IMG/VR virus record: IMGVR_UViG_3300034656_000087
From: an uncultured virus (IMG/VR IMGVR_UViG_3300034656_000087)
Taxonomy: Duplodnaviria > Heunggongvirae > Uroviricota > Caudoviricetes
Length of the DNA stretch: 64,000 nucleotides
Direction: 5' to 3' (one strand)
Shown here: positions 1-64,000 of the stretch, in pieces
How the letters are laid out: the number at the start of each line of letters is the position of its first letter
Numbering within the stretch: position 1 is the first letter of the stretch
The notes under the pieces: model-generated
The model's database searches: none
Seen by the model: only the letters and a program-made list of their open reading frames with translations
What the model was told of the DNA's origin: nothing
Translations under genes and position numbers: made by a program

Positions 1-273
1 ATAGAGTTCGGCGCGCGTGAACTCAAGCGGCTGATCCGCAGCGAGCTGGAAACCGCGCTGGCGCGCGAGATGCTGGGTGGCGGTATCGGCAAGGGCGATC
101 ACGCCAACGCCCGCTGGGACGACAAGGCCGAACGGGTGGTCTTCGAGCGCCAGGAGCCACCCGCGCAGCCGGCCGAGCCTGAAAAGCCCGATGCCGCGAA
201 CGTGGCCGAGGCACCGCCTAGCGACGAGAGCAAGGCTACGCGCAAGAAGAAGCCGGCGGACGGCGAATCTTGA
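1..273 (+). CDS. clpG: C-terminal end (partial) of ClpG/ClpK-type AAA+ disaggregase of the tLST/LHR heat-resistance island
   Basis: Frame 1 is open from base 1: EFGARELKRLIRSELETALAREMLGG, the Clp sensor-2 GARxLxR motif. It is followed by an acidic/Pro/Lys tail resembling ClpG-GI, and psiE-GI-like gene lies nearby. Confidence 0.8.
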   Translation: MEFGARELKRLIRSELETALAREMLGGGIGKGDHANARWDDKAERVVFERQEPPAQPAEPEKPDAANVAEAPPSDESKATRKKKPADGES

Positions 274-289
274 GCGATGGGTGGCTGTC

Positions 290-352
290 GTGTTCGACCC
301 CAACGGGCTGACATGGGCAGCCACCCTCGTGTCGCTGGCGGTCGCTATCCCA
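290..352 (+). pseudogene. Possible truncated N-terminus of the cardiolipin-synthase-like gene that follows clpG in tLST
   Basis: GTG-FDPNGLTWAATLVSLAVAIP hydrophobic start just after clpG, then the sequence diverges. Based on recalled synteny only. Confidence 0.3.
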
Positions 353-495
353 CCGCTTGCCGGTCTGGCCCACCTGGTGGGACGCGCCACCGGCCAGTCG
401 ATGCATAGCGACCCCAGCCACACAATCTTTGACGAAATGCGCTCCGAGTTGCAGAAACTTTGGAACCTCTGTTTCACCCCTAAGGAGCGTCACCT

Positions 496-990
496 TTGAA
501 CGAGACGCCTCAAATCTCAGCCCGACACGGCGACCAGATTAACCAGAATGCCCATTCTGGCAGTTGGCATCTCGATCTTGGCTCGCAACTCCTCACTTGC
601 TCCGATGAAGCCTGCCGCGTGCTCGGCCTGGATGTTGGTGCGCCAATAGCCTTCGAGCGATTCCTGCAGTGCATTCACCCTGAAGACCGCCCCCTCTTCG
701 ATAGGGCATGGGATGCTGCCATGTGCGGAAAGTCCCTTGATCTGCAGTATCGTATCGTCAGCGGAGGGCAGGTTCGCTGGATACACCTGCGGGCAACATT
801 CAAGGGCGACGCCTCTGGTCGGCCCAGAGCGGCAGACGGGACGGTAGAGGACATCACCGATCTCAAGAGGGTCGAGCAGGCGCTGAACTCTATGCGCCGA
901 CAGCGAGAAGAGTTGGCCAGCCACGTTCCCGGTATGCTTTACCAATACCGTCTTCGTCCGGACGGCAGCTCGGACTCCCCGTTCCATTAA
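496..990 (+). pseudogene. PAS/PAC sensor fragment (truncated signalling protein)
   Basis: One PAS_3-like domain (GSW...CIHPEDR...YRI...VRWI...GTVEDITDLK) followed by the start of a second PAS (VPGMLYQYRLRPDG) cut by a stop. No output domain. Confidence 0.7.
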
Positions 991-997
991 CGTTTCA

Positions 998-1489
998 TTG
1001 AAAGAGAGAGCAACGCTTATGCATAAAGAACCTGGCCACACGACCCTTGACGAGATGCGCTCCCAGTGGCGGTTGATGACGTTTTACGAGCGCTTCGAGC
1101 AGGTCGTCGCTCTCGTTCTGTCGGCGGTCATTGCCGTCATCATCGTGGTGTCGCTAATTCAGTTGATTCGGCTCGTCTTCACGCTGCTCGTCATGGATGC
1201 ACTGAATCCAACGGATCATAAGGCTTTTCAGATGGTATTCGGTGCCACCATGACCCTCCTGATCGCGATGGAATTCAAGCATTCGATCGTCAAAGTGGCG
1301 CTGCGTAAGGAAAGCATCATCCAGGTCAAGACCGTCATTCTGATCGCGATCCTGGCACTGGCCCGCAAGTTCATCATCCTTGACCCCGACATTGATCCTG
1401 CCAAACTGGCCGCCCTGGCGGGGATGATACTGGCCTTAGGTCTGACCTATTGGCTCATGCGTGAACGCGACGACCGGATAAGCGAGTGA
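998..1489 (+). CDS. psiE: PsiE-family membrane protein (PsiE-GI-like); start may be 1019
   Basis: MTFYERFEQVVALVLS...LLIAMEFKHSI...QVKTVILIAILALARKFIILD, four TM segments. Confidence 0.85.
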   Translation: MKERATLMHKEPGHTTLDEMRSQWRLMTFYERFEQVVALVLSAVIAVIIVVSLIQLIRLVFTLLVMDALNPTDHKAFQMVFGATMTLLIAMEFKHSIVKVALRKESIIQVKTVILIAILALARKFIILDPDIDPAKLAALAGMILALGLTYWLMRERDDRISE

Positions 1490-1552
1490 TTGGATCATGG
1501 CTCTTTATCGTCTAGACGATCGACACGATGCTAGGTCGTGGCACCGCTGGCG

Positions 1553-1668
1553 AGTTATTGCCAACTACTTTGGCCGCTTGGCGACAATTAAAATGGCCGG
1601 TTGGGTGGGGTAGTTGTCGGCCACAAACTGCCTGATGGGACATTTGTGGCCGATTAAGCGAGGTGGTA
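1553..1668 (+). mobile_element. Possible orphan IS21-family-like terminal segment
   Basis: GTTATTGCCAACTACTTTGGCC...ACAATTAAAATGGCC tandem motifs resemble IS21-family ends. 11-bp inverted repeat TCGGCCACAAA/TTTGTGGCCGA at 1617-1653. No transposase follows. Confidence 0.35.
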
Positions 1669-1980
1669 TCTAAGACTCCCGGCCCCCTAGGTAAGCACCC
1701 AATTTATAGCGCCGACCTGCGCCCCAGAACGACGCTTCAACCACCATGTTACAGGCGCGTTGAAGCTCTCGAAGGGTAATAGGTATATAGGGGGTGGCGA
1801 TCAGGTGTGCGTAGCCAGCAGAAAGCAGACCGTTTTTCTTTGGTGGCAACGACCATCCCAGCCGCAGCACCCAGGCAAGAAAAAATCTCTAGGCTCTTCC
1901 AGCAGGCCTGAGCGCTACACGGGGTCGCAGAGTCCCGGAATTCGTGCAGCTGTGAAATGGCTAGGTCTTCCTTACTTTTA

Positions 1981-2209
1981 TGTGGGTTAGCAGGAGATAT
2001 GGCACAGCGGCCTAATGTGGGACTACAAACAACAAAGAGGGATAAGGTGGGACGAGCGGCGAAATTTAGCGCCATAGATTCAGATAGTTACATGCAAGCA
2101 GCCAGTATAAAGCGACCGCATGATAGACGCCAGCAGTGCCAAAGATGCGCAAATTGAAAAATAGGCCGTTCCTGCGTGGAGCGGCCTTTTTTGTTGGATG
2201 TTTGGCACT
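1981..2209 (+). repeat. Mu-like left end with three putative transposase-binding motifs
   Basis: TGTGGGTTAGCAGGAGATATGGCAC aligns with the reverse complement of the right end (TGTAAACGCGCGGTATATTTGGCAC). AGTGCCAAAGAT at 2135; TTTGGCACT at 2201. Confidence 0.85.
2163..2192. terminator. Bidirectional intrinsic terminator downstream of the repressor gene
   Basis: AGGCCGTTCC-TGCGT-GGAGCGGCCT stem flanked by A-tract and T-tract. Confidence 0.75.
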
Positions 2210-2212
2210 GCC

Positions 2213-2917
2213 TCACAACCACCCAGCAGACCAAACAGCCCGCCCGATAATCTCCAGCTCTGCCAAGCGGTCACGCGGTACGATCACCTTATCGTACGCG
2301 CTGTTGGCGCTGATGATGGCGACCCCATCAAAGTTACGTTGTAACCGCTTGGCGTAGAGGTGTCCATCCAGGCGCAGGATATAGATACCCTCGCCCTCAA
2401 TCGTGGTGCGCGTGTGATCAATCAGCACCGTATCCCCGCTGTGCAGTACGGGTTCCATGCTATCACCGTCAATGCGGATCGCTGAGAGGTGATCCGGCGT
2501 CAGCCCCTGCTTGCGCAGTGAGTAGCGCGTGAAGCTGATATGCGTGAGCACACGACAGTTCTCATTCCAGGCACCCGCCCCAGCGCTGCACTGCGCGTCA
2601 TACAACGGCACAAAGGCGTAGTCCTCCATGCCTTGCACGTCTGCCGTACCGTTCGCCTCATCACCAAACGCTAGCCACTGCATATCTTTGCCCAACGCAT
2701 TAGCAATTTGCGCTAGACGATCAAGCGTCGGATAGGTATCACCGCTCAGATAACTGCGTATCGCACCCTCAGAAAGACCACACCTGCGTGAAAAAGCGCG
2801 CGCACTCTCTCCTCCGAGCACGCTTTTCAAGCGTGCGGGGAAGCATCCGATTCCATCAGTAGGCATCGGATGCTGACCTTCATCTTGCTGCTCAATATCC
2901 TTTTCTTCGTAACCCAC
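2213..2917 (-). CDS. c: Prophage repressor, XRE HTH plus S24 peptidase (CI-like); true start may be downstream
   Basis: HTH (ARAFSRRCGLSEGAIRSYLSG..PTLDRL) and S24 motifs (SAGAG, GDSMEP, AKRL); divergent from ner. Confidence 0.92.
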   Translation of the reverse strand: MGYEEKDIEQQDEGQHPMPTDGIGCFPARLKSVLGGESARAFSRRCGLSEGAIRSYLSGDTYPTLDRLAQIANALGKDMQWLAFGDEANGTADVQGMEDYAFVPLYDAQCSAGAGAWNENCRVLTHISFTRYSLRKQGLTPDHLSAIRIDGDSMEPVLHSGDTVLIDHTRTTIEGEGIYILRLDGHLYAKRLQRNFDGVAIISANSAYDKVIVPRDRLAELEIIGRAVWSAGWL

Positions 2918-2989
2918 TGTTTTAAAACCTTATACGCATAAAAAAGCGCAAAATACGCAATTAAAAACAACGGATGCTCATTTATCCGC

Positions 2990-3018
2990 TTGATGTGCGT
3001 TTTTATCCGCGTTATGTT
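2990..3018 (+). promoter_or_regulatory. Putative early promoter (Pe) with flanking operator-like repeats
   Basis: TTGATG-17 bp-TATGTT; TTTATCCGC repeated at 2981 and 3002; CGGATGC/GCATCCG motifs nearby. Confidence 0.6.
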
Positions 3019-3070
3019 TATGGGGAACCACAGGTTAGACACCCCAAAAAAACGCCACTGAGGTGACGCC

Positions 3071-3424
3071 ATGAACAGAGAAATTCCAATCAATCCATCT
3101 CAGCGTTGGGAGTGGCTGAAATATCAGCTGCGAAGCAAAGGCTACAGCTTGCGCAAATTAGGCGACGAGCTAGGCGTCACCGATAACGCAGTCCAGCTAG
3201 CTAAGTACACGCCCTACCCCCGCATGGAGCGCGCTATTGCCAAAAAGCTTGGCTTTGCTCCACAAGCTATTTGGCCAGAGCGCTGGAACCATGATGGAAC
3301 CCCCTGCCGAGAGCGCCCCAACCGTTCAGAAAAGCTGACAGTCGTAAAAGCGCAAAAACGTTTATGCGACAAGGATAGCGTTTCTAACGCTTCGGCGCAT
3401 CGTCAAATGGCGCAGGGAGCGTAG
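3071..3424 (+). CDS. ner: Ner-like DNA-binding regulator
   Basis: LRSKGYSLRKL...YPRMERAIAKKLG..PQAIWPERW, Ner/Nlp signature; position upstream of transposase. Confidence 0.9.
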   Translation: MNREIPINPSQRWEWLKYQLRSKGYSLRKLGDELGVTDNAVQLAKYTPYPRMERAIAKKLGFAPQAIWPERWNHDGTPCRERPNRSEKLTVVKAQKRLCDKDSVSNASAHRQMAQGA

Positions 3425-3426
3425 CC

Positions 3427-3864
3427 ATGAAGCGCGTCAAAGACACCCAAACGCTAGACATCTTTGAGGTACCGGCTCCAGTCGTGCCTGCACCAGGTAG
3501 CGGTAACTACGCCGCTCAGGTGAGTGAGCTGGTAGGGGTAATTCTCAAAGAGTGCCCCGTTGACCGTTATGAGGTGGCGGCGCAAATGAGCCGTCTATCG
3601 GGTGACGACGTTTCCAAACACATGCTGGACGCCTGGAGTTCTCCTGGACGTTGTGACCACAACATCCCCTTCTACCGCATTCCGCTATTAGAAGAAGTTT
3701 GTCAGAGCCACATTTTTACCAATTGGCTAGTGCATCAGCGTGGTGGCCGAGTGGCCTATGGCCGTGAAGCACTCGCTGCGGAATATGGCAAACGCCAGCA
3801 AATGCTCGAAAAGCTCAAGCAAGACATGAAAGAGCTGAAGCGTTTAATGGGAGATGTGGAATGA
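3427..3864 (+). CDS. Conserved Mu-like phage early protein, function unknown
   Basis: Tightly coupled ORF between ner and transposase. Confidence 0.75.
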   Translation: MKRVKDTQTLDIFEVPAPVVPAPGSGNYAAQVSELVGVILKECPVDRYEVAAQMSRLSGDDVSKHMLDAWSSPGRCDHNIPFYRIPLLEEVCQSHIFTNWLVHQRGGRVAYGREALAAEYGKRQQMLEKLKQDMKELKRLMGDVE

Positions 3865-5930
3865 ACTGGTTCACCGCCAAAGAGCTGGCAGGTCTACCAG
3901 GGCTGCCTGGCACCGAACGAAACGTGCGCGAATACGCCAAGCGCCATGGTTGGGAAGGCCAACGCCGCATAGGCAGCAAGGCCGTGGAATACGCCTTCGC
4001 CGTACTACCCAAAGAAACCCAAAACGCACTGCTGATCAAAAGTACAGACGCCGCAAAGCCCACATCACAGTCAAGGGGCTCTTGCATTAGTGAGGTGCAA
4101 ATAGAAGAGCAGCGCCCAAGCCAGCAGCAACTCACCGATGCTCAACGCCAAGTGATGGGTGCCCGCGTTGCGTTCGTCCGCGAGATCGAACGCATGAGCA
4201 AGATGGTCAGCCAGCAGCGCGCTATCGAAACGTTAGTCGCCCATGCCCAGGCCGACGATCTAACGCCTTACCTCAAACAGCGGGTAGTGCTGGCGAACGA
4301 CCGTAAAACAGAAACGCGCACCCTTAGCGAACGCACCCTCAAGCGCTGGATCGCTGACTTCCGCAAGCACGGTGAACGCGGCCTCGCCCCCAAACGCCGC
4401 AAAGCCGATATGAGCATGCCGCCGTGGGCCGGTGACTTTCTCAAGCGCTACCAGAAGCCGCAGAAACCATCGGTCGAAGCGGCCTATCAACTGCTTGTCG
4501 AGCAGACCGAGCCGCCGCACCCTTCTATCCATCAGGTGCGCCGCTGGCTTGCCAAGCTGTCACCGGAAGCGCGTGAGCGTGGCCGCATGGGTGCGCATGA
4601 GCTGAAAGCCCTCCAGCCCTTCAAGCGCCGCACCAGCGACGCGCTACTGCCCAACGATGTGTGGGTAGCGGATGGCCACACCTTCGATGCCGAAGTGATC
4701 AACCCGCTCACCGGCCAGGCTTTCCGGCCCGAGATTACCTTGATCATCGATTGGGGCACCCGCCGCATCGTCGGCTTTGCCCTCAACCTTGCCGAATCCA
4801 CTGTGGCCACGCTGGATGCACTGCGCGATGCCGTGAGCCGCGTAGGCATGTTCAACCTGTTCTATGTCGATAACGGTTCAGGCTTTGACAACGCCACTGT
4901 TTACGAAGTGGTCGACCGCCTGGGGGGCAGCATTACCCACTCACTGCCCTACAACTCCCAGGCACGCGGCGTCATTGAACGCGCCCACCAAACCATCCTG
5001 GTGAAACTGGCTAAAGAGATGCCCAGCTTTATTGGCGCAGATATGGATAAAGAAGCCGCCACTAAAGCGCACAAGTTAAGCCGCCGCGATATTAAACAAG
5101 GGTTAAATCCCGCCTTTATTCCCACGTTTCAAGAGTTCTTCGAGCGCTTGAACGACGCCCTGGATGTTTATAACCACCGGCCCCACAAAGGGCTGCCCAA
5201 AGTGCGCGACTTAGACAGCGGCAAGCTACGCCACCAAAGCCCCATGGAAGCCTGGAAAAGTGCCGAGGCCGAAGGCTTCGAAGCGCTCACCGCACCCAGT
5301 GATGTGGTCGCCTCGCTTATGCGCCCGCAAGAAGTGCGCAAAACCAACCGTGGCGAAGTGCGTATCAACGGCGGCGTCTACTTCATGGATGCCCTGCGCG
5401 ACTTCCACGGCGAAGAGATCCGTGTGGCCTGGGATTACCGCGACACCGGCTGCGTCGGCATCTTCACCCTGGAAGGTGAATACCTCGGCGATGCTCAACT
5501 AGATGGCAACGCCACACCCGCGATGCCCGCCAGCATGATCGAACGTGCCGCCGAAAAACGCGAAAAAGGCCAACTCAACCGTTTGGTGCAAAAAGCCAAG
5601 GTGGTCACCGGTAGCGATGTGGAGTTCAGAACGATTACCCCCGCCGCCCGCCAATCAGACGAAAAGCAGGCTGCCCAAGGCCGCGCCTACGCCAAGCGGC
5701 TGGCCGATCAAGGCACACGCTTTCAGATACCCCACAACAAGATGGAGCGCTATCGGCTCTGGAAGAAGCTGGATGGACAACTACAGCAAGGAGAAGAAGT
5801 ACCCGCCGCCGCCCGCGAATGGCACGAGCGTTACCAGCACCACAGTGATTTAAAAGCCATCGCCAAAGTGATGGATACCGAAATGGATGCAGGTGGGCGG
5901 CAACCCACCCGCACCCGACGGGCCGTCTGA
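3861..5930 (+). CDS. A: Mu-like DDE transposase (MuA)
   Basis: N-terminal Mu DNA-binding domain (WFTAKELAGLPGLP); catalytic WVADGH...YVDNGSG...GVIER; Mu-transposase C-terminal region. Confidence 0.97.
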   Translation: MNWFTAKELAGLPGLPGTERNVREYAKRHGWEGQRRIGSKAVEYAFAVLPKETQNALLIKSTDAAKPTSQSRGSCISEVQIEEQRPSQQQLTDAQRQVMGARVAFVREIERMSKMVSQQRAIETLVAHAQADDLTPYLKQRVVLANDRKTETRTLSERTLKRWIADFRKHGERGLAPKRRKADMSMPPWAGDFLKRYQKPQKPSVEAAYQLLVEQTEPPHPSIHQVRRWLAKLSPEARERGRMGAHELKALQPFKRRTSDALLPNDVWVADGHTFDAEVINPLTGQAFRPEITLIIDWGTRRIVGFALNLAESTVATLDALRDAVSRVGMFNLFYVDNGSGFDNATVYEVVDRLGGSITHSLPYNSQARGVIERAHQTILVKLAKEMPSFIGADMDKEAATKAHKLSRRDIKQGLNPAFIPTFQEFFERLNDALDVYNHRPHKGLPKVRDLDSGKLRHQSPMEAWKSAEAEGFEALTAPSDVVASLMRPQEVRKTNRGEVRINGGVYFMDALRDFHGEEIRVAWDYRDTGCVGIFTLEGEYLGDAQLDGNATPAMPASMIERAAEKREKGQLNRLVQKAKVVTGSDVEFRTITPAARQSDEKQAAQGRAYAKRLADQGTRFQIPHNKMERYRLWKKLDGQLQQGEEVPAAAREWHERYQHHSDLKAIAKVMDTEMDAGGRQPTRTRRAV

Positions 5931-5969
5931 ACCACGGCCCATGACACCCGCAGCAATTAAGGAACTGAT

Positions 5970-6689
5970 ATGAGCGTCAACACCATTGTACCACTCACCA
6001 ACGTTGGCCTACTGGCCGCCGCTGTCGAAAGCGCCGCCAACCGCCCACCAGAACTACCTGGCTTAGTGGTCATGTACGGCCCCAGCGGCTACGGCAAAAG
6101 CCTGGCAGCCGCCTATGCCGCCAACCTGCACCGCGCCTACTACGTCGAGTGCCGCGAAAGCTGGACGAAGAAAGCGTTCGTGGTTGCCATCCTGCGCGAG
6201 ATGGGCATCATCCCCATGAAGACGCTGAGCGAGATGGTCGACCAGATCGCCGAGCAGCTCTCCCGCTCTGGTCGCCCGCTGATCATTGATGACGTTCAGT
6301 ACGTCATCGACAAAGCCGCCGCCAACGTTTTAACGGACATCTATAACGCCAGCCAAGGCACCCTGATTTTGATCGGTGAAGAGCGCGTGCCTGCCTCCAT
6401 GGCTCGCCTGGAGCGCCTGCATAACCGCGTCCTAGAATGGGTGCCCGCCCAAGCCGCCAGCCTGGACGACGTGTGTGCCCTGGCCGCCAAAAGCTACCCC
6501 GACATCATCATCGAAGACGACCTGCTAGACGCCATCAACCACCGTGTTAAAGGCTGCCTGCGCCGTGTGGCGGTGAACCTCTACCAGATCCACTCCGAAG
6601 CCACCGCCCAGGGCTGGAAGACAGTGGGCCTAAGCGAGTGGAGCGAGCAAGACATCCACACCGGCCAACCACCGGCGCGGAGGGGCTGA
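5970..6689 (+). CDS. B: Transposition AAA ATPase (MuB-like)
   Basis: Walker A GPSGYGKS, Walker B LIIDD; directly after transposase. Confidence 0.93.
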   Translation: MSVNTIVPLTNVGLLAAAVESAANRPPELPGLVVMYGPSGYGKSLAAAYAANLHRAYYVECRESWTKKAFVVAILREMGIIPMKTLSEMVDQIAEQLSRSGRPLIIDDVQYVIDKAAANVLTDIYNASQGTLILIGEERVPASMARLERLHNRVLEWVPAQAASLDDVCALAAKSYPDIIIEDDLLDAINHRVKGCLRRVAVNLYQIHSEATAQGWKTVGLSEWSEQDIHTGQPPARRG

Positions 6690-6691
6690 GC

Positions 6692-7339
6692 ATGTCGTCC
6701 AAGAACGTCGCAAAGCGTAAAACGCTATCCGCACTGGCGGGAGATGTCACCCCTCGCCAGCTTATCTGGGACGCCATTCGTCACCAGCATTTAGACGATG
6801 GCATCATCACCATGCAGGGCATTCGCATTGCCCTCAAACGTCACCCGGAACTCAGCGAGAGCCGCATTAGCGACTATCTCCGGGCGTTGATCGCAGGCGG
6901 CTTCCTGGTGCGCCGCAACCCCGACGCACCACCCGCCACCACGGCCATCTACTTCCTGCAGCGCGATGTCGGTGTGGAAGCCCCCCGCGTGCGCCGGGAT
7001 GGCACGCTGCCACCGCCCCCAGGGCGCGAACAGCTCTGGCGCACGCTCAAAATCATTGGTGCGTTTACCGGCCAAGAGCTAGCCGATGCCGCCAGCACGC
7101 CTCAAGTGCCGGTCGCCAAAGCCACCGCTGATGAGTACATCAAGATGCTCTCTCGGGCTGGGTACCTGCAAACCGTGGTGGAACCCTCCCCTGGCGTGCC
7201 AGGGCGCTATCGCCTGGTGCCCAGCCACTGGACCGGCCCCATGGCCCCCATGATTCGGCGCACCAAAGAACTCTACGACCCCAACACCGGGGCCGTGGTG
7301 TACCGCCGGGTCACCAAAACCGAAGGGGGCGAGCCATGA
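6692..7339 (+). CDS. Mu-like phage early protein, probable tandem winged-HTH
   Basis: ATG 6692 just after the B stop; two HTH-like segments. Confidence 0.7.
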   Translation: MSSKNVAKRKTLSALAGDVTPRQLIWDAIRHQHLDDGIITMQGIRIALKRHPELSESRISDYLRALIAGGFLVRRNPDAPPATTAIYFLQRDVGVEAPRVRRDGTLPPPPGREQLWRTLKIIGAFTGQELADAASTPQVPVAKATADEYIKMLSRAGYLQTVVEPSPGVPGRYRLVPSHWTGPMAPMIRRTKELYDPNTGAVVYRRVTKTEGGEP

Positions 7340-7719
7340 ACGCCATTCGCCGCACCCGCGCCGTAGATATCTCCAACTGGGGCGAAGCGCCGCCCCGCTG
7401 GATTGTGCTGCTCGCCAACGAAGTGCGCGCCACCAATCGCAAGATGGCCGGTGATCGCATCGGCGTCTCGCGCAGCGCGGTATCCCTGGCACTGGCCAAC
7501 CGCTACCCCAGCCCATCTACCAGCAGCATCGAAAAGAAGGTGCTGGAAGCGCTGGATGGCCTGAACTGCCCCGCGCAAGAACGCACCATCAGCGTAGAAC
7601 AGTGCCGCGAGTACCGCTCGCGCCCAGCGCCCACCCATAACCCCATGGCCATGCGCCTATGGCGCAGCTGCCAAACCTGCCCGAACAACCCCGACCGCCA
7701 GCAGGGAGAAGACCAATGA
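7336..7719 (+). CDS. HTH protein with C-terminal Cys cluster
   Basis: KMAGDRIGVSRSAVSLAL HTH; CP...C...CQTCP; ATGA overlap. Confidence 0.7.
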   Translation: MNAIRRTRAVDISNWGEAPPRWIVLLANEVRATNRKMAGDRIGVSRSAVSLALANRYPSPSTSSIEKKVLEALDGLNCPAQERTISVEQCREYRSRPAPTHNPMAMRLWRSCQTCPNNPDRQQGEDQ

Positions 7720-8351
7720 CCCTCAAAGCCACCTGCCCAGAATGCGGCATGAGCGGCGACATGGCCGCGTTCGTCACCCAAGGCGAACACAACCAGGCGC
7801 TGGCCGCCGCGCTGGAAATGCCCGCCTTACTGAGCAGCCGCATCGTGCGCTACCTCGGCCTGTTCCGGCCCAAATCACGGGCATTGGCCAGCGCCAAAAG
7901 CGCCCGCCTGCTGGGCGAGCTGAAGGACGTCATCACCAGCGGCATGATCGAGCGTAAAGGCATTACCCGTGAAGCACCGCTTAAGGTCTGGGTGATGGCG
8001 CTTGACCAGTTGCTAGAGCGCCCGCCCAGCAACCTGCCACTCACCGGCCACGGCTACCTCTATGAAGTGGTGGCCAACTGCGCCGACCGCCACGCCGCCG
8101 ACGTGGAAAAACAGCGTGAGGAGCAGGTTCGTAGCGGTGCCAAACAGCCTGCAAACCGTGCTGCTGTTGCACCCCTGCGCGAGCGCACCACCGATGACGT
8201 CCTTGCCGAGCATGAGCGGTTAGCCCAGCGCAAGGCACACGTTACCCACCAGCGCCAGCCGCAACACGACAAAGCCGCTGAAAAAGCCAACGCCCCCAAG
8301 CGCCTGAGCGACCTACTGAAAGGGGCAGCCAGCCAGGGAGAAAAGCCATGA
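7716..8351 (+). CDS. Mu-like phage hypothetical protein with N-terminal CPECG
   Basis: ATGA overlap and SD GGGAG. Confidence 0.75.
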   Translation: MTLKATCPECGMSGDMAAFVTQGEHNQALAAALEMPALLSSRIVRYLGLFRPKSRALASAKSARLLGELKDVITSGMIERKGITREAPLKVWVMALDQLLERPPSNLPLTGHGYLYEVVANCADRHAADVEKQREEQVRSGAKQPANRAAVAPLRERTTDDVLAEHERLAQRKAHVTHQRQPQHDKAAEKANAPKRLSDLLKGAASQGEKP

Positions 8352-8752
8352 GAACGTACAGCGATGCCCACATCGAGCATTACGCCGACCGCTTCATCGC
8401 CCTGCGCATCGCCCGCCACGGCGTGGATCTCGCGCAGTACCTGATCAACCCCACCCAGTTTGAGCGCCTGGCCTTAGAGCCAGAGCCGTTGCTGCCCAAG
8501 CAGCAAATGGCCGTGCTGCGCATCTGGCAGCGCTGGGACACCGGCCTAGCTGAGCAGGCAGCGGCTCCTGAAGCCACCGAAGAAAAGCCGTTCGAGCTGC
8601 CCGGTGAATACGCCGTGTGGGAGGAGTTCCTGCTGGGCATTGGCAACAACAAAGCCATACGCCAACGCAACGGTGCCTATGTCGAGCCGATGCACCACCA
8701 CCGCCACAACCCCCGTAACCGCAGCGCCAACTTTGCCCGTAAAGGAGCCTAA
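8348..8752 (+). CDS. Hypothetical phage protein
   Basis: ATGA-coupled ORF with SD. Confidence 0.7.
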   Translation: MRTYSDAHIEHYADRFIALRIARHGVDLAQYLINPTQFERLALEPEPLLPKQQMAVLRIWQRWDTGLAEQAAAPEATEEKPFELPGEYAVWEEFLLGIGNNKAIRQRNGAYVEPMHHHRHNPRNRSANFARKGA

Positions 8753-8754
8753 TC

Positions 8755-9387
8755 ATGAATACCGTTACCACAGAGATTCAGCAAGTACCCGAAGGCTTCC
8801 GCATGGATGCCAAGGGCCGCTTGATCCCTGAGTCGCAGATCAAGCCCATCGACCAAGTGCGCGATGAACTCGTGCTCTCCATCGTCGACCGCGCCACCGA
8901 GCTGCGCGACCAGCTACGCGACTTCAAAGCCGATGTGTTTAGCGAGATCGCCGCACTCATCGAAACGTCGGCCCAGGAGTACGACGTTCAGATCGGTGGC
9001 AAGAAAGGCAACGTGCAGCTCGTTTCCTTCTGTGGCCGCTACAAAGTGCTGCGCGCCATCTCCGAGACCATCACCTTCGATGAGCGTCTCCAGGCGGCAA
9101 AGGGGCTGATTGAAGAGTGCTTGCGCGATTGGACAACCGACGCCCGCCCTGAAGTGGCCACCATCGTGCAAGACGCCTTTCGCGTCGACCAAGCGGGCAA
9201 CATCCGCACCGGTCAAGTGTTAGGCCTGCGCCGTTTGCACATCCACGACAAGCGCTGGCTGAAGGCGATGGACGCCATTTCCGATGCAGTGCAAGTGACA
9301 GGCTCCAAAAGCTACATCCGCATCTATGAGCGCGTCGGTAGCACCGACCAATACAAGCCCATCAGCCTAGATATCGCGGGGGTGTGA
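8755..9387 (+). CDS. DUF3164-family Mu-like phage protein
   Basis: DAKGRLIP..IKPID..RD, GGKKGNV, SKSYIRIYER...ISLDIA. Confidence 0.88.
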   Translation: MNTVTTEIQQVPEGFRMDAKGRLIPESQIKPIDQVRDELVLSIVDRATELRDQLRDFKADVFSEIAALIETSAQEYDVQIGGKKGNVQLVSFCGRYKVLRAISETITFDERLQAAKGLIEECLRDWTTDARPEVATIVQDAFRVDQAGNIRTGQVLGLRRLHIHDKRWLKAMDAISDAVQVTGSKSYIRIYERVGSTDQYKPISLDIAGV

Positions 9388-9388
9388 G

Positions 9389-9754
9389 ATGAAAAAGCAC
9401 GTTAGCGCATATTGCTTTGCCAGCGGAGAAATTCAGGTTGGCTCACGTGTTCCTGGAGGCGCAGTCGTTCTTGCGACAGGCCCCCGAACAGAACTGAAGC
9501 GGGAGATCGATGTGGTGTCACGGCTTGCTTATGACAACCGCACGCAGTTGGTTCCTGGCATGCCTGAGTCACAGTCAGTCGAAAGCGCCATCAACGCGGT
9601 TGTTGCTTTCGTCAAATGGGCAAAAAGCCGTAGCTGCCCAGCTTGCGAATGGAGAGATCCCGCCGAGCTTGAGCAGCAGTTACGCGGAAAAGTAGGCATC
9701 ACGGATGACGATGGTCATACCGCCGACCCAGAAGCTTTTGAGACGGAGGCCTAA
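9389..9754 (+). CDS. Phage early protein (family often labelled host-nuclease inhibitor)
   Basis: AYCFASGEI...PGGAVVLATG...LVPGMPE pattern recalled from Mu-like phages. Confidence 0.55.
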   Translation: MKKHVSAYCFASGEIQVGSRVPGGAVVLATGPRTELKREIDVVSRLAYDNRTQLVPGMPESQSVESAINAVVAFVKWAKSRSCPACEWRDPAELEQQLRGKVGITDDDGHTADPEAFETEA

Positions 9755-9756
9755 CC

Positions 9757-9915
9757 ATGCCCAGCAAGTGCGCCTATTTCTACCAACTCCAAGAGCGCGG
9801 CATCAGTGCCGCCAACGCTAAAAAGTGGCTCAAGGCAAACCCACCACCGCGCAAATGGAAACACTCAGCATGGCGTTGGGCGAGCGAGAACATGACCGAC
9901 GAGGTGACCCAATGA
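9757..9915 (+). CDS. Small hypothetical protein (52 aa), not in the ORF track
   Basis: SD GGAGG, ATG 9757, MPSKCAYFYQLQERG...; stop overlaps the next ATG. Confidence 0.6.
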   Translation: MPSKCAYFYQLQERGISAANAKKWLKANPPPRKWKHSAWRWASENMTDEVTQ

Positions 9916-10148
9916 GCACCGTATTGAATGCCTCCTCCATCCGCGTCAGCCCAGCCATGGGCGGCTTTGTCGCGACACTGCGCGGCAAGCGTGCCACCGG
10001 TACCACGCACCGCGACGCAGCCCTAAACGTAGCGCGTCAGGTGTATGGCCCAAAGGTCAACGTACGCAGCGACTACCTACGCGATGCAGATCCACTGGCG
10101 GGCATCCAGTACCGCTACCACATCACCCACCAGCGAGGTGTGGCATGA
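9912..10148 (+). CDS. Small hypothetical protein
   Basis: SD GAGGTG, ATG 9912, ATGA coupling at both ends. Confidence 0.65.
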   Translation: MSTVLNASSIRVSPAMGGFVATLRGKRATGTTHRDAALNVARQVYGPKVNVRSDYLRDADPLAGIQYRYHITHQRGVA

Positions 10149-10360
10149 GCGAGAAAGTAAAAACCAGCACCAAGGCCATGATCACGATTGAGCCTAATGG
10201 CAGTGGCGGCTTCAACGTATACGCCGGATTCAATGGCGATAAACCCGAGTCACCACAGATGAAAAAGGCAGGCGATTTAGCCCTGCTGGGAATGCTGGCC
10301 ATCGCCAAAGCGTTGGAGCTGCAAGACGGCCACGCGGCCACCCAAACAACCATCCACTAA
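10145..10360 (+). CDS. Small hypothetical protein
   Basis: SD GAGGTG, ATGA coupling. Confidence 0.65.
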   Translation: MSEKVKTSTKAMITIEPNGSGGFNVYAGFNGDKPESPQMKKAGDLALLGMLAIAKALELQDGHAATQTTIH

Positions 10361-10422
10361 GCGAAACGCCCCCACCAAGGGGCGTCTGCCGGGCGTGGTG
10401 GCCCGGCACCGATGAGCAGCCA
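10361..10422 (+). ncRNA. Type II hammerhead ribozyme, variant core CCGAUGA
   Basis: GC-GAAA-stem III (CGCCCC/GGGGCG)-GUC-stem I (UGCCGGGC/GCCCGGCA)-CCGAUGA-GC; loop I UGGU can pair with 3' GCCA. Confidence 0.85.
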
Positions 10423-10433
10423 AGGGGAGAGAA

Positions 10434-11132
10434 ATGGATAGCAAAGCGTTAGACAAAATCAAGAAGTGCCTACGGCTTGCCAAGTCGAGCAATGCCAATG
10501 AAGCCGCCGCCGCATTGCGCCAGGCGCAAAAGCTGATGGCCATTCATGGCGTCACCAGCGAAGACGTGGCCTTGAGCGATGTGGAAACGCACACGGCTAA
10601 AACCGGCGCAGGAAAAACACCGCCCGCATACGTCACCATGCTGGGCAACATGGTCGCCAGTGCCTTCGGCGCTGAGAAGGTCTATCAGCAGGTTTACGAC
10701 GGCGAGCGATGGGCGCTGAATGTTGAGTTCTACGGCGTCAATGGTGCTGCCGAAGTAGCAGGCTATGCCTTTGAAGTGTTGGGCCGTCAGCTAAAGCGCG
10801 ACCGCAGCGCGTTCCTCGCTACCCAGAACAAGCGCCTAAAGCGCGCCACCAAAGTGCGCCGTGGCGACCTCTACGCGCAAGCATGGATTAACGCTGTGGC
10901 CACTCAGGTAACCCGCCACCAGCGCACAGAGGCAGAGAACGCCATCGTGGAAGCCTACAAGGCCAAACGCTGGAAGGACCTAGAAACCATGAAGCCCCGC
11001 GATAACACCAAAGGCATGCGCAGCCATGACCACGGTGCTATTCACCAGGGCTATCAGGACGGCAAGAAAGTCAGCTTCCACCAAGGCGTGAATGGCAGCC
11101 GCCACGCCCAGATCGGTGAGGTAGCGTCATGA
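10434..11132 (+). CDS. DUF2786-domain protein
   Basis: LDKIKKCLRLAKSSNANEAAAALRQAQKLM signature. Confidence 0.88.
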   Translation: MDSKALDKIKKCLRLAKSSNANEAAAALRQAQKLMAIHGVTSEDVALSDVETHTAKTGAGKTPPAYVTMLGNMVASAFGAEKVYQQVYDGERWALNVEFYGVNGAAEVAGYAFEVLGRQLKRDRSAFLATQNKRLKRATKVRRGDLYAQAWINAVATQVTRHQRTEAENAIVEAYKAKRWKDLETMKPRDNTKGMRSHDHGAIHQGYQDGKKVSFHQGVNGSRHAQIGEVAS

Positions 11133-11551
11133 TCAGCAAAGGCAAGCTGGCCCAAATCCACATCGCCAAGGCCCAACTGGGCCTGACAGATGAAGACTAC
11201 CGCGCCATCCTCGCACGCACAGCGGGCGTGAGCAGTGCCAAAGAACTCACCAACCGCACCGTCGGCGGCGTGATGCACGAGTTTCGCCGCCTCGGTTTTG
11301 AGCCAAAGCCCGCCAAAAAAGCGGGCCGTAAGGCACCTAACCCACCAGCGACCCGCCAAGCGGAAATGAAAAAGGTAGAGGCGCTGCTAGCAGAAGCGGG
11401 CCGCGCTTGGGCCTACGCAGACGGCATGGCAAAGCACATGTTCAAAGTCGACCGCGTGGACTTTCTCGACGACAGCCAACTGCACAAACTGCTGCAAGCG
11501 CTAATCATCGACGCCAAACGGCAAGGACGGTACCCCGATGACCTCAAATGA
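11129..11551 (+). CDS. Mu gp16/GemA-family (DUF1018) protein
   Basis: LAQIHIAKAQLGLTDEDYRAIL...GVSSAKEL. Confidence 0.9.
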   Translation: MISKGKLAQIHIAKAQLGLTDEDYRAILARTAGVSSAKELTNRTVGGVMHEFRRLGFEPKPAKKAGRKAPNPPATRQAEMKKVEALLAEAGRAWAYADGMAKHMFKVDRVDFLDDSQLHKLLQALIIDAKRQGRYPDDLK

Positions 11552-11951
11552 CGATAACCTCGATTTTGGGTTTGATGAGATCCCCGCCGATGCCCTGGAA
11601 CGCCTGCCCGACCCAGAGCTGGCACGTCACTGGCCACAGTCACTGGTGGACATGCTGCAGGTGATCGAAGCGGAATACGTCGAGATAGGTCTGGAGCCGC
11701 GTATTGCCCAACGTCTGGCGTTTTCCACCCTAAGAATACTGGCGTATTACCACGGCGGGCAGGTATTCTATTTAGCCAAAGGGGATCAGCTCGACCGAGC
11801 GCTGCGCGACCATCAGATATGGTGCGAGTTTAACGGCAGCAACCACGCCGAGTTGGCACGGCGCTACGATAAGAGCGTAATCCAGATCTACAAGATCCTG
11901 GCCGAGCAGCGGGCACTGCACCGCAACCGCATACAGCCGGGGCTGTTTTGA
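11538..11951 (+). CDS. mor: Mor/C-family transcription activator
   Basis: GGQVFYL...RDHQIWCEFNGSNHAELARRY..S..QIYKIL. Confidence 0.92.
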   Translation: MTSNDDNLDFGFDEIPADALERLPDPELARHWPQSLVDMLQVIEAEYVEIGLEPRIAQRLAFSTLRILAYYHGGQVFYLAKGDQLDRALRDHQIWCEFNGSNHAELARRYDKSVIQIYKILAEQRALHRNRIQPGLF

Positions 11952-11989
11952 CATCCGAATAAGAAAGCAATCACATACAAGGGGGTGCT

Positions 11990-12577
11990 ATGAAAATATT
12001 AGCAGGAATAATGACGTTACTGGCGGTTGGCACTGCACAAGCTTCCGAGGAATGCGCCGATATTTCAAATGACCAGCGTCGATTGGCTTGTTATGACGCA
12101 GAGTATCGTCCTGCAACTGAGCAGAAAGCCGTCTCAGAGTGGAACGTAAACGAACAAACGTCCCCCATTGACGATAGTAAAACAGTTGTACTACGCACAG
12201 AGTCAATGGAGCCTGTTATGGGTCGCTTTGGAAGAAACAGCAGACCAAGCTTAATTCTGCGTTGCCACGAAAATACAACTGTTATGTACCTGAGTTTTGA
12301 TGAGCACCATATGGCTGATAGTCAGGGCTATGGGCGTGTAACGATGAGGGTGGATCAGCAGGATGCAGTGAGGCGTGATATGTTAGCCTCTACTGACCAC
12401 AAGGCGCTGGGTTTATGGAATGGTGGCAGATCTATTCCTGTAATACGAACTCTATTGGATGCTGATGTCCTCACTGTTCGTGTCACACCTTATAGCGAAT
12501 CCCCTATCACTGTTCAGTTTCCGGTTGGTGGACTGGAAGAGGCTATTGTGCCCCTACGTGAAGCGTGCAACTGGTAA
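11990..12577 (+). CDS. Secreted VasI/TagO-like protein (moron)
   Basis: Signal peptide; C..I.N...RLACYD; W....TSPIDDS; LILRC..N.T; ends LREACNW; AT-richer than flanks. Confidence 0.7.
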   Translation: MKILAGIMTLLAVGTAQASEECADISNDQRRLACYDAEYRPATEQKAVSEWNVNEQTSPIDDSKTVVLRTESMEPVMGRFGRNSRPSLILRCHENTTVMYLSFDEHHMADSQGYGRVTMRVDQQDAVRRDMLASTDHKALGLWNGGRSIPVIRTLLDADVLTVRVTPYSESPITVQFPVGGLEEAIVPLREACNW

Positions 12578-12613
12578 CGTTCTCACAACTACCAATAACT
12601 TAAGGAGAGCTCA

Positions 12614-12955
12614 GTGAGAGCAATCACCAGAGTTACTGTTATAAGCGCTGCCTTGTTATCGGGTTGTGGCGAAAGCCAAGCCACAAATAATGTCACCATC
12701 GACGAAGACGCTATTAAATCAACCGTGATGCAAGACAGCGCTGCCCAAGACTTTTTGGTCACCGATGATGGTGCCATCTACGTTGGAGTGCTGGACAACG
12801 GCAGCAACCGAGATGGGTATGCAGCGTCTGTATGTGAAGTGGTCCGGGAAAACGCCACTGGCGAAGGTAATCGCCTAGTACGTATTATCGACATTGCGGC
12901 TGTCTCCAGAGGAGAAGGGTTCAAAACACTTGGTCGCCATCAGTGTGAGGTATAA
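12614..12955 (+). CDS. Lipoprotein of unknown function (moron)
   Basis: SD AAGGAG, GTG start, lipobox LSGC. Confidence 0.75.
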   Translation: MRAITRVTVISAALLSGCGESQATNNVTIDEDAIKSTVMQDSAAQDFLVTDDGAIYVGVLDNGSNRDGYAASVCEVVRENATGEGNRLVRIIDIAAVSRGEGFKTLGRHQCEV

Positions 12956-12987
12956 CCCCAACCAGCTCCTGAACAACGCCTCCAACA

Positions 12988-13010
12988 AACCCGCCTCGGC
13001 GGGTTGTTTT
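12988..13010 (+). terminator. Intrinsic terminator ending the early/middle operon
   Basis: AACCCGCC-TC-GGCGGGTT followed by GTTTTCTTT. Confidence 0.75.
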
Positions 13011-13056
13011 CTTTAATTCCCGCTAATCCCGACGCCGTACCCTACCGCCCTATCCT
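13011..13056 (+). promoter_or_regulatory. Putative Mor/C-activated late promoter (lysis operon)
   Basis: CTTTAATTCCCGCTAATCCCG box 40 bp before -10 TATCCT; same architecture at 21860. Confidence 0.65.
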
Positions 13057-13105
13057 GAACCTCACTGCTCTGTGCTTCGCTCACCTGCAATGAGGCTCTC
13101 TCGCC

Positions 13106-13468
13106 ATGCCCCGTGACGACATCTCTATCCATTTCCGACGCCGTGAATTTGCCTGCAAATGCGGGTGTGGGTTCGATACGGTAGACCTGGAAACCCTAAC
13201 GCTACTGCAAGACATCCGTCTGCATTTCGATGCCCCGGTCATCATCAACAGCGGTTGCCGCTGTGCGGCCTACAACCGACGCGTAGGCGGTGCTGCCGCC
13301 AGCCAGCATGTGTTTGGCCGCGCCGCTGATATCCGCGTGCAAGGCATCGACCCCGCCGTGGTAGCCACCTACGTGGAAACCCAGCACCCCACGGCCAGCG
13401 TGGGCCGCTACAACACCTTCACCCACGTAGACACACGCACAAGCGGCCCTGCCCGCTGGGGCGGGTGA
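13106..13468 (+). CDS. Endolysin, peptidase M15 family
   Basis: EFACKCGCG, INSGCRC..YN..VGG...SQH..GRAADI, FTHVDTR. Confidence 0.9.
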   Translation: MPRDDISIHFRRREFACKCGCGFDTVDLETLTLLQDIRLHFDAPVIINSGCRCAAYNRRVGGAAASQHVFGRAADIRVQGIDPAVVATYVETQHPTASVGRYNTFTHVDTRTSGPARWGG

Positions 13469-13471
13469 ACC

Positions 13472-14032
13472 ATGCAATGGCGAGAACTAGCCACCACCGT
13501 AGGCGGTATGGCCCCACTGATCGGCAGCGCCCTCGGCGGCCACGCTGGGGCAGCCGTGGGCCAACTAGCCGCCAAAGCCTTAGGCGTTGCCGCCACTCCC
13601 GACGCCGTCGCCCAAGCACTCGGCGACCCAGACGCCGCCATCAAGCTCCAGCAGCTCGAAAACGATCACCAGCAAACCCTCACCCGCATGGTGCTAGAAG
13701 CCGAAAGCGTGCGCCTTGGCGAAGTAAATAAAACCATGCGGGCCGAAGCGGCGAGCAACGACGCCTATGTGCGCCGTTGGCGGCCTACCTTTGGCTATCT
13801 CACTGCGATTGCCTGGGTTATCCAGTGCGTGGCCATTGCCTGGTCGATTGTGGCTACGCCTGAGCAAGCAGGTGTGGTAGCCCAAGCCGTTACCGCACTC
13901 ACCCCCATGTGGGGCGTGGCGCTTGCCATGTTGGGGATTAACGCCACCTGCCGAAGCCGCGACAAACAAGTGGCCGCAGGCCAACAGCCCAGCGGCTTTA
14001 TGGACGCCGTGATAAAGCGCGTTGGCCGCTAA
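13472..14032 (+). CDS. Holin of the 3TM/GTA-holin type
   Basis: APLIGSALGG N-terminus, WRPTFGY plus two TM segments, R.RDK. Confidence 0.78.
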   Translation: MQWRELATTVGGMAPLIGSALGGHAGAAVGQLAAKALGVAATPDAVAQALGDPDAAIKLQQLENDHQQTLTRMVLEAESVRLGEVNKTMRAEAASNDAYVRRWRPTFGYLTAIAWVIQCVAIAWSIVATPEQAGVVAQAVTALTPMWGVALAMLGINATCRSRDKQVAAGQQPSGFMDAVIKRVGR

Positions 14033-14052
14033 CCCACCGATAAGGGAACCTC

Positions 14053-14394
14053 ATGGAGTTATTCAACTGGAACGCCGCCAAGGTGATCTTCGACGTGATG
14101 CAGGCACTGCTCACCGCGCTCATGGCGGCCTATGTCTACTGGCTGAACAAGCACCGCGCCAGCCAAGCCGCGATTAAAGGCACCAACGATCGTATCGATG
14201 GCGTTGAGAAGAAAGTGGTCAACCTGGAGCACAAAGTGGAACGCCTACCCGATCACGAGGACATCGAAAAGCTACAGGAGCAAATGGCGCGTACCAACGT
14301 ACTGCTGGCGGAGATCAGCGCTAACCAAAAAAGTACGTCAGTACAGGTCAACCGCATTAACGACTACTTGCTGAACCAAGGGGGCCGCTCATGA
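14053..14394 (+). CDS. DUF2730 / Mu gp25-like single-TM coiled-coil protein
   Basis: N-terminal TM, LE...E.LP...DI..L, ends RINDYLL; position. Confidence 0.75.
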   Translation: MELFNWNAAKVIFDVMQALLTALMAAYVYWLNKHRASQAAIKGTNDRIDGVEKKVVNLEHKVERLPDHEDIEKLQEQMARTNVLLAEISANQKSTSVQVNRINDYLLNQGGRS

Positions 14395-14699
14395 CCGGGC
14401 AACACTTTTCCGACTTCGAAACCGAAGGCCGCCGCCTGGGCATCCTGCGGATTCTGTCGCGCCGCAGCCAGTTCACGACCAACGAATACAGCCTGAACGA
14501 TGAGCTGAAAGGCGCCTACGCCCACTACGTCAGCCGCGACAAGCTACACGGCGATATTGCCTGGCTGGAAGAACAAGGCCTAGTGATTGCTCAGCAGCCC
14601 CGCGCGGGCTGGATCGTGACCCTCACCTCTCGCGGTGCCGACTGTGCCGAAGGCCTCGCCAATGTACCCGGCGTCGCCAAGCCGCGACCGGGAGCGTAA
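14391..14699 (+). CDS. Mu gp26-like winged-helix protein
   Basis: RRLGILRIL...WLEEQGLV...LTSRGADCAEGLANVPGVAKP. Confidence 0.82.
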   Translation: MTGQHFSDFETEGRRLGILRILSRRSQFTTNEYSLNDELKGAYAHYVSRDKLHGDIAWLEEQGLVIAQQPRAGWIVTLTSRGADCAEGLANVPGVAKPRPGA

Positions 14700-14701
14700 C
14701 C

Positions 14702-15250
14702 ATGCCGCCCCGTAACAAGGTGTTCGACTTGCCCCAAGAGGTGCGCGAAGAACTCAACGAGAAGCTCGTCAGCAGTGGCTTCCAAGGCTACGAAGCGTTA
14801 GCCGGGTGGCTCAGCGAGCGCGGTTATAACGTTTCCAAGTCCAGCGTTCACCGCTATGGCCAGGACCTCCAAGAGGAGTTCGAAGAAGCCATGGGCGACG
14901 TGCGTAAAACCACCGAGCTAGCCCGCGCCATGGCCAGCGACGGCGAAGACGAAAGCGGCCACCTGATCGACGCCACCGCCCGCATCGTGCAAGACCAGCT
15001 CCTGCGTATCTCTATCGCCATGCGCAAGGCCGAAGAAGACCCCGCCAAAGCCGCCAAGCAGCTCGGCAGCGTGACCAAAGCGCTGGCCGATATTGGGCGC
15101 GTATCACTCAGCCAGAAGAAATGGGCCAAGGAGCTGCGGGTGGAAGTGGCCAGAGAGGCAGCGGAAAAAGCCGAGACCAGCATGGCGACTCAGGGCATGA
15201 GCCGCGACGCCATCGACGCCATCAAGCGCGATATTCTGGGGATTGCCTAA
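14702..15250 (+). CDS. DUF3486 / Mu gp27, probable terminase small subunit
   Basis: KVFDLP.EVR..L...SKSSVHRYG; upstream of terL. Confidence 0.85.
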   Translation: MPPRNKVFDLPQEVREELNEKLVSSGFQGYEALAGWLSERGYNVSKSSVHRYGQDLQEEFEEAMGDVRKTTELARAMASDGEDESGHLIDATARIVQDQLLRISIAMRKAEEDPAKAAKQLGSVTKALADIGRVSLSQKKWAKELRVEVAREAAEKAETSMATQGMSRDAIDAIKRDILGIA

Positions 15251-15351
15251 TGGATGAACTCACCATTGCACAGGCCATAGTCGATGCTGCCGATAGCCTC
15301 GGCTGGGCCATTGTGATCGCAGCCTTCATTCGGGGGTTCTTGAACAAATGA
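15250..15351 (+). CDS. 33-aa hydrophobic peptide between terS and terL
   Basis: TAATG and ATGA overlaps at both ends; MDELTIAQAIVDAADSLGWAIVIAAFIRGFLNK. Confidence 0.55.
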   Translation: MDELTIAQAIVDAADSLGWAIVIAAFIRGFLNK

Positions 15352-16859
15352 GCGTACTCCCCGAATCCGTCCTGCTGCCCTACCAAAAGGCGTGGATCGA
15401 AGACGACTCGGACCTCAAGATTGCCGAGAAAAGCCGCCGTACCGGCTTGACCTGGGGCGAAGCCGCCGATGCCGTGCTGTCGGCCAGCAGCGCCAAAGCC
15501 GCCGGGGGCACCAACCACTTCTATGTGGGCAGCAACAAAGACATGGCCATCGAGTTTATCGATGCCTGCGCCATGTGGGCCAAAGCGTTCAATCGCGCTG
15601 CCTCACACATCCAGGAAGAGCTGTACCAGGATGAGGATAAAGACATCCTCACCTTCAATATCCACTTCTCCAGCGGCTTCAAGATCCAGGCGCTCAGCTC
15701 GCGCCCCAGCAACATGCGTGGCCGCCAGGGTAACGTCACCATTGACGAAGCCGCTTTCCACGATCAGCTCGCCGAAGTGCTCAAAGCCGCGCTAGCCCTC
15801 ACCATGTGGGGTGCAAAAGTGCGCCTGATTAGCACCCACAACGGCGTCGAGAACCTGTTCAATGAGCTGATTCAAGACAGCCGTGCAGGCAAGAAGCGCT
15901 ACAGCGTTCACCGCATCACGCTGGATGATGCGTGCGAGCAAGGGCTCTATAAACGCATTTGCCAAGTGCGCGGCAAGCCCTGGACGCCAGAGGCAGAGGA
16001 AGAATGGAAGGCCAACCTGCTCAAGGACACCGCCACGCGGGAAGACGCCCTGGAGGAATACTACTGTGTACCCAAGGCAGGCGGCGGTGCTTACCTCTCA
16101 CGCGCCATGATCGAAGCGCGCATGGTCGATGCCCCGGTGATTCGCTTTGAAGGCAGTGCCGAATTCAACGCGGTACCGGAGCACTACCGCGCACTGGAAA
16201 TAGACGCCTGGTGCCAAGAGCACCTGCTGCCGCTGTTGGATAAGCTCGACCCCAAGCTGGCTCACTGCTTTGGCGAGGACTTTGGCCGCAGTGGCGACTT
16301 GACCGTCATTGCCCCCATGGCCATCACCCAGCAGCTCGTGCGTCAGGTACCGTTCCTGGTCGAACTGCGCAACGTGCCGTTCAAGCAGCAAGAGCAAGTG
16401 CTGTTCTTCATCGTGGACCGCCTGCCACGCCTGCAAGGCGGCGCGCTGGACGGTCGCGGCAACGGCCAGTACCTGGCCGAGCAAGCCGCCGAGCGCTACG
16501 GCAGCATTGTCGAGGTCATCATGCTTTCCCAAAGCTGGTACTTGAACAACATGCCGCCGTTCAAAGCCGCGTTCGAAGACGAGCTGATCAGCATTCCCCG
16601 CGACAGCCAAGTGGTCGACGACCTGCGCGCCCTGCAAGTGATCAAAGGCGTGCCTAAGCTGCCCGATGCCAAAACCGGCGACAGTAAAGATCGCCACGGC
16701 GATGCGGCCATCGCGCTGGCCATGGCGTACTACGCCAGCCTGATGGACGTGGTACCCATCGAATTCACCCCCGCGCCCCTGCCGGGTGCTGCCCGCCAGG
16801 ACAACGACAGCGACGACATTGAACCCAGCGGCTTTGGAATAGGAGGCGGCGCATGGTAA
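15348..16859 (+). CDS. Terminase large subunit (Mu gp28-like)
   Basis: LLPYQKAW, KSRRTGLTW, IDEAAFH, GEDFGRSGDL, HGDAAIA. Confidence 0.95.
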   Translation: MSVLPESVLLPYQKAWIEDDSDLKIAEKSRRTGLTWGEAADAVLSASSAKAAGGTNHFYVGSNKDMAIEFIDACAMWAKAFNRAASHIQEELYQDEDKDILTFNIHFSSGFKIQALSSRPSNMRGRQGNVTIDEAAFHDQLAEVLKAALALTMWGAKVRLISTHNGVENLFNELIQDSRAGKKRYSVHRITLDDACEQGLYKRICQVRGKPWTPEAEEEWKANLLKDTATREDALEEYYCVPKAGGGAYLSRAMIEARMVDAPVIRFEGSAEFNAVPEHYRALEIDAWCQEHLLPLLDKLDPKLAHCFGEDFGRSGDLTVIAPMAITQQLVRQVPFLVELRNVPFKQQEQVLFFIVDRLPRLQGGALDGRGNGQYLAEQAAERYGSIVEVIMLSQSWYLNNMPPFKAAFEDELISIPRDSQVVDDLRALQVIKGVPKLPDAKTGDSKDRHGDAAIALAMAYYASLMDVVPIEFTPAPLPGAARQDNDSDDIEPSGFGIGGGAW

Positions 16860-18472
16860 GCCCCACCGCGAAGTATCGGCGCAACCTGGTCAAAGCCAAC
16901 GCGCCCGCACTCAAAGAGCAACAGACGAACGATGCCCGCATCGGTCAGCTCAAGCGCGAATTTGCTGAGCACCCCACGAAAGGCCTCACGCCTGCGCGCC
17001 TGTACCAGATCCTGGAGGCCGCTGAGCAAGGCGACCTGAAAGCGCAGTCTGAACTGTTCGATGACATGGAGGAGAAAGACCCCCAGATCGGTGCCGACTT
17101 GGGCAAGCGTAGGCAACTAGCAGCAGAGCGCGAATGGCAGATCGTGCCGCCGGATAACGCCAGCGCCCAAGAGAAACGCGCCACCGAACACGCCATTGAG
17201 GTGTTCTCAGGGCTGGAGGTCGAAGACCTTATTCTGGATCTCGGTACCGGCATCGGCCACGGCTGGGCGAACCTGGAGCTTTCGTGGCAGCGTGATGGCG
17301 CACTGCGCTACATCGAGCAGCCCACGCTGCGCCCGCACTCCTGGTTCCGCTTGCACCCCGACGACCAGAACTGCATCACGCTGCGGGACAACAGCGCCAC
17401 CGGTGCCGAGCTATGGCCGTTGGGGTGGGTGCAACACCGCCACCGTGCCAAGAGCGGCTATGTCGCCCGCATGGGGCTGCACAGAATGCTGGCATGGCCC
17501 TACCTGTTCCAGAATTACGCGCTTGGCGACCTGGCGCAGTTGCTGGAAATCTACGGCCTACCGGCCCGTATCGGCACATACCCGCGTAACGCTACCGAGA
17601 AAGAGAAAGCGACGCTCTTACGCGCCGTCGTCACGCTGGGCCAGAACGCGGCGGGCATCATCCCGGAGGGCATGGGCATCGAGTTCATGGAAGCGGCAGG
17701 CAAGGGAGCGTCTGCGGATCTCTACAAAACCATGATGGACTGGTGCGAACGCGCCAAAGCCAAAGCGATCCTGGGCGGCACCTTAACCTCCGGTACAGGC
17801 GAGGGCACGAACACAAACGCACTCGGCAATGTGCACGAACGCGCACAGATGAGCCTGATCCGCTCCGATTCCCGTCAATACGCAGGCAGCATCCGTAATG
17901 CCATCCTCTGGCCCATGGCCGCGCTCAACTTCGGCATTGATAAGCCCCAGCGTGCGCCTCGGTTCTACCTCGACTGTGGCGAAACCGAAGACCTGGAGCG
18001 CCTCTCCAAGAGCTTGCCGACCATTGTGGACATGGGCGTAAAAGTGCCCATGTGGTGGTTCCATGAGAAAAGCGGCATCCCCAAAGCAGCCAAAGACGAA
18101 GAGGTGCTAATGCCAAAGGCAGCGCCAAACCCGTTCGGTGCGCTGCGAATTCCAGCATCACGGCCACCGCTAGCCGCCCTACGCCAGGCACCCACGCAAC
18201 CGGGCCAGCCGAGCTACTACCGCGATGCCACCCTCGATCAGATTGACGACCAAGCACAGCCAATCGTTGATGGCTGGGTGGCGCAGGTGCAGCAGTTGGT
18301 AGAGCAGGCGACCAGCTTCGAGCAGCTGCAAGAGATGATCGCCACGGCGTTTGACGACCTCGACGAATCGGAGCTTGCAGACGTGATGGCCACCGCGTTT
18401 GAGGCGGCCAACTTGGCAGGCCGTGCCACTGTTCTTGAAGGGCAGGATGAGGAAACCGGCGATGCCGATTAG
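16853..18472 (+). CDS. Portal protein (DUF935, Mu gp29)
   Basis: HPTKGLTP, AEQGDL..Q.ELF.DMEEKD, ILGGTLTS, ALGNVHE. Confidence 0.95.
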   Translation: MVSPTAKYRRNLVKANAPALKEQQTNDARIGQLKREFAEHPTKGLTPARLYQILEAAEQGDLKAQSELFDDMEEKDPQIGADLGKRRQLAAEREWQIVPPDNASAQEKRATEHAIEVFSGLEVEDLILDLGTGIGHGWANLELSWQRDGALRYIEQPTLRPHSWFRLHPDDQNCITLRDNSATGAELWPLGWVQHRHRAKSGYVARMGLHRMLAWPYLFQNYALGDLAQLLEIYGLPARIGTYPRNATEKEKATLLRAVVTLGQNAAGIIPEGMGIEFMEAAGKGASADLYKTMMDWCERAKAKAILGGTLTSGTGEGTNTNALGNVHERAQMSLIRSDSRQYAGSIRNAILWPMAALNFGIDKPQRAPRFYLDCGETEDLERLSKSLPTIVDMGVKVPMWWFHEKSGIPKAAKDEEVLMPKAAPNPFGALRIPASRPPLAALRQAPTQPGQPSYYRDATLDQIDDQAQPIVDGWVAQVQQLVEQATSFEQLQEMIATAFDDLDESELADVMATAFEAANLAGRATVLEGQDEETGDAD

Positions 18473-19628
18473 CGCCCAGTTCAACCGCCCGTTCCCGGAG
18501 CAGGTCACGTTCTTCCGTAACAAGCTGAACCTGCCCACCACGCGCTCCGGGCAAATCACCCGCGACCAAAACGACGCGGCCTTTGTGGTGGCCGGTGCCA
18601 CCAAGGCCGACCTGCTCGCGGATCTGCGCAGCGCAGTAGACGACGCGATCAGCAACGGCCAAAGCCTAGGCGAGTTTCGCCAGCAGTTTGAGGAGATCGT
18701 CGCCAAGCGAGGGTGGACCGGCTGGACAGGTGAAGGCAGCAAAGCAGGCCGCGCATGGCGTACCCGTCTTATCTACAAGACGAACCTCGATACCAGCTAC
18801 GCCGCTGGCCGCTGGCAGCAGATGACTGACCCGGACGTGGTTCGACTGCGCCCCTACTGGCGCTACATCCACAACACCATCGAAAACCCACGCCAGCAGC
18901 ACCAGCGCTGGAACAACCTGGTGCTGCGTGCCGATGACCCGTGGTGGCAAGCGCACTACCCACCCAACGGCTTTGGCTGCAACTGCGGTGTGGAAACACT
19001 AAACGAACGCGGCCTGCGCCGCCTGGGTAAAGATGGCCCGGATTCAGCACCGAATGACGGCACCTATGAACACGTCGATAACACCACCGGTGAAGTGGTC
19101 ACCGTGCCAAACGGAGTGCAACCCGGCTGGGACTACGCCCCAGGGCAAACCGCCACCGAGCGTGCGATCGCTGCGCGGTTAGAGCGCCTGGATAGCGTCG
19201 AAGCCACGATTGCAAGGCAGCATGTGGCCGACTTGGTCGAAGCGCCATTATTCAACCGCTTTTGGAATGGCGAAGTGCAAGGCGAGTATCCGGTAGCGGT
19301 GGTACCGCCCGTAGAACGGCAGGTGCTAGGCGCAGAAAGCCCCGTGGTGCTGCTCTCACAAGAGAGCCTCACGGCGCACAAGGTCAGCCACCCCGAAGTG
19401 GGCTTGGAGGATTACCGCCGGATTCAGCAGATACTGGACGAAGGCGAGGTGTACCAACGGGAAAGCGAACCAGGTCGCATGGTCTACCTGAACCTGGGCG
19501 AACGGCTATACAGAGCCGCGCTAAAGCGGACAAGCGATGGCAAGAAGAACTACTTCCTCACGCTGTTTATCGTGAGCGATGAAAAAGCCGAGCGGGAAGT
19601 CAGGCAGAAGATGGAGCGCGTGCGCTAG
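18462..19628 (+). CDS. F: MuF (gp30) minor head protein with C-terminal BECR/PBECR2-like nuclease extension
   Basis: AFVVAGA, TNL.TSYAAGRW, HYPPNGFGCNC, GWDYAPG; extension ~19245-19628 with HPEV..EDY..I..IL.EG and K.T.DG...YFLTL. Confidence 0.85.
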   Translation: MPISAQFNRPFPEQVTFFRNKLNLPTTRSGQITRDQNDAAFVVAGATKADLLADLRSAVDDAISNGQSLGEFRQQFEEIVAKRGWTGWTGEGSKAGRAWRTRLIYKTNLDTSYAAGRWQQMTDPDVVRLRPYWRYIHNTIENPRQQHQRWNNLVLRADDPWWQAHYPPNGFGCNCGVETLNERGLRRLGKDGPDSAPNDGTYEHVDNTTGEVVTVPNGVQPGWDYAPGQTATERAIAARLERLDSVEATIARQHVADLVEAPLFNRFWNGEVQGEYPVAVVPPVERQVLGAESPVVLLSQESLTAHKVSHPEVGLEDYRRIQQILDEGEVYQRESEPGRMVYLNLGERLYRAALKRTSDGKKNYFLTLFIVSDEKAEREVRQKMERVR

Positions 19629-19648
19629 AGGAACTGAGCTTGAGGAAC

Positions 19649-19732
19649 GTGGTGCAACGCTGGTTCGCCATCCCCAGATACCTCATCTGCTTACGCAGGG
19701 TACACCAGGCGAATATTGGTCTTTCGCACCAC
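19649..19732 (+). ncRNA. Putative structured RNA: four-way junction with loop-loop pseudoknot
   Basis: P1 GTGGTGC/GCACCAC, P2 CTGG/CCAG, P3 TACC..CTGC/GCAG.GGTA, P4 ACCA/TGGT; loops TTCGCC and GGCGAA are complementary. Confidence 0.65.
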
Positions 19733-19754
19733 AAGAACAGTATAGGAGAGAACC

Positions 19755-20195
19755 GTGATCACCATCAACGCCAACACCGACGCCATCGAACGCGCCATTC
19801 AGGAGCTGATCAACAAAGGCGACGACCTCACCGCGCCGATGAAGTCAATTGGCGAGGAGATGGTCAACCGCACTCAACAAAGGTTTAGGGATAAAGAAGC
19901 ACCGGACGGCACGCCCTGGCAAGATAACTCCCCCGTCACAGAAAAACGCAAAGGCCACGGGCGAGTACTCGAAGGCGAGAGCAAGCAGCTCGCCAAACAG
20001 TTCAGCTACAGCGCCAGCAGCGAAGGCGTCGAATGGGGCAGCCTGATGGTCTACGCCGCGATGCAGAACTACGGCGGCACCAAAGCCGAGTTCCCCCACC
20101 TATGGGGCGACATCCCCAGCCGCGAGTTCATCGGCCTGAGCGATGACGACGAAGACGAGGTATTGGGCATCCTCGCCGACCACCTAAGTCTCTAA
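19755..20195 (+). CDS. G: Virion morphogenesis protein (Mu gpG)
   Basis: RF....APDG.PW, YAAMQNYGG, IPSREFIGLS. Confidence 0.9.
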   Translation: MITINANTDAIERAIQELINKGDDLTAPMKSIGEEMVNRTQQRFRDKEAPDGTPWQDNSPVTEKRKGHGRVLEGESKQLAKQFSYSASSEGVEWGSLMVYAAMQNYGGTKAEFPHLWGDIPSREFIGLSDDDEDEVLGILADHLSL

Positions 20196-20350
20196 CGGCC
20201 ATCCCGCAACGTGCCTCTGTAAGCGCCGCTAAGGCGTTGCCCGCTACGCTGACTCGACTTTATAACCAAAGGCGCGTTAGACGTGCGTTAGATTTCGATA
20301 TAGAGTCATCATCGAAGGTTGGAGGCAGAAAAAATACAGGGGATGGCAGG

Positions 20351-21340
20351 ATGTCACGACGCGAAGCTCAAAAGAAGATTCATTATGTACGCGCTGTTTT
20401 CAGTCAAAATTACGATCCAGGTGCCACCCTTGAGGAGCTTGTCAGGCAAGCTCTGAGACTAAAGCCAACATCGACAGACACCCATGTAGCTATGCGCCAG
20501 TTAGGGGTCGTTGGAGTGAGGGTTCGTCACCGTGAATGGGAGACAGAAGGTGCTGTTATTAAATTGTCGCTTGGCGGTGGTACTCCAAATGAATCTATAG
20601 GCACGCTTGGACTTAATACTGAGGGTGTTGATGACGATGACACTCCTCATGAACCCCTTGAAAATCGTGCTTTCAAATTGGCGGAGGCATTTGTACTCAT
20701 TGATGGAAATGATGTGCTGGTCATCACTGACGGTGCTATACGTGGATATGGGGTAGTATACCGCTACTTCAAAGGGCTTTTTGATAGCGCCAACCTTCCC
20801 CCAAATGCCCAAGCTTTCGATTTACACCCTGCGTCTAATCAAGATAAGCGACAAACCCTAGTGACAGAAGGAGTGGAGTCACTCGCCATCAAAGGCACGA
20901 TGTACGCTGCTACGCATGCTCTCGAAGAAAGAAGAGATGGGGGTGTACACCATGCTGTTAGAGAAATGAAGCGCGGGCTACAAGCTCTATTTTCAAGCGG
21001 TGCTCAAAATGATGAGCAGCTAGAAGCCATCGCTAGGAATTGGGGTGAGGTCAACGTTACGACGACGATCAGGCCCAAATATAGAAGCATCCAGTCACCT
21101 ATTCTGCTGAATACGATAGACGAAGCTGCTCAGGAGCTTGTGGATGAAGTTCCGGATGATGCAGAAGTCACAATCACAACGCGATCAGGCAACAAAATTA
21201 AGTCAGGCGATGTGATACTCACCAAAGTTGTCAGGCTGTACAGAAAGGAGTATCGGAATGACATAGATCATTTGGACGCGTGGGAAGAACTCGACAGGTT
21301 CAGAGATGAGTTAATAGAACGAGGTGCTTGGCAAAGATGA
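20351..21340 (+). CDS. Accessory soluble protein, unknown function (~329 aa from ATG 20351)
   Basis: Long AT-richer ORF inserted between G and I. Confidence 0.8.
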   Translation: MSRREAQKKIHYVRAVFSQNYDPGATLEELVRQALRLKPTSTDTHVAMRQLGVVGVRVRHREWETEGAVIKLSLGGGTPNESIGTLGLNTEGVDDDDTPHEPLENRAFKLAEAFVLIDGNDVLVITDGAIRGYGVVYRYFKGLFDSANLPPNAQAFDLHPASNQDKRQTLVTEGVESLAIKGTMYAATHALEERRDGGVHHAVREMKRGLQALFSSGAQNDEQLEAIARNWGEVNVTTTIRPKYRSIQSPILLNTIDEAAQELVDEVPDDAEVTITTRSGNKIKSGDVILTKVVRLYRKEYRNDIDHLDAWEELDRFRDELIERGAWQR

Positions 21341-21855
21341 TCCAGAATCAACCAAGGCGGAATTTCACAAAGCCTATCCTTGCTTGCGTAAGCGTTGTCA
21401 TCGCTACGCTGAACGCATGGAAGCTTCAGCCTTGGTATCACGCCAGCGATGATGCTGTGAGTGTGCTCATAACGGTCTTTTCGATTCTTACTGGTTTTTT
21501 GGCTGCAGTGATGGCTATCGTTGCGAACGACCGTATTCTCAGAGGTCGGAACTGGAGACAAGATACCTTTTATCTTGAGCTCATTCGCGGGGAGCTGGCT
21601 CTATATAAGTTAATTTTTTACTTATACCTAATGGTGCTTATCCTTGCGTTTTTGACGAGTTTAGAAGCTCAATGGCCTGATTGTGTGCAGCTTTGGCTGG
21701 AGCGCGTCCTTATTTTCTCAGCCAGCCTAGGGATTCTCTCATCATTTCATCTACCTGAGATTATCAGCCGTAAACATATCCAAGCGATGGAGCACCAGAT
21801 CCGCACACGAAGGGATAAAGAAACAGGTGAAAAAAAGTCTGACCAAAACTCCTAA
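21328..21855 (+). CDS. Accessory multi-pass membrane protein (start 21328 or 21337)
   Basis: About four hydrophobic segments; overlaps the previous gene's stop. Confidence 0.8.
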   Translation: MAKMIQNQPRRNFTKPILACVSVVIATLNAWKLQPWYHASDDAVSVLITVFSILTGFLAAVMAIVANDRILRGRNWRQDTFYLELIRGELALYKLIFYLYLMVLILAFLTSLEAQWPDCVQLWLERVLIFSASLGILSSFHLPEIISRKHIQAMEHQIRTRRDKETGEKKSDQNS

Positions 21856-21859
21856 AACT

Positions 21860-21905
21860 CTTTAACCCACGCTAAATCCCGCTAGCCTCCCCCGCCCCCG
21901 ATCAT
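21860..21905 (+). promoter_or_regulatory. Putative Mor/C-activated late promoter for the head operon
   Basis: CTTTAACCCACGCTAAATCCCG box 40 bp before -10 GATCAT, which is 6 bp before the ATG. Confidence 0.65.
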
Positions 21906-21911
21906 GGGGGC

Positions 21912-23018
21912 ATGAAAACACAAAGCCTTCAAACAAAGCCCCGCGTCGCCGCCTGCGCTCTTCGAGTGCAGATAACTGACGACAAGACGCGCCTGATGCC
22001 TGCTGGCACCTTTCACGCACCGCGTGGGGCTGCTGAAGGCACCGGCCCGTGGCATCTCTCTGCCGAAGCCGCTCAAGCGATTATCCAATTGGCCGCTGCG
22101 CGCAGTACCGACATCGCCATCGACTACGAACACCAGATCCTCTACTCCGAAAAGAACGGCCAGCCCGCGCCTGCGTCTGGCTGGGTCGACCCGCGCTCGC
22201 TTGAGTTTCGGGAAGATGGCCTGTACGGCACGGTGACTTGGACGGCCAAGGCCCGTGCTGCCATCGAAGAAGGCCCCAATGGCGAGCCACCCGAATACCG
22301 CTACCTCTCCCCCGTATTCCCCTACGACGCCAACGGCGTGCCGCTCGATCTGCTGCACCTGGCGTTGACCAACACCCCCGCCATTGATGAGGGCGCGGCG
22401 CAGCTTGCCGCCGCTCGGATGGCGATAGCCCATGACGTCACCGACGACGCCCAGGAGATCGACACCGTGAAACGAGAACAACTGATTGCCACGCTCGGCC
22501 TGGCCACCGATGCCACCGACGAACAGATCGACACCGCCATCGCAGCCTTGAAAGCCGCCAAGGCAGATGCCGACGCCTTCCGCACCGCGTTGGGTGCCAA
22601 AGACGACGCGAAGCCAGCGGAAGCCGTAGCAGCGCTCAAGGCCTCCAGTGCAGCCGCACCGGTAGACATGACGCAGTTCGTGCCCGTGGCCGTGTACCAA
22701 GAAACCACTCAGCAGCTAGCCGCCCTGAAAGCCAACGGCAACAACGCTGAGCTAGACGCCCTCATCAAGCAGGGCCTGGATGATGGTCGCATCCCTGGTG
22801 AGGCGACAGCCGATTGGTTGCGCGAACAAGGCCTCGCCGCCTGTAAGGCGCATCTTGAAGGCGCACCCAGCATCGCCGCGCTGAAAACCACGCAGACCCA
22901 GGGCAAGCCCCTGGAAGGCAAAGAGACCGGCGAAGGCAAGCTCAACGAGACCGAGCTGGCGGTGTGCAAGGCGATGGGCTTAACGCCTGAGCAGTACCGC
23001 GCCGCTAACCCAGCGTAA
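21912..23018 (+). CDS. I: Prohead protease/scaffold (Mu gpI)
   Basis: IDYEHQ, PAPASGW, YRYLSPVF, ALTNTPAI. Confidence 0.95.
   Translation: MKTQSLQTKPRVAACALRVQITDDKTRLMPAGTFHAPRGAAEGTGPWHLSAEAAQAIIQLAAARSTDIAIDYEHQILYSEKNGQPAPASGWVDPRSLEFREDGLYGTVTWTAKARAAIEEGPNGEPPEYRYLSPVFPYDANGVPLDLLHLALTNTPAIDEGAAQLAAARMAIAHDVTDDAQEIDTVKREQLIATLGLATDATDEQIDTAIAALKAAKADADAFRTALGAKDDAKPAEAVAALKASSAAAPVDMTQFVPVAVYQETTQQLAALKANGNNAELDALIKQGLDDGRIPGEATADWLREQGLAACKAHLEGAPSIAALKTTQTQGKPLEGKETGEGKLNETELAVCKAMGLTPEQYRAANPA
22467..23018 (+). CDS. Z: Nested in-frame scaffold protein (Mu gpZ-like)
   Basis: AGGAG at 22453-22457 and in-frame GTG at 22467, after the protease domain. Confidence 0.65.
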   Translation: MKREQLIATLGLATDATDEQIDTAIAALKAAKADADAFRTALGAKDDAKPAEAVAALKASSAAAPVDMTQFVPVAVYQETTQQLAALKANGNNAELDALIKQGLDDGRIPGEATADWLREQGLAACKAHLEGAPSIAALKTTQTQGKPLEGKETGEGKLNETELAVCKAMGLTPEQYRAANPA

Positions 23019-23054
23019 CGGCTGGCCACTCTCCACACGCAAGAGGATCACACC

Positions 23055-23492
23055 GTGACCGCTGCAACCCAAAACCGAAACACCCCGCACCGCTTAGGGC
23101 TGTCTCGTGGCCATCTGGTCGCGGCGGCAACCGAGTGCTTCGCGGGCACCATCGCCGTCATCAATGCCACTGGCTTTACCGAGCCGGGCACCACCGCCAC
23201 CGGCCTGATCGCTGCCGGTGTGTTCGAGCACTACCAGGACAACACCAGCGGCGGCGACGGCGACCAGGTCGTGACCGTTAAGCGCGGCAACTTCCGGTTC
23301 GATAACTCGGCCAGTACCGACGAGATCACCGCCGCTGACATCGGCCAGGTTTGCTACATCGTCGATAACCAGACCGTCGCCAAAACCGACGGCACCGCGA
23401 CCCGCTCCCCCGCTGGCATTGTCGACGACGTCGACGACGCAGGCGTGTGGGTCAACATCGACCCGACTAACGGCGTGGCCGCTAGCGCGTAA
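23055..23492 (+). CDS. Head decoration / capsid cement-like protein
   Basis: Position between I and T; DIG..CYIVD.QTV...RS.AG...VWV. Confidence 0.75.
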   Translation: MTAATQNRNTPHRLGLSRGHLVAAATECFAGTIAVINATGFTEPGTTATGLIAAGVFEHYQDNTSGGDGDQVVTVKRGNFRFDNSASTDEITAADIGQVCYIVDNQTVAKTDGTATRSPAGIVDDVDDAGVWVNIDPTNGVAASA

Positions 23493-23506
23493 TAAGGACT
23501 GCCTAC

Positions 23507-24409
23507 ATGAATCTTACCCAAGCCAATTTGAAGGTGCTGTTTCAGGCCTACAACACATCGTTTCAGCAGGGCTTTAGCTCGATGGGCGAACAGGGCGCGC
23601 TTTACGAGCAGTTCTGTACCACCGTGCCCAGCACCACTGCCGTGGAAGTGTACCCGTTCCTCAAGAGCCTGCCGCGCATGCGCGAATGGCTGGGCGATCG
23701 CGTTATTCACTCGCTCGAAGGTGCCGGGTTCAGCATCAAGAACCGCAAGTTCGAGCTGACCGAAGGCGTCTCACGGGATGCTGTGGAAGACGACACCTAC
23801 GGCCTGTGGTCACCGGTCTTCCAAGAGTTTGGCCGCTCCAGTCGTGAGCACCCCAACGAACTGGCCGTGGAAGTGCTGGAGCAAAACCCGGAGTGCTACG
23901 ACGGCCAGCCGCTGTTCGATGCCGACCACCCAGTGCTGGATAAGTCAGGCAAAGAAATCTCCGTCAGTAACGACATGGGCGGCACAGGCGATGCTTGGTA
24001 TGTCATGGATCTGACTCGCGTGATCAAGCCGATCGTGTTCCAGAAGCGCCGTGATTACAACTTCCGCTCCATTACCGATCTCAACGACACGCAAGTGTTC
24101 ATGACCGACAACTTCGTGTTCGGTGTAGATGCTCGTGTGAACGCCGGTGCGGGCCTCTGGCAGCTAGTCGTGCGCTCTCGCCAGCCGTTCACTGCTGAGA
24201 ACTATGAGGCAGCACGCCAAGCGCTAACTGCGATGAAAGGCGACTACGAACGCCCGCTGGCGCTGCGCCACTCGCACACCATGGTGCCCAACTCCATGGA
24301 GGGGGCTGCCCGTGCCGTGCTGCAAAGCCAGCTGGCCGCCGGTGGTGAAACCAACAAATGGGCCAACACCTCAACGCTGGTGCTGAACCCCTGGTTAACC
24401 AGCGCTTAA
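23507..24409 (+). CDS. T: Major capsid protein (Mu gpT)
   Basis: PRMREWLGDR, CYDGQPLFD.DHP, KPIVFQKR, GVDARVNAG.GLWQL. Confidence 0.96.
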   Translation: MNLTQANLKVLFQAYNTSFQQGFSSMGEQGALYEQFCTTVPSTTAVEVYPFLKSLPRMREWLGDRVIHSLEGAGFSIKNRKFELTEGVSRDAVEDDTYGLWSPVFQEFGRSSREHPNELAVEVLEQNPECYDGQPLFDADHPVLDKSGKEISVSNDMGGTGDAWYVMDLTRVIKPIVFQKRRDYNFRSITDLNDTQVFMTDNFVFGVDARVNAGAGLWQLVVRSRQPFTAENYEAARQALTAMKGDYERPLALRHSHTMVPNSMEGAARAVLQSQLAAGGETNKWANTSTLVLNPWLTSA

Positions 24410-24474
24410 CGGCACGTTAAACCGCCTATCGCAGTGCCTGCCCCGGCGGGCACTGCGCAACGGAGAGCACCCTC

Positions 24475-24912
24475 ATGACCACACGTAAGCAAAGCGCCGC
24501 TGCCAAGGCCAAGCAAGAAGATAAAGCCGCAGCAGCCGCGACCGAGGCCCAGCCTCAAGAGCAGGCCGAGCCAACGCCGGAAACACCAGCCGATGCCATA
24601 GCGACCAACGATGAGCAGGAAGCTCAGGCGAGCGAAGCGGCGGCCATCGAAGCCCAGGGTAACACCGTCACAGGTGACGGCACCGGCACAGCGCTACCGC
24701 CCATCGAAGAGATGCCAGGCGTTTTTGTGCGCACCAAGCGCCGGATCAAAAGCCGCCGCCGCGCTGGCTTCCGCTTCAACCGCGAAGGCACCGGCATCGC
24801 CCTGGAGCTGCTCAGCGAAGAGCAGCTGCAACAGTTGCGCGATGACCCGGCGCTAGAGGTGGAAGACTGCACCTTCCCGCTGGCTGAAGCGACCAGCGAG
24901 CCGGAGGCCTAA
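24475..24912 (+). CDS. Mu gp35/HI1506-like protein
   Basis: RRRAG.RF...L..L..DP.L.V motif after an acidic low-complexity N-terminus. Confidence 0.75.
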   Translation: MTTRKQSAAAKAKQEDKAAAAATEAQPQEQAEPTPETPADAIATNDEQEAQASEAAAIEAQGNTVTGDGTGTALPPIEEMPGVFVRTKRRIKSRRRAGFRFNREGTGIALELLSEEQLQQLRDDPALEVEDCTFPLAEATSEPEA

Positions 24913-24915
24913 CCC

Positions 24916-25323
24916 ATGCCGTACTGCACGAAAGCGGATCTCATCACCCGGTTCGGCGAAGACGAGCTGCTCTCACTGGCTCACGACCAGAACGGCGCGT
25001 TGGATGATGCCGTGATTGACCGCGCCTGCGACGACGCCAGCGGCGAGATCGACGGCTACGTGAGTGCAGCGGGCTACCCCGTACCGCTCTCGCCCGTACC
25101 GCGCATCGTCACCTCTTACGCTTGCGACATTGCCCGCTATCGGCTGTATGACGAACAGGCTCTGGAGCAAGTCCAGAAGCGTTACGACGCCGCCGTCAAA
25201 TTCCTACGCATGGTTTCCCGTGGTGAGGTTCGCCTGGGTATCTCGACCAGCCAAGGAAGCAGCAGTGCAGGCAGCGTGCAAATGAACCCAGGCCGCCAGG
25301 TGTTTAACGGCGGTGGTTTCTAG
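24916..25323 (+). CDS. Head-tail adaptor (Mu gp36, DUF1320)
   Basis: YCT..DL..RFGE.EL, DAS.EIDGY, CDIARYRL. Confidence 0.92.
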   Translation: MPYCTKADLITRFGEDELLSLAHDQNGALDDAVIDRACDDASGEIDGYVSAAGYPVPLSPVPRIVTSYACDIARYRLYDEQALEQVQKRYDAAVKFLRMVSRGEVRLGISTSQGSSSAGSVQMNPGRQVFNGGGF

Positions 25324-25349
25324 CCCCGCACGATTGGAGACAACAGATC

Positions 25350-25640
25350 ATGAGTGCCAAACAGACCACTAAAGCAGCGGCTGAGCAAAGCGCTGATAAA
25401 GACGCACCACCACCGCGCTCCCGCGAGGCTGTGTCGGTGCGGGTGAAGACAAAATCACCCGGTGTAAAGCGTCAGGTGTGCGGTGTCATTTTCGAGAACA
25501 CCTGGAAGTACTTGACGCTGGATGATCGCGGCAGCGCCTACAAAGCCATTGCCCGCGATCCCGCGATGGTGATGGAAAAGGCAACACCGCCACCGAAGCC
25601 AGTGGCCACTGAAGAGTCAACAGGCAAAGAGGCCAAGTAA
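25350..25640 (+). CDS. Hypothetical protein
   Basis: SD GGAG; TAATG coupling to the next gene. Confidence 0.65.
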   Translation: MSAKQTTKAAAEQSADKDAPPPRSREAVSVRVKTKSPGVKRQVCGVIFENTWKYLTLDDRGSAYKAIARDPAMVMEKATPPPKPVATEESTGKEAK

Positions 25641-26077
25641 TGCTCTCGCTCATTCCGTGGCTCGACCGTTTGAACGCCCTGGAAGGGCTGCCCACCGTGC
25701 AACTGGCCGCCGATGTAGAAGCGGCCAAAAACAAGGTGGGCCTGCCCAGCATGATGCTGGTGCTGGGGCGCGAAACGGTGAGCCACGGGGCCATGAGCAA
25801 CCAGGCACGCCACCGGGTGAAAACCGAAGTGCTCCTGGTCACGGGTATTAAACGCATGAACGCGCCGCTCGGCCCGGTGGCCACCCCAGGCGAAGACGTA
25901 CTGGCCAGCCTACGTCAGCCCGCCTTGACCGCATTGATCAACTGGCTGCCCACAGGCTGCGACATCCCCGTGAAATGGCAGCGCGGCCAGCTGCTGGCGC
26001 TGGAAAGCCATGCCCTGTTTTGGGCTGACGTGTTTACCACCGAATACTTTTGGCCACTTGAGGAGACTTCACCGTGA
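25640..26077 (+). CDS. Tail terminator-like protein (gp37-like)
   Basis: AL.NW.P...G.LL......W.D.F.T; position before the tail tube gene. Confidence 0.72.
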   Translation: MLSLIPWLDRLNALEGLPTVQLAADVEAAKNKVGLPSMMLVLGRETVSHGAMSNQARHRVKTEVLLVTGIKRMNAPLGPVATPGEDVLASLRQPALTALINWLPTGCDIPVKWQRGQLLALESHALFWADVFTTEYFWPLEETSP

Positions 26078-27015
26078 CCATGAAAACGAACCGCCGGGCG
26101 ATGCTGTTCGCCCTTGAATCGGACTACAACGACGGCACGACCACGCCTGAAGGTGCCACCGATGCCGTGTTAACTCGCGAGATCAGCGTGACCCCGCTCA
26201 GCGGTAACGACATCGAACGTAACTTTGTGCGCCCGTATTACGGCAATAGTCCGCGTGCCGCTGGTGAAAAGCACGTAGAGGTGCAGGTGGAAGTCGAGCT
26301 ATGCACTAGCGGCACCGCTGGCACGGCTCCGCCGTGGGGCAAGATGCTGCGCTGTTGTGGCTTTTCGGAAGTCATCGATAACACCGTTGGCAGCGAAAGC
26401 GTGACCTACGCACCCGTGTCGGAGAACGAAGACAGCGGCGTGTTCTTCGTCCATGTCGATGGCAACTTGCACAAAGGCCGTGGGGTACATGGCACGGCGG
26501 CCTTCACGGTCAACGCGGAGAGTATCCCTGTTGTTCGTTTCACGCTGCGAGGCTTGTTGAGCCCCGTCACCCCAGAACAACTCCCCGCCGTCACGCTCAG
26601 CCAGTGGAACGCTGCCTTGGCGGTCAACACCCTGAACACCGAGCCGCTGACCTTCATGGGGGCCACCGTACCCTTCAATCAGTTCTCGCTGGATATGAGT
26701 GGCGAGGTGGTTCACAAGAAGATCGTCGGCTCCAACGACATTCAGATCACCGGGCGCGCACCGTCTGGCCAGCTGATCATTGAAGACCCCGGCGTAGGGG
26801 TTAAGAACTACTTCGAGGTCTCACAAAACGCTGAGACAGGTGCGCTCGCGCTCACGCACGGCAAGACCGCAGGCCAGATCATCGAAATCAGCATGCCGAA
26901 AGTGGGTATCGAATCGCCCACGTACTCCGACCAGGACGGCACCCAGATGCTGACCATGAACTACCGGCCCGAGCCGGTCGACGGTAACGACGAAGTCACC
27001 ATCGTCGTCAAGTAA
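26074..27015 (+). CDS. Major tail tube protein (siphovirus type)
   Basis: E..Y, RPYYG, GTAPPWG..LR.CG, GNDE; no sheath gene in this prophage. Confidence 0.85.
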   Translation: MTMKTNRRAMLFALESDYNDGTTTPEGATDAVLTREISVTPLSGNDIERNFVRPYYGNSPRAAGEKHVEVQVEVELCTSGTAGTAPPWGKMLRCCGFSEVIDNTVGSESVTYAPVSENEDSGVFFVHVDGNLHKGRGVHGTAAFTVNAESIPVVRFTLRGLLSPVTPEQLPAVTLSQWNAALAVNTLNTEPLTFMGATVPFNQFSLDMSGEVVHKKIVGSNDIQITGRAPSGQLIIEDPGVGVKNYFEVSQNAETGALALTHGKTAGQIIEISMPKVGIESPTYSDQDGTQMLTMNYRPEPVDGNDEVTIVVK

Positions 27016-27072
27016 CCCGCAAGCACCGCTGCATCAGCGGCGGTTAAACCGCAGTTAATCAGGAGTAATACC

Positions 27073-27396
27073 GTGTTCAAACTCAATACCAACCGCTCAT
27101 ACACCTACCCCGTCTCACTCACCATTTACGACGAGGAAGGCAAAGAGCAGACCGGCAAATTCACGGCCAAGTTCAAAGCACTGCCGCAAGACAAGCTGCG
27201 TGAAATGCCCGCCGACTCGCTGCTGCTCGATCATGTGCTGCTCGGCGTGAGCGGTCTGGAAGTGGCGGGCGAAGATGGCCAACCACTACAGGGTGAACAG
27301 CTGCTGCACGCGGTGAAAAATGACCCTGCCGCGAGCACCGCTCTGATCACGGCTTACCAAGAGAGCGTCTCAAAAAAGAACCGTCCGCGAATCTGA
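27073..27396 (+). CDS. Tail assembly chaperone with -1 frameshift site
   Basis: Position; in-frame slippery A AAA AAG at 27372-27378. Confidence 0.82.
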   Translation: MFKLNTNRSYTYPVSLTIYDEEGKEQTGKFTAKFKALPQDKLREMPADSLLLDHVLLGVSGLEVAGEDGQPLQGEQLLHAVKNDPAASTALITAYQESVSKKNRPRI

Positions 27397-27758
27397 TCGA
27401 CGCAGGCAAGCACTGGGCAGAAGCCAGTAACGGCAAGCCCAACTTGGTCAAGGACGACCTCGCCGCCCTGGGCATCACCCTGGGCGGCGAGCTAGCCGAA
27501 GAGGCAGAGGCGTTCGATGCCGAGCCAGATGTCTTTGAAGTGTTGCCAGAGAACTGGCAAGCCGTCGAGACATTTCAGCGTTGTTGCCGCCAATGGCGCT
27601 TCGCTGGCATGGGTGGTGCTGTTGGGCTGGATGTGCAAGCGGTGATCAGCGTTATCAGCCTCTACCAACTTCCCCCAGAGCAACAACTTGAGCGGCTGGA
27701 TCAAGTGCAGCTCATCGAGCGCGGCGCGCTCAGCGTCATGAACCAACCCCGCAACTAA
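27375..27758 (+). CDS. Frameshift extension of the tail chaperone (DUF1799)
   Basis: The -1 frame is open from the slip site; VLPENWQAVETF....QWR...GLD...IERGAL. Confidence 0.85.
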   Translation, partial: KEPSANLIDAGKHWAEASNGKPNLVKDDLAALGITLGGELAEEAEAFDAEPDVFEVLPENWQAVETFQRCCRQWRFAGMGGAVGLDVQAVISVISLYQLPPEQQLERLDQVQLIERGALSVMNQPRN

Positions 27759-27776
27759 ACGTTAGAAGGACACACC

Positions 27777-30700
27777 GTGGCGAACAATCTAACGCTTAGC
27801 GTCACCCTCACTGGCGATGGCCGTCAGCTCACCGGCACCTTGCGCAATGCGCAGGGTGAAGTGCGTGAGTTTGGCGGTACCACCGAGCGTGAAAGCGCTA
27901 GGGCTGAGCGTGCGTTAGAAGGCACTGGCCAACAGGCACAGACAGTTTCTGGCCATCTGAACCAACTTCGCACTGTGGCGATAGGCGTTGGGGCGGCATT
28001 AACGGCGATGGGCGTGTCTAGCTTTGCCAACGACACTTATCAGGCTGTGAGCAGCTCTCAACAGCTTCAGGCGTCACTCAAAACGGTTACCGGCTCAATA
28101 GCCAACGCCTCAGCAGCTTGGAATACGCTATTAGGCTTTGCAGCAGAAACACCTTTCACGCTTGATCAATCGGTTCAGGCATTCATCCGTATGCAATCGT
28201 TAGGTCTAAAACCTAGCCAAGAAGCACTACGATCCTACGGCAACACCGCCGCTGCCATGGGCAAAGACATGATGCAGATGGTGGAAGCTGTTGCTGACGC
28301 TACTACTGGAGAGTTTGAGCGTCTTAAAGAGTTCGGAATCAGAGCCAGCAAAGAAGGTGAGCAAGTGTCATTCACCTTCCAGGGTGTTACCACCACCGTG
28401 GCAAATAGTGCCTCCGCTATTAGCCAGTATTTACAAGAGATTGGTGAGCTGCAGTTTGCTGGTGCCATGGCCGATCAAATGGACACCCTTAGCGGTAAGG
28501 CATCTAACCTAGAAGATACAATCTACCAGTTCTACCTGGCCATTGGTGATGCTGGTGCTACGGGAGTTTTCGAAGCCACTCTCGCTAACGCCAGTAGCAC
28601 TGTGCAGTTTCTGACCGACAACATCGATACGTTAGCGTCCGGTGCTGAAATCCTAGCAGTGCTAGTGGGTGGACGCGTTGCTGTCGCCCTTACGACAGCT
28701 ACTACTGCCATGGTTGCAAAGACACTCGCCACACAAGCAGACCTAAGAGCAGAGGCAGCCGCAGCAGTTGCCAACACTCGCCGAACCGCCGCAGAAAAGC
28801 AGACCGCTCTCGCCCTTCTCAGTACTGCGCGACTAGAAGCACAGGCTACTCAAGGCACCGCTGCCCATACCTTTGCACTGCAACAGCTAAGCGTGGCTCG
28901 AACACGGGCCGCAACCGCAGCAGGCGCGCACACAGCAGCGATGAATACCGCCACAGCTGCTACGGCCAGGGCCAGCGTTGCAGCGCGCGGATTAAGCGGT
29001 GCTTTGGCACTGGTTGGTGGCCCACTGGGGCTGTTGGTCGGAGGTGCAGGTCTGCTTTATCTGTTCCGTGATGAGTTGGGGCTGACGGTTCCCCAAGTCG
29101 ACGCCAACACTACGGCGGTCAACAAGCTGACCAATGGGCTTGACGACATGAGCCAGGCCGCTGCTCAGCTCACACTGACATCTCTGGTGGGCCAGCTTGC
29201 GGAAGTACGCGCCCAGGCTGAAGTCACGGCTGAAGCCTTTACCAAGGTCGGCCAGATCGAAGGCGATGGCGGCGGTGGTTTCTTAGGCGTTGACGTAACG
29301 GCACAGACCAATGCCGTTCGTGAACTGGGCGAAACCAGCAACGCTACTCAGCAAGAAGCCGCCAACCTTGAAGCGGCTATTGCGCTAGTAGAAAGTCGAA
29401 TTGGTCAGTTGGGTGAACGCAATCGCGAAGTCACTCCCACGGTTACTGAAATTGGCGACGCTAGCGAAACCGCTGCGGCAAAAGCCAAAGAAATGGCGAA
29501 AGCAGCCAGCGAGCAAGCCGACGCTATCGAAGCCCTACGCAACCGCATGATCCCCCACCGCCAAGAGACGGTGCAGCTCGCTCAGGATCAAAACACCCTC
29601 AACCTCGCCTTCGCCATGGGCCGTGTAAGCGCCGCTGACTACTTATCGCTCATGGGTGCGTTGCAGCAGTCGTATATGGAGGTCACCGACACCTCTAAAA
29701 AAGCTGCCGACCAAATCAGCGTGGATGTTTCTACCTGGACCACCATCTCTGAAAACGGCATCCGCCGCGTGGACGATGCTGGGGTGGATCTCTGGCTCGG
29801 CCTGATTGATGGCAGCCGCAACGCCATGGATACCGTCAAACGCGGCATTCAGCAGTCGCTCGCTGAAATTGCCCACATGCTCACCACTCAACGGCTGACA
29901 GTGGCCATCGCGGGTTCGCTGGGTTTCAACACTAGCGGTGCGGGTGGCATGGGGGGTGTCGGTTCTGGCGGTGGATTTGGCATAAGCCCCGGCAGCATTA
30001 ACAACGCGTGGCAGGCACTGCAAGGCGGTATCGGCGGCATTCAGTGGGGCGGTGTTGGCAGCGCATCAGCGTATGGCGGTACCGGCTTTGCCAATGCGGC
30101 TACCAGTGGCCTAGGGCAAACCGGCTTCATGGGCGGCAGCCTGAACAACTTCAGCGGCATGCAGGGCTTAGCAGGCCTGGGCGCAGGCTTTGCGGGTAAC
30201 TGGCTAGGTGGCCAACTGTTTGGCCAGGGCAAGCATTCCAGCACGCTTGGCACCATTGGCGGCGCGGTCGGCACCTATTTTGGCGGCCCGTTGGGCGCGC
30301 TCGCTGGCTCCACGCTAGGCTCTGCACTGGGCGGCATCTTCGGCGGCTCCTGGGAAACCAAAGACGCAGGCCTGAATCTTGGTGTCTCTTCTGGCGACAT
30401 TACCGGCAATCAGTACGAGAACCAACGCAAGAGCGGAGGCTGGTTCTCCAGTTCAAAATCACGCACCCGCACGAGCGCCCTCAATGGCGAGCTTGAGGCG
30501 ATGCTGCAGGACGCATATGCCGCGCAAGAAGCATCGTTAGCCGTCACCCTCGAAACCCTGGGGCAACAGTCCAGCGCATTGAACGCGTTCAGCAGCGGCC
30601 TCACTCGCATCAGCACCAAAGGGCTGGATGAAGCGGAGGTAGAGCAAGCGGTTCAAGAGTGGCTGCAAAACGTGGTGAACAGCGCAGCGGCATCAGTCAC

Positions 30701-33239
30701 AGATCCCAGCCAGTACGCCCGCGCTGGCGAGACCACCGTTGATACGCTCAGCCGCCTAGCGGCCGCGCTAAGCGGCATCAACCCGATCCTAGAGCAGCTG
30801 CACGAGAACAGCCTGGCGGCCTCGCTAGCCGGTGGCGATGCAGCCAGCCACCTTGCCGAGCTGGCAGGCGGCATCGATGCGTTCAGCGCACGCGCCGACT
30901 ACTACTATCAGAACGTACTCACCGAAGCCGAGCGCCAAGAGCGCGCTATGAACGCAGCCGCGCAAGCCATGGGAGCTTTCACAGCCCGCACCGGGCGCGT
31001 GATCGAATCCACCGACGCCCTGCGTGAGCTTGTCGACGGTATCGACCTCACCACCGCTTCCGGGCGTGAGCTGTACAACCAGGCAATGAACCTAGCCCCG
31101 GCCCTGGTGGAGATCGAGCGCGGCCTAGAACGTGTTGGCCAGCAGTTTGAACAGATGCTCGCCGACGCCAGCGCGGTAGTTTCTGACGCTGAAGCGCAAG
31201 TGCGCCAAGCCTGGCAAACCTTCGACCGCCAGTCCTTCAGCCAGCAGATCGAGCTGCTGAACCTAATAGGCGACGCTGAAGGCGCGCTCGCCCTGGAACG
31301 CGAGCGCGAACTAGCAACGATCGACGAGGCCCTACGCCCCACCCAGGAGCGCATCTGGGCGATTCAAGACGAGATCGCGGTTCAGCAGAACGCGACTCAA
31401 GCGGCCCGCAACTATCAGAACGAAGTGGCGCGTGTACGCGACCAGCTCAACCAGCAGCTCGGCAATATTGGCAACTGGCTAGACCAGCAGCGAGCGACCA
31501 GCGGCACGCCTGAGATGAACCTGGCCACCGCCCAAGAGCAGCTCGCCCGGCAGTTGGTGCTCATAGAAAACGGCGACCGCACGGCGCTACAGAACATCAC
31601 TCAATACGCGCAGCAAGTACTTGAGGCTAACCAAGCTTTTAACGCCAGCAGCGCCGCTGGCCAGCGCATCCAAGAAGACGTTTATGCGGCTATCCGGGCA
31701 TTGCCCGATGCCATCAGTGCCGAGGAGTATCTCGCCACCGAGATCCGCGACGCCCTTCAATCCGTCGTCATCTCAGCCATGCCGACAGACGAACGCCTGA
31801 CGTTTGAGCTGAGTCGTGAACTGATCCGGTTGGATGCTAACCAGCTCACCGTTTCACAAGTGCGCACCGCGCTAGAGCCCATCGCCACAGACGCCGAGAT
31901 CAGCAAGCTCATCCGCGAAGTCGATACCAATGGCGATGGCATCATCACCCGTCAGGAGCTGGGCAACGCCCGGCTATCAGGATTAGCAGGCGGCATCGGT
32001 ACAACGCTGAAACCGATGTTCGACGCAATCGACCTGGACGCCTCCGGACTGATCGACTGGAACGAGTTCTATGGTGCGTTCGAGGGACTCGCTAGCGACC
32101 AGGAGTTACGGCGCATCTTCCAAAAGCTGGACGCCGACGGCAGCGGTACTATCAGCCGTCTAGAGGCACTTAACCGCTCCAATGAAGGTACAGAGGCAAA
32201 CACCGACTCACTGGAAAAGCAGGCCCGCGATCAACTGCGTGAGCTGAACGGATTGGTGAGCGAGATGGCGCGCTCCACCGATCAGTTTGTCGGGCTGAAC
32301 ACCACGATGGTGAGTCTGCGTGAATCAATCAGCGCACTGGGCGTTGCACAAGAAGAAGTGGCGAGGATTGAGCAGGAGCGTTTAGCGGCTGAGAAAGCGG
32401 AGCGAGAGAGGATTGAGCGGGAGCGCGTGGAAGCGCAGCGCGGGTCCTTAGCGAGTGAAATTGATCGCTTACAGCGTGAGCAGCAGTCGCTAGCAAATAC
32501 CGGTGTTTCGGCGCCCAGTCGCAGCGTTATCAACTCCAGTTATCGACATGTACCTGACGCGGTCAACAACATTAACCGCATCGCGGACAGCATCCTGGGC
32601 TCGTCGGGCGTTACTGACCGATCAGCTGAGCGTTTGCGTGACTACTACACAACCGGGGGTGGCTTCGCCCAGGATCAAGGCGTAGGTGATGCCCCTGGTC
32701 CAGGCGGCGCTTACTCGCCTGGCGGCTTGTACTGGCCTTACGTCCAGGCGTATATCAACGAGATTGAGAGCGCTGTCGACACCAGGCAGTCGGCTACTAG
32801 TCTGGATAGCGAAATTGCGAGATTGCGCGCTGAACTGAATAAATTGAACTCGGTTGATGGCTCACATGCCACAGGTCTATGGAATGTGCCGTTTGATGGC
32901 TATATCGCAGAGCTACACCGCGATGAAATGGTGGTGCCCGCGCAAACGGCGGGCCGGTTGCGCGAGCTACCGAGCCGTGAGCTACCCATGCCTGCACTGC
33001 CCAACTTCCCGCTCCTAGGCAATAACGATGTGCTTGAGACCCTGCGCGACCTCAAGCGTGAGATTGCAGAGCTACGCCGCGACAACGCCCGCTTGCAAGG
33101 CGAAAGCAACAAGCACCTGGCTGCCGCCAACAACCAGCGCGGAGCCGCTGCCACGCAGCAGATCGCTGCCACCGAGCGCGGCAACCGGATGCTGAAAAAG
33201 ATGGAAGATGACAAGCGACTGGAGGCGGCGAAACGATGA
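27777..33239 (+). CDS. Tape measure protein with internal EF-hand domain
   Basis: 1820 aa, Ala-rich; FAAETPF...GEFERLKEFGI tape motif; EF-hand loops at 31923, 32031, 32130. Confidence 0.93.
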   Translation: MANNLTLSVTLTGDGRQLTGTLRNAQGEVREFGGTTERESARAERALEGTGQQAQTVSGHLNQLRTVAIGVGAALTAMGVSSFANDTYQAVSSSQQLQASLKTVTGSIANASAAWNTLLGFAAETPFTLDQSVQAFIRMQSLGLKPSQEALRSYGNTAAAMGKDMMQMVEAVADATTGEFERLKEFGIRASKEGEQVSFTFQGVTTTVANSASAISQYLQEIGELQFAGAMADQMDTLSGKASNLEDTIYQFYLAIGDAGATGVFEATLANASSTVQFLTDNIDTLASGAEILAVLVGGRVAVALTTATTAMVAKTLATQADLRAEAAAAVANTRRTAAEKQTALALLSTARLEAQATQGTAAHTFALQQLSVARTRAATAAGAHTAAMNTATAATARASVAARGLSGALALVGGPLGLLVGGAGLLYLFRDELGLTVPQVDANTTAVNKLTNGLDDMSQAAAQLTLTSLVGQLAEVRAQAEVTAEAFTKVGQIEGDGGGGFLGVDVTAQTNAVRELGETSNATQQEAANLEAAIALVESRIGQLGERNREVTPTVTEIGDASETAAAKAKEMAKAASEQADAIEALRNRMIPHRQETVQLAQDQNTLNLAFAMGRVSAADYLSLMGALQQSYMEVTDTSKKAADQISVDVSTWTTISENGIRRVDDAGVDLWLGLIDGSRNAMDTVKRGIQQSLAEIAHMLTTQRLTVAIAGSLGFNTSGAGGMGGVGSGGGFGISPGSINNAWQALQGGIGGIQWGGVGSASAYGGTGFANAATSGLGQTGFMGGSLNNFSGMQGLAGLGAGFAGNWLGGQLFGQGKHSSTLGTIGGAVGTYFGGPLGALAGSTLGSALGGIFGGSWETKDAGLNLGVSSGDITGNQYENQRKSGGWFSSSKSRTRTSALNGELEAMLQDAYAAQEASLAVTLETLGQQSSALNAFSSGLTRISTKGLDEAEVEQAVQEWLQNVVNSAAASVTDPSQYARAGETTVDTLSRLAAALSGINPILEQLHENSLAASLAGGDAASHLAELAGGIDAFSARADYYYQNVLTEAERQERAMNAAAQAMGAFTARTGRVIESTDALRELVDGIDLTTASGRELYNQAMNLAPALVEIERGLERVGQQFEQMLADASAVVSDAEAQVRQAWQTFDRQSFSQQIELLNLIGDAEGALALERERELATIDEALRPTQERIWAIQDEIAVQQNATQAARNYQNEVARVRDQLNQQLGNIGNWLDQQRATSGTPEMNLATAQEQLARQLVLIENGDRTALQNITQYAQQVLEANQAFNASSAAGQRIQEDVYAAIRALPDAISAEEYLATEIRDALQSVVISAMPTDERLTFELSRELIRLDANQLTVSQVRTALEPIATDAEISKLIREVDTNGDGIITRQELGNARLSGLAGGIGTTLKPMFDAIDLDASGLIDWNEFYGAFEGLASDQELRRIFQKLDADGSGTISRLEALNRSNEGTEANTDSLEKQARDQLRELNGLVSEMARSTDQFVGLNTTMVSLRESISALGVAQEEVARIEQERLAAEKAERERIERERVEAQRGSLASEIDRLQREQQSLANTGVSAPSRSVINSSYRHVPDAVNNINRIADSILGSSGVTDRSAERLRDYYTTGGGFAQDQGVGDAPGPGGAYSPGGLYWPYVQAYINEIESAVDTRQSATSLDSEIARLRAELNKLNSVDGSHATGLWNVPFDGYIAELHRDEMVVPAQTAGRLRELPSRELPMPALPNFPLLGNNDVLETLRDLKREIAELRRDNARLQGESNKHLAAANNQRGAAATQQIAATERGNRMLKKMEDDKRLEAAKR

Positions 33240-34669
33240 CGTGGACACTCACCATTCAAGCCCGCGACGAAGAGAACCAGCCGCAAACGCTACGCTTTAG
33301 CTTTGGGCGCTACATGGATGATGCCGACAACTTCTACGACCCGCGCATTATGCAGCCGGGCTTGTATGAAGCGGGGCTGTACGCTGGCCAGCTACTCCAG
33401 CAGAGTCGCAGCGGCTACGGAGAAACAACGCTGATCAACACCGACGGCGGGTTGGACTACCTCGCCGGCTATGCCGTCGATGGGCGTGAGATGGTGCTCG
33501 CGCTCGATGGAGAGCCGCAAGTCATCGGCACCGTCGCACGCCTGGCGTTTTCCGATGACGAAGTCTCGGTGGTACTGCGCGACCCGCTGGAGCCGCTACG
33601 TTCACCGCACCCCATGGAGACCTATGCAGGCGATAACGCACTGCCCAATGGACTGGAAGGCACACAGGACGATATAGCTGGTGAGCCGAAGCCATTGGTG
33701 TTCGGTGAAGCGCGCAACGCCCAGCCAGTGCTCATCAACACCGCGCTGTTGATCTACCAGGTGTCATCGCTCGCAGACTGCACAATTCAAGCCGTTTACG
33801 ACAGAGGTGTCGCACTCGATAACGGCGGCGCCTACACAAGCCTGGCGCAGTTGCAAAGCACCGCCCCCGCACCGGGCACTTTCCGTGCCTACCAGGGCTA
33901 TGTCCGCGTCGGCGATAGCGCTACAGGCACGCTCACCGTCGATGCCGAACAAGCCGACCCTCGCGCCGGGGCCGTTGCCCAAGCGCTGGCGGCAGCACGC
34001 AGCTACATCCTGCATGAAGACGACGTGGCCACGCTGAATACCTACGGTGCAGTGCGCTTCTATATCACCACCCAAACCAACACGTTAGACCTGCTCGACC
34101 GTATCGCCGAGAGCATCGGCGGCTACCTATCCGCACAACCCGACCAGGTGCTGCGCTTAGGCACCTGGGAAGAACCCGAGCCAACCGACGCTGCGATTCG
34201 TGACTACGCCATTCAAACGGTCAGCCGCAGCGCCACCGGCGCTGGCCCCGGCGGGCTGCCAGTCTGGCGCGTCAACATCGACTGTGACCGCATTGAAACC
34301 GTGCAGCCGGACCTTGAGAGTAACGTTTCAGAGGCCCGCCGCGCCCGCTTGGCGCGACAGACCCGCCGTGTGGTCGCAACAGATGAAGCGGTGCGCGAAC
34401 GTCACCCGCTCGCCGGTGAACTCACGATCAATAGCGTGCTGGCCAGCTACAGCCAAAGCCAAGCCGTCGCCGACCGCGTGCTGGCCCTGCTGGGCGTCCG
34501 CCGCGACACGGTCACGGTCGAAGCGAATGAGGCGCTACTGCCCACCGTGGGCGGCAACCTAACGCTGATCACTCCTCGCCAGGGCTACGGCGCAGGCCGA
34601 ACGATGCGGGTGACAGGCTACCGGCTCAACGCGCAAACCAACGAACTCTCACTGAAGCTCTGGGGCTGA
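33236..34669 (+). CDS. Tail tip/hub protein
   Basis: YAG......EG..DDI.G.PKPLVFG; ends L.LWG; position. Confidence 0.75.
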   Translation: MTWTLTIQARDEENQPQTLRFSFGRYMDDADNFYDPRIMQPGLYEAGLYAGQLLQQSRSGYGETTLINTDGGLDYLAGYAVDGREMVLALDGEPQVIGTVARLAFSDDEVSVVLRDPLEPLRSPHPMETYAGDNALPNGLEGTQDDIAGEPKPLVFGEARNAQPVLINTALLIYQVSSLADCTIQAVYDRGVALDNGGAYTSLAQLQSTAPAPGTFRAYQGYVRVGDSATGTLTVDAEQADPRAGAVAQALAAARSYILHEDDVATLNTYGAVRFYITTQTNTLDLLDRIAESIGGYLSAQPDQVLRLGTWEEPEPTDAAIRDYAIQTVSRSATGAGPGGLPVWRVNIDCDRIETVQPDLESNVSEARRARLARQTRRVVATDEAVRERHPLAGELTINSVLASYSQSQAVADRVLALLGVRRDTVTVEANEALLPTVGGNLTLITPRQGYGAGRTMRVTGYRLNAQTNELSLKLWG

Positions 34670-34670
34670 T

Positions 34671-35546
34671 ATGGCACTTGATCCCAACAAAATCGCGCTG
34701 TGCTGGCCCAACTACATCGACGACGCTGTGGTAAGCGGCGGAGCATGGGTGCCCACGCTGCCACTGGAACACATTCAGGATGACCGTACTTCTGTCGTTG
34801 CTAAATCGGCTTCTTTAGACCCAGCGGCCACACAGTTTTCGATCGCGCTGCCCAAGCGCGAGCGCCTGCAAGTGCTCGCGATTTATGCCCACAATCTCAG
34901 CGCTACAGCGACGATCAGGGTGCGCGTATACCGCGACGCAGGCCAAACCGACTTGATCGACGACACTGGCTGGCAAAACGTCTGGCCCGTGCTGTATGGG
35001 CTAGATGACGTGATCTGGGGAAACGATAATTTCTGGAACCGCCGTCTCTCTGAAGATGACCGAACCAAGTACACGCCACTGACGCCGGTGCTGTTTGAGG
35101 AGCGTCTGCTGGGCACCAGCCTACACGTCGAGCTGCTCGATACCTCCAACCCCGACGGGGCGATCATGCTGGGCCGCGTCATGCCCGCCGATGTGTGGCA
35201 GCCCATCAAGAACCTCGACTGGAACGTCAGCCACGGCTACGACACCGGTACCCAAATCACCCGCGCTGGCGACCCCAAACGCACCGGCTACGCCCGCCGC
35301 GTCACGCCCAAGCGCACCGTGCAATTCCAGCTATCAAACCTCACGGAAGATGAAGCGTTTCTGCGTCTGCACCGGCTACAACGCACGCAAGATATCGTTG
35401 GCGAGATCCTCTACCTCTGGTCGCCAAGGCCGTCACCCACGAATTTTGCACGGGCAATGATTGCTCAGCAAACCGAACTCAACGGCATCACGCACCCATA
35501 CCACGCGAACTATGAGCACGCGATGTCACTACTGGAGATCCTATAA
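34671..35546 (+). CDS. Tail protein (distal-tail-like)
   Basis: LPL..I, HNLS..A.IR, WQP..N; position. Confidence 0.7.
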   Translation: MALDPNKIALCWPNYIDDAVVSGGAWVPTLPLEHIQDDRTSVVAKSASLDPAATQFSIALPKRERLQVLAIYAHNLSATATIRVRVYRDAGQTDLIDDTGWQNVWPVLYGLDDVIWGNDNFWNRRLSEDDRTKYTPLTPVLFEERLLGTSLHVELLDTSNPDGAIMLGRVMPADVWQPIKNLDWNVSHGYDTGTQITRAGDPKRTGYARRVTPKRTVQFQLSNLTEDEAFLRLHRLQRTQDIVGEILYLWSPRPSPTNFARAMIAQQTELNGITHPYHANYEHAMSLLEIL

Positions 35547-36785
35547 ATGGCGAGCGTAACGTTTCCCGAAGCGCTGGGCGGTAACGGCCAGACCTACACC
35601 GACGACGCAGACCCCAACACAGGCTTGGACGGCCTTGGTTATACCGTCCGTTTTATACCGTGCCTGCAACAAGCCGTAGTGATGGGCCTATCGGCACAAA
35701 GCAACGCCCAGGCCGCCGCTGACTATGTGCAACAGTGCCAAACACTGCGCGAAGAAGTGGCCACCGACCGACAAGCGGTTGCTGATGATCGTACCCACAT
35801 CGACCAACAGAAAACCGCTGTTGATACCGCCGCTGGGCAAGTAGCCACCGATAAGCAAGCCGTTGCTGGCGATCGTACCCACGTCGACCAACAGAAAACC
35901 GCTGTTGATACCGCTGCTGAGCAAGTGACTATTGATCGCCAAGCAGTCGCTGGCGATCGTACCCACGTCGACCAACAGAAAACCGCTGTTGATACCGCCG
36001 CTGGGCAAGTGGCCACTGACCGACAAGCCGTCTCTGATGACCGCTTGGCCAGCGAGCAGGCAGCCGGTGCTTCAAGTGATGCTGCTGACGCGTCTATTCT
36101 TGCTAGGAATCAGGCCGAAGCGCTCTACGGTGACCTAACCGCTGTAGACGCTGCAAAAACCGAAGCCCAACAGGCAGCGACCCTTTCAAGCGAAGAGCGA
36201 GGGCTAGCCGAGACAGCACGCGCTGGCGCTGAAACCGCTCAGGCCGCCTCAGAGCAAGCCGCAAGTACAAGCCAGCAGGCGGCCTCTGATGCAGTCGCTG
36301 CCCACGGTAATGAATTAAACCCCCACACTCAGTATGAAAAGAAAGAAGCGTTAAAAGCTGGGGCTTATCGAGCGGCAGTGGGCGTGGGTGATCTCTATAG
36401 CCGAGGCGGGGTTGTAGGTCCCGTTTCTCAAGATGGTGGCGTACCCACGGGCGCTGTTATTGAGCGAGGAAGTAACGCTAACGGGGAGTATACGAAATTC
36501 GCTGACGGGACGCTGATTTGCAGAAGCGGTATTCTCTCAGTTGGTGGCGTTGCATTAGCTTATGGTTCCATATACGAGAGTGAAACCTTTGTCTGGACAT
36601 TTCCACATGAATTTATTAGTTCGCCATCGCCATCTGGATTTGCGCTAGGAGGCAATAACAGAGCTTGGCTAGCATTGGGAGATAGCGGATCTTCGATGTC
36701 CCACTTAGCGGTGCGTCTCCTGAGAGCCGGATCGACTACGAGCACTATTACATTTTCTGAGACGGCTATAGGCCGCTGGTACTAA
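35547..36785 (+). CDS. Tail fibre / receptor-binding protein
   Basis: Coiled-coil repeats, NPHTQY, C-terminal GAVIERGSNANGEYTKFADGTLIC...AIGRW domain. Confidence 0.85.
   Translation: MASVTFPEALGGNGQTYTDDADPNTGLDGLGYTVRFIPCLQQAVVMGLSAQSNAQAAADYVQQCQTLREEVATDRQAVADDRTHIDQQKTAVDTAAGQVATDKQAVAGDRTHVDQQKTAVDTAAEQVTIDRQAVAGDRTHVDQQKTAVDTAAGQVATDRQAVSDDRLASEQAAGASSDAADASILARNQAEALYGDLTAVDAAKTEAQQAATLSSEERGLAETARAGAETAQAASEQAASTSQQAASDAVAAHGNELNPHTQYEKKEALKAGAYRAAVGVGDLYSRGGVVGPVSQDGGVPTGAVIERGSNANGEYTKFADGTLICRSGILSVGGVALAYGSIYESETFVWTFPHEFISSPSPSGFALGGNNRAWLALGDSGSSMSHLAVRLLRAGSTTSTITFSETAIGRWY
35757..36043 (+). repeat. 84-bp (28-aa) in-frame tandem repeat, ~3.4 copies
   Basis: VATDRQAVADDRTHIDQQKTAVDTAAGQ units. 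Confidence 0.9.
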
Positions 36786-36798
36786 AGGAAAAAAAAAT

Positions 36799-37119
36799 AT
36801 GAAACTGACACTCAATCTATCCCCCGTTCGTAGTGACGAAGAAACAACAGCCTCGATCGCAGGCACCGTGATAACCGTCAACGGCACCGACTACGACCTA
36901 TCGGAGCTACCCGACGGCGCGACCGCACAGCACCCCGTGTTGGGCAGAGTGAAGCGCAACGGTGACAACTATGAATGCTCGATCATCTTAGGTCATGGCC
37001 CCAACGCCCCCTACGAAACGCGCTTCCCCGAGCCGATCGTGCTGGAAAACCACAACGGGCCGATTGAGCTACCGCTATATGACATAGTGCCCGAAGAAGA
37101 GCAGGAGGCGACCCAATGA
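36799..37119 (+). CDS. Tail-fibre-associated protein
   Basis: LSPVRSD...VNG..YDLS.LPDGA...RFPEP; follows the fibre gene. Confidence 0.75.
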   Translation: MKLTLNLSPVRSDEETTASIAGTVITVNGTDYDLSELPDGATAQHPVLGRVKRNGDNYECSIILGHGPNAPYETRFPEPIVLENHNGPIELPLYDIVPEEEQEATQ

Positions 37120-37508
37120 GTTGGGTACAAGATGCAGAGGTAATCACTGCGGAAATGCGCGAAGTGGCACAAAAAACGTCGCTGAAAGCAGCTCTCGAAG
37201 AGTCACGCAAAGAAGCCGAGGCCGAAGGCGTGGTCATCAACGGCATTCGCTACAGCGGAGACCCCAGCAACCGCGCCGCTCTACTAGAGGTCGTCCAGTT
37301 CGCCCGTGAAGGTCAGCAAGCCACGTTTGCAGCGTGGAAAGATAGCGACGGCCAGTTTCACGCCAACCACCCCCTGGCAGACGTCGAGCAAGCACTGCAA
37401 TCCATCGCTCATCGCCGTGGCGCACTTATCGCATTGGAGGGGCAGTATCAGGCCCAGGTATTGGCGGGTGAGATTGAGAGCATTGAGGGGCTTAGCTGGG
37501 AAGTATAG
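37116..37508 (+). CDS. DUF4376-like tail-fibre-associated protein
   Basis: R...E..GV.ING......D.......WK..DG; ends I..L.W. Confidence 0.7.
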   Translation: MSWVQDAEVITAEMREVAQKTSLKAALEESRKEAEAEGVVINGIRYSGDPSNRAALLEVVQFAREGQQATFAAWKDSDGQFHANHPLADVEQALQSIAHRRGALIALEGQYQAQVLAGEIESIEGLSWEV

Positions 37509-37625
37509 AAGCCCATCCATGAGCTAGATCCCCGAAGTGGGGCATCACTGAGGCACTAAACCATGCCACTGGATGCTACATATCAACACCCGAATATCCC
37601 CTAGAAGGGGCAACATTGTAGAAGA

Positions 37626-37730
37626 GGAGTGACCACCCGAGGTGCGGACACACCGAAGGTGGCCACCAACAAGCAGCACACACCTGCCAGCCGGCCAAGA
37701 CTCCCCTGCCTCGCGAGGCACAGGCAGTCT
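37626..37730 (+). promoter_or_regulatory. Structured leader upstream of com-dam
   Basis: Several nested hairpins, 14-bp palindrome TGCCTCGCGAGGCA, alternative pairings. Confidence 0.5.
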
Positions 37731-37762
37731 AAGCCAAACGTTAGAACGTTAGAAGGCTTGAC

Positions 37763-37960
37763 ATGGTGTTAATAGAAATCCGTTGTAAGCAATGCAATCG
37801 CAAGCTGGCCAACGTCAGCGACTATCAGTTCATCGAAATAAAGTGCCCACGTTGTAGGCACTTAAACCAGCAGAGAGCCACGAGCTCCAAACCCTTAAAG
37901 GAGACGCCTCGTGGCTACCCCAATCATTCCCTGGATGGGCGGCAAGCGCCGCCTCGCTGA
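37763..37960 (+). CDS. com: Com-family zinc-ribbon translational regulator
   Basis: IRCKQCNRKLA...IEIKCPRCRHLN. Confidence 0.88.
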   Translation: MVLIEIRCKQCNRKLANVSDYQFIEIKCPRCRHLNQQRATSSKPLKETPRGYPNHSLDGRQAPPR

Positions 37961-38702
37961 CCGTATCTTCCCACTAATGCCACCGCACCAGTGCTACGTA
38001 GAGCCCTTCGCAGGAGGGGCCGCGCTGTTCTTCCTGCGCCCCTCCCCTGCAGACGTCGAGGTGCTAAACGACGTCAACGGCGACTTGGTGAACCTATATC
38101 GTGTGGTGCAGAACCACCTTGAGGAGTTCGTCAGGCAGTTCAAGTGGGCACTCTCCAGCCGCCAAGTGTTCGAGTGGCTGAAGATGACACGCCCAGAAAC
38201 ACTCACGGACATCCAGAGGGCTGCACGCTTCTACTATCTACAGCAGAACGCCTTCGGTGCCCGCATCGAAGGCCAAACGTTTGGCACTGCCACCACTACA
38301 CCGCCAGGGCTAAACCTGCTGCGCCTAGAGGAGTCGCTGTCCGCTGCACACCTACGCTTAGCCAGCACGTTCATCGAACACCTAAGCTGGCAAGACTGCA
38401 TCGAGCGATACGATCGCCCGCACACGCTCTTCTATATGGACCCGCCCTACTGGCAGACAGAAGGATATGGGGTACCCTTTGGCATAGAGCAGTACGAGGA
38501 AATGGCGAGCATACTGGCCAGGCTGAAAGGCAAGGCCATCATCAGCCTCAACGACCACCCAGACATCCGCCGGATCTTCGCGGACTACCACATCGAAACC
38601 ACCGACATACGCTACACCGTCGGGGGCGGCAAAGGCTCAGACGCCAAAGAGGTTCTGATCTTCAGTTGGGATGTGGATGCCGAGCCAGCGGGGCTGTTTT
38701 AG
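37911..38702 (+). CDS. dam: DNA adenine methyltransferase (Dam/D12 class) at the mom position
   Basis: WMGGK, YVEPFAGG, LNDVNGDL, DPPY. Confidence 0.95.
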   Translation: MATPIIPWMGGKRRLADRIFPLMPPHQCYVEPFAGGAALFFLRPSPADVEVLNDVNGDLVNLYRVVQNHLEEFVRQFKWALSSRQVFEWLKMTRPETLTDIQRAARFYYLQQNAFGARIEGQTFGTATTTPPGLNLLRLEESLSAAHLRLASTFIEHLSWQDCIERYDRPHTLFYMDPPYWQTEGYGVPFGIEQYEEMASILARLKGKAIISLNDHPDIRRIFADYHIETTDIRYTVGGGKGSDAKEVLIFSWDVDAEPAGLF

Positions 38703-38716
38703 ATTAGAGAGGAACA

Positions 38717-38986
38717 ATGTGCCGACCTCGAAATATCCCACCAAACTGGATATTTGTAGAAAGCTGGCTTGATAAAAGTGGTATCTATACCTGTGCCACT
38801 TTTGCTGAGCCGCGTAGCCCTTTTGATTCATTAGATACTCAGCTAATGCTTGAGGGATTCACAATTGAAGCATTGGCAGGGTTCGATGCCATTGATGTAA
38901 AAGAGCTTACTTATAAGGAGGTGTCCAAACGATACATTAAGCGAGGTCGCGTGAACTTATTGCATGGCGGAAAACGCAAAAGATAG
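38717..38986 (+). CDS. Small AT-rich hypothetical protein at the prophage right end
   Basis: SD GAGG, 89 aa; stops at the first right-end motif. Confidence 0.6.
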   Translation: MCRPRNIPPNWIFVESWLDKSGIYTCATFAEPRSPFDSLDTQLMLEGFTIEALAGFDAIDVKELTYKEVSKRYIKRGRVNLLHGGKRKR

Positions 38987-39078
38987 TGCCAAAGATTCTG
39001 CAAAATGTACCCGCATTAGCGCTGTGCGCTAGTGCCAATTATATCGCTAGAAAGTGCCAAATATACCGCGCGTTTACA
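38985..39078 (+). repeat. Mu-like right end with three transposase-binding motifs
   Basis: AGTGCCAA at 38985, 39031 and 39053; terminal TTTACA at 39073-39078. Confidence 0.9.
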
Positions 39079-39130
39079 TTTTATCGAAGGCCTAGTACCT
39101 TGCAGTATTTCTATACCCACCATAGACCCA

Positions 39131-39164
39131 ACAAAAAAGGCCACCCGCTTGGGTGGCCTTTTGT
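39131..39164. terminator. Bidirectional terminator, probably the native tRNA terminator
   Basis: AAAAGGCCACCC-GCTT-GGGTGGCCTTTT. Confidence 0.85.
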
Positions 39165-39197
39165 ATTCTCTAATGCTTTGCTTTTCAACCACTTAAG

Positions 39198-39242
39198 TGG
39201 TGCCGACACCAGGAGTCGAACCCGGGACCTACTGATTACAAG
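39198..39242 (-). repeat. att site: duplicated 3' half of tRNA-Thr(UGU)
   Basis: Reverse complement CTTGTAATCAGTAGGTCCCGGGTTCGACTCCTGGTGTCGGCACCA covers anticodon loop, T arm and CCA; the 5' half is absent. Confidence 0.92.
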
Positions 39243-39472
39243 ATATATCAATTTTATATAATAAACAAAATGATATAAGAAAAAGAACTATGTAAAACAG
39301 ATGCTAATAGGCATTAAAAAACAATAACTTATAGTGACCTACTACGCAGGAAAATGGCGCAACCAGCAGTAGCGCGAAAAAGTGCATAAACGCGCATGAA
39401 AACGCATAAAAAAATACCCCCTTAGAACCGCCTTCCCGCCCAGCAGTGGCGCGGCTTGAGACGCCGCTGCAA

Positions 39473-39528
39473 GGGTGCATAAAAACCACCACATTTAGCG
39501 CGCGGGCGGGGCGGGGTGCCGATAGCGC
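39473..39528 (+). other. P2-type cos site
   Basis: GTGCATAAAAACCAC...GGCGGGGCGGGGTGCCGAT (39505-39523)-AGCGCG resembles P2 cos GGCGAGGCGGGGAAAGCAC; downstream of Q. Confidence 0.75.
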
Positions 39529-39743
39529 GGCGTGGGTCGCCGCCGGGGGGTGGGCAGGCGGGCCGTACAGCTCGCACAAGGCGCTTTCTAGGATTGCGAA
39601 TGGTCGGGGTAGGGCTAGAATTGCGGCGCTTACAGCGAATAATAGAGCTAATAAAAAGGCTAATACGACTCATTCAAAAATCAACTTCACGCATGCGCCC
39701 ACAAAAAAGCCGTCCAGGTGGGCGGCTCAATTAGTGGCTTGGT

Positions 39744-40805
39744 TTACTCTGCGTTCGGGTCATCCAGTCGATAAGGATCGAACCTCACCACCTCTTCACC
39801 AACGTGTTCGTTGATCTCTCTCATCGTTGCCTGCAGCGGTTCCAGTTCATTGGCTACGAACACCCGCGCTGCCTTTTCGATGTCGCCAAACCCCCCGGTA
39901 TTTTGCGGGATGATGCCCATTAACTGGGGCGGTATGCGATGACCAGCCAGCTGATCGTCGCGGGTGATGTTCTTGATGTTGTAGAACTCATCTTTGGCGG
40001 CCACCTCAGACACCGGGATGATCTGAACGCCGTCCTTCTTACCACGAGGCGAGTAGAGAAACAGGTTCCGGAAGTTGCCCGGCCCCTTACTCTCTTTCAG
40101 CGCCTTACGCATCGCGTCAATATCCTTCTGGTCGTGGGCCGGATCATTCACATACATGATAAATCCAGCGTGTGAGCCGTTCAGATAGTAGCGGCGGCGG
40201 AACAGCGTAGCCGACTCATTCAACCAGGCGCTTTGCAGGCTGCCGATATAGTCCGGCACCCCATAGATAGTCTGGTCTATGTCGGGCTCCAATAGGTGGA
40301 TGGTTCGCCCCTTGGGCAGCTCCACGCGCTCCATGTAGTTGGGGTTCCACCAGTAGCGGTCATCATCACCGCGCCGCATATACTTTGCCGAGCGATGCTG
40401 CAAGCCCAGCAAGCGGCCTAACCGCCCTCTCATCTCTTCCAGGTAGCCATTGCCAAACACTAGGTAGTCGAGGGCTAGCGCGCTGAAGTTGCGGCGGCTT
40501 AGCAGCGGGTGGGGTACAAACGTTTTGAGCAAAATATTCCGCTTCACTTGCAAGGCGCTGCCGTGGTGTGGGGTCGCGCGATAGCTCTTGGCAAGAATGC
40601 TCAGCGGGATCGGTGGTTCGTACCACTCATCAGGCGTTAGCCAGACACCCTCATACCAAACGTCACGCATGCTAGTGACTGGCTCGGGGTCGCCAAAGGT
40701 GAATGCCTCCATCCGTCCATTATCAGTGGCCACCGCTGGGGCGGCCGTTTCAGTCTGATAGGCGGGCACGCGAATACGCGGCTTAGCCGCAGCGGTCGTC
40801 GTCAT
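39744..40805 (-). CDS. Q: Portal protein
   Basis: EAFTFGDPEPV, WYEPP, LNESATLFRRRYY.NGSHAG, AAKDEF. Confidence 0.96.
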   Translation of the reverse strand: MTTTAAAKPRIRVPAYQTETAAPAVATDNGRMEAFTFGDPEPVTSMRDVWYEGVWLTPDEWYEPPIPLSILAKSYRATPHHGSALQVKRNILLKTFVPHPLLSRRNFSALALDYLVFGNGYLEEMRGRLGRLLGLQHRSAKYMRRGDDDRYWWNPNYMERVELPKGRTIHLLEPDIDQTIYGVPDYIGSLQSAWLNESATLFRRRYYLNGSHAGFIMYVNDPAHDQKDIDAMRKALKESKGPGNFRNLFLYSPRGKKDGVQIIPVSEVAAKDEFYNIKNITRDDQLAGHRIPPQLMGIIPQNTGGFGDIEKAARVFVANELEPLQATMREINEHVGEEVVRFDPYRLDDPNAE

Positions 40806-42592
40806 TCGTACATCTCCATTAGGGATTGCCCAGCGCCTTCGTTGGCTGGGCCGTCGATGGGTTCGAAATGCAGGGCGTGCATCGTTGCCCACGCGAGATC
40901 CGCGTGGCCGGTCGCCTTGTTGCGACCCGATACATAGGTGAATTGGCGGCCTGAGCCGGTCAGTTCCTTTTTAATACACATGAACGACGCGGCAAGATCC
41001 GACCAGCCGGCATCGAACTCAAGCCGGTCTTTACGCATGATCTGCTGAGCCTGCAGAACCATCTGGGTTTTCAGGGCAACGTCATAGCGGTAGCGCACCA
41101 CCGTGGGGAACCATTTCTCGACGTACTCAGCGACCGCGCCGCCGATGCCGGTAGTATCAATGCCGATATGGCCAATGTTGTATTTGGCGCGGAAGGATTC
41201 GATGAACGTGGCCTGCTTTTCGTAGTCTTGGCCTTTTAGCCGGTGTCGCTCCAAAATGCGGTGTTTCTCATCGCTTGATCGAGCAGGCAGCACCACCACC
41301 AGGCCCGCGCCGTCGCCATCCTCGCCTTGGCCGGTCGGGTCGTAGCCGATCCACACCTCCCGATCACCCACTGGGCGCGGCGCAAATGGTCGGTAGTCAT
41401 CCCACACTTCCCAGCTGTCGACCATGCAGGCCTTCATCGTGGCCAGCGGGAACGCGCTTTGCGAATCATCGACAAACCCGCACATCAGCAGGTTATCGAA
41501 CTCTTCTGGCGAGTATTCGAGGCGAAGCTGATCGAGGTCGAAAAGGTCGCAGCCGCCTTCCATCGCATCCAGCACGGTAACGATCTGCCGCCAGTGGCCA
41601 TCAGGGCATAGCTTGCCGTTTTTCAGCACATCGTGAGAAACATCAAACTCCTCACGCTCAGATTTTTTGCGCCGCTTGTTGAACAGCTCGCCATTCCAGA
41701 ATGGATACCCTTCGTGGCCAACACTCGACGGCGTCGAGAAATACGTCTGCCGCCACTTCTTGTGCATGGCCATGCCGCTGGTGACCTTGCGGAATTCAGC
41801 AAAGCGATGAATCCAGAAATACTCATCGAGATACACGTCACCGTGATAACCCTGGGCGGTCTTGCTGTTGGTACCCAGGAAGTGCAGCTCGGCACCGTTA
41901 TCCAGAACGATGGGGTCGGCCTTCAGCTCGACATCGCACACCTCTTTGACGAACTGAACGATATAGTTGCGGAAAATGTGGGCCTGGGCGCGTGATGCAG
42001 ATAGGAAAATCTTGTTACGGCCATGCTTGAACGCATCGACGATAGCCTCCCTGGCGAAGTACCAGGTGGCGCCAATCTGTCGGCTTTTGAGGATGTTACG
42101 AATGCGGTGCTTCTGCCCTGCCTCATGCCACACCGCCTGATATTCGAAAAGCGAATCCAGAAACGCCGCTTCAAGCGCCTCGACCTGCTCATCATCCAGC
42201 GCGTTGCGCCTTGGCTTCTTCTTCGGCCCAGCATTGCGCGCCTCGATGTTGGGGTTTAAGTCCCCCTCGCGCCCGGTTTCGTCATATTTGCGAACCCTGG
42301 CTAAGCGCTCCATTTGCCGCCCGAGTAGATCAATCTCTTTGTAGTCGACCGGCTCTTTTTTCGGCTTTGAGATCAACTGCACCAGGCGCGCTTCGAGCGT
42401 GTGTTCTACCCGCTCGGTGGGCGTGGCATCCTCCCAGCGGTCGCGCGCCTTCCAGCTATGCACCGTCGCGGGCTTTTCGCCAATATGCTCAGCGATACGT
42501 GCCACTCTCCACCCCTGCCAGTAGAGGTGCCGAGCGGTCATGCGCGGCGATTCTTCCGCGCTAGGGATGAGGTTAGGGGCTGTCGTCGTCAT
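40802..42592 (-). CDS. P: Terminase ATPase subunit
   Basis: LYWQGW, RNILKSRQIGATWYFAREA, YLDEYFW, HADLAWA. Confidence 0.96.
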   Translation of the reverse strand: MTTTAPNLIPSAEESPRMTARHLYWQGWRVARIAEHIGEKPATVHSWKARDRWEDATPTERVEHTLEARLVQLISKPKKEPVDYKEIDLLGRQMERLARVRKYDETGREGDLNPNIEARNAGPKKKPRRNALDDEQVEALEAAFLDSLFEYQAVWHEAGQKHRIRNILKSRQIGATWYFAREAIVDAFKHGRNKIFLSASRAQAHIFRNYIVQFVKEVCDVELKADPIVLDNGAELHFLGTNSKTAQGYHGDVYLDEYFWIHRFAEFRKVTSGMAMHKKWRQTYFSTPSSVGHEGYPFWNGELFNKRRKKSEREEFDVSHDVLKNGKLCPDGHWRQIVTVLDAMEGGCDLFDLDQLRLEYSPEEFDNLLMCGFVDDSQSAFPLATMKACMVDSWEVWDDYRPFAPRPVGDREVWIGYDPTGQGEDGDGAGLVVVLPARSSDEKHRILERHRLKGQDYEKQATFIESFRAKYNIGHIGIDTTGIGGAVAEYVEKWFPTVVRYRYDVALKTQMVLQAQQIMRKDRLEFDAGWSDLAASFMCIKKELTGSGRQFTYVSGRNKATGHADLAWATMHALHFEPIDGPANEGAGQSLMEMYE

Positions 42593-42598
42593 GCCGCC

Positions 42599-42698
42599 AG
42601 CGTACCCGCCGCGCGCGATGCCCACGCCTGCCTCGACTTGTCTTGCCTTCCTCGCACAACGCCAAGCCGTTGAGACTATCGCGCTACACGCGGAACCT
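42599..42698. promoter_or_regulatory. Divergent late promoters pP/pO sharing one Ogr-type site
   Basis: TGT-N14-ACA at 42639-42658; -10 TACGCT (minus) and GAACCT (plus) at equal offsets. Confidence 0.72.
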
Positions 42699-42735
42699 GA
42701 GCGCTATCAACCGCAAACCGCTCAGGATGCACACC

Positions 42736-43545
42736 ATGGCAAAGTTTTTCCGCGTCGCTACTGAAGGCGCAACTACCGACGGTCGCGAGATCCAGCGTGA
42801 ATGGATCGAGCAAATGGCCGCCAATTACGACCAGAACAAGTACGGCGCGCGCATTTGGATGGAGCATATTCGCGGTATCAGCGCGGATAGTGCCTTTGGC
42901 GCGCTAGGCGATGTGCTTTCAGTCGAGGCGCGGGAAGTGGAAGACGGAAAGCTAGCGCTATTCGCTGAAATCGAGCCCACCGAGCAGCTAAAGGAAATCA
43001 ACAAGCGCCGTCAAAAGGTGTACACCAGCATCGAAGTAAATCCGAAGTTTGCAGACACTGGTGAAGCCTATCTGGAAGGCCTGGCGGTCACTGACTCCCC
43101 CGCATCGCTAGGCACTGAGTTTCTCAAGTTCAGCCGTGAGGCTGGCGACAAATCACCGCTAGCCGGACGCAAGCAGCACGCTGATAACCTCTTCACGGCC
43201 TCCGAAGAAGTCAACTTCGATTTCGACGAAGAGGAAACGCCGAAGCCCGGCATCGGCGAGTTCGTGAAAAAGCTGTTCAGTCGCCAAGAAGCAAAAACCA
43301 ACAAAGGCTTTGAGGCCTTCGGTGCCGACATCAAGGTGGCATTCGAGGAGTTCGCCCAGCGTCACGACGCCATGAATGCCGAGCTAGAGGCGCGCCCCAC
43401 TGCCGACCAGTTCAGCCAACTGAAAGCCGATCATTCGGCACTGCAAAAGCGCTTCGATGAGCTGTACGCCAAGCTCGACAGCACCCCGGATACGCCGCCG
43501 CGCACACCGGCAACTGGCGGTGGCCAAGAGCTAACCGACTGCTAG
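42736..43545 (+). CDS. O: Capsid scaffolding protein
   Basis: FFRVATEGATTDGR, QKVYTSIE, GLAVTDSPASLGT, ends LTDC. Confidence 0.95.
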   Translation: MAKFFRVATEGATTDGREIQREWIEQMAANYDQNKYGARIWMEHIRGISADSAFGALGDVLSVEAREVEDGKLALFAEIEPTEQLKEINKRRQKVYTSIEVNPKFADTGEAYLEGLAVTDSPASLGTEFLKFSREAGDKSPLAGRKQHADNLFTASEEVNFDFDEEETPKPGIGEFVKKLFSRQEAKTNKGFEAFGADIKVAFEEFAQRHDAMNAELEARPTADQFSQLKADHSALQKRFDELYAKLDSTPDTPPRTPATGGGQELTDC

Positions 43546-43591
43546 GCACCGCCAATAGCCATTGCCATCACACTTATTCAAGGGAAAAACC

Positions 43592-44614
43592 ATGCGTACA
43601 GATACACGTAAAGCCTTTAACGCCTTCAAGAGTCAGCTGGCCAAGCTGAACGGTGTAGAGAGCGCGGGCGAACAGTTCAATGTCACGCCCAGCGTTCAGC
43701 AAACGCTCGAAACCCGCATGCAAGAGTCAAGCGAGTTCCTGTCTAGCATCAACATGGTCGGCGTCGATGAAATCAAAGGGCAGAAGGTGGGCCTGGGGGT
43801 AACCGGACCTATCGCCGGTCGCACGAACACAGAGGAAAAGGATCGCGCCACGCGCGACGTCAGCGAGCTGACCGACAACAGTTACGAAGCGGTTAGCACC
43901 GAGTTTGATACTCATATTCGCTGGGCGCAGCTGGATGCCTGGTCGCGCTTCCCAGATTTTCAAGCGCGTATCCGTAACGCCATCCTGCAGCGTCAGGCGC
44001 TCGACCGCATCATGATCGGTTTCAACGGCACCACAGCGGCAGCGGAAACCGACCGAACCACTAACCCAATGCTGCAGGATGTCAACGTTGGCTGGCTGCA
44101 GAAATATCGTACTCACGCGCCCGCCCGCGTGCTAACCGGCGGGGCAACGGCGGGAAGCGTCACCGTAGGCGCTGGCGGTGATTATGAAAACCTCGATGCC
44201 CTAGTGTTCGATGCAGTCAACGAAATGATCGACCCCTGGTACCGCGAGGACACTGCGCTGGTAGCCATCATGGGCCGCAAGATGCTAGCGGATAAGTATT
44301 TCCCGCTGATTCAGCAGCACGCTGAAACGCCAACAGAAAACCGCGCGCTAGATCTCATGATCAGCCAAAAACGGGTGGGCGGTCTGCAGGCAGTGCGTGC
44401 GCCGTTCGTGCCAGACGGCTCCATCCTGATCACCTCGCTAGCCAACCTATCCCTCTATTGGCAGCTCGGCAGCCGCCGCCGTTACGTCATGGATAATCCG
44501 AAGCGCAACCGGATTGAGAACTACGAAAGCTCCAATGACGCCTACGTTATTGAAGATTACGGCTTCGGCTGCCTGGTGGAGAATATCACTGAAGTAGTTG
44601 CTGGGGGTGCTTGA
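43592..44614 (+). CDS. N: Major capsid protein
   Basis: PSVQQTLE, ALDRIMIGFNG, LQDVNVGWLQ, YESSNDAYVIED. Confidence 0.97.
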   Translation: MRTDTRKAFNAFKSQLAKLNGVESAGEQFNVTPSVQQTLETRMQESSEFLSSINMVGVDEIKGQKVGLGVTGPIAGRTNTEEKDRATRDVSELTDNSYEAVSTEFDTHIRWAQLDAWSRFPDFQARIRNAILQRQALDRIMIGFNGTTAAAETDRTTNPMLQDVNVGWLQKYRTHAPARVLTGGATAGSVTVGAGGDYENLDALVFDAVNEMIDPWYREDTALVAIMGRKMLADKYFPLIQQHAETPTENRALDLMISQKRVGGLQAVRAPFVPDGSILITSLANLSLYWQLGSRRRYVMDNPKRNRIENYESSNDAYVIEDYGFGCLVENITEVVAGGA

Positions 44615-45294
44615 TGAAGAGTCCGGCACGCAAGCACTTTGAGCAGGTGTCCGCCGCGAAAGCGGCGGGCACCGCAACCCCAGGCGAGCAGCAGCAAGGC
44701 GAACAGTACGAGCTACACGCGCACGCACTGTATGAAGCCCGCCGCACGCTAAAAAACATCAAATCGATCCAAGCCAAGATCGAGAAAAAACGGGAATTGC
44801 TGCCCGACTTCATGCCCTACATCAACGGCGTGCTGAGTGAAGGCAAGGGCGCAAAAGACGACGTGCTTATGACCATGATGGTCTGGTGCATCGATGTGGG
44901 CGATTACGAAAAAGCCATGGAAATTGGAGCCTACGCCGTGAAGCATAATATCGACACGCCTGACCAGTACGAGCGCGACACAGTCAGCATCCTGGCCGAG
45001 GAGATCGCTGAGGGCGTCAAGCTGCAACTGGCAAAAGAAGATGCCGACGCCGACGCGCTGGCCAACGTTATGGCACGGGCCGTGGCCATCGTCGGTGATG
45101 CAGATATGCACGATGAGATCAAAGCCAAGGTGCACAAGTCCTACGGCTACGCCCTACGCGCCGCCGAAGATCCTGAAGGCGCACTGGAACAGCTCAAGCA
45201 GGCGCTAACGCTCAATGAGCGAATTGGCGTCAAGCAAGATATTCAGCAGCTAGAACGGCAGCTAAAGAACGCAGGCGAAAAGGCTAACGCCTAG
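44611..45294 (+). CDS. M: Terminase endonuclease subunit
   Basis: SPARKH, KIEKKRELLP, MVWCIDVGD, GVKQDI. Confidence 0.93.
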   Translation: MMKSPARKHFEQVSAAKAAGTATPGEQQQGEQYELHAHALYEARRTLKNIKSIQAKIEKKRELLPDFMPYINGVLSEGKGAKDDVLMTMMVWCIDVGDYEKAMEIGAYAVKHNIDTPDQYERDTVSILAEEIAEGVKLQLAKEDADADALANVMARAVAIVGDADMHDEIKAKVHKSYGYALRAAEDPEGALEQLKQALTLNERIGVKQDIQQLERQLKNAGEKANA

Positions 45295-45389
45295 CGCCCA
45301 ACCGAGTCGCACCCCGACGGCAAGGGGGCACCGCCAAGCAAGGGCTTTCAGCCTCGCGCAAAGCGGTCCACCCCCTTCTTTCTTAACAG

Positions 45390-45860
45390 GTGGCCAGCAT
45401 GATTGCCCACGGCACCAACCCGCCCAGCCCATCGCTAGAACCCATCACCAATAACGGATTCTGGCCAGACATTGATCCCGCAGAATTTCGCGAAGAAGAG
45501 CGTGTGCACAACGTCACGCCGCCGCGAATCCGCCAATCACTACGAGCCGCCATAGCGGATATCAATCGGCAGCTAGCAAGCTACCAAATGGAGCAACAGG
45601 CCAGCGGCCGCGCCAATATCAATGAGGTGCCTATCGAGCCTTGGCAAACGCCGGGGGATCTGCAGCTGCTTTACCTCCGCGCCGTCTACGCCCAAGCCCA
45701 GGCGGATCTCCTGGAGCGCTACCGCGACGCATCGGCCACCGGCGAAGGCGACGAACGCGGCGAAGCTAAAGACCTCGCGGCAGACGACTACCGCGCCGAT
45801 GCCCGATGGGCCATCGCAGAGCTGACCGGCATCAATCACACCACGGTCGAGCTGATATGA
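45390..45860 (+). CDS. L: Head completion protein
   Basis: NGFWPDI, Y.RAVY, ARWAI, ends TVELI. Confidence 0.92.
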   Translation: MASMIAHGTNPPSPSLEPITNNGFWPDIDPAEFREEERVHNVTPPRIRQSLRAAIADINRQLASYQMEQQASGRANINEVPIEPWQTPGDLQLLYLRAVYAQAQADLLERYRDASATGEGDERGEAKDLAADDYRADARWAIAELTGINHTTVELI

Positions 45861-46072
45861 ACCGAGTGGTACGCGCCCATCAGGGCGAAACGCTAGACGC
45901 CCTGCTCTACCGCGTGTACGGCAGAACGGCAGCCATCACAGAGCAAACGCTGCAGTTAAACCCGCACCTAGCCGACCAAGGGCCGGTGCTCAAAGAGGGA
46001 ACCCCGGTCACGCTACCGCCGCCACCGGAAACCCGCGAAACTAAAAAGCCAAAAATTCAGCTATGGAGCTGA
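45857..46072 (+). CDS. X: Tail protein X
   Basis: QGETLDAL.YR.YG...NP.LA..GPVL..GT.V.LP...IQLW. Confidence 0.92.
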   Translation: MNRVVRAHQGETLDALLYRVYGRTAAITEQTLQLNPHLADQGPVLKEGTPVTLPPPPETRETKKPKIQLWS

Positions 46073-46092
46073 GCAAACGATAAGGGGAACCC

Positions 46093-46437
46093 ATGGCCGA
46101 ACCATCAACCGCCGCCGCCGCCGGTACCGCATCGCTCGCCGCGCTGGTGATAGGCATGCTGCCCGGCATCGACGCCAATGCAGTGGTGGGCGCATTTTGC
46201 GGCGCCACGCTATTTGTCATTAGCGCAAAGGATTTAGGGATTTTGGAGCGCCTGGCGTACCTGCTCATCAGCTTTTGGGTCGGGTACCTCGGTGGCCCTG
46301 CCACGCTGGGCAACATGCTAGAGCACTCCGCCGTCGCTGCGTTTATCGCATCCGCCGTTTCAGTAACCGCCGGGCTAAGAGCGATTGAGGGAGTAAAGAC
46401 GCTCGACCTGAAGGCCTGGCTGGGAGGGCGCAAGTGA
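46093..46437 (+). CDS. Putative holin
   Basis: MAEP..., GAF.GA.LFV; three TM segments; lysis position. Confidence 0.8.
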   Translation: MAEPSTAAAAGTASLAALVIGMLPGIDANAVVGAFCGATLFVISAKDLGILERLAYLLISFWVGYLGGPATLGNMLEHSAVAAFIASAVSVTAGLRAIEGVKTLDLKAWLGGRK

Positions 46438-46706
46438 ACATCGTCGACGCTATTACGCTAGCTGCTGCGCTGGTGGTACTGGCAAGGCTGCTCACATTCC
46501 GCCGCCGCGCCGCACGTTATCGCCCGGGCGTCGCCCTGCTGTCATGGCTGCTGGTGGTGCTTACTACCTGCCTGGCGGTATTTGGGGCACCTCCTAACGA
46601 TGTCGTCCGCTGGTTAATCGCCGCCGCGCTGGTCGCGCTGGCCATCGGGCTAATCCGCACTGGTGGCAATGTCGCCCATCTCATCCGTCCGCTTCGGAGG
46701 CAATAG
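46434..46706 (+). CDS. Second holin-family protein (DUF754-like)
   Basis: RLL.FRR..ARYR...GNVA.L; TM segments. Confidence 0.78.
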   Translation: MNIVDAITLAAALVVLARLLTFRRRAARYRPGVALLSWLLVVLTTCLAVFGAPPNDVVRWLIAAALVALAIGLIRTGGNVAHLIRPLRRQ

Positions 46707-46707
46707 C

Positions 46708-47520
46708 ATGTTGCTACGCCAAGGGGCCATTGGCCCAAGTGTCACCGCGCTGCAGCGCGAACTGAAATCCAGCGGTTACCCGCTAAGCATCGACGGCCAC
46801 TTCGGCCCGCAGACCGAGCAAGCCGTGCGCGGCTACCAGCGCTCACAAGGCCTGGTCGTTGACGGCATCGCAGGGCCGAAAACCCGCGCCGCACTGCACG
46901 GCCAGAAAAATGAACGAATGCTGCGACAAGTAGACCTTGTCGACGCAGCGGATCGGCTGGGCGTTGAGCTGGCGGCCGTCATGGCAGTGAATGAAGTAGA
47001 GAGTCGCGGCAGTGGCTTTCATTTTGGAGGGCCGCGTAACGGCGCGCCGGTGATTCTGTTTGAGCGCCACATCATGCGCCGCCAGTTGCAGCACCACGGC
47101 ATTAACCCCCTGCCGTACCAGCGCGCCCAGCCCGATATCGTCAACGCCAGCACCGGCGGCTATGTCGGCGGCTACCGCGAGCACAGCCGCCGCGAACGCG
47201 CGGGCGAGATCCACGCCGCCGCCTCGATTGAATCTGCAAGCTGGGGGCTATTCCAGATCATGGGTTTCCACTGGAAGCGCCTGGGGTACGAGTCCGCCGA
47301 AAACTACGCCGCCGACATGGCCATCAATGAAGCCAACCAGCTAGATGCATTTGTGCGATTTATCGAAAAAGACAAGGCGATTCATGCTGCACTTAGACGC
47401 CACGACTGGGCAGACTTTGCAAGCCGCTACAACGGCCCCAACTACGCCGCCAACGACTACGACACCAAGCTAGCCGCAGCCTACCGCCGCCACTCACAAG
47501 GCTTGAGGCTGGCGTCATGA
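46708..47520 (+). CDS. Endolysin: PG-binding domain plus N-acetylmuramidase (DUF3380)
   Basis: DG.FGP.T..AV..YQ...GL..DGIAGP.T; VESRG.GF, ILFERH, SWGLFQIMGF, YNGP.Y. Confidence 0.93.
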   Translation: MLLRQGAIGPSVTALQRELKSSGYPLSIDGHFGPQTEQAVRGYQRSQGLVVDGIAGPKTRAALHGQKNERMLRQVDLVDAADRLGVELAAVMAVNEVESRGSGFHFGGPRNGAPVILFERHIMRRQLQHHGINPLPYQRAQPDIVNASTGGYVGGYREHSRRERAGEIHAAASIESASWGLFQIMGFHWKRLGYESAENYAADMAINEANQLDAFVRFIEKDKAIHAALRRHDWADFASRYNGPNYAANDYDTKLAAAYRRHSQGLRLAS

Positions 47521-47867
47521 GTAAGCTCAACATCCTAGCCAGCGCCGCCGCCCTAGCCGCCACCTTCGCCGCTGGCTGGCAGGTCGCCCACTGGCAAAAC
47601 GAAAGCCAACAACTCACCGCTGAGCGCGCCGCCCAACAAGCCATAGATGCGGCAATGGCGCGCGAATCAGAGATCGCCGCCAACGTCGAGGCGCGCCTAG
47701 CAGAGCTGCAGGCCAATGAACGGGTAATCGATAGGGGAATCATCCGTGAAATTCAAAAGCCGATTTACCAGCGCGTGTGTCTTGGCCCTGACGCTATCCG
47801 CCTGCTCAACCACGCCGCCGCCGGAACCCAGCCCGAAACAACAGAACCTAATGAAGCGTTGCCCTGA
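47517..47867 (+). CDS. Inner-membrane spanin (Rz-like)
   Basis: N-terminal TM plus coiled coil; after the endolysin. Confidence 0.8.
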   Translation: MSKLNILASAAALAATFAAGWQVAHWQNESQQLTAERAAQQAIDAAMARESEIAANVEARLAELQANERVIDRGIIREIQKPIYQRVCLGPDAIRLLNHAAAGTQPETTEPNEALP

Positions 47868-47988
47868 AACGCTGCCCTACCTCACCGACGGCACCGGCGG
47901 CGATGTCACGCTCACAATGGAAAGCTGGGCCAGCGAGTACCACGACTGCGCAACCCGTCATAATGGATTAGTGGAAGCCCTGCAATGA
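47746..47988 (+). CDS. Outer-membrane spanin lipoprotein (Rz1-like), overlapping Rz
   Basis: Lipobox LSAC, Pro-rich linker, Y.DCA.RH. Confidence 0.8.
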   Translation: MKFKSRFTSACVLALTLSACSTTPPPEPSPKQQNLMKRCPETLPYLTDGTGGDVTLTMESWASEYHDCATRHNGLVEALQ

Positions 47989-48470
47989 TCAAGCTCCAAT
48001 CCCTACGTCAGCACCTGCTTGCCGCAGTGCCCGAGCTAAAGCGCAACCCTGAGCAGCTCCACACCTTCGTGAACGATGGCAAAGTGAAGTTTTCGCGCGG
48101 CACCAACCTGAGCCACCAGTACACGGTCGACGCTCAAATCATCATCACCGACTACAGCGGCAGTCTCGATACGGTCATGGTTCCGCTGCTGCAGTGGCTC
48201 AATACCTATCAGCCGGATCTCATCGAAGATGAGGCGGTGCAGATCGAAGCCGAAATTCTCAGCAACACCCACTGGGATCTCGCGCTGACTGTTCGCCTCA
48301 CCGAGCGCGTCGTCGCCAAGGTCGATTGCGACACCGGCCACATCAATGCCGAGCACCGAATGCCGGAATACCCCGCCGATGCCTGCCCGGCCAAAAGCTG
48401 GCAGCTCAACGTCAGGCACCCGGGCGACGACAGCTATACGCAGGAAGCGGCATGGGATAGCCCGGCATGA
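47985..48470 (+). CDS. R: Tail completion protein
   Basis: K..SLR..L, PLL.WL...QPD, LTERV. Confidence 0.9.
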   Translation: MIKLQSLRQHLLAAVPELKRNPEQLHTFVNDGKVKFSRGTNLSHQYTVDAQIIITDYSGSLDTVMVPLLQWLNTYQPDLIEDEAVQIEAEILSNTHWDLALTVRLTERVVAKVDCDTGHINAEHRMPEYPADACPAKSWQLNVRHPGDDSYTQEAAWDSPA

Positions 48471-48922
48471 GCGACGAATTGCAGCAGCTAGACAACTGGC
48501 TAACGCCGCTAATCGAAAACCTCAGCGCCAAAGAGCGCCGCGTGCTGGCAAGAGAGGTCGCGCGGGATCTACGGCTCGCCAACCGCGAGCGTATCAAGGC
48601 GCAAACCAGCCCGGATGGCACGCCCTACGAGCCACGCAAAGAGTTGCGCGGGCGAAGCGGTGCTATCCGCCGAAAAGCCATGTTCAAAAAGCTGGGTACC
48701 GCTAAATACCTCAAGATCAAAACCACCGCCGATGAAGCTGCGCTGGGCTTTTTTGGCCGTGTCGCCCGCATCGCTCGGGTGCACCACTACGGATTGCGTG
48801 ACCGCGTCGAACCCGGCGGGCCTCAACATCAGTACGCCCGCCGCGAACTGATCGGCATCACCGCAAAGGATGCCGACCGCATTGCTGAAAGCGTGCTGAA
48901 CCATCTATCGCCGCCCGGCTAG
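48467..48922 (+). CDS. S: Tail completion / virion morphogenesis protein
   Basis: Q..PDG.PY.PRK, MF.KL, ARIARVHHYG, RELIG. Confidence 0.92.
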   Translation: MSDELQQLDNWLTPLIENLSAKERRVLAREVARDLRLANRERIKAQTSPDGTPYEPRKELRGRSGAIRRKAMFKKLGTAKYLKIKTTADEAALGFFGRVARIARVHHYGLRDRVEPGGPQHQYARRELIGITAKDADRIAESVLNHLSPPG

Positions 48923-48933
48923 CGCCCGCCGCT

Positions 48934-48993
48934 TGTACTGCATGGCTGGCACAACGCCCGCCGCTACCCATACGCGCGCAAGGCTCCCACCAT
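48934..48993 (+). promoter_or_regulatory. Late promoter pV with Ogr-type site
   Basis: TGT-N14-ACA then -10 CACCAT, 7 bp before the V ATG. Confidence 0.75.
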
Positions 48994-49000
48994 TGGCGGC

Positions 49001-49567
49001 ATGAATAACGCCGCCGAACTACTCCGCCTCATCGAGAACTTGATCCGCCTCGGCACCATTGCCGACGTCGATCACGAAGCCGCCCGCGTGCGCGTCAAAT
49101 CCGGTGAGCTGCTAAGCGCCTGGGTGCCGTGGCTAAACGGGCGCGCCGGTACCACGCGCGATTGGAATCCGCCCACCGTTGGCGAGCAGTGCGTACTGTT
49201 CTCGCCCGGCGGCGATACCGCCAATGCATTTGCAACGCCGGGGCTATTCCAGCAGGCCCATCCAGCGCCCTCGAATAATCCGGCGTTAATTGGCCGCTGG
49301 TACCCAGACGGCACGCGCGTTGAATACGACCACGAAAACCATCGGCTGCTAATTCACTGCGTGGGCGACATCCATCTCGAAGTGAAAGGCAGCTTAACGG
49401 CAAATGTCGGTGGGGATATGAAAGCGACCGTTAAAGGGGTAGCCACCGTCGACGCCAAAAGCATTCACCACAACGGTGGTAGCTCAGTGGTAACCACCGC
49501 CCACGTTTGCCACTTCACCGGCAACCCGCATGGCGATGGCAGCTCAACCGTAACGGCAGGCAAATAA
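49001..49567 (+). CDS. V: Baseplate spike protein
   Basis: NLIRLGTI, RAG...W.PPTVGEQ, PDG...EYD; His-rich tip. Confidence 0.93.
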   Translation: MNNAAELLRLIENLIRLGTIADVDHEAARVRVKSGELLSAWVPWLNGRAGTTRDWNPPTVGEQCVLFSPGGDTANAFATPGLFQQAHPAPSNNPALIGRWYPDGTRVEYDHENHRLLIHCVGDIHLEVKGSLTANVGGDMKATVKGVATVDAKSIHHNGGSSVVTTAHVCHFTGNPHGDGSSTVTAGK

Positions 49568-49569
49568 TC

Positions 49570-49767
49570 ATGGCACTCAGCAAAAGCGCGCTAAAAAGCC
49601 GAATCATTAGCGAAATGAAGGCCCAAGGGGCTACGGCCGCCGGTGAGCATAGCTGGGTGAACCGCATGGCCGAAGCTATCGCCAACGCAGTCGTCGATGA
49701 AGTGCAAAGCAACGCAGAAGTACCGGTAACCGGCGGCTCGTCAGCGGGCAACTACAAGGTGAAATAA
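49570..49767 (+). CDS. Small hypothetical baseplate-region protein
   Basis: ATG 49570; MALSKSALK...AIANAVVDEVQSNA. Confidence 0.7.
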   Translation: MALSKSALKSRIISEMKAQGATAAGEHSWVNRMAEAIANAVVDEVQSNAEVPVTGGSSAGNYKVK

Positions 49768-49769
49768 GC

Positions 49770-50105
49770 ATGGGCATGAGCGCACAAACAGGGCGAAAGC
49801 TAGAAGGGCTCGATCACATTCAGCAAAGCGTTGCGGACATTATCACCACGCCCATCGGCTCCCGCGTCATGCGGCGTGAATACGGCAGCCTAGTGCCCGA
49901 GCTGCTCGATATGCCCATGAGTGACGCGCTCATGATGCAGGTCTACGCGGCCACTGTAATCGCAGTGACTCGCTGGGAGCCTCGCATCCAGATCACCGGC
50001 GCGCGCCGCACGGTAAGCACCCAGCAGCCCGCCGCTGCCGTTATTGAGCTGATCGGAAAAACCGCCGCAGGCGAGCCGCTGAGCATAGGGGTGCCCATTC
50101 AATGA
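49770..50105 (+). CDS. W: Baseplate protein W (gp25-like)
   Basis: HIQQS..DI.TTP.GSRVMRREYGS, WEPR. Confidence 0.93.
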   Translation: MGMSAQTGRKLEGLDHIQQSVADIITTPIGSRVMRREYGSLVPELLDMPMSDALMMQVYAATVIAVTRWEPRIQITGARRTVSTQQPAAAVIELIGKTAAGEPLSIGVPIQ

Positions 50106-50983
50106 GTCGCGCCGATCTGATAGACCTGTCGAGATTGCCTCAGCCTGAGTTCACTCAGACGCAGAGCTATGAAGAGCTGCTCAGTGAAATGCGCGAAGAG
50201 CTGGTCGCGGCCATGCCCGAAAGCCACCGCGAAGAGATCGCGGAAACCCTGCAGCTAGAAAGCGAGCCGCTCACCAAGTCGCTGGAATATGCCGCCTATC
50301 GCGTCATGGTCGAACGCCAGCGGTTTAATCATCGCAGCGCCCGCCTAATGCTCGCCTACGCAGAGGGCGAAGAGCTGGACCATATTGGCGTCACCTACTA
50401 CCAAACCCAGCGCCTGGGACTACAAACCGAAGCGCCCGAAGAGGACGCCAGTTACAAACGCCGCTTGCTGCTCGCCTACGACGGCTACAGCACTGCCGGT
50501 TCGCGTCAGTCATATATCTATCACGCACTGTCCGCCGATGCCGATGTGCTAGATGCCAAGGTGGTGGGCAATACGGCGGGCATTGTGCGTATAGCAGTCC
50601 TGTCTCGATCGGGCAACGGCGTACCGGCTGCATCGCTCCTCGCCCAGGTTGAAGCGGCGCTTAGCGCCGAAACCGTCCGCCCGCTCAATGACCAGGTCGA
50701 CGTGCTGCCCGCCGACGTCATCGAGTATGAGATCCGCGCGTCAATCCGCGTTAAGCAGGGCCCTGCATCCAGCGTGGTGCTCAACGCTGCTCAAGCAGCA
50801 GCGGCTCAGTACGCACAAGATCGCCAACGCCTGGGGCTGCCCATCATTCGCGACGCGGTGCTCGCCGCGCTGTGGGTAGAGAGCGTCGAACACGTCGAGT
50901 TGCTGTCGCCACTGAACGATATCGCCCGCACCGATATACAGGCGGCGCACTGCACGCTGGTCGAGGTGACGAATGGCGACTAA
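50102..50983 (+). CDS. J: Baseplate protein J
   Basis: IDLSRLP.P, LESEPLTK, STAG...Y.YHA.SAD, VRPL.D.V. Confidence 0.93.
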   Translation: MSRADLIDLSRLPQPEFTQTQSYEELLSEMREELVAAMPESHREEIAETLQLESEPLTKSLEYAAYRVMVERQRFNHRSARLMLAYAEGEELDHIGVTYYQTQRLGLQTEAPEEDASYKRRLLLAYDGYSTAGSRQSYIYHALSADADVLDAKVVGNTAGIVRIAVLSRSGNGVPAASLLAQVEAALSAETVRPLNDQVDVLPADVIEYEIRASIRVKQGPASSVVLNAAQAAAAQYAQDRQRLGLPIIRDAVLAALWVESVEHVELLSPLNDIARTDIQAAHCTLVEVTNGD

Positions 50984-52358
50984 GCGCAGCATGCTGCCGC
51001 CCAATGCCACCAGGCTAGAGCGCGCCTTCGAAGGTGCTACAGACAAGCTGCGCGCACCCGACGTGCATGCGCTGTGGAACGCTTACGACTGTGAAGAGCG
51101 TCTACTGCCATGGCTGGCGTGGGCGATGGGCGTCGAGGTGTGGGACGACGCATGGCCAGTGTCGGTAAAGCGCTCCACCATCGCCGCTGCAATGAAAATC
51201 GCTCGCCACCGGGGTAGCGTCTGGGCCGTAAAAGAGGCGCTGGTTGCCGCCGGTTACGCCGGGGCAGAAATTGAGGAAGGCTTACCGCCGCTCAGGCATA
51301 ACGGCGCGCAGCTGCGCGACGGCCTGGAAACCTATGGCGGCGGCAACCGCTGGGCCATGTTCCGCCTGATCGCGGATCTGGGCGAAGATAAAGGTGTCTC
51401 GGGAAAAGAGCTGGGCCAGCTCACCGAGTTAGTCAACAACGCAAAACCCGCCCGTTCACAGCTAACTGAAATCGAGTACCGCGCAAGTGTGGCCGACGTG
51501 GCCGCGCCCGCCGAGACAAGTCAGGTCACGGCAAGGCCTCAGTTCAGCGACGTGCGGCCCGCCGGTCGCCGCCGCGACGCCAGCTTGCTGAGAAGCAATG
51601 CCGTTAAGTCGCCACCTGAAAGCACTTACCGCAATGGCCTGTGGGCGCGCAATAGCGAAATTAACCGCACCGGCGTTAGCCCGTACTACCAGTGGGAAGT
51701 CACCGGCGAAACCCGAGAGAACCGCTGGGAAGCCACGGCAGTCGCGGCGGCTCATGTGTTCCATGATCGCCCGGCGGTAGCAGATCCGCGCCGAACCGGC
51801 AAAGCCCAGCGCGATGGTGCCTTTGTGCATGGCGCGTCGCTGCCGTGGGCGTATGACCGCATTGCCGTCACCGCTAGTCCCGCGCTATCAGACGAAGCCG
51901 CCCCCAGCGAGCAAAGCGCCGCCAATGCTGCTCACCAATTCAGCGACGTTCGGCCAGCAGGCCGCCGCCGCGATGGCAGCCTAGCCCGCCATAACGCCAC
52001 CCAGCTACCGCCCGCGCCCACGCGCCGCGATGGCCTATGGATGCGTAACGCGCTGATCAACCGCACCGGTGTTAGCCCCTATTTTGGCTGGGAGATCACC
52101 GGCGAAACCCGCGAAAACCGCTGGGAAGCATCGCGGGTAGCCGTAGCGCAAGAAATAAGGGAAGCGCTTTCTGCCCCTTCGCTGCCGCGCGATGCCCGCT
52201 ATCGCCGCGATGGCCAGCCCAAGCGCGGTGCGCCGAATCCGTCAGCGCTAGAGGCGGCAACGCTCATCATAAGCCGACGCCAGCGGCGAAACGCCAAACT
52301 GGCACGCAATGCCGCCGCGCCGCGCGTGGCGAACTACCACCAATCACTAACCATGTGA
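50973..52358 (+). CDS. I: Tail protein I with long Arg-rich duplicated extension
   Basis: LPPNAT.LE, LLPWLAW...V..W, H..RG...AV; C-terminal 132-aa duplication. Confidence 0.88.
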   Translation: MATKRSMLPPNATRLERAFEGATDKLRAPDVHALWNAYDCEERLLPWLAWAMGVEVWDDAWPVSVKRSTIAAAMKIARHRGSVWAVKEALVAAGYAGAEIEEGLPPLRHNGAQLRDGLETYGGGNRWAMFRLIADLGEDKGVSGKELGQLTELVNNAKPARSQLTEIEYRASVADVAAPAETSQVTARPQFSDVRPAGRRRDASLLRSNAVKSPPESTYRNGLWARNSEINRTGVSPYYQWEVTGETRENRWEATAVAAAHVFHDRPAVADPRRTGKAQRDGAFVHGASLPWAYDRIAVTASPALSDEAAPSEQSAANAAHQFSDVRPAGRRRDGSLARHNATQLPPAPTRRDGLWMRNALINRTGVSPYFGWEITGETRENRWEASRVAVAQEIREALSAPSLPRDARYRRDGQPKRGAPNPSALEAATLIISRRQRRNAKLARNAAAPRVANYHQSLTM

Positions 52359-52365
52359 GGCAGCT

Positions 52366-52803
52366 ATGCAGCTAAAAGACACCGTCGAGCCGCGCGGCGT
52401 GCTGGAAATCACCGTCTATCGAGACGGCCAGCCCATCGAGCAGTGGCGCGATGAAAACCTAATCGTCAATGGTGCCCGAGAAATTCAGGCCCAGCGCCTG
52501 GCGGGCGAAGGCGAAGGCCGCCATGTGGCGCGCATTGGCTTTGGCGAAGGCTCAAGCCCAGCAAGCCCCAACGACACCGGGCTAACGGGTGCCTATACCC
52601 GCGACCTGGTGGGCCACGACTACCCGGCCACCGGCGAAGTGCGGTTTCACTTTGAGCTAGCTCGAAGTGAGGCCAACGGCAAGATGATTCGCGAGTTCGG
52701 GTTAATCGCCGCAGACGGCACGCTGTTTTCGCGAAAAGTGCGCGGCGTCATTGAGAAGTACGACGAAATCAGCCTAAGCGGCACCTGGACAATCATTTAC
52801 TAA
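52366..52803 (+). CDS. Tail-collar-like hypothetical protein
   Basis: NLIV.G, EANG..IREFGL...GTLFSR, ends W.I. Confidence 0.7.
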   Translation: MQLKDTVEPRGVLEITVYRDGQPIEQWRDENLIVNGAREIQAQRLAGEGEGRHVARIGFGEGSSPASPNDTGLTGAYTRDLVGHDYPATGEVRFHFELARSEANGKMIREFGLIAADGTLFSRKVRGVIEKYDEISLSGTWTIIY

Positions 52804-52815
52804 GAGGAAAAGGCG

Positions 52816-53691
52816 ATGGCTAACGTCCCAGAGCAGTCGCAGTGGGAAAGCGGCATCTATCAGTTTGAGGAAACCGATCCCGTACAGGGCGGCCCCGACG
52901 GCATCGACAACCTGCCCAATAAGCAGCTGGCCAATCGCACGCGCTACCTGCGCGATTGGCTAGACCGCCTGCAGCGCTCAGTAGACGCCGTAGGTGCCGA
53001 AGGGCAAAACGCCCTATGGATCGCGGTAGAAAATAACGCCTCGATGGTGGGCTTGCTCGAACAGGAGTTGCAGCGACAAAAGTTCGTGCGGCACCAGGAG
53101 AGCGAGTTCGTATTGACCAATCGCGGCATTATTCGCGGCTGTGGCCTCACGGCCTCCACGGGCGCGACGCGGAACCTGAACATCGCCGCCGGCGCTGTGT
53201 TTATGCTCGGGCGCGAGTGGGGTGTCGCGGCAAAGGACAATGCCGCCAGCGTGCCCAACAACACGACAGCCACCACGGGGACCGCCTACGCCTACTTGTA
53301 TGTGGGCGCAATCGGCATGGCACTCAGCGTCACCAGCCTGAACGAGCAGGCACCCAGTGATGCTCTGGTGCTCGCCAGCATCACAATCCCGGCGGGCAAT
53401 ACTGGCTCAAACGACCCGAATCTGAGCAACGTCACTATCACCACCACCGCACGCACTGAGCCGGACTGGCCCTGGGTGCAGTCTAGCCCTGCGTATCAGC
53501 AAGTAGATTTTGCGCGCGTGATGGCATCCGCCGGGTACCACCTGACGTTTGACATCACCGCGCATGACGGCGAACGGCCTCAGCTAATCGCCAACGATAA
53601 CGACCGCGCCGCCAACACATTTCGCGCTTACCTCAGTGGCAGTGCGGACAACGTCCGCGTGCGCTACGTCGCCCACTTGATGAACCAATAG
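52816..53691 (+). CDS. Tail fibre proximal/adaptor-like protein
   Basis: W..GIYQ.E.TDPV.GG.DG..N...KQLANRT.YL N-terminus typical of phage fibres. Confidence 0.75.
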   Translation: MANVPEQSQWESGIYQFEETDPVQGGPDGIDNLPNKQLANRTRYLRDWLDRLQRSVDAVGAEGQNALWIAVENNASMVGLLEQELQRQKFVRHQESEFVLTNRGIIRGCGLTASTGATRNLNIAAGAVFMLGREWGVAAKDNAASVPNNTTATTGTAYAYLYVGAIGMALSVTSLNEQAPSDALVLASITIPAGNTGSNDPNLSNVTITTTARTEPDWPWVQSSPAYQQVDFARVMASAGYHLTFDITAHDGERPQLIANDNDRAANTFRAYLSGSADNVRVRYVAHLMNQ

Positions 53692-53701
53692 GAGTACGAC
53701 C

Positions 53702-54022
53702 ATGCAAATCAAGACTATCGGCCAAGGCCCGCACCCGGATTTTTCTATTAATGACATCGTCGTCACCGTCGCAGGCGTGGCGATTGACGTCGCCGCCCGC
53801 CAAGGCGATGCCCAGGAGGTGATTGATGTTCGCACCTCTGGCGGCGTTGCTCAGGAAGGCGGTGCCGGTTACCAGCTGGCCAGTATCGTGATTCCGCCTC
53901 GCGAATACATCCAGGTAGAAGATGAAACCGCTACCGGCATGGAAGGCGAGGACAGCACCACGCGCGAACCAGTGCCGCTGGATACGCGCCGCGTGCAAGT
54001 CACTATCTGGCCAGCCATCTAG
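53702..54022 (+). CDS. Hypothetical tail-associated protein
   Basis: SD AGGAG; I.IPPREY...PVPLD...V..WP. Confidence 0.7.
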   Translation: MQIKTIGQGPHPDFSINDIVVTVAGVAIDVAARQGDAQEVIDVRTSGGVAQEGGAGYQLASIVIPPREYIQVEDETATGMEGEDSTTREPVPLDTRRVQVTIWPAI

Positions 54023-54061
54023 GCGCAACCTAACACCCGCTAACTGAACCCAGGAGTCACC

Positions 54062-54997
54062 ATGTCTATTATCATCGCATCGCCCGATAGCCTCCGCGCC
54101 CAGGTCGAAGCCGCCACCGGCGGGAAGGTCACCGTGCTCTATGACGACAAGGGCTTCCCGTCCTATATGCACGTGATCCCCAAATTCCGCTATGAGGATC
54201 TGGGCTTTGACACAGAGATGGGTACCGGCGTGGCGTCGGCCTTCGTCAAGGGCAACACCGAGCTATCAGAGATCTTTATTGGCCAGTATCAGGCCAGCGT
54301 ATTTGATGGCCGCGCCGTCGCTTTGCCGGGTCGTGACCCGCGCGCCTCAATCAACTACGACGATGCCAAGGCGTCATGTGAATCAAAAGGCGCTGGCTGG
54401 CACCTCATGAGCATGCACGAATGGGCAGCGGTAGCGCTCTGGTGCAAGGCTAACGGCGTGGAGCCGCGCGGCAATACCGACTACGGTCGCGCTCACGATG
54501 CCACCCACGAAGTGGCACGCCGCCAAGACGCCGGAACGCCTGGCGTAACCGAGGGAGCCGCCCGCACCCTCACTGGTTCCGGCCCGGCATCATGGCGCCA
54601 CGATGGCACGCTAGGCGGTATCGCTGACCTGGTCGGCAACGTCTGGGAATGGCAACATTTGATGAAGATGGTCGATGGCCGCGTATTCGCGTCCCCTGAT
54701 AACGACTACACCCGCCCCGAAGCCGAGTGGCAAGATACCGGTATTGACCTGGATGCCGGCGGCGATTTCAGCACCAACACCGTGGTGGGCAACGAGCTGA
54801 CCAACCGCCTCTTGATTACCCAGGCAGGCGTTACCCTACAGGGCCGCATCTCCACTAGCCTGGAAGGCGAGCGCTTTCCGTTTCGTGGGGGCAACGCGGA
54901 CGACACCGGCAATGCTGGCCTGGGCGCACTGTACTTGGGCAACCCGCGCTCGTACACGGCTACGACCATCGGGTTCCGCCCCGCTTTTGCACTCTGA
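54062..54997 (+). CDS. Mtd-like C-type-lectin/FGE-sulfatase-fold adhesin with DGR-like variable C-terminus
   Basis: GWHLMS..EW, DLVGNVWEW, RGG......AG..AL.L...RS.....GFRP. Confidence 0.85.
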   Translation: MSIIIASPDSLRAQVEAATGGKVTVLYDDKGFPSYMHVIPKFRYEDLGFDTEMGTGVASAFVKGNTELSEIFIGQYQASVFDGRAVALPGRDPRASINYDDAKASCESKGAGWHLMSMHEWAAVALWCKANGVEPRGNTDYGRAHDATHEVARRQDAGTPGVTEGAARTLTGSGPASWRHDGTLGGIADLVGNVWEWQHLMKMVDGRVFASPDNDYTRPEAEWQDTGIDLDAGGDFSTNTVVGNELTNRLLITQAGVTLQGRISTSLEGERFPFRGGNADDTGNAGLGALYLGNPRSYTATTIGFRPAFAL

Positions 54998-55023
54998 CAT
55001 CTGAAACCCTGAGTATCTGAAGG

Positions 55024-55041
55024 GCCCGGCGATAGCCGGGC
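55024..55041 (+). promoter_or_regulatory. GC-rich hairpin downstream of the variable region (DGR homing hairpin-like)
   Basis: GCCCGGC-GATA-GCCGGGC with no U-tract. Confidence 0.6.
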
Positions 55042-55105
55042 TTATGCCAAGAGTAATGCAAGAACACATTGATCAAGTGCTATTCGGCTGACAGCCATAG
55101 CATTA

Positions 55106-55732
55106 CTATTTAATTCTTGTCACCAAATTTTTTAGCTGAGGAATTTTGATAACAAAAGGCTTAGGCTTTGCTTTTGGCTTAAAGAAAACAGCGCGTACTT
55201 CTTTCTGATGGGAAAAGAAATCCTCTTTTATCTGTACAGGATGCGTCCGGTCATTGTAGTGAATTACTCTTCCAACATATTGGCACTGCCACCACCCCAT
55301 GCAAAAGACCAAGGGCATGAATGCTCTCCAAATGGCCGCCATGAATGCATGAGGATCATCTATGCGTACACATGCATCGTAATTACTGGAAAGATTTGCT
55401 CCTACCTGTTGATCTCCTACGGTTGAAGTGCAGTAGATCCAACAATCAGGCGAGGTTTCCTTGCTTTGAAGTCTGACATTTTCAAGGGCTACTGTTCCTC
55501 CGTTATCGACTTTTATAAACCGATCGATAAAAGGGTGATTCTCGCCACCTTTTAGTACAAGTGAATCAATATCAAGATACGTTTCTCGCATTCCTTCTTG
55601 AGTATCTAAAACACCTTCGCCGTGTTTCTCGAAATCACGATACTCATAAAGAGTGCCAATTCGTACCTCTCCCTCTTCCACCAGGCGATCGGCAAAGTGA
55701 CTCGGTAAATGCTTGAACAGTACTTGATGCAT
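55106..55732 (-). CDS. AT-rich moron, possible ADP-ribosyltransferase-like fold
   Basis: SD AAGGA; opposite strand to the operon; LFKH...YCTS...HQKEVR. Confidence 0.75.
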   Translation of the reverse strand: MHQVLFKHLPSHFADRLVEEGEVRIGTLYEYRDFEKHGEGVLDTQEGMRETYLDIDSLVLKGGENHPFIDRFIKVDNGGTVALENVRLQSKETSPDCWIYCTSTVGDQQVGANLSSNYDACVRIDDPHAFMAAIWRAFMPLVFCMGWWQCQYVGRVIHYNDRTHPVQIKEDFFSHQKEVRAVFFKPKAKPKPFVIKIPQLKNLVTRIK

Positions 55733-55806
55733 AACAATTCCTTATCCGATTATCAGGCCTAGCCTACCGTCTTCGGCTATTTTTGCCTAACCATGCACTC
55801 AGCCTC

Positions 55807-55866
55807 TGTTCCGAGTCCCCGGCACAACGCCCGCCGCTACCCTCCCGCGCGTAACGCTCCCACCAT
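55807..55866 (+). promoter_or_regulatory. Late promoter pF with Ogr-type site
   Basis: TGT-N14-ACA and -10 CACCAT; closely similar to pV. Confidence 0.75.
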
Positions 55867-55926
55867 GGCACCACTAACACCGCCAAACACCTAGCACCGC
55901 TTGAACCTGTTCGGGAGACAAGCTCA

Positions 55927-57435
55927 ATGTCTGACTATCATCACGGCGTCCGTGTCGTTGAAATCAACGAAGGTACGCGCCCTATCCGCACCGTATCCAC
56001 CGCCGTTATCGGCCTGATCGCCACCGCGCCCAATGCCAGCCCTGGCACAGCGGCCAGCATCACCGTGAACGGCAGTGAAACCAACGGCAATCTCACCTAC
56101 ACCGCCAAAACCGCCGGCATGGCAGGGAATGGTATCCGCATCACCCACGCAGACCCGGGCGCGCCCTCCTCGCCCATCGGCGTATCAGTGGATCAAAAGC
56201 ACATCACTGTCGCGCTGGCCACAGATGCCCAGGGCGCGATTCTCAGCACCGCCGATGAAGTCGCCACCGCGATTGCCGCAGATACTGCCGCCGCTGCCCT
56301 GGTCACGGTAGCCACCGAAGGCGACGGTCAAGGGGTAGTCGCGGCCGCCTCGCGCGTCAGCCTCACCGGCGGTACCGACGAACCCTTCCCGCTGAACGAA
56401 CCGGTGCTAGTCACCAACATTTACACCGCCATCGGGCAAGCCGGTGCCGGCGGCACGCTGCGTCGAGCGCTTAGCTCCATCGTCGAAGAAACCAAGGCGA
56501 TGATCGTCATCGTTCGCGTCGAAGAAGGCCAAGATGCAGAAGAAACCACAGCAAACGTCATTGGCGGTGTGGATCAAGTCACCGGCAAAAAGACCGGCAT
56601 CCAAGCGTTCACGGCAGCAGAAACCAAGTTCGGCGTGAAGCCTCGCATCTTCGGCGCGCCGGATCTCGACACCCAGGCGGTCACCGCCGCCTTTGGCGGT
56701 ATCGCCCGCCAGTTGCGCGGCTTCCTCTACGCCTTCGCTCACGGCTGCGAAACCAAAGAAGAAGCGCGTATGTATCGCGAGAATTTTGGCGACCGCGAAA
56801 TCATGATCATTTGGCCCAACTGGCAAGCGTTTGACGTTGATGCCGAAGAAACGCGCCCACTGCCTGCTGTCGCCAAAGCGCTTGGCCACCGTGCGCGCCT
56901 GGATAATGAAATTGGCTGGCACAAGACACTATCCAACATGCCGGTTAACGGCGTCACCGGCATTACCAAAGAGCTGTCCTGGGATCTGCAAGATCCTGCC
57001 ACCGACGCGGGCTACCTCAACGAAGCCGACGTCACCACACTGATCCGCAAAGAGGGCTTCCGCTTCTGGGGTTCCCGCACCTGCTCTGCAGATCCGCTCT
57101 TCGCCTTCGAGTCCTACACCCGCACCGCGCAAGTGCTGGCGGATACCATCGCCGAAGCCCATTTCTGGGCAGTCGATAAGCCGATGCACCCATCGCTAGT
57201 GCGCGACATTATCGAAGGCATCAACGCCAAATTCCGCGAGCTAACACGGCGCGGCTACATCCTAGGCGGCACCGCCTGGTTCGACGCAGAGCTAAACACG
57301 CCAGAGGTGCTCAAGAGCGGCAAGCTCTACATCGACTACGACTACACCCCGGTACCGCCGCTAGAAAACCTCATGTTCCAGCAGCGCATCACCGACCGCT
57401 ACCTAGTCGACTTCGCCGCCCGCATCACCGAATAA
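55927..57435 (+). CDS. FI: Tail sheath protein with ~110-aa insertion
   Basis: YHHGVRVVEINEG.RPI, GWHKTLSN, GFRFWGSRT, YTPVPPLENL. Confidence 0.96.
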   Translation: MSDYHHGVRVVEINEGTRPIRTVSTAVIGLIATAPNASPGTAASITVNGSETNGNLTYTAKTAGMAGNGIRITHADPGAPSSPIGVSVDQKHITVALATDAQGAILSTADEVATAIAADTAAAALVTVATEGDGQGVVAAASRVSLTGGTDEPFPLNEPVLVTNIYTAIGQAGAGGTLRRALSSIVEETKAMIVIVRVEEGQDAEETTANVIGGVDQVTGKKTGIQAFTAAETKFGVKPRIFGAPDLDTQAVTAAFGGIARQLRGFLYAFAHGCETKEEARMYRENFGDREIMIIWPNWQAFDVDAEETRPLPAVAKALGHRARLDNEIGWHKTLSNMPVNGVTGITKELSWDLQDPATDAGYLNEADVTTLIRKEGFRFWGSRTCSADPLFAFESYTRTAQVLADTIAEAHFWAVDKPMHPSLVRDIIEGINAKFRELTRRGYILGGTAWFDAELNTPEVLKSGKLYIDYDYTPVPPLENLMFQQRITDRYLVDFAARITE

Positions 57436-57474
57436 GCCGCCGCCAAGCGTTAGGCGCTAACAGGAGCAAGCCCA

Positions 57475-57984
57475 ATGGCACTACCTCACATCCTTAAAGA
57501 CTTCAATTTGTTCGGCGATGGCAACAACTGGCAAGGCCAAATCCCCGAGCTAACCCTGCCCGAACTCGCCCGCCGGATGGTGGAATACGAAGGTGGCGGC
57601 ATGGACGGCCCGATTGAAGTCGACCACGGCAACGAACTGCAGGAATTTGAGTGGACCGCAGGCGGCATGATTGTCGATATCTTCGACACCTACGGCAGCC
57701 CCGTTCACGATGCCGCCCTGCTCCGCATGACCGGCTCTTACGAATCCGACGAAGACGGCAGCATCATTCCCGTCGAGATCGTCATGCGCGGTCGCCATAA
57801 GACCGTCTCAATGGGCGATGCCAGCAAAGGCGACAACAACCAAATCAGCGTCACCACCACGCTGAGCTACTTCAAGCTCACCGTTGACGGTGAAGACATC
57901 ATCGAGCGCGACGTGCCCGGCTACGTATTCAGCGTGCGTGGTGAAGATCGCCTTGCCGAGCGCCGCCAAGCCCTAGGCCTGTAA
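57475..57984 (+). CDS. FII: Tail tube protein
   Basis: MALP..LK.FNLF.DG, GGMDG. Confidence 0.94.
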   Translation: MALPHILKDFNLFGDGNNWQGQIPELTLPELARRMVEYEGGGMDGPIEVDHGNELQEFEWTAGGMIVDIFDTYGSPVHDAALLRMTGSYESDEDGSIIPVEIVMRGRHKTVSMGDASKGDNNQISVTTTLSYFKLTVDGEDIIERDVPGYVFSVRGEDRLAERRQALGL

Positions 57985-58049
57985 TACCTAGCCAGTCAAG
58001 CACCACGGCCGCCCAGGCGGCCAAGCCCAACCCATAGGAAACCATCGCA

Positions 58050-58403
58050 ATGAGCGAAAAGACCGAAGCCCAAGCAGTAGAGCAAGTCACCGAAGCCCAG
58101 CCCGCCACCGCCCCCGGCGTGCCCACCGAAGTAGTCGAGCTGGAAACCCCGCTGCAGCGTGGCAAAACGCTGGTGAAAGAGATCACCGTGCGCAAGCCCA
58201 TGAGCGGTGGCATGCGCGGCGTCTCGCTGGTCGACATCATGAACCTAGACGTAGCCGCCCTCACCAAAGTGATGCCCCGCATCACCACGCCCGCGCTCAC
58301 CGAAGCCGAGCTGAAAACCATGGACATCGTCGACCTGGTGCAACTCGGCACGGCGCTGAACGGTTTTTTAACCCCAAAGAAGTTCAAGGAAATCGAGGCC
58401 TAG
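58050..58403 (+). CDS. E: Tail assembly chaperone E
   Basis: L.TP..RG, RKP..G.MRG.SL, PRIT.P.LT; slippery T TTT TTA at 58364-58370. Confidence 0.9.
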   Translation: MSEKTEAQAVEQVTEAQPATAPGVPTEVVELETPLQRGKTLVKEITVRKPMSGGMRGVSLVDIMNLDVAALTKVMPRITTPALTEAELKTMDIVDLVQLGTALNGFLTPKKFKEIEA

Positions 58404-58573
58404 CCCTGCCCGAGTTCGTCGAAGACGCCATGGCGGATCTCGCCATGGTGTTTCACTGGGAACCCAGCGCGATGGACGGCATGGAACTCGACGAACTCAT
58501 GGAATGGCGCGAACGCGCCCGCAAACGCCACGAAGGCAGCAAGCCCAAAGGTGGCAAGCAAGGCAAAAAGTAA
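58367..58573 (+). CDS. E' frameshift extension, not in the ORF track
   Basis: The -1 frame is open from the slip site and reads MADLAMVFHWEPSAMDGMELDELMEWRERA (GpE' signature). Confidence 0.88.
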   Translation, partial: FNPKEVQGNRGLALPEFVEDAMADLAMVFHWEPSAMDGMELDELMEWRERARKRHEGSKPKGGKQGKK

Positions 58574-58594
58574 GGCCGCAAATAAGGAAAGCCG

Positions 58595-61500
58595 ATGGCA
58601 CGCAATCTACGACTGCAAGTGATGCTCAACGCCGTGGACCGTGTCACCGGCCCACTCAAACGCATGCGCCAAGGGGCCGGGCAAACCGGCCAAGCCATGC
58701 GCGAAACCCGCGACCAGTTCAAAGAGCTACAGCGCACCCAAAGCGACCTCACCAGCTACCGCAAAGCCAACGCGGCCATGCGGCAGAACACCCGCGCGAT
58801 GCGCGACGCTCGCGCCCGCAACCACCAGTACACCCAGGCGCTAGAACAGCAGCGCGAAGCCCACGCCAACGTGAAATCAGGGCTCACCGTTGCCCGCCGG
58901 GAATACGACCGCCTCGCCAAAGAGCTGCTCAAAACCAAACAGCCCAGCGACCAGCTAACCGCCTCGCTAGAGCGCGCCCGCGTGCGCCTGCACGGCCAGC
59001 AAACCGAGTTCGACCGATCCGCCCGCGCAATGAAGGAATACCGCAACCGCGTGCGCCATGCAGGCGAAGAGGTCAAGCGACTAACTCAGGATCACGCCAC
59101 GCAAACCGAGCGCATCCGTGGGCTAAAAACACGCCTGGATGAGGCGGGCATCAGCACCGACAACCTCGGCAGAAGCGCCCGCGAACTGCGAACAAACGAG
59201 GAGCGGCTTAACACCGCGCTGCAGGAGCAAAAACGCCACCTCTCAGAAGTTGCAGAACGCCAGCGGCGCTTAACCCAAGCGCGCGACCGCTATCAAAACG
59301 GCATGGCAAGCGTGGCTAGTGCCCAGGGAGTGGGCATGGGCATGTTCGGTACCGGCCTCGCCCAAGGCTACGCGGCTAGCCGCCTGTTAACCCCAGGCGT
59401 AGCGTTTGGTGAATCCATGTCCGGGGTTCAGGCGCTCACTCGTCTCGAAGCGGACGATGAGCGATTCCTGGCATTAAAGCAGCAGGCTAGAGAGCTGGGT
59501 TCATCAACAGCATTTAGCGCGACCCAGGCCGCTGATGCCCAAGGCTTTTTAGCGATGGCGGGCTTTGATTCAGACGCTATTCAAGCGGCCATGCCATCAA
59601 TGCTGAACTTGGCATTAGCGAATAATGCCGACCTCGCCAGAACGGCTGACATCTCCTCAAACATTCTTTCAGGGTTCGGTCTTGACCCCAATGAGATGCA
59701 GCGCGTCAGCGACGTATTAACCGCCACGACGACGCGCGCAAACGTCGACCTGAGTATGCTTGGGGAGTCCATGAAGTACGTCGCTCCTCAAGCTAGAGCA
59801 ATGAATATGTCGCTAGAGCAGTCGGCAGCAATGGCCGGATTGCTGGGCAATGTCGGCATTCAAGGAAGTCAAGCGGGCACCACGCTAAGGGCTATGGTGG
59901 TTCGGCTGGCGGCACCCACAGGGGCGGCAGCAGGGGCGCTAGATGAGCTAGGTGTTAATGCAAAAGATGCACAGGGAAATCTCCGCGATATACCCAATAT
60001 CCTGTCGGACGTGGCACGAGCCACCGAGACGATGGGTAACGCTGATCAAGCAGGCTACCTGAAAGCTATCTTTGGAGAAGAGCCAGGCGCGGGAATGGCT
60101 GAGCTGATTGCTCAACAAGGGACCGAAGGGATTGAGGCCTTCGTTGAAGTGCTGAGCAATTCCATGGGAGAAGCGGCCCGTGTAGCCAAAACCCGAGCTG
60201 ACAACATTGGCGGCGACCTAAAAGGTCTGCGTAGCGCCTGGGAAGACGTGGGTATTAGCATTACTGAAACCAACAAAGGCCCACTGCGAGATCTCATTCA
60301 GGGTATAACGAAGGTGACGCGCAGTGTAAGCGCGTGGATCGAAGTCAATCCCGAGCTAGCGGGCACCATCGCCAAGGTCGCAGCGGGCATGATCGCCCTG
60401 GCAACCGTCGGTGGCGCTGTCACCATGACATTCGCCAGCATCCTCTCCCCGCTGCTGTTTGCCAAATTCGCCATGACCACCCTCGGCATCAAGGTCGGTG
60501 GCTTAGGCGCGGCGCTGGGCTGGATTGCCAAAACCGCCATCCCCTGGGTAGCCGGTGCGCTAAAAGGCCTACTGGTGGCCATGGGGCCAATCGGCTGGGG
60601 TATTGCCGCCATCGCCGGTGCCGCCTACCTGATCTATCAATACTGGGAGCCCATCAAAGCGTTTTTCGTGGGCCTATGGCAGCAAGTCAAAACCGCATTC
60701 GATGAAGGTGTGGGCGGCGTGGCGCGCCTACTGCTCAACTGGTCGCCGTATGGGCTGATCTACAACGCCATCACCAGCACCGTTGAGCGCTTGGGTATCA
60801 CTATTCCCGAAGGGTTTAGCGACTTCGGCAGCATGATTGTAGATGGGCTTATTGGAGGGATAAGGAGTAAGTTCGGAGAGCTGCGCGAATCTATAAGCAA
60901 TATGGCATCCAGTGTCTCGAACCGGTTTAAGGAGATACTGGGCATTAACTCGCCCAGCCGGGTATTTGAAGGCTTCGGTGCCAATATTGTTGAAGGCATT
61001 ATCGGCGGCATATCCGGCATGGTTGGCACGCTCAAGGATCACGTCACCGGCTTGGCTGGCGATATAGCGGGCTGGATGGGCGACACAGTGGGCAATGCGG
61101 TTGATGCGGGTCGCGATATTGCCAATGGCTTGGGCGAAGGAATCTCCAATGCGGCAGGCTGGACGCTGGCCAAGGTGAGAGAGCTGGCAGGAGGTACTGA
61201 AGATGAAGCGAGGGAGCGGCTAGACACCAATTCGCCAAGCCGTGTGTTTCGTAGCATTGGTATGGATGTGTCCGCCGGGTTGGCTGGCGGCATTGAGGGC
61301 GATGCAGATAGTCCTGTTAAGCAGGTGCGTAGCATCGCTAGCCGACTGCGCGACGCCGCCACTGGTCTAATGTTGAGCGCGGGGATTGCGTCGCCCGCCA
61401 TGGCGATGGAGGTGCAGCCGCCAGAGCTACCGCAACTGCCGGGGCTGTACGCCCACATCGAGCGCCCAGAGCTTCCCACGCCGGATGCGCTGCAGGTAGA

Positions 61501-62263
61501 GCGCCCCACGCTGCCAGAGCTGAGCGCACCAGAGATTCAGCGCCCAGAGCTACCGCAACTGCCGCAGCTGTACGCCCACATCGAGCACCCAGAGCTGCCC
61601 ACGTTGGATGCGCTGCAGGTAGAGCGCCCCACGCTGCCAGAGCTGAGCGCACCAGAGATTCAGCGCCCAGAGCTACCGCAACTGCCGGGGCTGTACGCCC
61701 ACATCGAGCGCCCAGAGCTGCCCACGCTGGATGCGCTGCAGGTAGAGCGCCCCACGCTGCCAGAGCTGAGCGCACCAGAGATCCAGCGCCCAGAGCTACC
61801 GCAACTGCCGGGGCTGTATGCCCACATAGAGCGCCCAGAGCTGCCCACGCTGGATGCGCTGCAGGTAGAGCGCCCCACGCTGCCAGAGCTGAGCGCGCCA
61901 GAGATTCAGCGCCCAGAGCTACCGCAACTGCCGGGGCTGTATGCCCACATAGAGCGCCCAGAGCTGCCCACGCTGGATGCGCTGGGGTTCCAGTGGCCAG
62001 AGCTACCGCAATTCGACCCACTACGCATCGACACCAGCGGCATCCAGATCGACGCCCGCCCACCACTGCAAAGCCACGCCAGCGCAGCGCCCAGCGGTGG
62101 GCTAGTGATTCACGGCGGTATCAACATCGAGGTGCACGCTTCCCCCGGCATGGATGAGCAAGCGCTGGCACGCCTGGTGAATGAGCAAGTACAGCGCGCA
62201 CTCCAAGATGCCGAGCGCCGCGCCGCCGCTGCCAGCCGTCGCAACTTCCACGATAACGATTGA
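58595..62263 (+). CDS. T: Tape measure protein (TP901-type core) with Pro-rich tandem repeats
   Basis: LQV.L.AVD..T.P, FSA..AA.A..FLAMAG, GIQGSQAGT, SPSRVF twice. Confidence 0.95.
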   Translation: MARNLRLQVMLNAVDRVTGPLKRMRQGAGQTGQAMRETRDQFKELQRTQSDLTSYRKANAAMRQNTRAMRDARARNHQYTQALEQQREAHANVKSGLTVARREYDRLAKELLKTKQPSDQLTASLERARVRLHGQQTEFDRSARAMKEYRNRVRHAGEEVKRLTQDHATQTERIRGLKTRLDEAGISTDNLGRSARELRTNEERLNTALQEQKRHLSEVAERQRRLTQARDRYQNGMASVASAQGVGMGMFGTGLAQGYAASRLLTPGVAFGESMSGVQALTRLEADDERFLALKQQARELGSSTAFSATQAADAQGFLAMAGFDSDAIQAAMPSMLNLALANNADLARTADISSNILSGFGLDPNEMQRVSDVLTATTTRANVDLSMLGESMKYVAPQARAMNMSLEQSAAMAGLLGNVGIQGSQAGTTLRAMVVRLAAPTGAAAGALDELGVNAKDAQGNLRDIPNILSDVARATETMGNADQAGYLKAIFGEEPGAGMAELIAQQGTEGIEAFVEVLSNSMGEAARVAKTRADNIGGDLKGLRSAWEDVGISITETNKGPLRDLIQGITKVTRSVSAWIEVNPELAGTIAKVAAGMIALATVGGAVTMTFASILSPLLFAKFAMTTLGIKVGGLGAALGWIAKTAIPWVAGALKGLLVAMGPIGWGIAAIAGAAYLIYQYWEPIKAFFVGLWQQVKTAFDEGVGGVARLLLNWSPYGLIYNAITSTVERLGITIPEGFSDFGSMIVDGLIGGIRSKFGELRESISNMASSVSNRFKEILGINSPSRVFEGFGANIVEGIIGGISGMVGTLKDHVTGLAGDIAGWMGDTVGNAVDAGRDIANGLGEGISNAAGWTLAKVRELAGGTEDEARERLDTNSPSRVFRSIGMDVSAGLAGGIEGDADSPVKQVRSIASRLRDAATGLMLSAGIASPAMAMEVQPPELPQLPGLYAHIERPELPTPDALQVERPTLPELSAPEIQRPELPQLPQLYAHIEHPELPTLDALQVERPTLPELSAPEIQRPELPQLPGLYAHIERPELPTLDALQVERPTLPELSAPEIQRPELPQLPGLYAHIERPELPTLDALQVERPTLPELSAPEIQRPELPQLPGLYAHIERPELPTLDALGFQWPELPQFDPLRIDTSGIQIDARPPLQSHASAAPSGGLVIHGGINIEVHASPGMDEQALARLVNEQVQRALQDAERRAAAASRRNFHDND
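61421..61984 (+). repeat. 123-bp (41-aa) in-frame tandem repeat, ~4.6 copies
   Basis: Units start at 61421, 61544, 61667, 61790 and 61913; near-identical DNA. Confidence 0.95.
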
Positions 62264-62273
62264 GGGCAATCAC

Positions 62274-62717
62274 ATGATGATGACCTACGGCCTGTTTGTG
62301 TTCGGCCTCAGCACCGCCGCTTATCAGGAACTACAGCGGCAAACCCACTGGCGGCACGCCAGCACCTCACGCATCAACGCCCGCCCGGTGCACCAGTTCC
62401 TTGGCCCTGGTGACGACACCATCAACCTAACCGGCACCCTGCTGCCCATGTTCACCGGCGGCCAACAGAACCTTGATATGCTCCGCGCCCTGGCCGATGA
62501 AGGCCGCGCGTGGCCGCTAATCGAGGGCACCGGCACCTACTACGGCATGTACACCATCGAAAGCCTCACCGAGCGCAAAAGCGAGTTCTTCCGCGACGGT
62601 GCCGCCAAGCAAATCGAGTTTGATCTAAAGCTAACTCGCATCGATGAAGGCCGAACCGAGCTGCTTGGCATACTGGAAAGCAGCGCCCTACGTGCCATTA
62701 CCGGGGCACTGGCATGA
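62274..62717 (+). CDS. U: Tail protein U
   Basis: MMMTYGLFVF.L.T..YQ, QFLGPG.D.I.L.G, PLIEGTG. Confidence 0.93.
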   Translation: MMMTYGLFVFGLSTAAYQELQRQTHWRHASTSRINARPVHQFLGPGDDTINLTGTLLPMFTGGQQNLDMLRALADEGRAWPLIEGTGTYYGMYTIESLTERKSEFFRDGAAKQIEFDLKLTRIDEGRTELLGILESSALRAITGALA

Positions 62718-63715
62718 GCAGGCAGCCCGACTACCGCATCAGCCTACAAGGGCAAGTCATCAGCCCCGAGTTTCGCGCCCGCCTGGCATCGCTCACCCTG
62801 CACGATCGGCGCGGCATGCAAGCCGACCAGCTGGATATCACACTGACAGACGACGACGGCATGCTCGATATACCGCCCACCGGGGCAGAGCTAACCCTGG
62901 CCATCGGCTGGAAAGGCCAAGCGCTCACTGAGCGCGGCACGTTCATTGTCGATGAGGTGGAGCACACCGGCGCGCCGGATACGCTCAACATCCGCGCATC
63001 CAGTGCCAACATGCGCCAAGGGCTACCGGGGAAGCGCACGCAAAGCTGGGATGAGGTCACGGTGCGCGACATTATCGACACCATCGCCGCCCGCCATGAG
63101 CTAACACCCAGCGTGGGGGCAACGCTGGCGGGCGTGCGGATCACCCACATCGACCAAACCGACGAATCAGACCTCCACTTCCTCACGCGCCTGGCGGAAC
63201 GCTTCGACGCGGTGGCCACCGTCAAAACCGGCCACCTGATTTTTGTACCCGCTGGCCAAGCCACCACCGCCACCGGGTTAGAGATCCCGCCCATTCAGCT
63301 GCGCCGTCAGAGCGGCGACCGGCACCGCTACCTAAAGGCCGAACGGGATGCCTACACCGGCGTGACCGCGCTATGGAATAACAAGGCCCACGCCCGACGC
63401 GAAGCCGTCACCGTGGGCGAGCCACAAAACGCCCAGCAGCTACGCCACACTTACGCCAGCGAGGATGAGGCCTTAGAAGCCGCCCAAGCCGAGTGGCAAC
63501 GCATTCAACGCGGAATGGCGTATTTCAGTATCACCCAAGCCATCGGCGACCCCGAGCTATTTCCCGAAACCCCCGTATGGTGCATCGGCTGGAAACCCCA
63601 GATCGACGCAACACCGTGGATCATCACCGAAGTAACCCACAGCCTCACCGACAGCAGCTACACTACCGCCCTGCAGCTAGAAAAGCGCGACAGCGAACAC
63701 ACCCCGCCCAACTAA
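62714..63715 (+). CDS. D: Late control/baseplate hub protein D
   Basis: D.RG..ADQL.I.L.D.DG, VDEVEH.GAPD, HIDQT.ESD..FL.RLA. Confidence 0.95.
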   Translation: MSRQPDYRISLQGQVISPEFRARLASLTLHDRRGMQADQLDITLTDDDGMLDIPPTGAELTLAIGWKGQALTERGTFIVDEVEHTGAPDTLNIRASSANMRQGLPGKRTQSWDEVTVRDIIDTIAARHELTPSVGATLAGVRITHIDQTDESDLHFLTRLAERFDAVATVKTGHLIFVPAGQATTATGLEIPPIQLRRQSGDRHRYLKAERDAYTGVTALWNNKAHARREAVTVGEPQNAQQLRHTYASEDEALEAAQAEWQRIQRGMAYFSITQAIGDPELFPETPVWCIGWKPQIDATPWIITEVTHSLTDSSYTTALQLEKRDSEHTPPN

Positions 63716-63722
63716 AGTCCAC

Positions 63723-63750
63723 AAAAAAGCCCCGATATACTCGGGGCTTG
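63723..63750. terminator. Intrinsic terminator between convergent genes
   Basis: AAGCCCCGA-TATAC-TCGGGGCTT preceded by an A-tract. Confidence 0.75.
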
Positions 63751-63768
63751 TGCAGGTGAATTTTGAAT

Positions 63769-63999
63769 CTAACCGGCAAGACACCATTTCTGAACTTGCT
63801 CAGTGATCTCTTGAGCATTTTCCGCCTGCTGATATGGTATATCCATGCTGTTGAGATAGCGCGCGAACTTATCTGTTTCGGCTTCCGCGTAGTTCAAGGC
63901 ATCTTTTCGCATGCTGTCTTTGTTAGGACGAAGAATAAATATCTCACCTCGTGAGAAAAGTTTCTCCCGCAACGCCAAAGATACATCCCGATACCCAAC
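63769..63999 (-). CDS. 3' end of an AT-rich accessory gene (partial)
   Basis: Frame stays open to the window edge; convergent on D. Confidence 0.6.
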   Translation of the reverse strand, partial: VGYRDVSLALREKLFSRGEIFILRPNKDSMRKDALNYAEAETDKFARYLNSMDIPYQQAENAQEITEQVQKWCLAG

Positions 64000-64000
64000 G

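Follow-up and report, generated by a model that had tools for sequence, protein, structure and literature searches.

A conserved cloverleaf RNA downstream of phage MuF proteins, a candidate partner of their predicted RNase domain

In type III toxin-antitoxin systems (ToxIN, CptIN, and TenpIN), the gene for an endoribonuclease adjoins a pseudoknotted RNA, and the type of the RNA tracks that of the protein. In a second arrangement, found in type I toxin-antitoxin systems such as txpA/RatA and bsrG/SR4, the small RNA is a convergent antisense transcript. RNAs can also act as tRNA-like decoys. Examples are the bacterial Y RNA YrlA and the tRNA-like structures of viruses.

Fusions of the phage head protein MuF with PBECR domains have already been published (Iyer, Burroughs, Anand, de Souza, and Aravind 2017, PMC5512222), and MuF polymorphic toxins have also been described by Jamet et al. 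(2017, PMC5576092). According to passages of PMC5512222, these fusions carry a C-terminal BECR-type RNase with a His in a helix and a Ser/Thr in a strand and are predicted to be packaged and injected. The locus described here resembles them in these respects and in the exchange of its C-terminal part as a cassette, and it differs in having what appears to be a structured RNA gene in place of a protein immunity gene. The passages on MuF toxins in PMC5512222 and PMC5576092 make no mention of a downstream RNA, and the word “intergenic” has no occurrence in the latter. MuF RNase fusions have been known since 2017, with no immunity protein to accompany them, which raises the questions of what they cut and how the producing cell survives them.

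The locus lies in a 64,000-nucleotide stretch of DNA (the window) from an uncultured virus of the Caudoviricetes, IMG/VR record IMGVR_UViG_3300034656_000087. Its MuF gene, which encodes a Mu gp30-like minor head protein of 388 amino acids, occupies 18462..19628 on the plus strand in the list of open reading frames and starts with the ATG at 18462, overlapping the end of the portal gene. Residues 55-177 match Pfam PF04233 (E 7.2e-14), and the protein matches phrog_220, “minor head protein and DNA pilot” (E 6e-90). It thus has the make-up of a MuF polymorphic toxin, an N-terminal MuF domain (PF04233) followed by a variable C-terminal domain. No protein immunity gene lies directly 3' of it. The next conserved gene is the late gene gpG (19755..20195, plus strand), which encodes a virion morphogenesis protein (Pfam PF05069, E 8.2e-29).

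A preliminary description of the locus held that the 126-bp gap between MuF and gpG contains no protein gene, and this is borne out. Neither the list of open reading frames nor an alignment of 13 distinct sequences of the window type (type B, alignment A8) contains a conserved reading frame in the gap. None would fit, since the insertions and deletions among the homologues in A8 are not multiples of three.

The C-terminal domain (19245..19625, plus strand, residues ~262-388) is predicted to be a PBECR3-like domain of BECR fold, on the basis of an AlphaFold model and of Pfam matches among its relatives. The motifs HPEV..EDY and K.T.DG...YFLTL, pointed out in the preliminary description, are both present. 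The AlphaFold model has a pLDDT of 96 and agrees with the BECR fold, in which an N-terminal helix precedes a four- to five-stranded sheet, as in colicin D/E5, RelE, and the CdiA-CT tRNases. When it was searched with Foldseek, as had been suggested, the best match was BrnT (probability 1.00, E 7.9e-3). A fold comparison also placed BrnT first (Z 6.7, rmsd 2.7, 75 residues aligned), followed by CdiA-CT NC101 (Z 6.3), a Salmonella toxin (Z 6.2), and colicin D (Z 5.8). Many further rows are RelE, HigB, YoeB, ParE, and colicin E5, and RegB is also among them. All Z scores are at most 6.7 and so below 8, a range which by the tool's own warning may reflect a common arrangement. Support for the fold is therefore moderate, and it comes from the uniformity of the list.

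At the sequence level, Pfam PF18812 (PBECR3) is matched by 7 of the 46 family members (best E 4.1e-5) and PBECR1 by one; the window's own extension has no Pfam match even at E 10, and a sequence search of the PDB found no match. The putative active site comprises Ser299 (codon 19356-19358), His310 (19389-19391), Lys355 (19524-19526), and Thr357 (19530-19532), all on the plus strand. Ser299, Lys355, and Thr357 are invariant in one alignment (A1), and Ser299, Tyr318, and Lys355 in another (A2); His310 is nearly invariant. A His in the helix and a Ser/Thr in a late strand follow the active-site pattern given in passages of PMC5512222. The model and these patterns support a domain with the BECR fold that belongs to the phage PBECR clade and is an RNase by prediction. 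The fold and clade proposed earlier thus stand, but the nearest Pfam family is PBECR3 and not PBECR2.

A tblastn search with the domain in 50,697 GenBank phage records gave six weak matches, which cover part of the query at no more than 48% identity. Five of the six lie in Helicobacter prophages, and no cultured phage emerged as a model.

The gap itself contains an 84-nt element (19649..19732, probably encoded on the minus strand) with the shape of a cloverleaf, that is, a four-way junction. It scores 106.1 bits with a covariance model of type B (R3). The four helices reported earlier can all be read from the sequence. The 7-bp closing stem P1 pairs 19649-19655 with 19726-19732 (GTGGTGC/GCACCAC), and the P2 hairpin pairs 19660-19663 with 19674-19677 (CTGG/CCAG). 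P3 consists of two segments, 19679-19682/19699-19702 and 19688-19690/19695-19697, around an internal loop that reads CTCATC on the plus strand and GAUGAG in the minus sense. The P4 hairpin pairs 19704-19707 with 19717-19720. As had been noticed, GGCGAA in the P4 loop (19708-19713) is complementary to TTCGCC in the P2 loop (19664-19669), so that the two loops can form a kissing helix.

Single-sequence folding energy does not set the element apart from chance; comparison with relatives clearly does. The minimum free energy of the 126-nt gap is -31.1 kcal/mol (z +0.26), and 120 of 200 shuffled sequences are at least equal. For the 84-nt element alone, the plus strand has a z of -1.64 and the minus strand one of -1.97, and the minimum-energy fold nests both kissing loops as an ordinary helix.

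In the 13 type B sequences of A8, 96.7% of 361 pair cells are paired, compared with 87.0% in shuffled alignments, a level that none of 500 shuffles reaches. Both sides change in 15 of 29 pairs; controls in which the pairing was slid show 0-2 such pairs. P1 has changes on both sides in 7 of its 8 annotated pairs, P2 has a compensatory change in 1 of 4 pairs with 96.2% of cells paired, and P3b has compensatory changes in all three pairs. The sister type, type A, is represented by 24 distinct sequences (alignment A6), which were aligned with a covariance model and so lean towards structure; here 89.6% of cells are paired against 60.3% in the control, both sides change in 23 of 30 pairs, and compensatory cells number 180, where slid controls have no more than 44. 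The internal-loop sequence CTCATC of P3 is invariant in alignments A3, A6, and A8.

The kissing helix also co-varies, across six sequence classes. In type B a single pair does so, being C-G in seven sequences and U-A in five, with a mismatch in 1 of 13, and in type A the helix switches among GGC/GCC, GCC/GGC, CGC/GCG, and CGGC/GCCG. Covariation that extends to the kissing pair, the check called for earlier, is thus present in both types. These comparisons support a real, conserved, pseudoknotted four-way-junction RNA in the gap. The two types are distinct enough that the type A covariance models R1 and R2 score the window type weakly and do not find the window element at E up to 10; R3 was therefore built separately for type B.

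The RNA follows the state of the domain. A search that started from the protein gave 143 loci, among which 57 distinct MuF tails carry the domain. In 44 of the 57, a type A or B RNA lies downstream (covariance model E<1e-3), and in 7 more there is a variant RNA whose two loops share a complement of 5 nt. These counts partly reflect shared ancestry, as the sequences are related and the events not independent. All 44 tails that precede a type A or B RNA retain His310, Lys355, and Thr357. In the six tails with no RNA, Lys355 is gone from every one and His310 and Thr357 from five each. These six form three separate lineages, all with substitutions at conserved catalytic positions. Four of them (L029, L226, L227, and L228) belong to a single clade, in which 8 nt separate MuF from gpG; in L087 the distance is 4 nt, and the last is L097. 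An exception is locus L081, which has kept a variant RNA, though Gly and Gln align at His310 and Lys355.

The preliminary description had proposed looking for the RNA after MuF genes that lack the extension. In the protein-first loci it is absent there: model R2 has no match in 72 complete MuF loci without the domain, and R3 none in 61 of these. In phage Mu, F overlaps G and there is no RNA; its MuF-C domain is called inactive in the passages of Iyer et al. (PMC5512222). Taken together, the protein-first loci support a tie between the RNA and the PBECR3-like domain. A pattern scan for the element in the DNA of viral contigs gave 114 stretches, of which 6 are real, all of them already known, and 108 have no domain nearby.

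An example of joint exchange is provided by five close relatives of the window's MuF (L002, L003, L004, L224, and L230). Over residues 1-300 they are 88-98% identical to it, and over residues 301-388 only 49-58%. All five carry a type A RNA in place of the window's type B. The comparison supports an exchange of RNA type together with the catalytic core of the domain, with a recombination break near residue 300.

The element is probably a separate small-RNA gene on the minus strand and not part of the MuF-gpG mRNA. Its occurrence in chromosomes without MuF shows it to be an autonomous gene. This strand is favoured by the position of a predicted promoter and, as described further below, by the counts of A.C and G.U cells, by tetraloops, and by folding energy. 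The predicted sigma-70-type promoter (19739..19768, minus strand) has a -35 box TTGATG at 19768-19763, an 18-nt spacer, and a -10 box TATACT at 19744-19739, which separates the start of gpG from the RNA and stops 6 nt short of P1 base 19732. It is the only promoter-like site within 19450-19950, where shuffled sequences average 0.2, but its -35 hexamer lies inside codons of gpG whose conservation is to be expected in any case. Among 45 distinct flanks, a -10 box stands at a fixed distance of 4-10 nt from P1 in 21 in the minus sense and in none in the plus sense. A U-tract after P1 in the minus sense is present in 10 of 44 flanks and absent from the window copy. Contigs from RNA libraries of two studies (19454-19719 and 19493-19750) run across the MuF stop codon into the element; given without strand, ends, or levels, and possibly including DNA, they are neutral on the strand.

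The main reading of these observations is that the minus-strand, tRNA-shaped RNA is a dedicated partner and inhibitor of the intact PBECR3-like RNase domain, a reading held tentatively and at somewhat less than an even chance. The small RNA would be transcribed from its own promoter, antisense to the late operon. The MuF head protein with its RNase domain would be packaged and later ejected with the DNA. The folded RNA would act as a tRNA-like pseudo-substrate; by binding the RNase domain it would prevent harm to the producing cell, in the manner of an RNA immunity factor or antitoxin. Such a role, as the preliminary description had it for the RNA, is plausible. Lone chromosomal copies might likewise protect against the same RNase brought by an incoming phage.

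The likeness to tRNA lies in the cloverleaf topology, the 7-bp closing stem, and a contact between the loops of the first and third arms that recalls the D-loop/T-loop contact. Also, in one sister RNA family the cloverleaf has a GGTTCGAATCC T-arm on the minus strand. The element differs from tRNA in the sizes of its arms and loops and in its middle arm, which has a conserved internal loop and an extra hairpin. A more specific version, in which a tRNase-like MuF domain is neutralised by a cognate tRNA-mimic RNA, the two are swapped as cassettes, and orphan RNAs constitute an RNA-based immunity of bacteria, is rather doubtful.

A tRNA-shaped RNA that switches together with the domain, at the position of an immunity gene, makes the survival of the producing cell a question that is simple to test. 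If the more specific, tRNA-mimic version is true, a BECR-fold RNase would for the first time have an RNA as its antidote, and a polymorphic-toxin-like system an RNA as its “immunity gene”. If orphan chromosomal copies protect against incoming phages, they would represent a new, RNA-only layer of the conflict between phage and host.

Another model, which is unlikely, makes the minus-strand RNA a cis-antisense regulator, of type I or CopA-like, that pairs with the part of the late mRNA lying between the MuF and gpG frames. Cutting of this duplex, for instance by RNase III, would lower or uncouple expression of the RNase-bearing MuF or silence leaky late transcripts in a lysogen, and the stems and loops would be conserved for the sake of rapid kissing with the mirror-image structure in the mRNA. 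The convergent arrangement with a predicted promoter of its own is what such a regulator would have, as in type I systems, whose small RNAs converge on the 3' end of a toxin gene. The complement is necessarily part of the late transcript, the library contigs (which may be DNA and are strandless) span the MuF stop codon and the element, and loss of the RNA along with inactivation of the domain would also suit a regulator of a toxic product. However, pairing between sense and antisense does not need a co-varying intramolecular loop-loop helix, and orphan copies and arrays have no target in cis; type I RNAs differ on both counts. The RNA also lies past the stop codon, outside the MuF coding region, and leaves the ribosome-binding site of gpG uncovered, and the “toxin” would be a soluble domain that makes up 127 aa of a 388-aa protein, where type I toxins are small hydrophobic membrane peptides.

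Alternatively, the RNA may have nothing to do with the MuF domain. It would then be an autonomous tRNA-like RNA, either a decoy against tRNA-targeting defence nucleases of the host or a regulator of host genes, which sits between MuF and gpG because added genes tend to settle in that slot, and whose link to the domain reflects common descent. This improbable account is helped by the predicted promoter and by a genome search that started from the RNA, in which 5 of 11 sites have no MuF-PBECR gene within 1.5 kb. Such orphan copies are intact, sometimes occur in arrays, and are in some cases chromosomal; one adjoins a type I-E CRISPR-Cas locus. The orphans could be prophage debris, or the RNA may persist, and perhaps work, without the domain.

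The same slot also holds different RNA classes in different Mu-like phages. MuF proteins with other PBECR families (PBECR2, PBECR3, and MuF_C) have other structured RNAs (~100 nt) downstream. In related locus L010, an Rfam search placed a C4 RNA downstream of gpG. C4 (RF01695) is itself a small structured antisense RNA of P1- and Mu-like prophages, and it differs from the window element in having no match to it in sequence or structure. Against a function unrelated to the domain stand the three separate RNA-less lineages, all with substitutions at catalytic positions, and the break near residue 300, which moves the catalytic core with the RNA type. Furthermore, MuF genes without a C-terminal domain abut gpG (gap of at most 23 nt in 10 of 12 measured).

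The preliminary description favoured an element of the MuF-gpG mRNA itself, that is, a plus-strand antitoxin, decoy, or processing site encoded in cis for the RNase domain. The chances of this account are slim, as the four indirect lines named above favour the minus strand. A minus-strand RNA read from a sigma-70-type promoter of its own suits neither an arrangement like that of type III systems nor processing in cis. For the plus strand it can be said that the helices form there just as well, the element keeps a constant orientation directly past the MuF stop codon, the library contigs continue from MuF into it, and one pair is a conserved G.U in the plus sense in 18 of the 24 type A sequences. 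Yet in the plus sense A.C mismatches outnumber G.U pairs (cells 34+11 vs 26+2) and occur at 19 different pairs vs 8; one pair alone accounts for 18 of the G.U cells. Stable GNRA or UNCG tips number 5 in the minus sense and 0 in the plus sense among 31, and the minus-strand folding energy is lower in 26 of 39 sequences. The fixed -10 box is likewise a minus-sense feature, orphan copies lack the upstream gene while retaining the region of the promoter, and the sister RNA family is tRNA-like in the minus sense only.

A type III system has an RNase gene next to a pseudoknotted RNA that binds and inhibits the enzyme, and types that change together; of these features, the pseudoknot and the joint change are supported here. 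A type III system differs in that its RNA consists of short tandem repeats upstream on the same strand, which the window locus does not have. Here there is usually one copy of ~84 nt downstream, as in the window (tandem copies occur in a few loci only), probably on the opposite strand with a promoter of its own. The enzyme also differs, being by prediction of BECR fold, not ToxN-like, and a domain of a virion protein.

That there is no RNA at all, and that the element acts at the DNA level, for example in recombination or packaging, or is a cluster of palindromes arisen by chance, would agree with the unremarkable single-sequence folding energy but is very improbable given the compensatory changes in every helix including the pseudoknot (A8 and A6) and the A.C/G.U asymmetry and tetraloops, which are traits of a single-stranded transcript.

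The RNA family, which belongs to Mu-like prophages, is uncatalogued and absent from Rfam 15, to which it would add a widespread member. Scanning both strands of the window element against Rfam 15 gave nothing at E up to 10, and no match at the element in 27 related loci at E up to 1. No earlier description was found in the literature searched. Two known motifs were considered and rejected. The minus-strand UGAUGAG resembles the CUGAUGA core of a hammerhead, but the motif lies 3' of a hairpin with no GAAA and no third helix, and the Rfam ribozyme models have no match at the element. A kink-turn of the C/D-box kind is ruled out as there is no GA on the opposite strand of the internal loop.

ARAGORN finds no tRNA gene in 19500-19900 and none in 25 of 26 related loci; at L073, a locus of the sister family, it makes a weak call on the minus strand. 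Members of the window's RNA family occur in prophages of Halomonadaceae, Methylococcaceae, Desulfobacteraceae, Undibacterium, and Verminephrobacter, and in marine metagenomes.

The late region of a Mu-like prophage is present in the window. The terminase large subunit gene (15348-16859) is followed by the portal gene (16853-18472; PF06074), MuF (18462-19628; PF04233 at residues 55-177) and, after a gap of 126 nt, gpG (19755-20195; PF05069). Annotated close relatives of this MuF are found in Halomonas and Vreelandella. Downstream of gpG and ahead of the protease/scaffold gene (21912-23018), two open reading frames at 20237-21855 have the look of extra cargo, a "moron" inserted into the Mu-like late operon. 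The sole match of the first (about 329 aa) is a weak one to phrog_3482; that of the second (175 aa) is weak, sub-threshold and to the Voltage_CLC membrane-channel family.

The preliminary description placed in this gap an 84-nt four-way-junction RNA (19649-19732) with helices P1 to P4 and a "kissing" helix between the P2 loop TTCGCC and the P4 loop GGCGAA. All of these helices and both hexamers are present in the sequence where they were placed. Thermodynamics of the window sequence alone does not single the element out. As single sequences, the whole gap folds with z +0.26, and the element with z -1.64 (plus strand) or -1.97 (minus strand); in the minimum-energy fold the two kissing hexamers form a nested helix with each other. 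What supports the element is comparison among relatives, not single-sequence energy.

The RNA is structured, and its structure is conserved. A related element lies directly 3' of the MuF stop codon in nearly all of 22 genome loci encoding MuF relatives, and keeps this position even where the next gene is not gpG. Its sequences split into two types: type A (covariance models R1 and R2, alignments A5 to A7) and type B (model R3, alignment A8), to which the window element belongs. Among 13 distinct type B sequences, aligned with plain MAFFT, standard pairs fill 96.7% of 361 pair cells, and at 15 of 29 pairs both partners have changed. Neither the observed pairing nor the observed covariation score was reached in any of 500 shuffles, and sliding the partners by 1-3 columns left only 0-2 both-side-changed pairs. 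Alignment of the 24 distinct type A sequences followed the model, a procedure biased towards the structure; so aligned, they are 89.6% paired, against 60.3% in shuffles, with compensatory change at 23 of 30 pairs. Compensatory cells number 180, and slid controls give no more than 44.

Covariation across homologues, including the kissing pair, had been proposed as a check, and it is found in both types and in the loop-loop helix. In type B, one pair of that helix alternates between C-G (seven sequences) and U-A (five), with one mismatch. Across the RNA family the complementary loop words form six classes: GGC/GCC (13 sequences), UUCGCC/GGCGAA (6), UUCGUC/GACGAA (5), GCC/GGC with AGCC/GGCU included (4), CGC/GCG (4) and CGGC/GCCG (3). 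Of 39 sequences, 37 have at least three Watson-Crick pairs in the loop-loop helix. Seven more loci, where the version of the MuF C-terminal domain is more distant, have variant RNAs whose loops are complementary over 5 nt; the words are GACAG/CTGTC, GCGAG/CTCGC, GAGAG/CTCTC and GGGAG/CTCCC (four times). Searching both strands of the window and of 27 related loci against Rfam 15 gave no family match to the element, and ARAGORN calls no tRNA there.

The last ~127 residues of the window MuF are conserved among MuF proteins of about 380-400 aa and are also found as stand-alone proteins of 100-200 aa, with 354 representatives at E up to 1e-3. No Pfam model matches the window domain sequence even at E 10; PBECR3 is matched by 7 of 46 aligned relatives (best E 4.1e-5). 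The best neighbours of the predicted structure (built on 46 sequences, pLDDT 96) are all BECR or RelE-type RNases: BrnT (Z 6.7, rmsd 2.7, 75 aligned), CdiA-CT NC101 (Z 6.3), a Salmonella toxin (Z 6.2) and colicin D (Z 5.8), with RelE, HigB, YoeB, colicin E5 and T4 RegB lower. Foldseek agrees weakly with these neighbours. The structural scores are modest, and it is the uniformity of the neighbour list that carries the fold assignment.

Ser299, His310, Tyr318, Lys355 and Thr357 (window MuF numbering) are invariant or nearly so, and fit the pattern of a His in a helix and a Ser/Thr in a strand noted for PBECR domains by Iyer et al. (PMC5512222). The RNase-type neighbours, these residues and the PBECR3 matches in relatives bear out the earlier assignment of a BECR fold, as modelled. 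The assignment is not new, since MuF-PBECR fusions were already described in that paper (PMC5512222), which terms phage Mu's own MuF-C domain inactive and whose MuF-PBECR section does not mention an adjacent RNA.

At locus L014 (a Desulfobacula genome bin), MuF lies in two open reading frames, 2465-2977 (core) and 2984-3613 (C-terminal domain), with the RNA still there; the split is either a frameshift or stop, or else an assembly error. In L040 (1-2613), P0066 (821 aa) and P0073 (729 aa), the MuF core and a PBECR-like domain end a far larger open frame, possibly a portal-MuF fusion.

The RNA and the domain are specifically co-inherited. A protein-first set of 143 loci yielded 65 complete domain-bearing MuF genes with 57 distinct tails. 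Of these tails, 44 precede an RNA found at E below 1e-3, 28 of type A and 16 of type B, and all 44 keep His310, Lys355 and Thr357. Variant RNAs follow seven tails, six of which keep His310 and Lys355; the exception, L081, has the RNA, yet Gly and Gln at these positions. The other six tails have no RNA. Four of them (L029, L226, L227 and L228) belong to a single clade, where the MuF stop lies 8 nt ahead of gpG, with a 4-residue deletion removing His306, and His310Asn, Lys355Arg and Thr357Glu/Gln. L087 has a 4-nt gap, His310Tyr and Lys355Thr; L097 has Ser299Ala, Lys355Arg and Thr357Asn. In phage Mu, F and G overlap by 4 nt.

Absence of the RNA after short MuF genes was a further check proposed at the outset. 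R2 has no match among 72 complete MuF genes without the domain, and R3 none among the 61 of these searched (best 14.7 bits, E 0.63). MuF genes without any C-terminal domain abut gpG, the gap being at most 23 nt in 10 of 12 measured. At L101, a 126-nt gap after a short MuF holds GGATTAAGGATTAGA-type tandem repeats, not the cloverleaf RNA.

Over residues 1-300 the window MuF shares 88-98% identity with the MuF proteins of L002, L003, L004, L224 and L230, and this falls to 49-58% for residues 301-388. It is precisely these loci that have a type A RNA where the window has type B. The catalytic core and the RNA are thus swapped as a unit, in the manner of toxin/immunity cassettes.

The helices alone give no information on strand. 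Four indirect lines, namely promoter, mismatch asymmetry, tetraloops and folding energy, favour the minus strand. The sole promoter-like site in 19450-19950 is on that strand (TTGATG - 18 nt - TATACT, 19768-19739; shuffle mean 0.2), and its predicted -10 box ends 6 nt ahead of base 19732, the first P1 base in the minus sense. Of 45 distinct flanks, 21 show the same layout in the minus sense, the -10 stopping 4-10 nt short of P1, and none shows it in the plus sense; for the -10 box alone (at least 5 of 6 matches) the counts are 23 and 0. This box is the conserved AGTATAG box, found in 32 of 44 flanks. An A.C mismatch in the plus sense reads as G.U on the other strand. There are 34 plus-sense A.C mismatches in A6 and 11 in A8, over 19 pairs, and several of them represent steps from one co-varying Watson-Crick state to another; the corresponding G.U counts are 26 and 2, confined to 8 pairs, with 18 at one pair. 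GNRA or UNCG loops cap P3b, the inner P3 stem, in 5 of 31 distinct tips in the minus sense and in none in the plus sense. For 26 of 39 sequences the minus strand has the lower minimum free energy, the mean difference being 1.5 kcal/mol (Wilcoxon p 0.007, the sequences not being independent).

A plus-strand element, as in the preliminary description, is a main rival. Against the minus strand stand one conserved G.U pair in the plus sense, a T-rich tract after P1 (minus sense) in only 10 of 44 flanks, and a -35 hexamer that falls within conserved gpG codons. On balance the element is probably transcribed from the minus strand, and its reading as a minus-strand small RNA is well supported, if indirectly. 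Marine RNA-library contigs from two studies span 19454-19750 and take in the MuF 3' end and stop codon as well as the element; they are strandless and may include DNA. In one of them, 19693 in the P3b loop is G in place of A, and further differences fall outside the stems.

The RNA may bind and neutralise the RNase domain, in keeping with the earlier suggestion of an RNA antitoxin in place of an immunity gene. This is suggested by its position, which is that of immunity genes, its co-switching with the catalytic core, its loss together with catalytic residues, and its tRNA-like shape beside a domain with tRNase relatives. L081, as an exception, and the many orphan copies leave room for other mechanisms. 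The other main rivals are an antisense regulator of the late mRNA, which would likewise be a minus-strand RNA, and an unrelated tRNA-like small RNA that happens to occupy the slot, against which the co-switching and the joint loss speak.

The RNA-first search covered 151 genomes of a single family, to which one related host belongs. It gave 7 places for R3, one of them weak (28.3 bits) and probably false, and 9 for R2. Six sites lie directly after a domain-bearing MuF (genomes G001 contig 6, G002, G003, G004, G033 with two tandem copies, and G113 contig 235), and five do not. At G001 contig 4 (L267 5962-6045), a single type-B-like copy of 94.9 bits adjoins a type I-E CRISPR-Cas locus (Cas6e, Cas1, Cas2, repeat array) and host genes. 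G098 contig 3 carries an array of one type-B-like and two type A copies (193673-194051; L268 about 5974-6352) between host genes (GGDEF regulator, prolyl oligopeptidase), with no MuF or gpG. Its first copy has the -10 box and then a short gpG-start remnant, the few codons that hold the -35 box. G147 has B plus A in tandem, G113 contig 11 a single copy, and G152 a copy then gpG, with no MuF within 1.5 kb.

Scores of 65-95 bits indicate that the copies at non-MuF sites are intact. Since intact copies occur away from MuF, and the G098 copy keeps its predicted promoter region, the RNA is an autonomous gene. Prophage debris is one possible origin of the orphan copies; being intact, and some of them in arrays of mixed type, they also bring orphan immunity genes to mind. 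In G001, a type A copy linked to MuF lies on a contig other than that of the orphan. The two tandem type A RNAs of G033 (contig 41, locus L018, 3674-3752 and 3764-3842) follow one MuF gene, and their kissing words differ (GGC/GCC and CGC/GCG).

PBECR2, PBECR3 or MuF_C domains are present on other Mu-like MuF genes, and downstream of many of these genes a gap of ~90-120 nt holds other structured sequences and the same AGTATAG-type box. Some PBECR2 MuF genes, such as that of L067, abut gpG without a gap, so such structured gaps after MuF are common without being universal. In one class (L089, L063, L076, L079, L092 and L073), a cloverleaf directly after the MuF stop, folded in the minus sense, has a GGTTCGAATCC arm, a 7-bp closing stem and several G.U pairs, and is tRNA-like on the minus strand. 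The MuF C-terminal domain of this class is a different one, with no Pfam match. L073 alone gives a weak ARAGORN tRNA call on the minus strand and an Rfam tRNA-Sec score of 32 bits, below threshold.

After the PBECR2, PBECR3 or MuF_C MuF genes of L052, L237, L080, L100, L083 and L084 come gaps of 72-120 nt that hold what look like other structures; those of L080 and L100 have loop-loop complements, and those of L052 and L237 possible pseudoknots. In L010, a Methylobacter Mu-like prophage, a sub-threshold isrK-like match (4122-4200) and a C4 antisense RNA (RF01695, 66.7 bits, 4211-4294) lie downstream of gpG.

Follow-up and report, generated by a model that had tools for sequence, protein, structure and literature searches.

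Mycobacteriophage tape measure proteins (TMPs) carry Rpf-like or hydrolase motifs, and to our knowledge it is poorly understood how the TMP of siphophages stays metastable and what expels it ahead of the DNA. In other bacterial proteins, the RTX repeats and the dockerins, an established low-in/high-out logic is at work, since they are unfolded at cytoplasmic Ca2+ and folded outside the cell. The TMP of phage T5, pb2, is described in the excerpted text of its report as a metastable trimer that has its C-terminus in the tip and is expelled first, into the periplasm; the same excerpts assign to its C-terminal domain a peptidoglycan-digesting activity and propose that it refolds in the periplasm (PMC10038345). 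For LysGH15, a staphylococcal phage lysin, the excerpted report describes an 'EF-hand-like' Ca2+ site on which the activity of the enzyme relies (PMC4022735). In the literature on tape measure together with EF-hand or calmodulin, the excerpts of the matches listed do not describe a TMP with EF-hands. We present here a predicted calcium-binding module in TMPs that is common to many related prophages and has apparently never been studied before.

The module was found in a window of 64,000 nt (the whole stretch of DNA that was analysed), inside an open reading frame of 1820 aa with a GTG start (27777..33239, + strand; ORF list and translation). The preliminary description had taken this frame for a Mu-like tape measure protein. 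Its identity as the TMP gene was borne out by PHROG 1716 'tail length tape measure protein' (E 3.2e-53, aa 42-291); 13 of the 15 PHROG families listed were tape measure families (PHROG 1716 and 12 others), the remaining 2 being without function, and the NCBI name of its relatives is 'tape measure protein'. The N-terminal TMP domain (aa 42-291; 27900..28649, +) also gave a match to Pfam TMP_3 at aa 89-251, which scored 32.7 bits and so fell below the cut-off of 41. The position is that of a TMP gene: no gene of the tail module is longer, and it is placed downstream of the tail tube protein (26074..27015, +; Pfam Phage_tube_2, E 8.8e-11; PHROG 290) and of two tail assembly chaperone-type ORFs (27073..27758, +, starting at 27073 and 27444; PHROG 569 and PHROG 680; Pfam DUF1799), and upstream of distal tail genes (at 33236 and 34671, and at 35547 a tail fibre gene, PHROG 2712).

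The term Mu-like proved right for the prophage, which carries Mu-type transposase A and B genes (3861..6689, +; PHROG 310, E 6.5e-165, and PHROG 296, E 5.7e-56; Pfam HTH_Tnp_Mu_1 and Mu-transpos_C) together with Portal_Mu, Phage_Mu_F and Phage_Mu_Gp36 (PHROG, Pfam). It does not extend to the tail, however. Among the 34 ORFs scanned (2213-42625), none matched a sheath family of the kind that a Mu-type contractile tail has, and the sole sheath in the window (55927-57435) is part of a neighbouring P2-like prophage. Because the tube, the chaperones and a tail terminator (Pfam) were found and no sheath family was detected among those 34 ORFs, gene content indicates that the tail is non-contractile and the element a siphoprophage. 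Its nearest named relatives are in Halomonas/Vreelandella.

The module (aa 1337-1467; 31785..32177, +) consists of four EF-hands in two lobes and is calmodulin-like according to Pfam, an AlphaFold model, Foldseek and a PDB profile search. Three of its 12-residue loops have oxygen ligands at positions 1, 3, 5, 9 and 12 (Glu), Gly at 6 and a hydrophobic residue at 8, and were defined by the loop motif and the ligand columns: EF2, DTNGDGIITRQE (aa 1383; 31923..31958, +), EF3, DLDASGLIDWNE (aa 1419; 32031..32066, +), and EF4, DADGSGTISRLE (aa 1452; 32130..32165, +). They begin exactly where the preliminary description had put them (31923, 32031 and 32130), and the degenerate loop that it reported upstream is EF1, DANQLTVSQVRT (aa 1353; 31833..31868, +), delimited by alignment and by a predicted strand at model residues 37-39. 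This loop is conserved but non-canonical: it lacks the ligand set given above, has no acidic residue at position 12 and probably binds no Ca2+. Taking PROSITE PS00018 to be the EF-hand pattern, we add that EF4 departs from the strict EF-loop pattern at position 13 only. From these loop sequences we infer that EF2, EF3 and EF4 bind Ca2+.

The Pfam scan suggested in the preliminary description placed four EF-hand families (PF00036/PF13499/PF13202/PF13405) above their curated cut-offs, with 53.1 bits vs 25.4 for EF-hand_1, 49.2 vs 30 for the EF-hand_7 pair, 48.8 vs 25.9 for EF-hand_5 and 45.9 vs 25 for EF-hand_6, in three stretches; for the 173-aa piece taken by itself, E-values ranged from 3.5e-18 to 1.3e-12. 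A relaxed EF-loop pattern, run on the window in six-frame translation (128,000 codons), matched 4 times, and 3 of the 4 matches are the loops of the module, in one frame and within 250 nt.

An AlphaFold (AF2) model, another check suggested there, has four EF-hand units matching calmodulin. With a pLDDT of 76, the module is predicted as four helix-loop-helix units with a long central helix, in which short strands (model residues 37-39, 70-72, 106-108 and 139-141) have helices on both sides, so that the paired helix-loop-helix arrangement of EF-hands is present in the prediction. Foldseek with this model returned centrin, calmodulin and troponin C at probability 1.00 and 20-25% identity, and the PDB profile search, in which the helices align as well, returned calmodulin (E 5.8e-16); the linkers, which had been said to echo calmodulin helices, indeed align to TEAELQDMINEVD-type helices. 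The viral fold library BFVD yielded no match at E <= 0.001, and the top-ranking weak ones were entomopox and giant virus EF-hand proteins. According to the model, the module has a calmodulin-type fold and sits in line between helical TMP segments. A larger context fold (aa 1230-1640, 411 residues; pLDDT 51.5, pTM 0.24) shows a helix at model residues 244-345; its confidence is low and therefore only its secondary structure was used, with no geometry inferred.

Compared with known systems, the module shares with calmodulin, centrin and troponin C the four units in two pairs, the long joining helix and loops of the type D1, D/N3, D/S5, G6, E12. Unlike them, it forms part of a virion protein of 1820 aa instead of being a free cytosolic sensor, and its EF1 is non-canonical. 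Calmodulin proper is a free-standing protein of about 150 aa that has four functional sites and binds target helices in a Ca2+-dependent manner; an assignment to it was rejected on account of the embedding, the degenerate EF1 and the 20-25% identity, and we speak of a calmodulin-like fold only. A dockerin type I domain (PF00404) was also rejected, with no match at E <= 1 in the 1820-aa TMP and with entering helices predicted. As far as the excerpts on LysGH15 go, that lysin has a single loop in a CHAP enzyme domain and not in a virion tail, whereas the module described here is calmodulin-type and belongs to a tail protein. The nearest non-TMP relatives found among genome contigs are small bacterial EF-hand proteins of 92-262 aa from Alphaproteobacteria and others, with 1-5 loops and 22-56% identity over the best aligned segment; these are short and free-standing, whereas the module is part of a TMP. 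Capture from a Halomonas host gene was considered and rejected, as this query found no small EF-hand relative in 342 Halomonadaceae genomes. Set against the excerpted account of T5 pb2, and also against mycobacteriophage TMPs, the module is likewise a folded accessory, non-ruler domain in the distal, first-ejected part and variable among relatives. In contrast to pb2 as there described, the domain described here is a non-enzymatic EF-hand unit, internal (~350 aa follow it) and expandable to tandem arrays.

The preliminary description had held that liganding residues not conserved in homologues would refute its reading. We found the metal-ligand columns of the canonical loops retained in 86-100% of the rows (28-32 aligned relatives), at an overall identity of 45-80%. 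In EF2, D1 is kept in 27/28 rows, N3 in 26/28, D5 in 24/28, G6 in 26/28 and E12 in 26/29; in EF3, D1 in 31/32, N/S/D at position 3 in 30/32, D/S at position 5 in 31/32, G6 in 28/32 and E12 in 31/32. EF4 is the best-conserved loop (D1 32/32, N/D3 30/32, G6 31/32, I8 30/32, S9 30/32, E12 30/32). EF1 is non-canonical in every aligned row that covers it (27-28), with G in 12, R in 8 and D in 7 of 27 rows at position 1 and a variable position 12; its conserved positions are others, namely L5 (28/28), T6 (27/28), Q9 (25/28) and R11 (27/28). As synonymous sites were saturated in most of the Nei-Gojobori comparisons, the analysis is restricted to dN and a small number of ratios: for the module, dN was 0.12-0.31 and dN/dS, where defined, 0.10-0.13. 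The module is under purifying selection. In 7 of 9 comparisons the neighbouring segment aa 1541-1640 shows a much higher rate, with a dN of about 0.9-1.3. Directly after the module there is a highly conserved segment (aa 1475-1532, NTDSLEKQARDQLRELNGLV...; 32199..32372, +) that begins a long predicted helix (residues 244-345 of the context fold) and has 18 invariant columns over 16 rows at aa 1475-1525 (alignment A2).

The number of loops varies widely. Among 60 related TMP clusters, 21 have four loops, 20 three, 9 two, 3 ten, 3 seven, 1 six, 1 five and 2 none, and one TMP_3-positive TMP of 3318 aa carries 34 loops over about 1350 aa. Two close relatives, P0062 and P0063, retain only a ligand-less vestige, with 78-81% identity just upstream and 60% downstream of it; the conserved segment that follows the module is kept in them. 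In six relatives (L026, L029, L030, L034, L060 and L061), alignment A2 shows 78 additional residues, ending in DLNGDGV[IM]xGLESV, at the junction EIR/DALQSV (31749..31766, +), which correspond to an extra EF-hand pair. As this indel is clean, a vestigial loop at aa 1317-1328 was ruled out. The module is an accessory cassette, gained or lost as whole EF-hand pairs among related TMPs. It was found with three N-terminal TMP families (TMP_3, TMP_2 and PhageMin_Tail). Relatives of it are present in 37 IMG/VR contigs and in only 1 of 50,697 deposited phage records; in Halomonadaceae there were 37 matches in 19 of 342 genomes, all within open frames of 1549-2496 aa. Genome-wide context was drawn from relatives (loci L002 and L003).

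In the 1820-aa TMP the module lies about 350-480 residues before the C-terminus. Across the 58 loop-bearing clusters the distance from the last loop to the C-terminus has a median of 333 aa (IQR 320-364, range 137-426), and the distance of the loop array from the N-terminus varies by >1000 aa. The constant spacing from the C-terminus could reflect mere common descent.

The reading that we prefer, with a probability of about 0.5, is that the module is an accessory, Ca2+-stabilised distal ruler element which tunes virion stability and/or the exit of the TMP, and that it is no indispensable trigger of ejection. Tail assembly would take place in a cytoplasm with sub-micromolar free Ca2+, whereas in saline habitats the virion and the host periplasm would be exposed to Ca2+ at millimolar levels. 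During polymerisation of the tube around the TMP, the module would thus hold little Ca2+ and stay flexible; outside the cell it would take up Ca2+ and become compact, and there it may help the expelled TMP to fold and to remain outside the tail, in the periplasm. The Ca2+ folding logic proposed here is identical to that of RTX repeats and dockerins, from which the module differs in fold and motif, and no secretion system is involved. A simple switch in which Ca2+ arrives and the protein responds is unlikely, because Ca2+-rich saline habitats should already load the free virion; the contrast between a low-Ca2+ cytoplasm and a high-Ca2+ exterior is the more plausible logic.

The preliminary description had favoured a Ca2+-dependent switch or sensor for genome ejection. 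Spelled out further, a change in occupancy would refold the TMP and be needed to open the conduit, whether through loss of Ca2+ as the TMP tip enters the low-Ca2+ cytoplasm or through gain of Ca2+ in the periplasm. Such a trigger would agree with the canonical, conserved loops, with a two-lobe build that is found in sensors linking Ca2+ to conformational change, with the fixed distance to the first-ejected C-terminal end and with the metastable TMP in the excerpts on T5 (PMC10038345). However, P0062 and P0063 have no functional loops and the module is therefore dispensable in that lineage, which argues against an essential switch; furthermore, a range of 0 to 34 loops is unlike a tuned switch, and at marine Ca2+ the sites would be saturated in the free virion, so that we consider a trigger quite unlikely. 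Somewhat less doubtful, and still unlikely, is that the module is passive ruler material, a duplicable helical unit that lengthens the TMP and the tail and keeps its ligands for solubility or folding only. Changes by whole pairs or units, the 34 loops of a single TMP and a weak positive correlation of TMP length with loop number (r = 0.29, n = 60) speak for it; on the other side, the strict ligand retention and low dN go beyond what a spacer needs, the neighbouring aa 1541-1640 change much faster, and the array keeps a constant C-terminal distance instead of occurring anywhere in the ruler.

It has also to be considered that EF-hand arrays might form a spring or ratchet charged by Ca2+: built in without Ca2+ and in an extended state when the tail is put together in the cytoplasm, they would compact on binding Ca2+ and so drive the expulsion of the TMP before the DNA. 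Here, millimolar Ca2+ at the virion, or emergence into the periplasm unit by unit, would store tension or rectify movement, and the loop copy number (0 to 34) would set the force; we hold this for a long shot, a little below the trigger. Slightly less likely still is Ca2+-dependent docking, analogous to the pairing of dockerin with cohesin or of calmodulin with its targets: the loaded lobes would clamp a helix belonging to another tail protein, to the TMP or, once ejection has occurred, to a protein of the host envelope. In its favour, the module folds like calmodulin and centrin, both of which bind targets, a very conserved helix follows directly, and multi-unit TMP relatives give marginal Pfam dockerin matches (22.9-31.7 bits vs a cut-off of 22.9); but the 1820-aa TMP itself has no dockerin match at E <= 1 and the segment after the module is undocked in the AF2 model (pLDDT 39-46), which makes docking improbable. 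As to a chance resemblance or a functionless, decaying relic, the degenerate EF1 and the loss of loops in some relatives would fit, but the Pfam E-values (1e-14 to 3.5e-18), the clustering in the module of 3 of the 4 motif matches in 128,000 codons, the ligands conserved at 45-80% overall identity and a dN/dS of about 0.1 already refute it.

Should the module serve only as a spacer stabilised by Ca2+, what is gained is a modest point of annotation. The cargo domains of TMPs gain a non-enzymatic class. A module that is conserved, has intact ligands and keeps a constant distance to the end ejected first is a simple experimental handle, and natural relatives with 0, 2, 3-4, 10 and 34 loops are available. 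The spring or ratchet, if true, would be a new, metal-powered step of siphophage infection. In addition, the module could provide a molecular basis for the Ca2+ need of some marine and halophile phages.

Translation of the tape measure protein (TMP) gene, at 27777-33239 on the plus strand (1820 aa, GTG start), places three canonical EF-hand loops at exactly the coordinates proposed in the preliminary description: EF2, DTNGDGIITRQE, at nt 31923 (aa 1383); EF3, DLDASGLIDWNE, at nt 32031 (aa 1419); and EF4, DADGSGTISRLE, at nt 32130 (aa 1452). Upstream of them, the degenerate loop that had also been claimed is present as EF1, DANQLTVSQVRT, at nt 31833 (aa 1353). We refer to the stretch that holds the four loops, aa 1337-1467, as the module. 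A Pfam scan of the whole TMP, proposed earlier as a check, returned five EF-hand families above their curated cut-offs (EF-hand_1, with 53.1 bits against 25.4, EF-hand_5, EF-hand_6, EF-hand_7 and EF-hand_8); the pair model EF-hand_7 reached 49.2 bits against a cut-off of 30, and an isolated 173-aa piece of the protein gave EF-hand E-values down to 3.5e-18. As a chance control, a relaxed EF-loop pattern was run over the six frames of the window (128,000 codons). It matched four times, and three of these matches were the loops EF2-EF4.

The structure prediction that had likewise been suggested was made with AlphaFold2 on an alignment of the module, whose 32 rows come from the window and from Halomonadaceae genomes and were picked by tblastn, not by motif. 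The model (mean pLDDT 76.1, pTM 0.60) presents four helix-loop-helix units with a short strand in every loop (model residues 37-39, 70-72, 106-108 and 139-141), and a long central helix (residues 73-99) lies between the two EF-hand pairs. Foldseek against the PDB returned centrin, calmodulin and troponin C with probability 1.00, E of about 1e-4 and 20-25% identity; low global TM-scores, as seen here (0.28-0.37), are expected when two lobes differ in orientation. The profile of the alignment matched calmodulin with an E-value of 5.8e-16, and in this search the helices that had been described as linkers echoing calmodulin indeed aligned to its entering helices. On the basis of the profile, Foldseek and AlphaFold2 results, the predicted structure of the module is that of a calmodulin-like domain of four EF-hands, one of which has a non-canonical site. 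Calmodulin proper was rejected, since the module is embedded in a virion protein and its first site is degenerate. A 411-residue model of the surrounding region was of low confidence (pLDDT 51.5, pTM 0.24) and only its secondary structure was used, which predicts helices flanking the module and, behind it, one uninterrupted helix of about 100 residues.

The preliminary description had made its case depend on liganding residues being conserved in homologues, and the ligand columns of EF2-EF4 are kept in the module alignment (counts refer to the 28-32 rows covering each column). EF2 has D at position 1 in 27/28 rows, N at position 3 in 26/28, D at position 5 in 24/28, G at position 6 in 26/28 and E at position 12 in 26/29. 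The corresponding values for EF3 are D 31/32, N/S/D 30/32, D/S 31/32, G 28/32 and E 31/32, and EF4 presents D at position 1 in 32/32, N/D at position 3 in 30/32, G at position 6 in 31/32, I at position 8 in 30/32 and E at position 12 in 30/32. EF1 is non-canonical in all rows covering it and has conserved residues of its own (L5 28/28, T6 27/28, Q9 25/28, R11 27/28); these columns suggest a structural partner that does not bind Ca2+ rather than a decayed site. In codon comparisons with nine relatives, the module showed dN of 0.12-0.31 and dN/dS of 0.10-0.13 where computable, the synonymous sites being saturated; the TMP segment aa 1541-1640 reached dN of about 0.9-1.3 in seven of these comparisons. 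Immediately behind the module, aa 1475-1532 (window 32199-32372, NTDSLEKQARDQLRELNGLVSEMARSTDQFVGLNTTMVSLRESISALGVAQ) are conserved more strongly than the module itself, with 18 invariant columns in a second alignment of 16 TMP rows (our protein and 15 relatives), and they are retained in EF-less relatives.

The assignment of the protein as a TMP is given by PHROG 1716 ("tail length tape measure protein"), which matches aa 42-291 with E 3.2e-53; 12 of the 14 other PHROG families listed are also tape measure and two have no function, and Pfam TMP_3 scores 32.7 bits on aa 89-251, under its cut-off of 41. Upstream lie the tail terminator (25640-26077), the tail tube gene (26074-27015) and two chaperone-type ORFs (27073-27396 and 27444-27758), and downstream there are three ORFs, one of which (35547-36785) matches tail-fibre families. 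The element is a Mu-like transposable prophage, with a CI-like repressor (2213-2917, minus strand), Mu transposase A (3861-5930; PHROG 310, E 6.5e-165; Pfam HTH_Tnp_Mu_1 and Mu-transpos_C), transposition protein B (5970-6689), Portal_Mu, Mu F, a head protease, a major head protein and Mu gp36. The earlier label "Mu-like" holds for the replication and head genes but not for the tail, which is of the long non-contractile type: no sheath family was matched among the 34 ORFs scanned (2213-42625). A DNA methyltransferase gene (37911-38702; PHROG 56, E 6.7e-98) is situated beyond the tail-fibre genes and close to the right end of this prophage. A second, P2-like contractile-tailed prophage adjoins the Mu-like element at window 39744-64000, with portal and large terminase at 39744-42625 on the minus strand and, on the plus strand, scaffold, major head protein, small terminase, baseplate, tail protein, sheath (55927-57435) and a tape measure gene (58595-62263; 1222 aa; PHROG 28, E 6.1e-180), in which the relaxed pattern of the six-frame scan found no EF-hand loops. 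Within our TMP, aa 701-900 (window 29877-30476) are very glycine-rich (57 Gly in 200 residues), charged residues are almost absent from aa 701-800, and some relatives have glycine-zipper hits (PF13488) there; this stretch and the hydrophobic segments at aa 285-314 and 403-430 may be membrane-active parts of the protein.

A word-indexed search with aa 1300-1500 of the TMP yielded 63 protein clusters, nearly all of 1650-2760 aa with EF-hand Pfam domains, named by NCBI "tape measure protein" or "EF-hand domain-containing protein". The organisms named by source are all Halomonas or Vreelandella, and two other entries with names come from the environment, one from a marine sediment metagenome and one from a Tara ocean sample. 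The module occurs in 19 of 342 Halomonadaceae species genomes, and the open frames containing its 37 matches are all 1549-2496 aa long; when 400 scored genomes of the same class were sampled evenly, only the centre genome itself matched (E <= 1e-8). In IMG/VR there are 37 loci; seven have an ORF cut short by the contig end, and the 30 complete ORFs encode 1532-2447 aa with 1-13 loops. The 50,697 deposited phage records yielded a single relative, gp77 of EBPR siphovirus 2 ("similar to tail protein", 44% identical), whose EF-hand scores are slightly below the Pfam cut-offs. When 1.84 billion representatives were searched exhaustively with a profile, 145 proteins were found at E <= 1e-30; 127 of the best 150 were new. 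Outside the EF-hands, 68 of these resemble the Halomonas-type TMP set (E < 1e-10), and most of the other 59 are short fragments or different kinds of protein with several EF-hands. The module was found behind three N-terminal TMP families (TMP_3, TMP_2 and PhageMin_Tail). In one case a CHAP peptidoglycan-hydrolase domain accompanies it: the 1980-aa TMP_2-type TMP P0123 has this domain at aa 849-924 and EF-hand pairs at aa 1610-1810.

Loops were counted in 60 TMP clusters of the aa 1300-1500 search, excluding P0002, a self-duplicate, and three doubtful non-TMP rows (P0059, P0061 and P0064). Four loops were present in 21 clusters, three in 20, two in nine, ten in three, seven in three, none in two, and six and five in one each. 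The two-loop forms are without the first lobe, and the multi-unit forms have a 135-aa repeat unit with loop spacings of 36-33-66 aa. Six of the 15 aligned relatives carry an extra 78-aa EF-hand pair, inserted exactly between EIR and DALQSV of our TMP and ending in DLNGDGV[IM]xGLESV. The largest EF-hand array in any TMP of this analysis is that of P0065 (3318 aa; TMP_3 domain, 120 bits), with 34 canonical loops in a regular 77-aa (36+41-aa) pair repeat over about 1350 residues, the last loop being 268 aa from the C-terminus. At the other extreme, P0062 and P0063, 78-81% identical to our TMP just upstream of the module and 60% downstream, keep only one vestigial helix-loop-helix that has lost the first Asp and the position-12 Glu. 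Compared across these sequences, the module is a cassette changing by whole EF-hand pairs, and it is dispensable in some relatives. The distance from the array end to the C-terminus is nearly constant whatever the array length (median 333 aa, IQR 320-364, range 137-426, in the 58 clusters with loops).

The module stands in line in the distal third of the TMP as an accessory, pair-wise variable element, whose position is tied to the C-terminal end; its ligands are intact, it is under selection, and its predicted fold and Ca2+ sites are those of a calmodulin-type EF-hand domain. Free Ca2+ is sub-micromolar in the cytoplasm, where tails are assembled, but millimolar around virions and in the periplasm in marine or saline habitats. 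Most of the EF-hand sites would accordingly stay unoccupied while the tail is built and bind Ca2+ later, and from this difference we read the module as a conditional-fold element, which would be pliable during polymerisation of the tube and stabilised by Ca2+ outside the cell. It may serve to adjust virion stability, or it may assist the TMP, once expelled, in folding and remaining in the periplasm. In siphophage T5, a trimeric, metastable TMP occupies the tube lumen, its C-terminus lies in the tip, and opening of the tip leads to its expulsion; refolding of its C-terminal domain in the periplasm has been proposed (PMC10038345).

The preliminary description had gone further and inferred a Ca2+ switch or sensor for genome ejection. 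Its structural part stands, that is, a calmodulin-like EF-hand domain in the TMP, but an indispensable ejection switch is less likely because close relatives are EF-less and loop numbers range from 0 to 34. That the module is a mere spacer is also less likely, because the ligands are strictly retained and the position is fixed. A conditional-fold element remains our preferred reading, and the data would suit a stabiliser and a folding ratchet alike.

Cargo domains embedded in TMPs are known, for example the hydrolase and Rpf motifs of mycobacteriophages, and few motifs are better known than the EF-hand. Automatic annotation already labels EF-hand and TMP in combination, for example as "EF-hand domain-containing protein" and "tape measure protein". 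We found no published description of EF-hands in a TMP, and the text of subscription journals or supplements could hold one; the nearest published item is the EF-hand-like site of the lysin LysGH15 (PMC4022735). The T5 protein pb2 is a TMP with embedded cargo, a peptidoglycan-digesting C-terminal domain (PMC10038345), and the module, too, is a domain embedded in a TMP. The EF-hand module in the TMP is a real, conserved and experimentally tractable feature.
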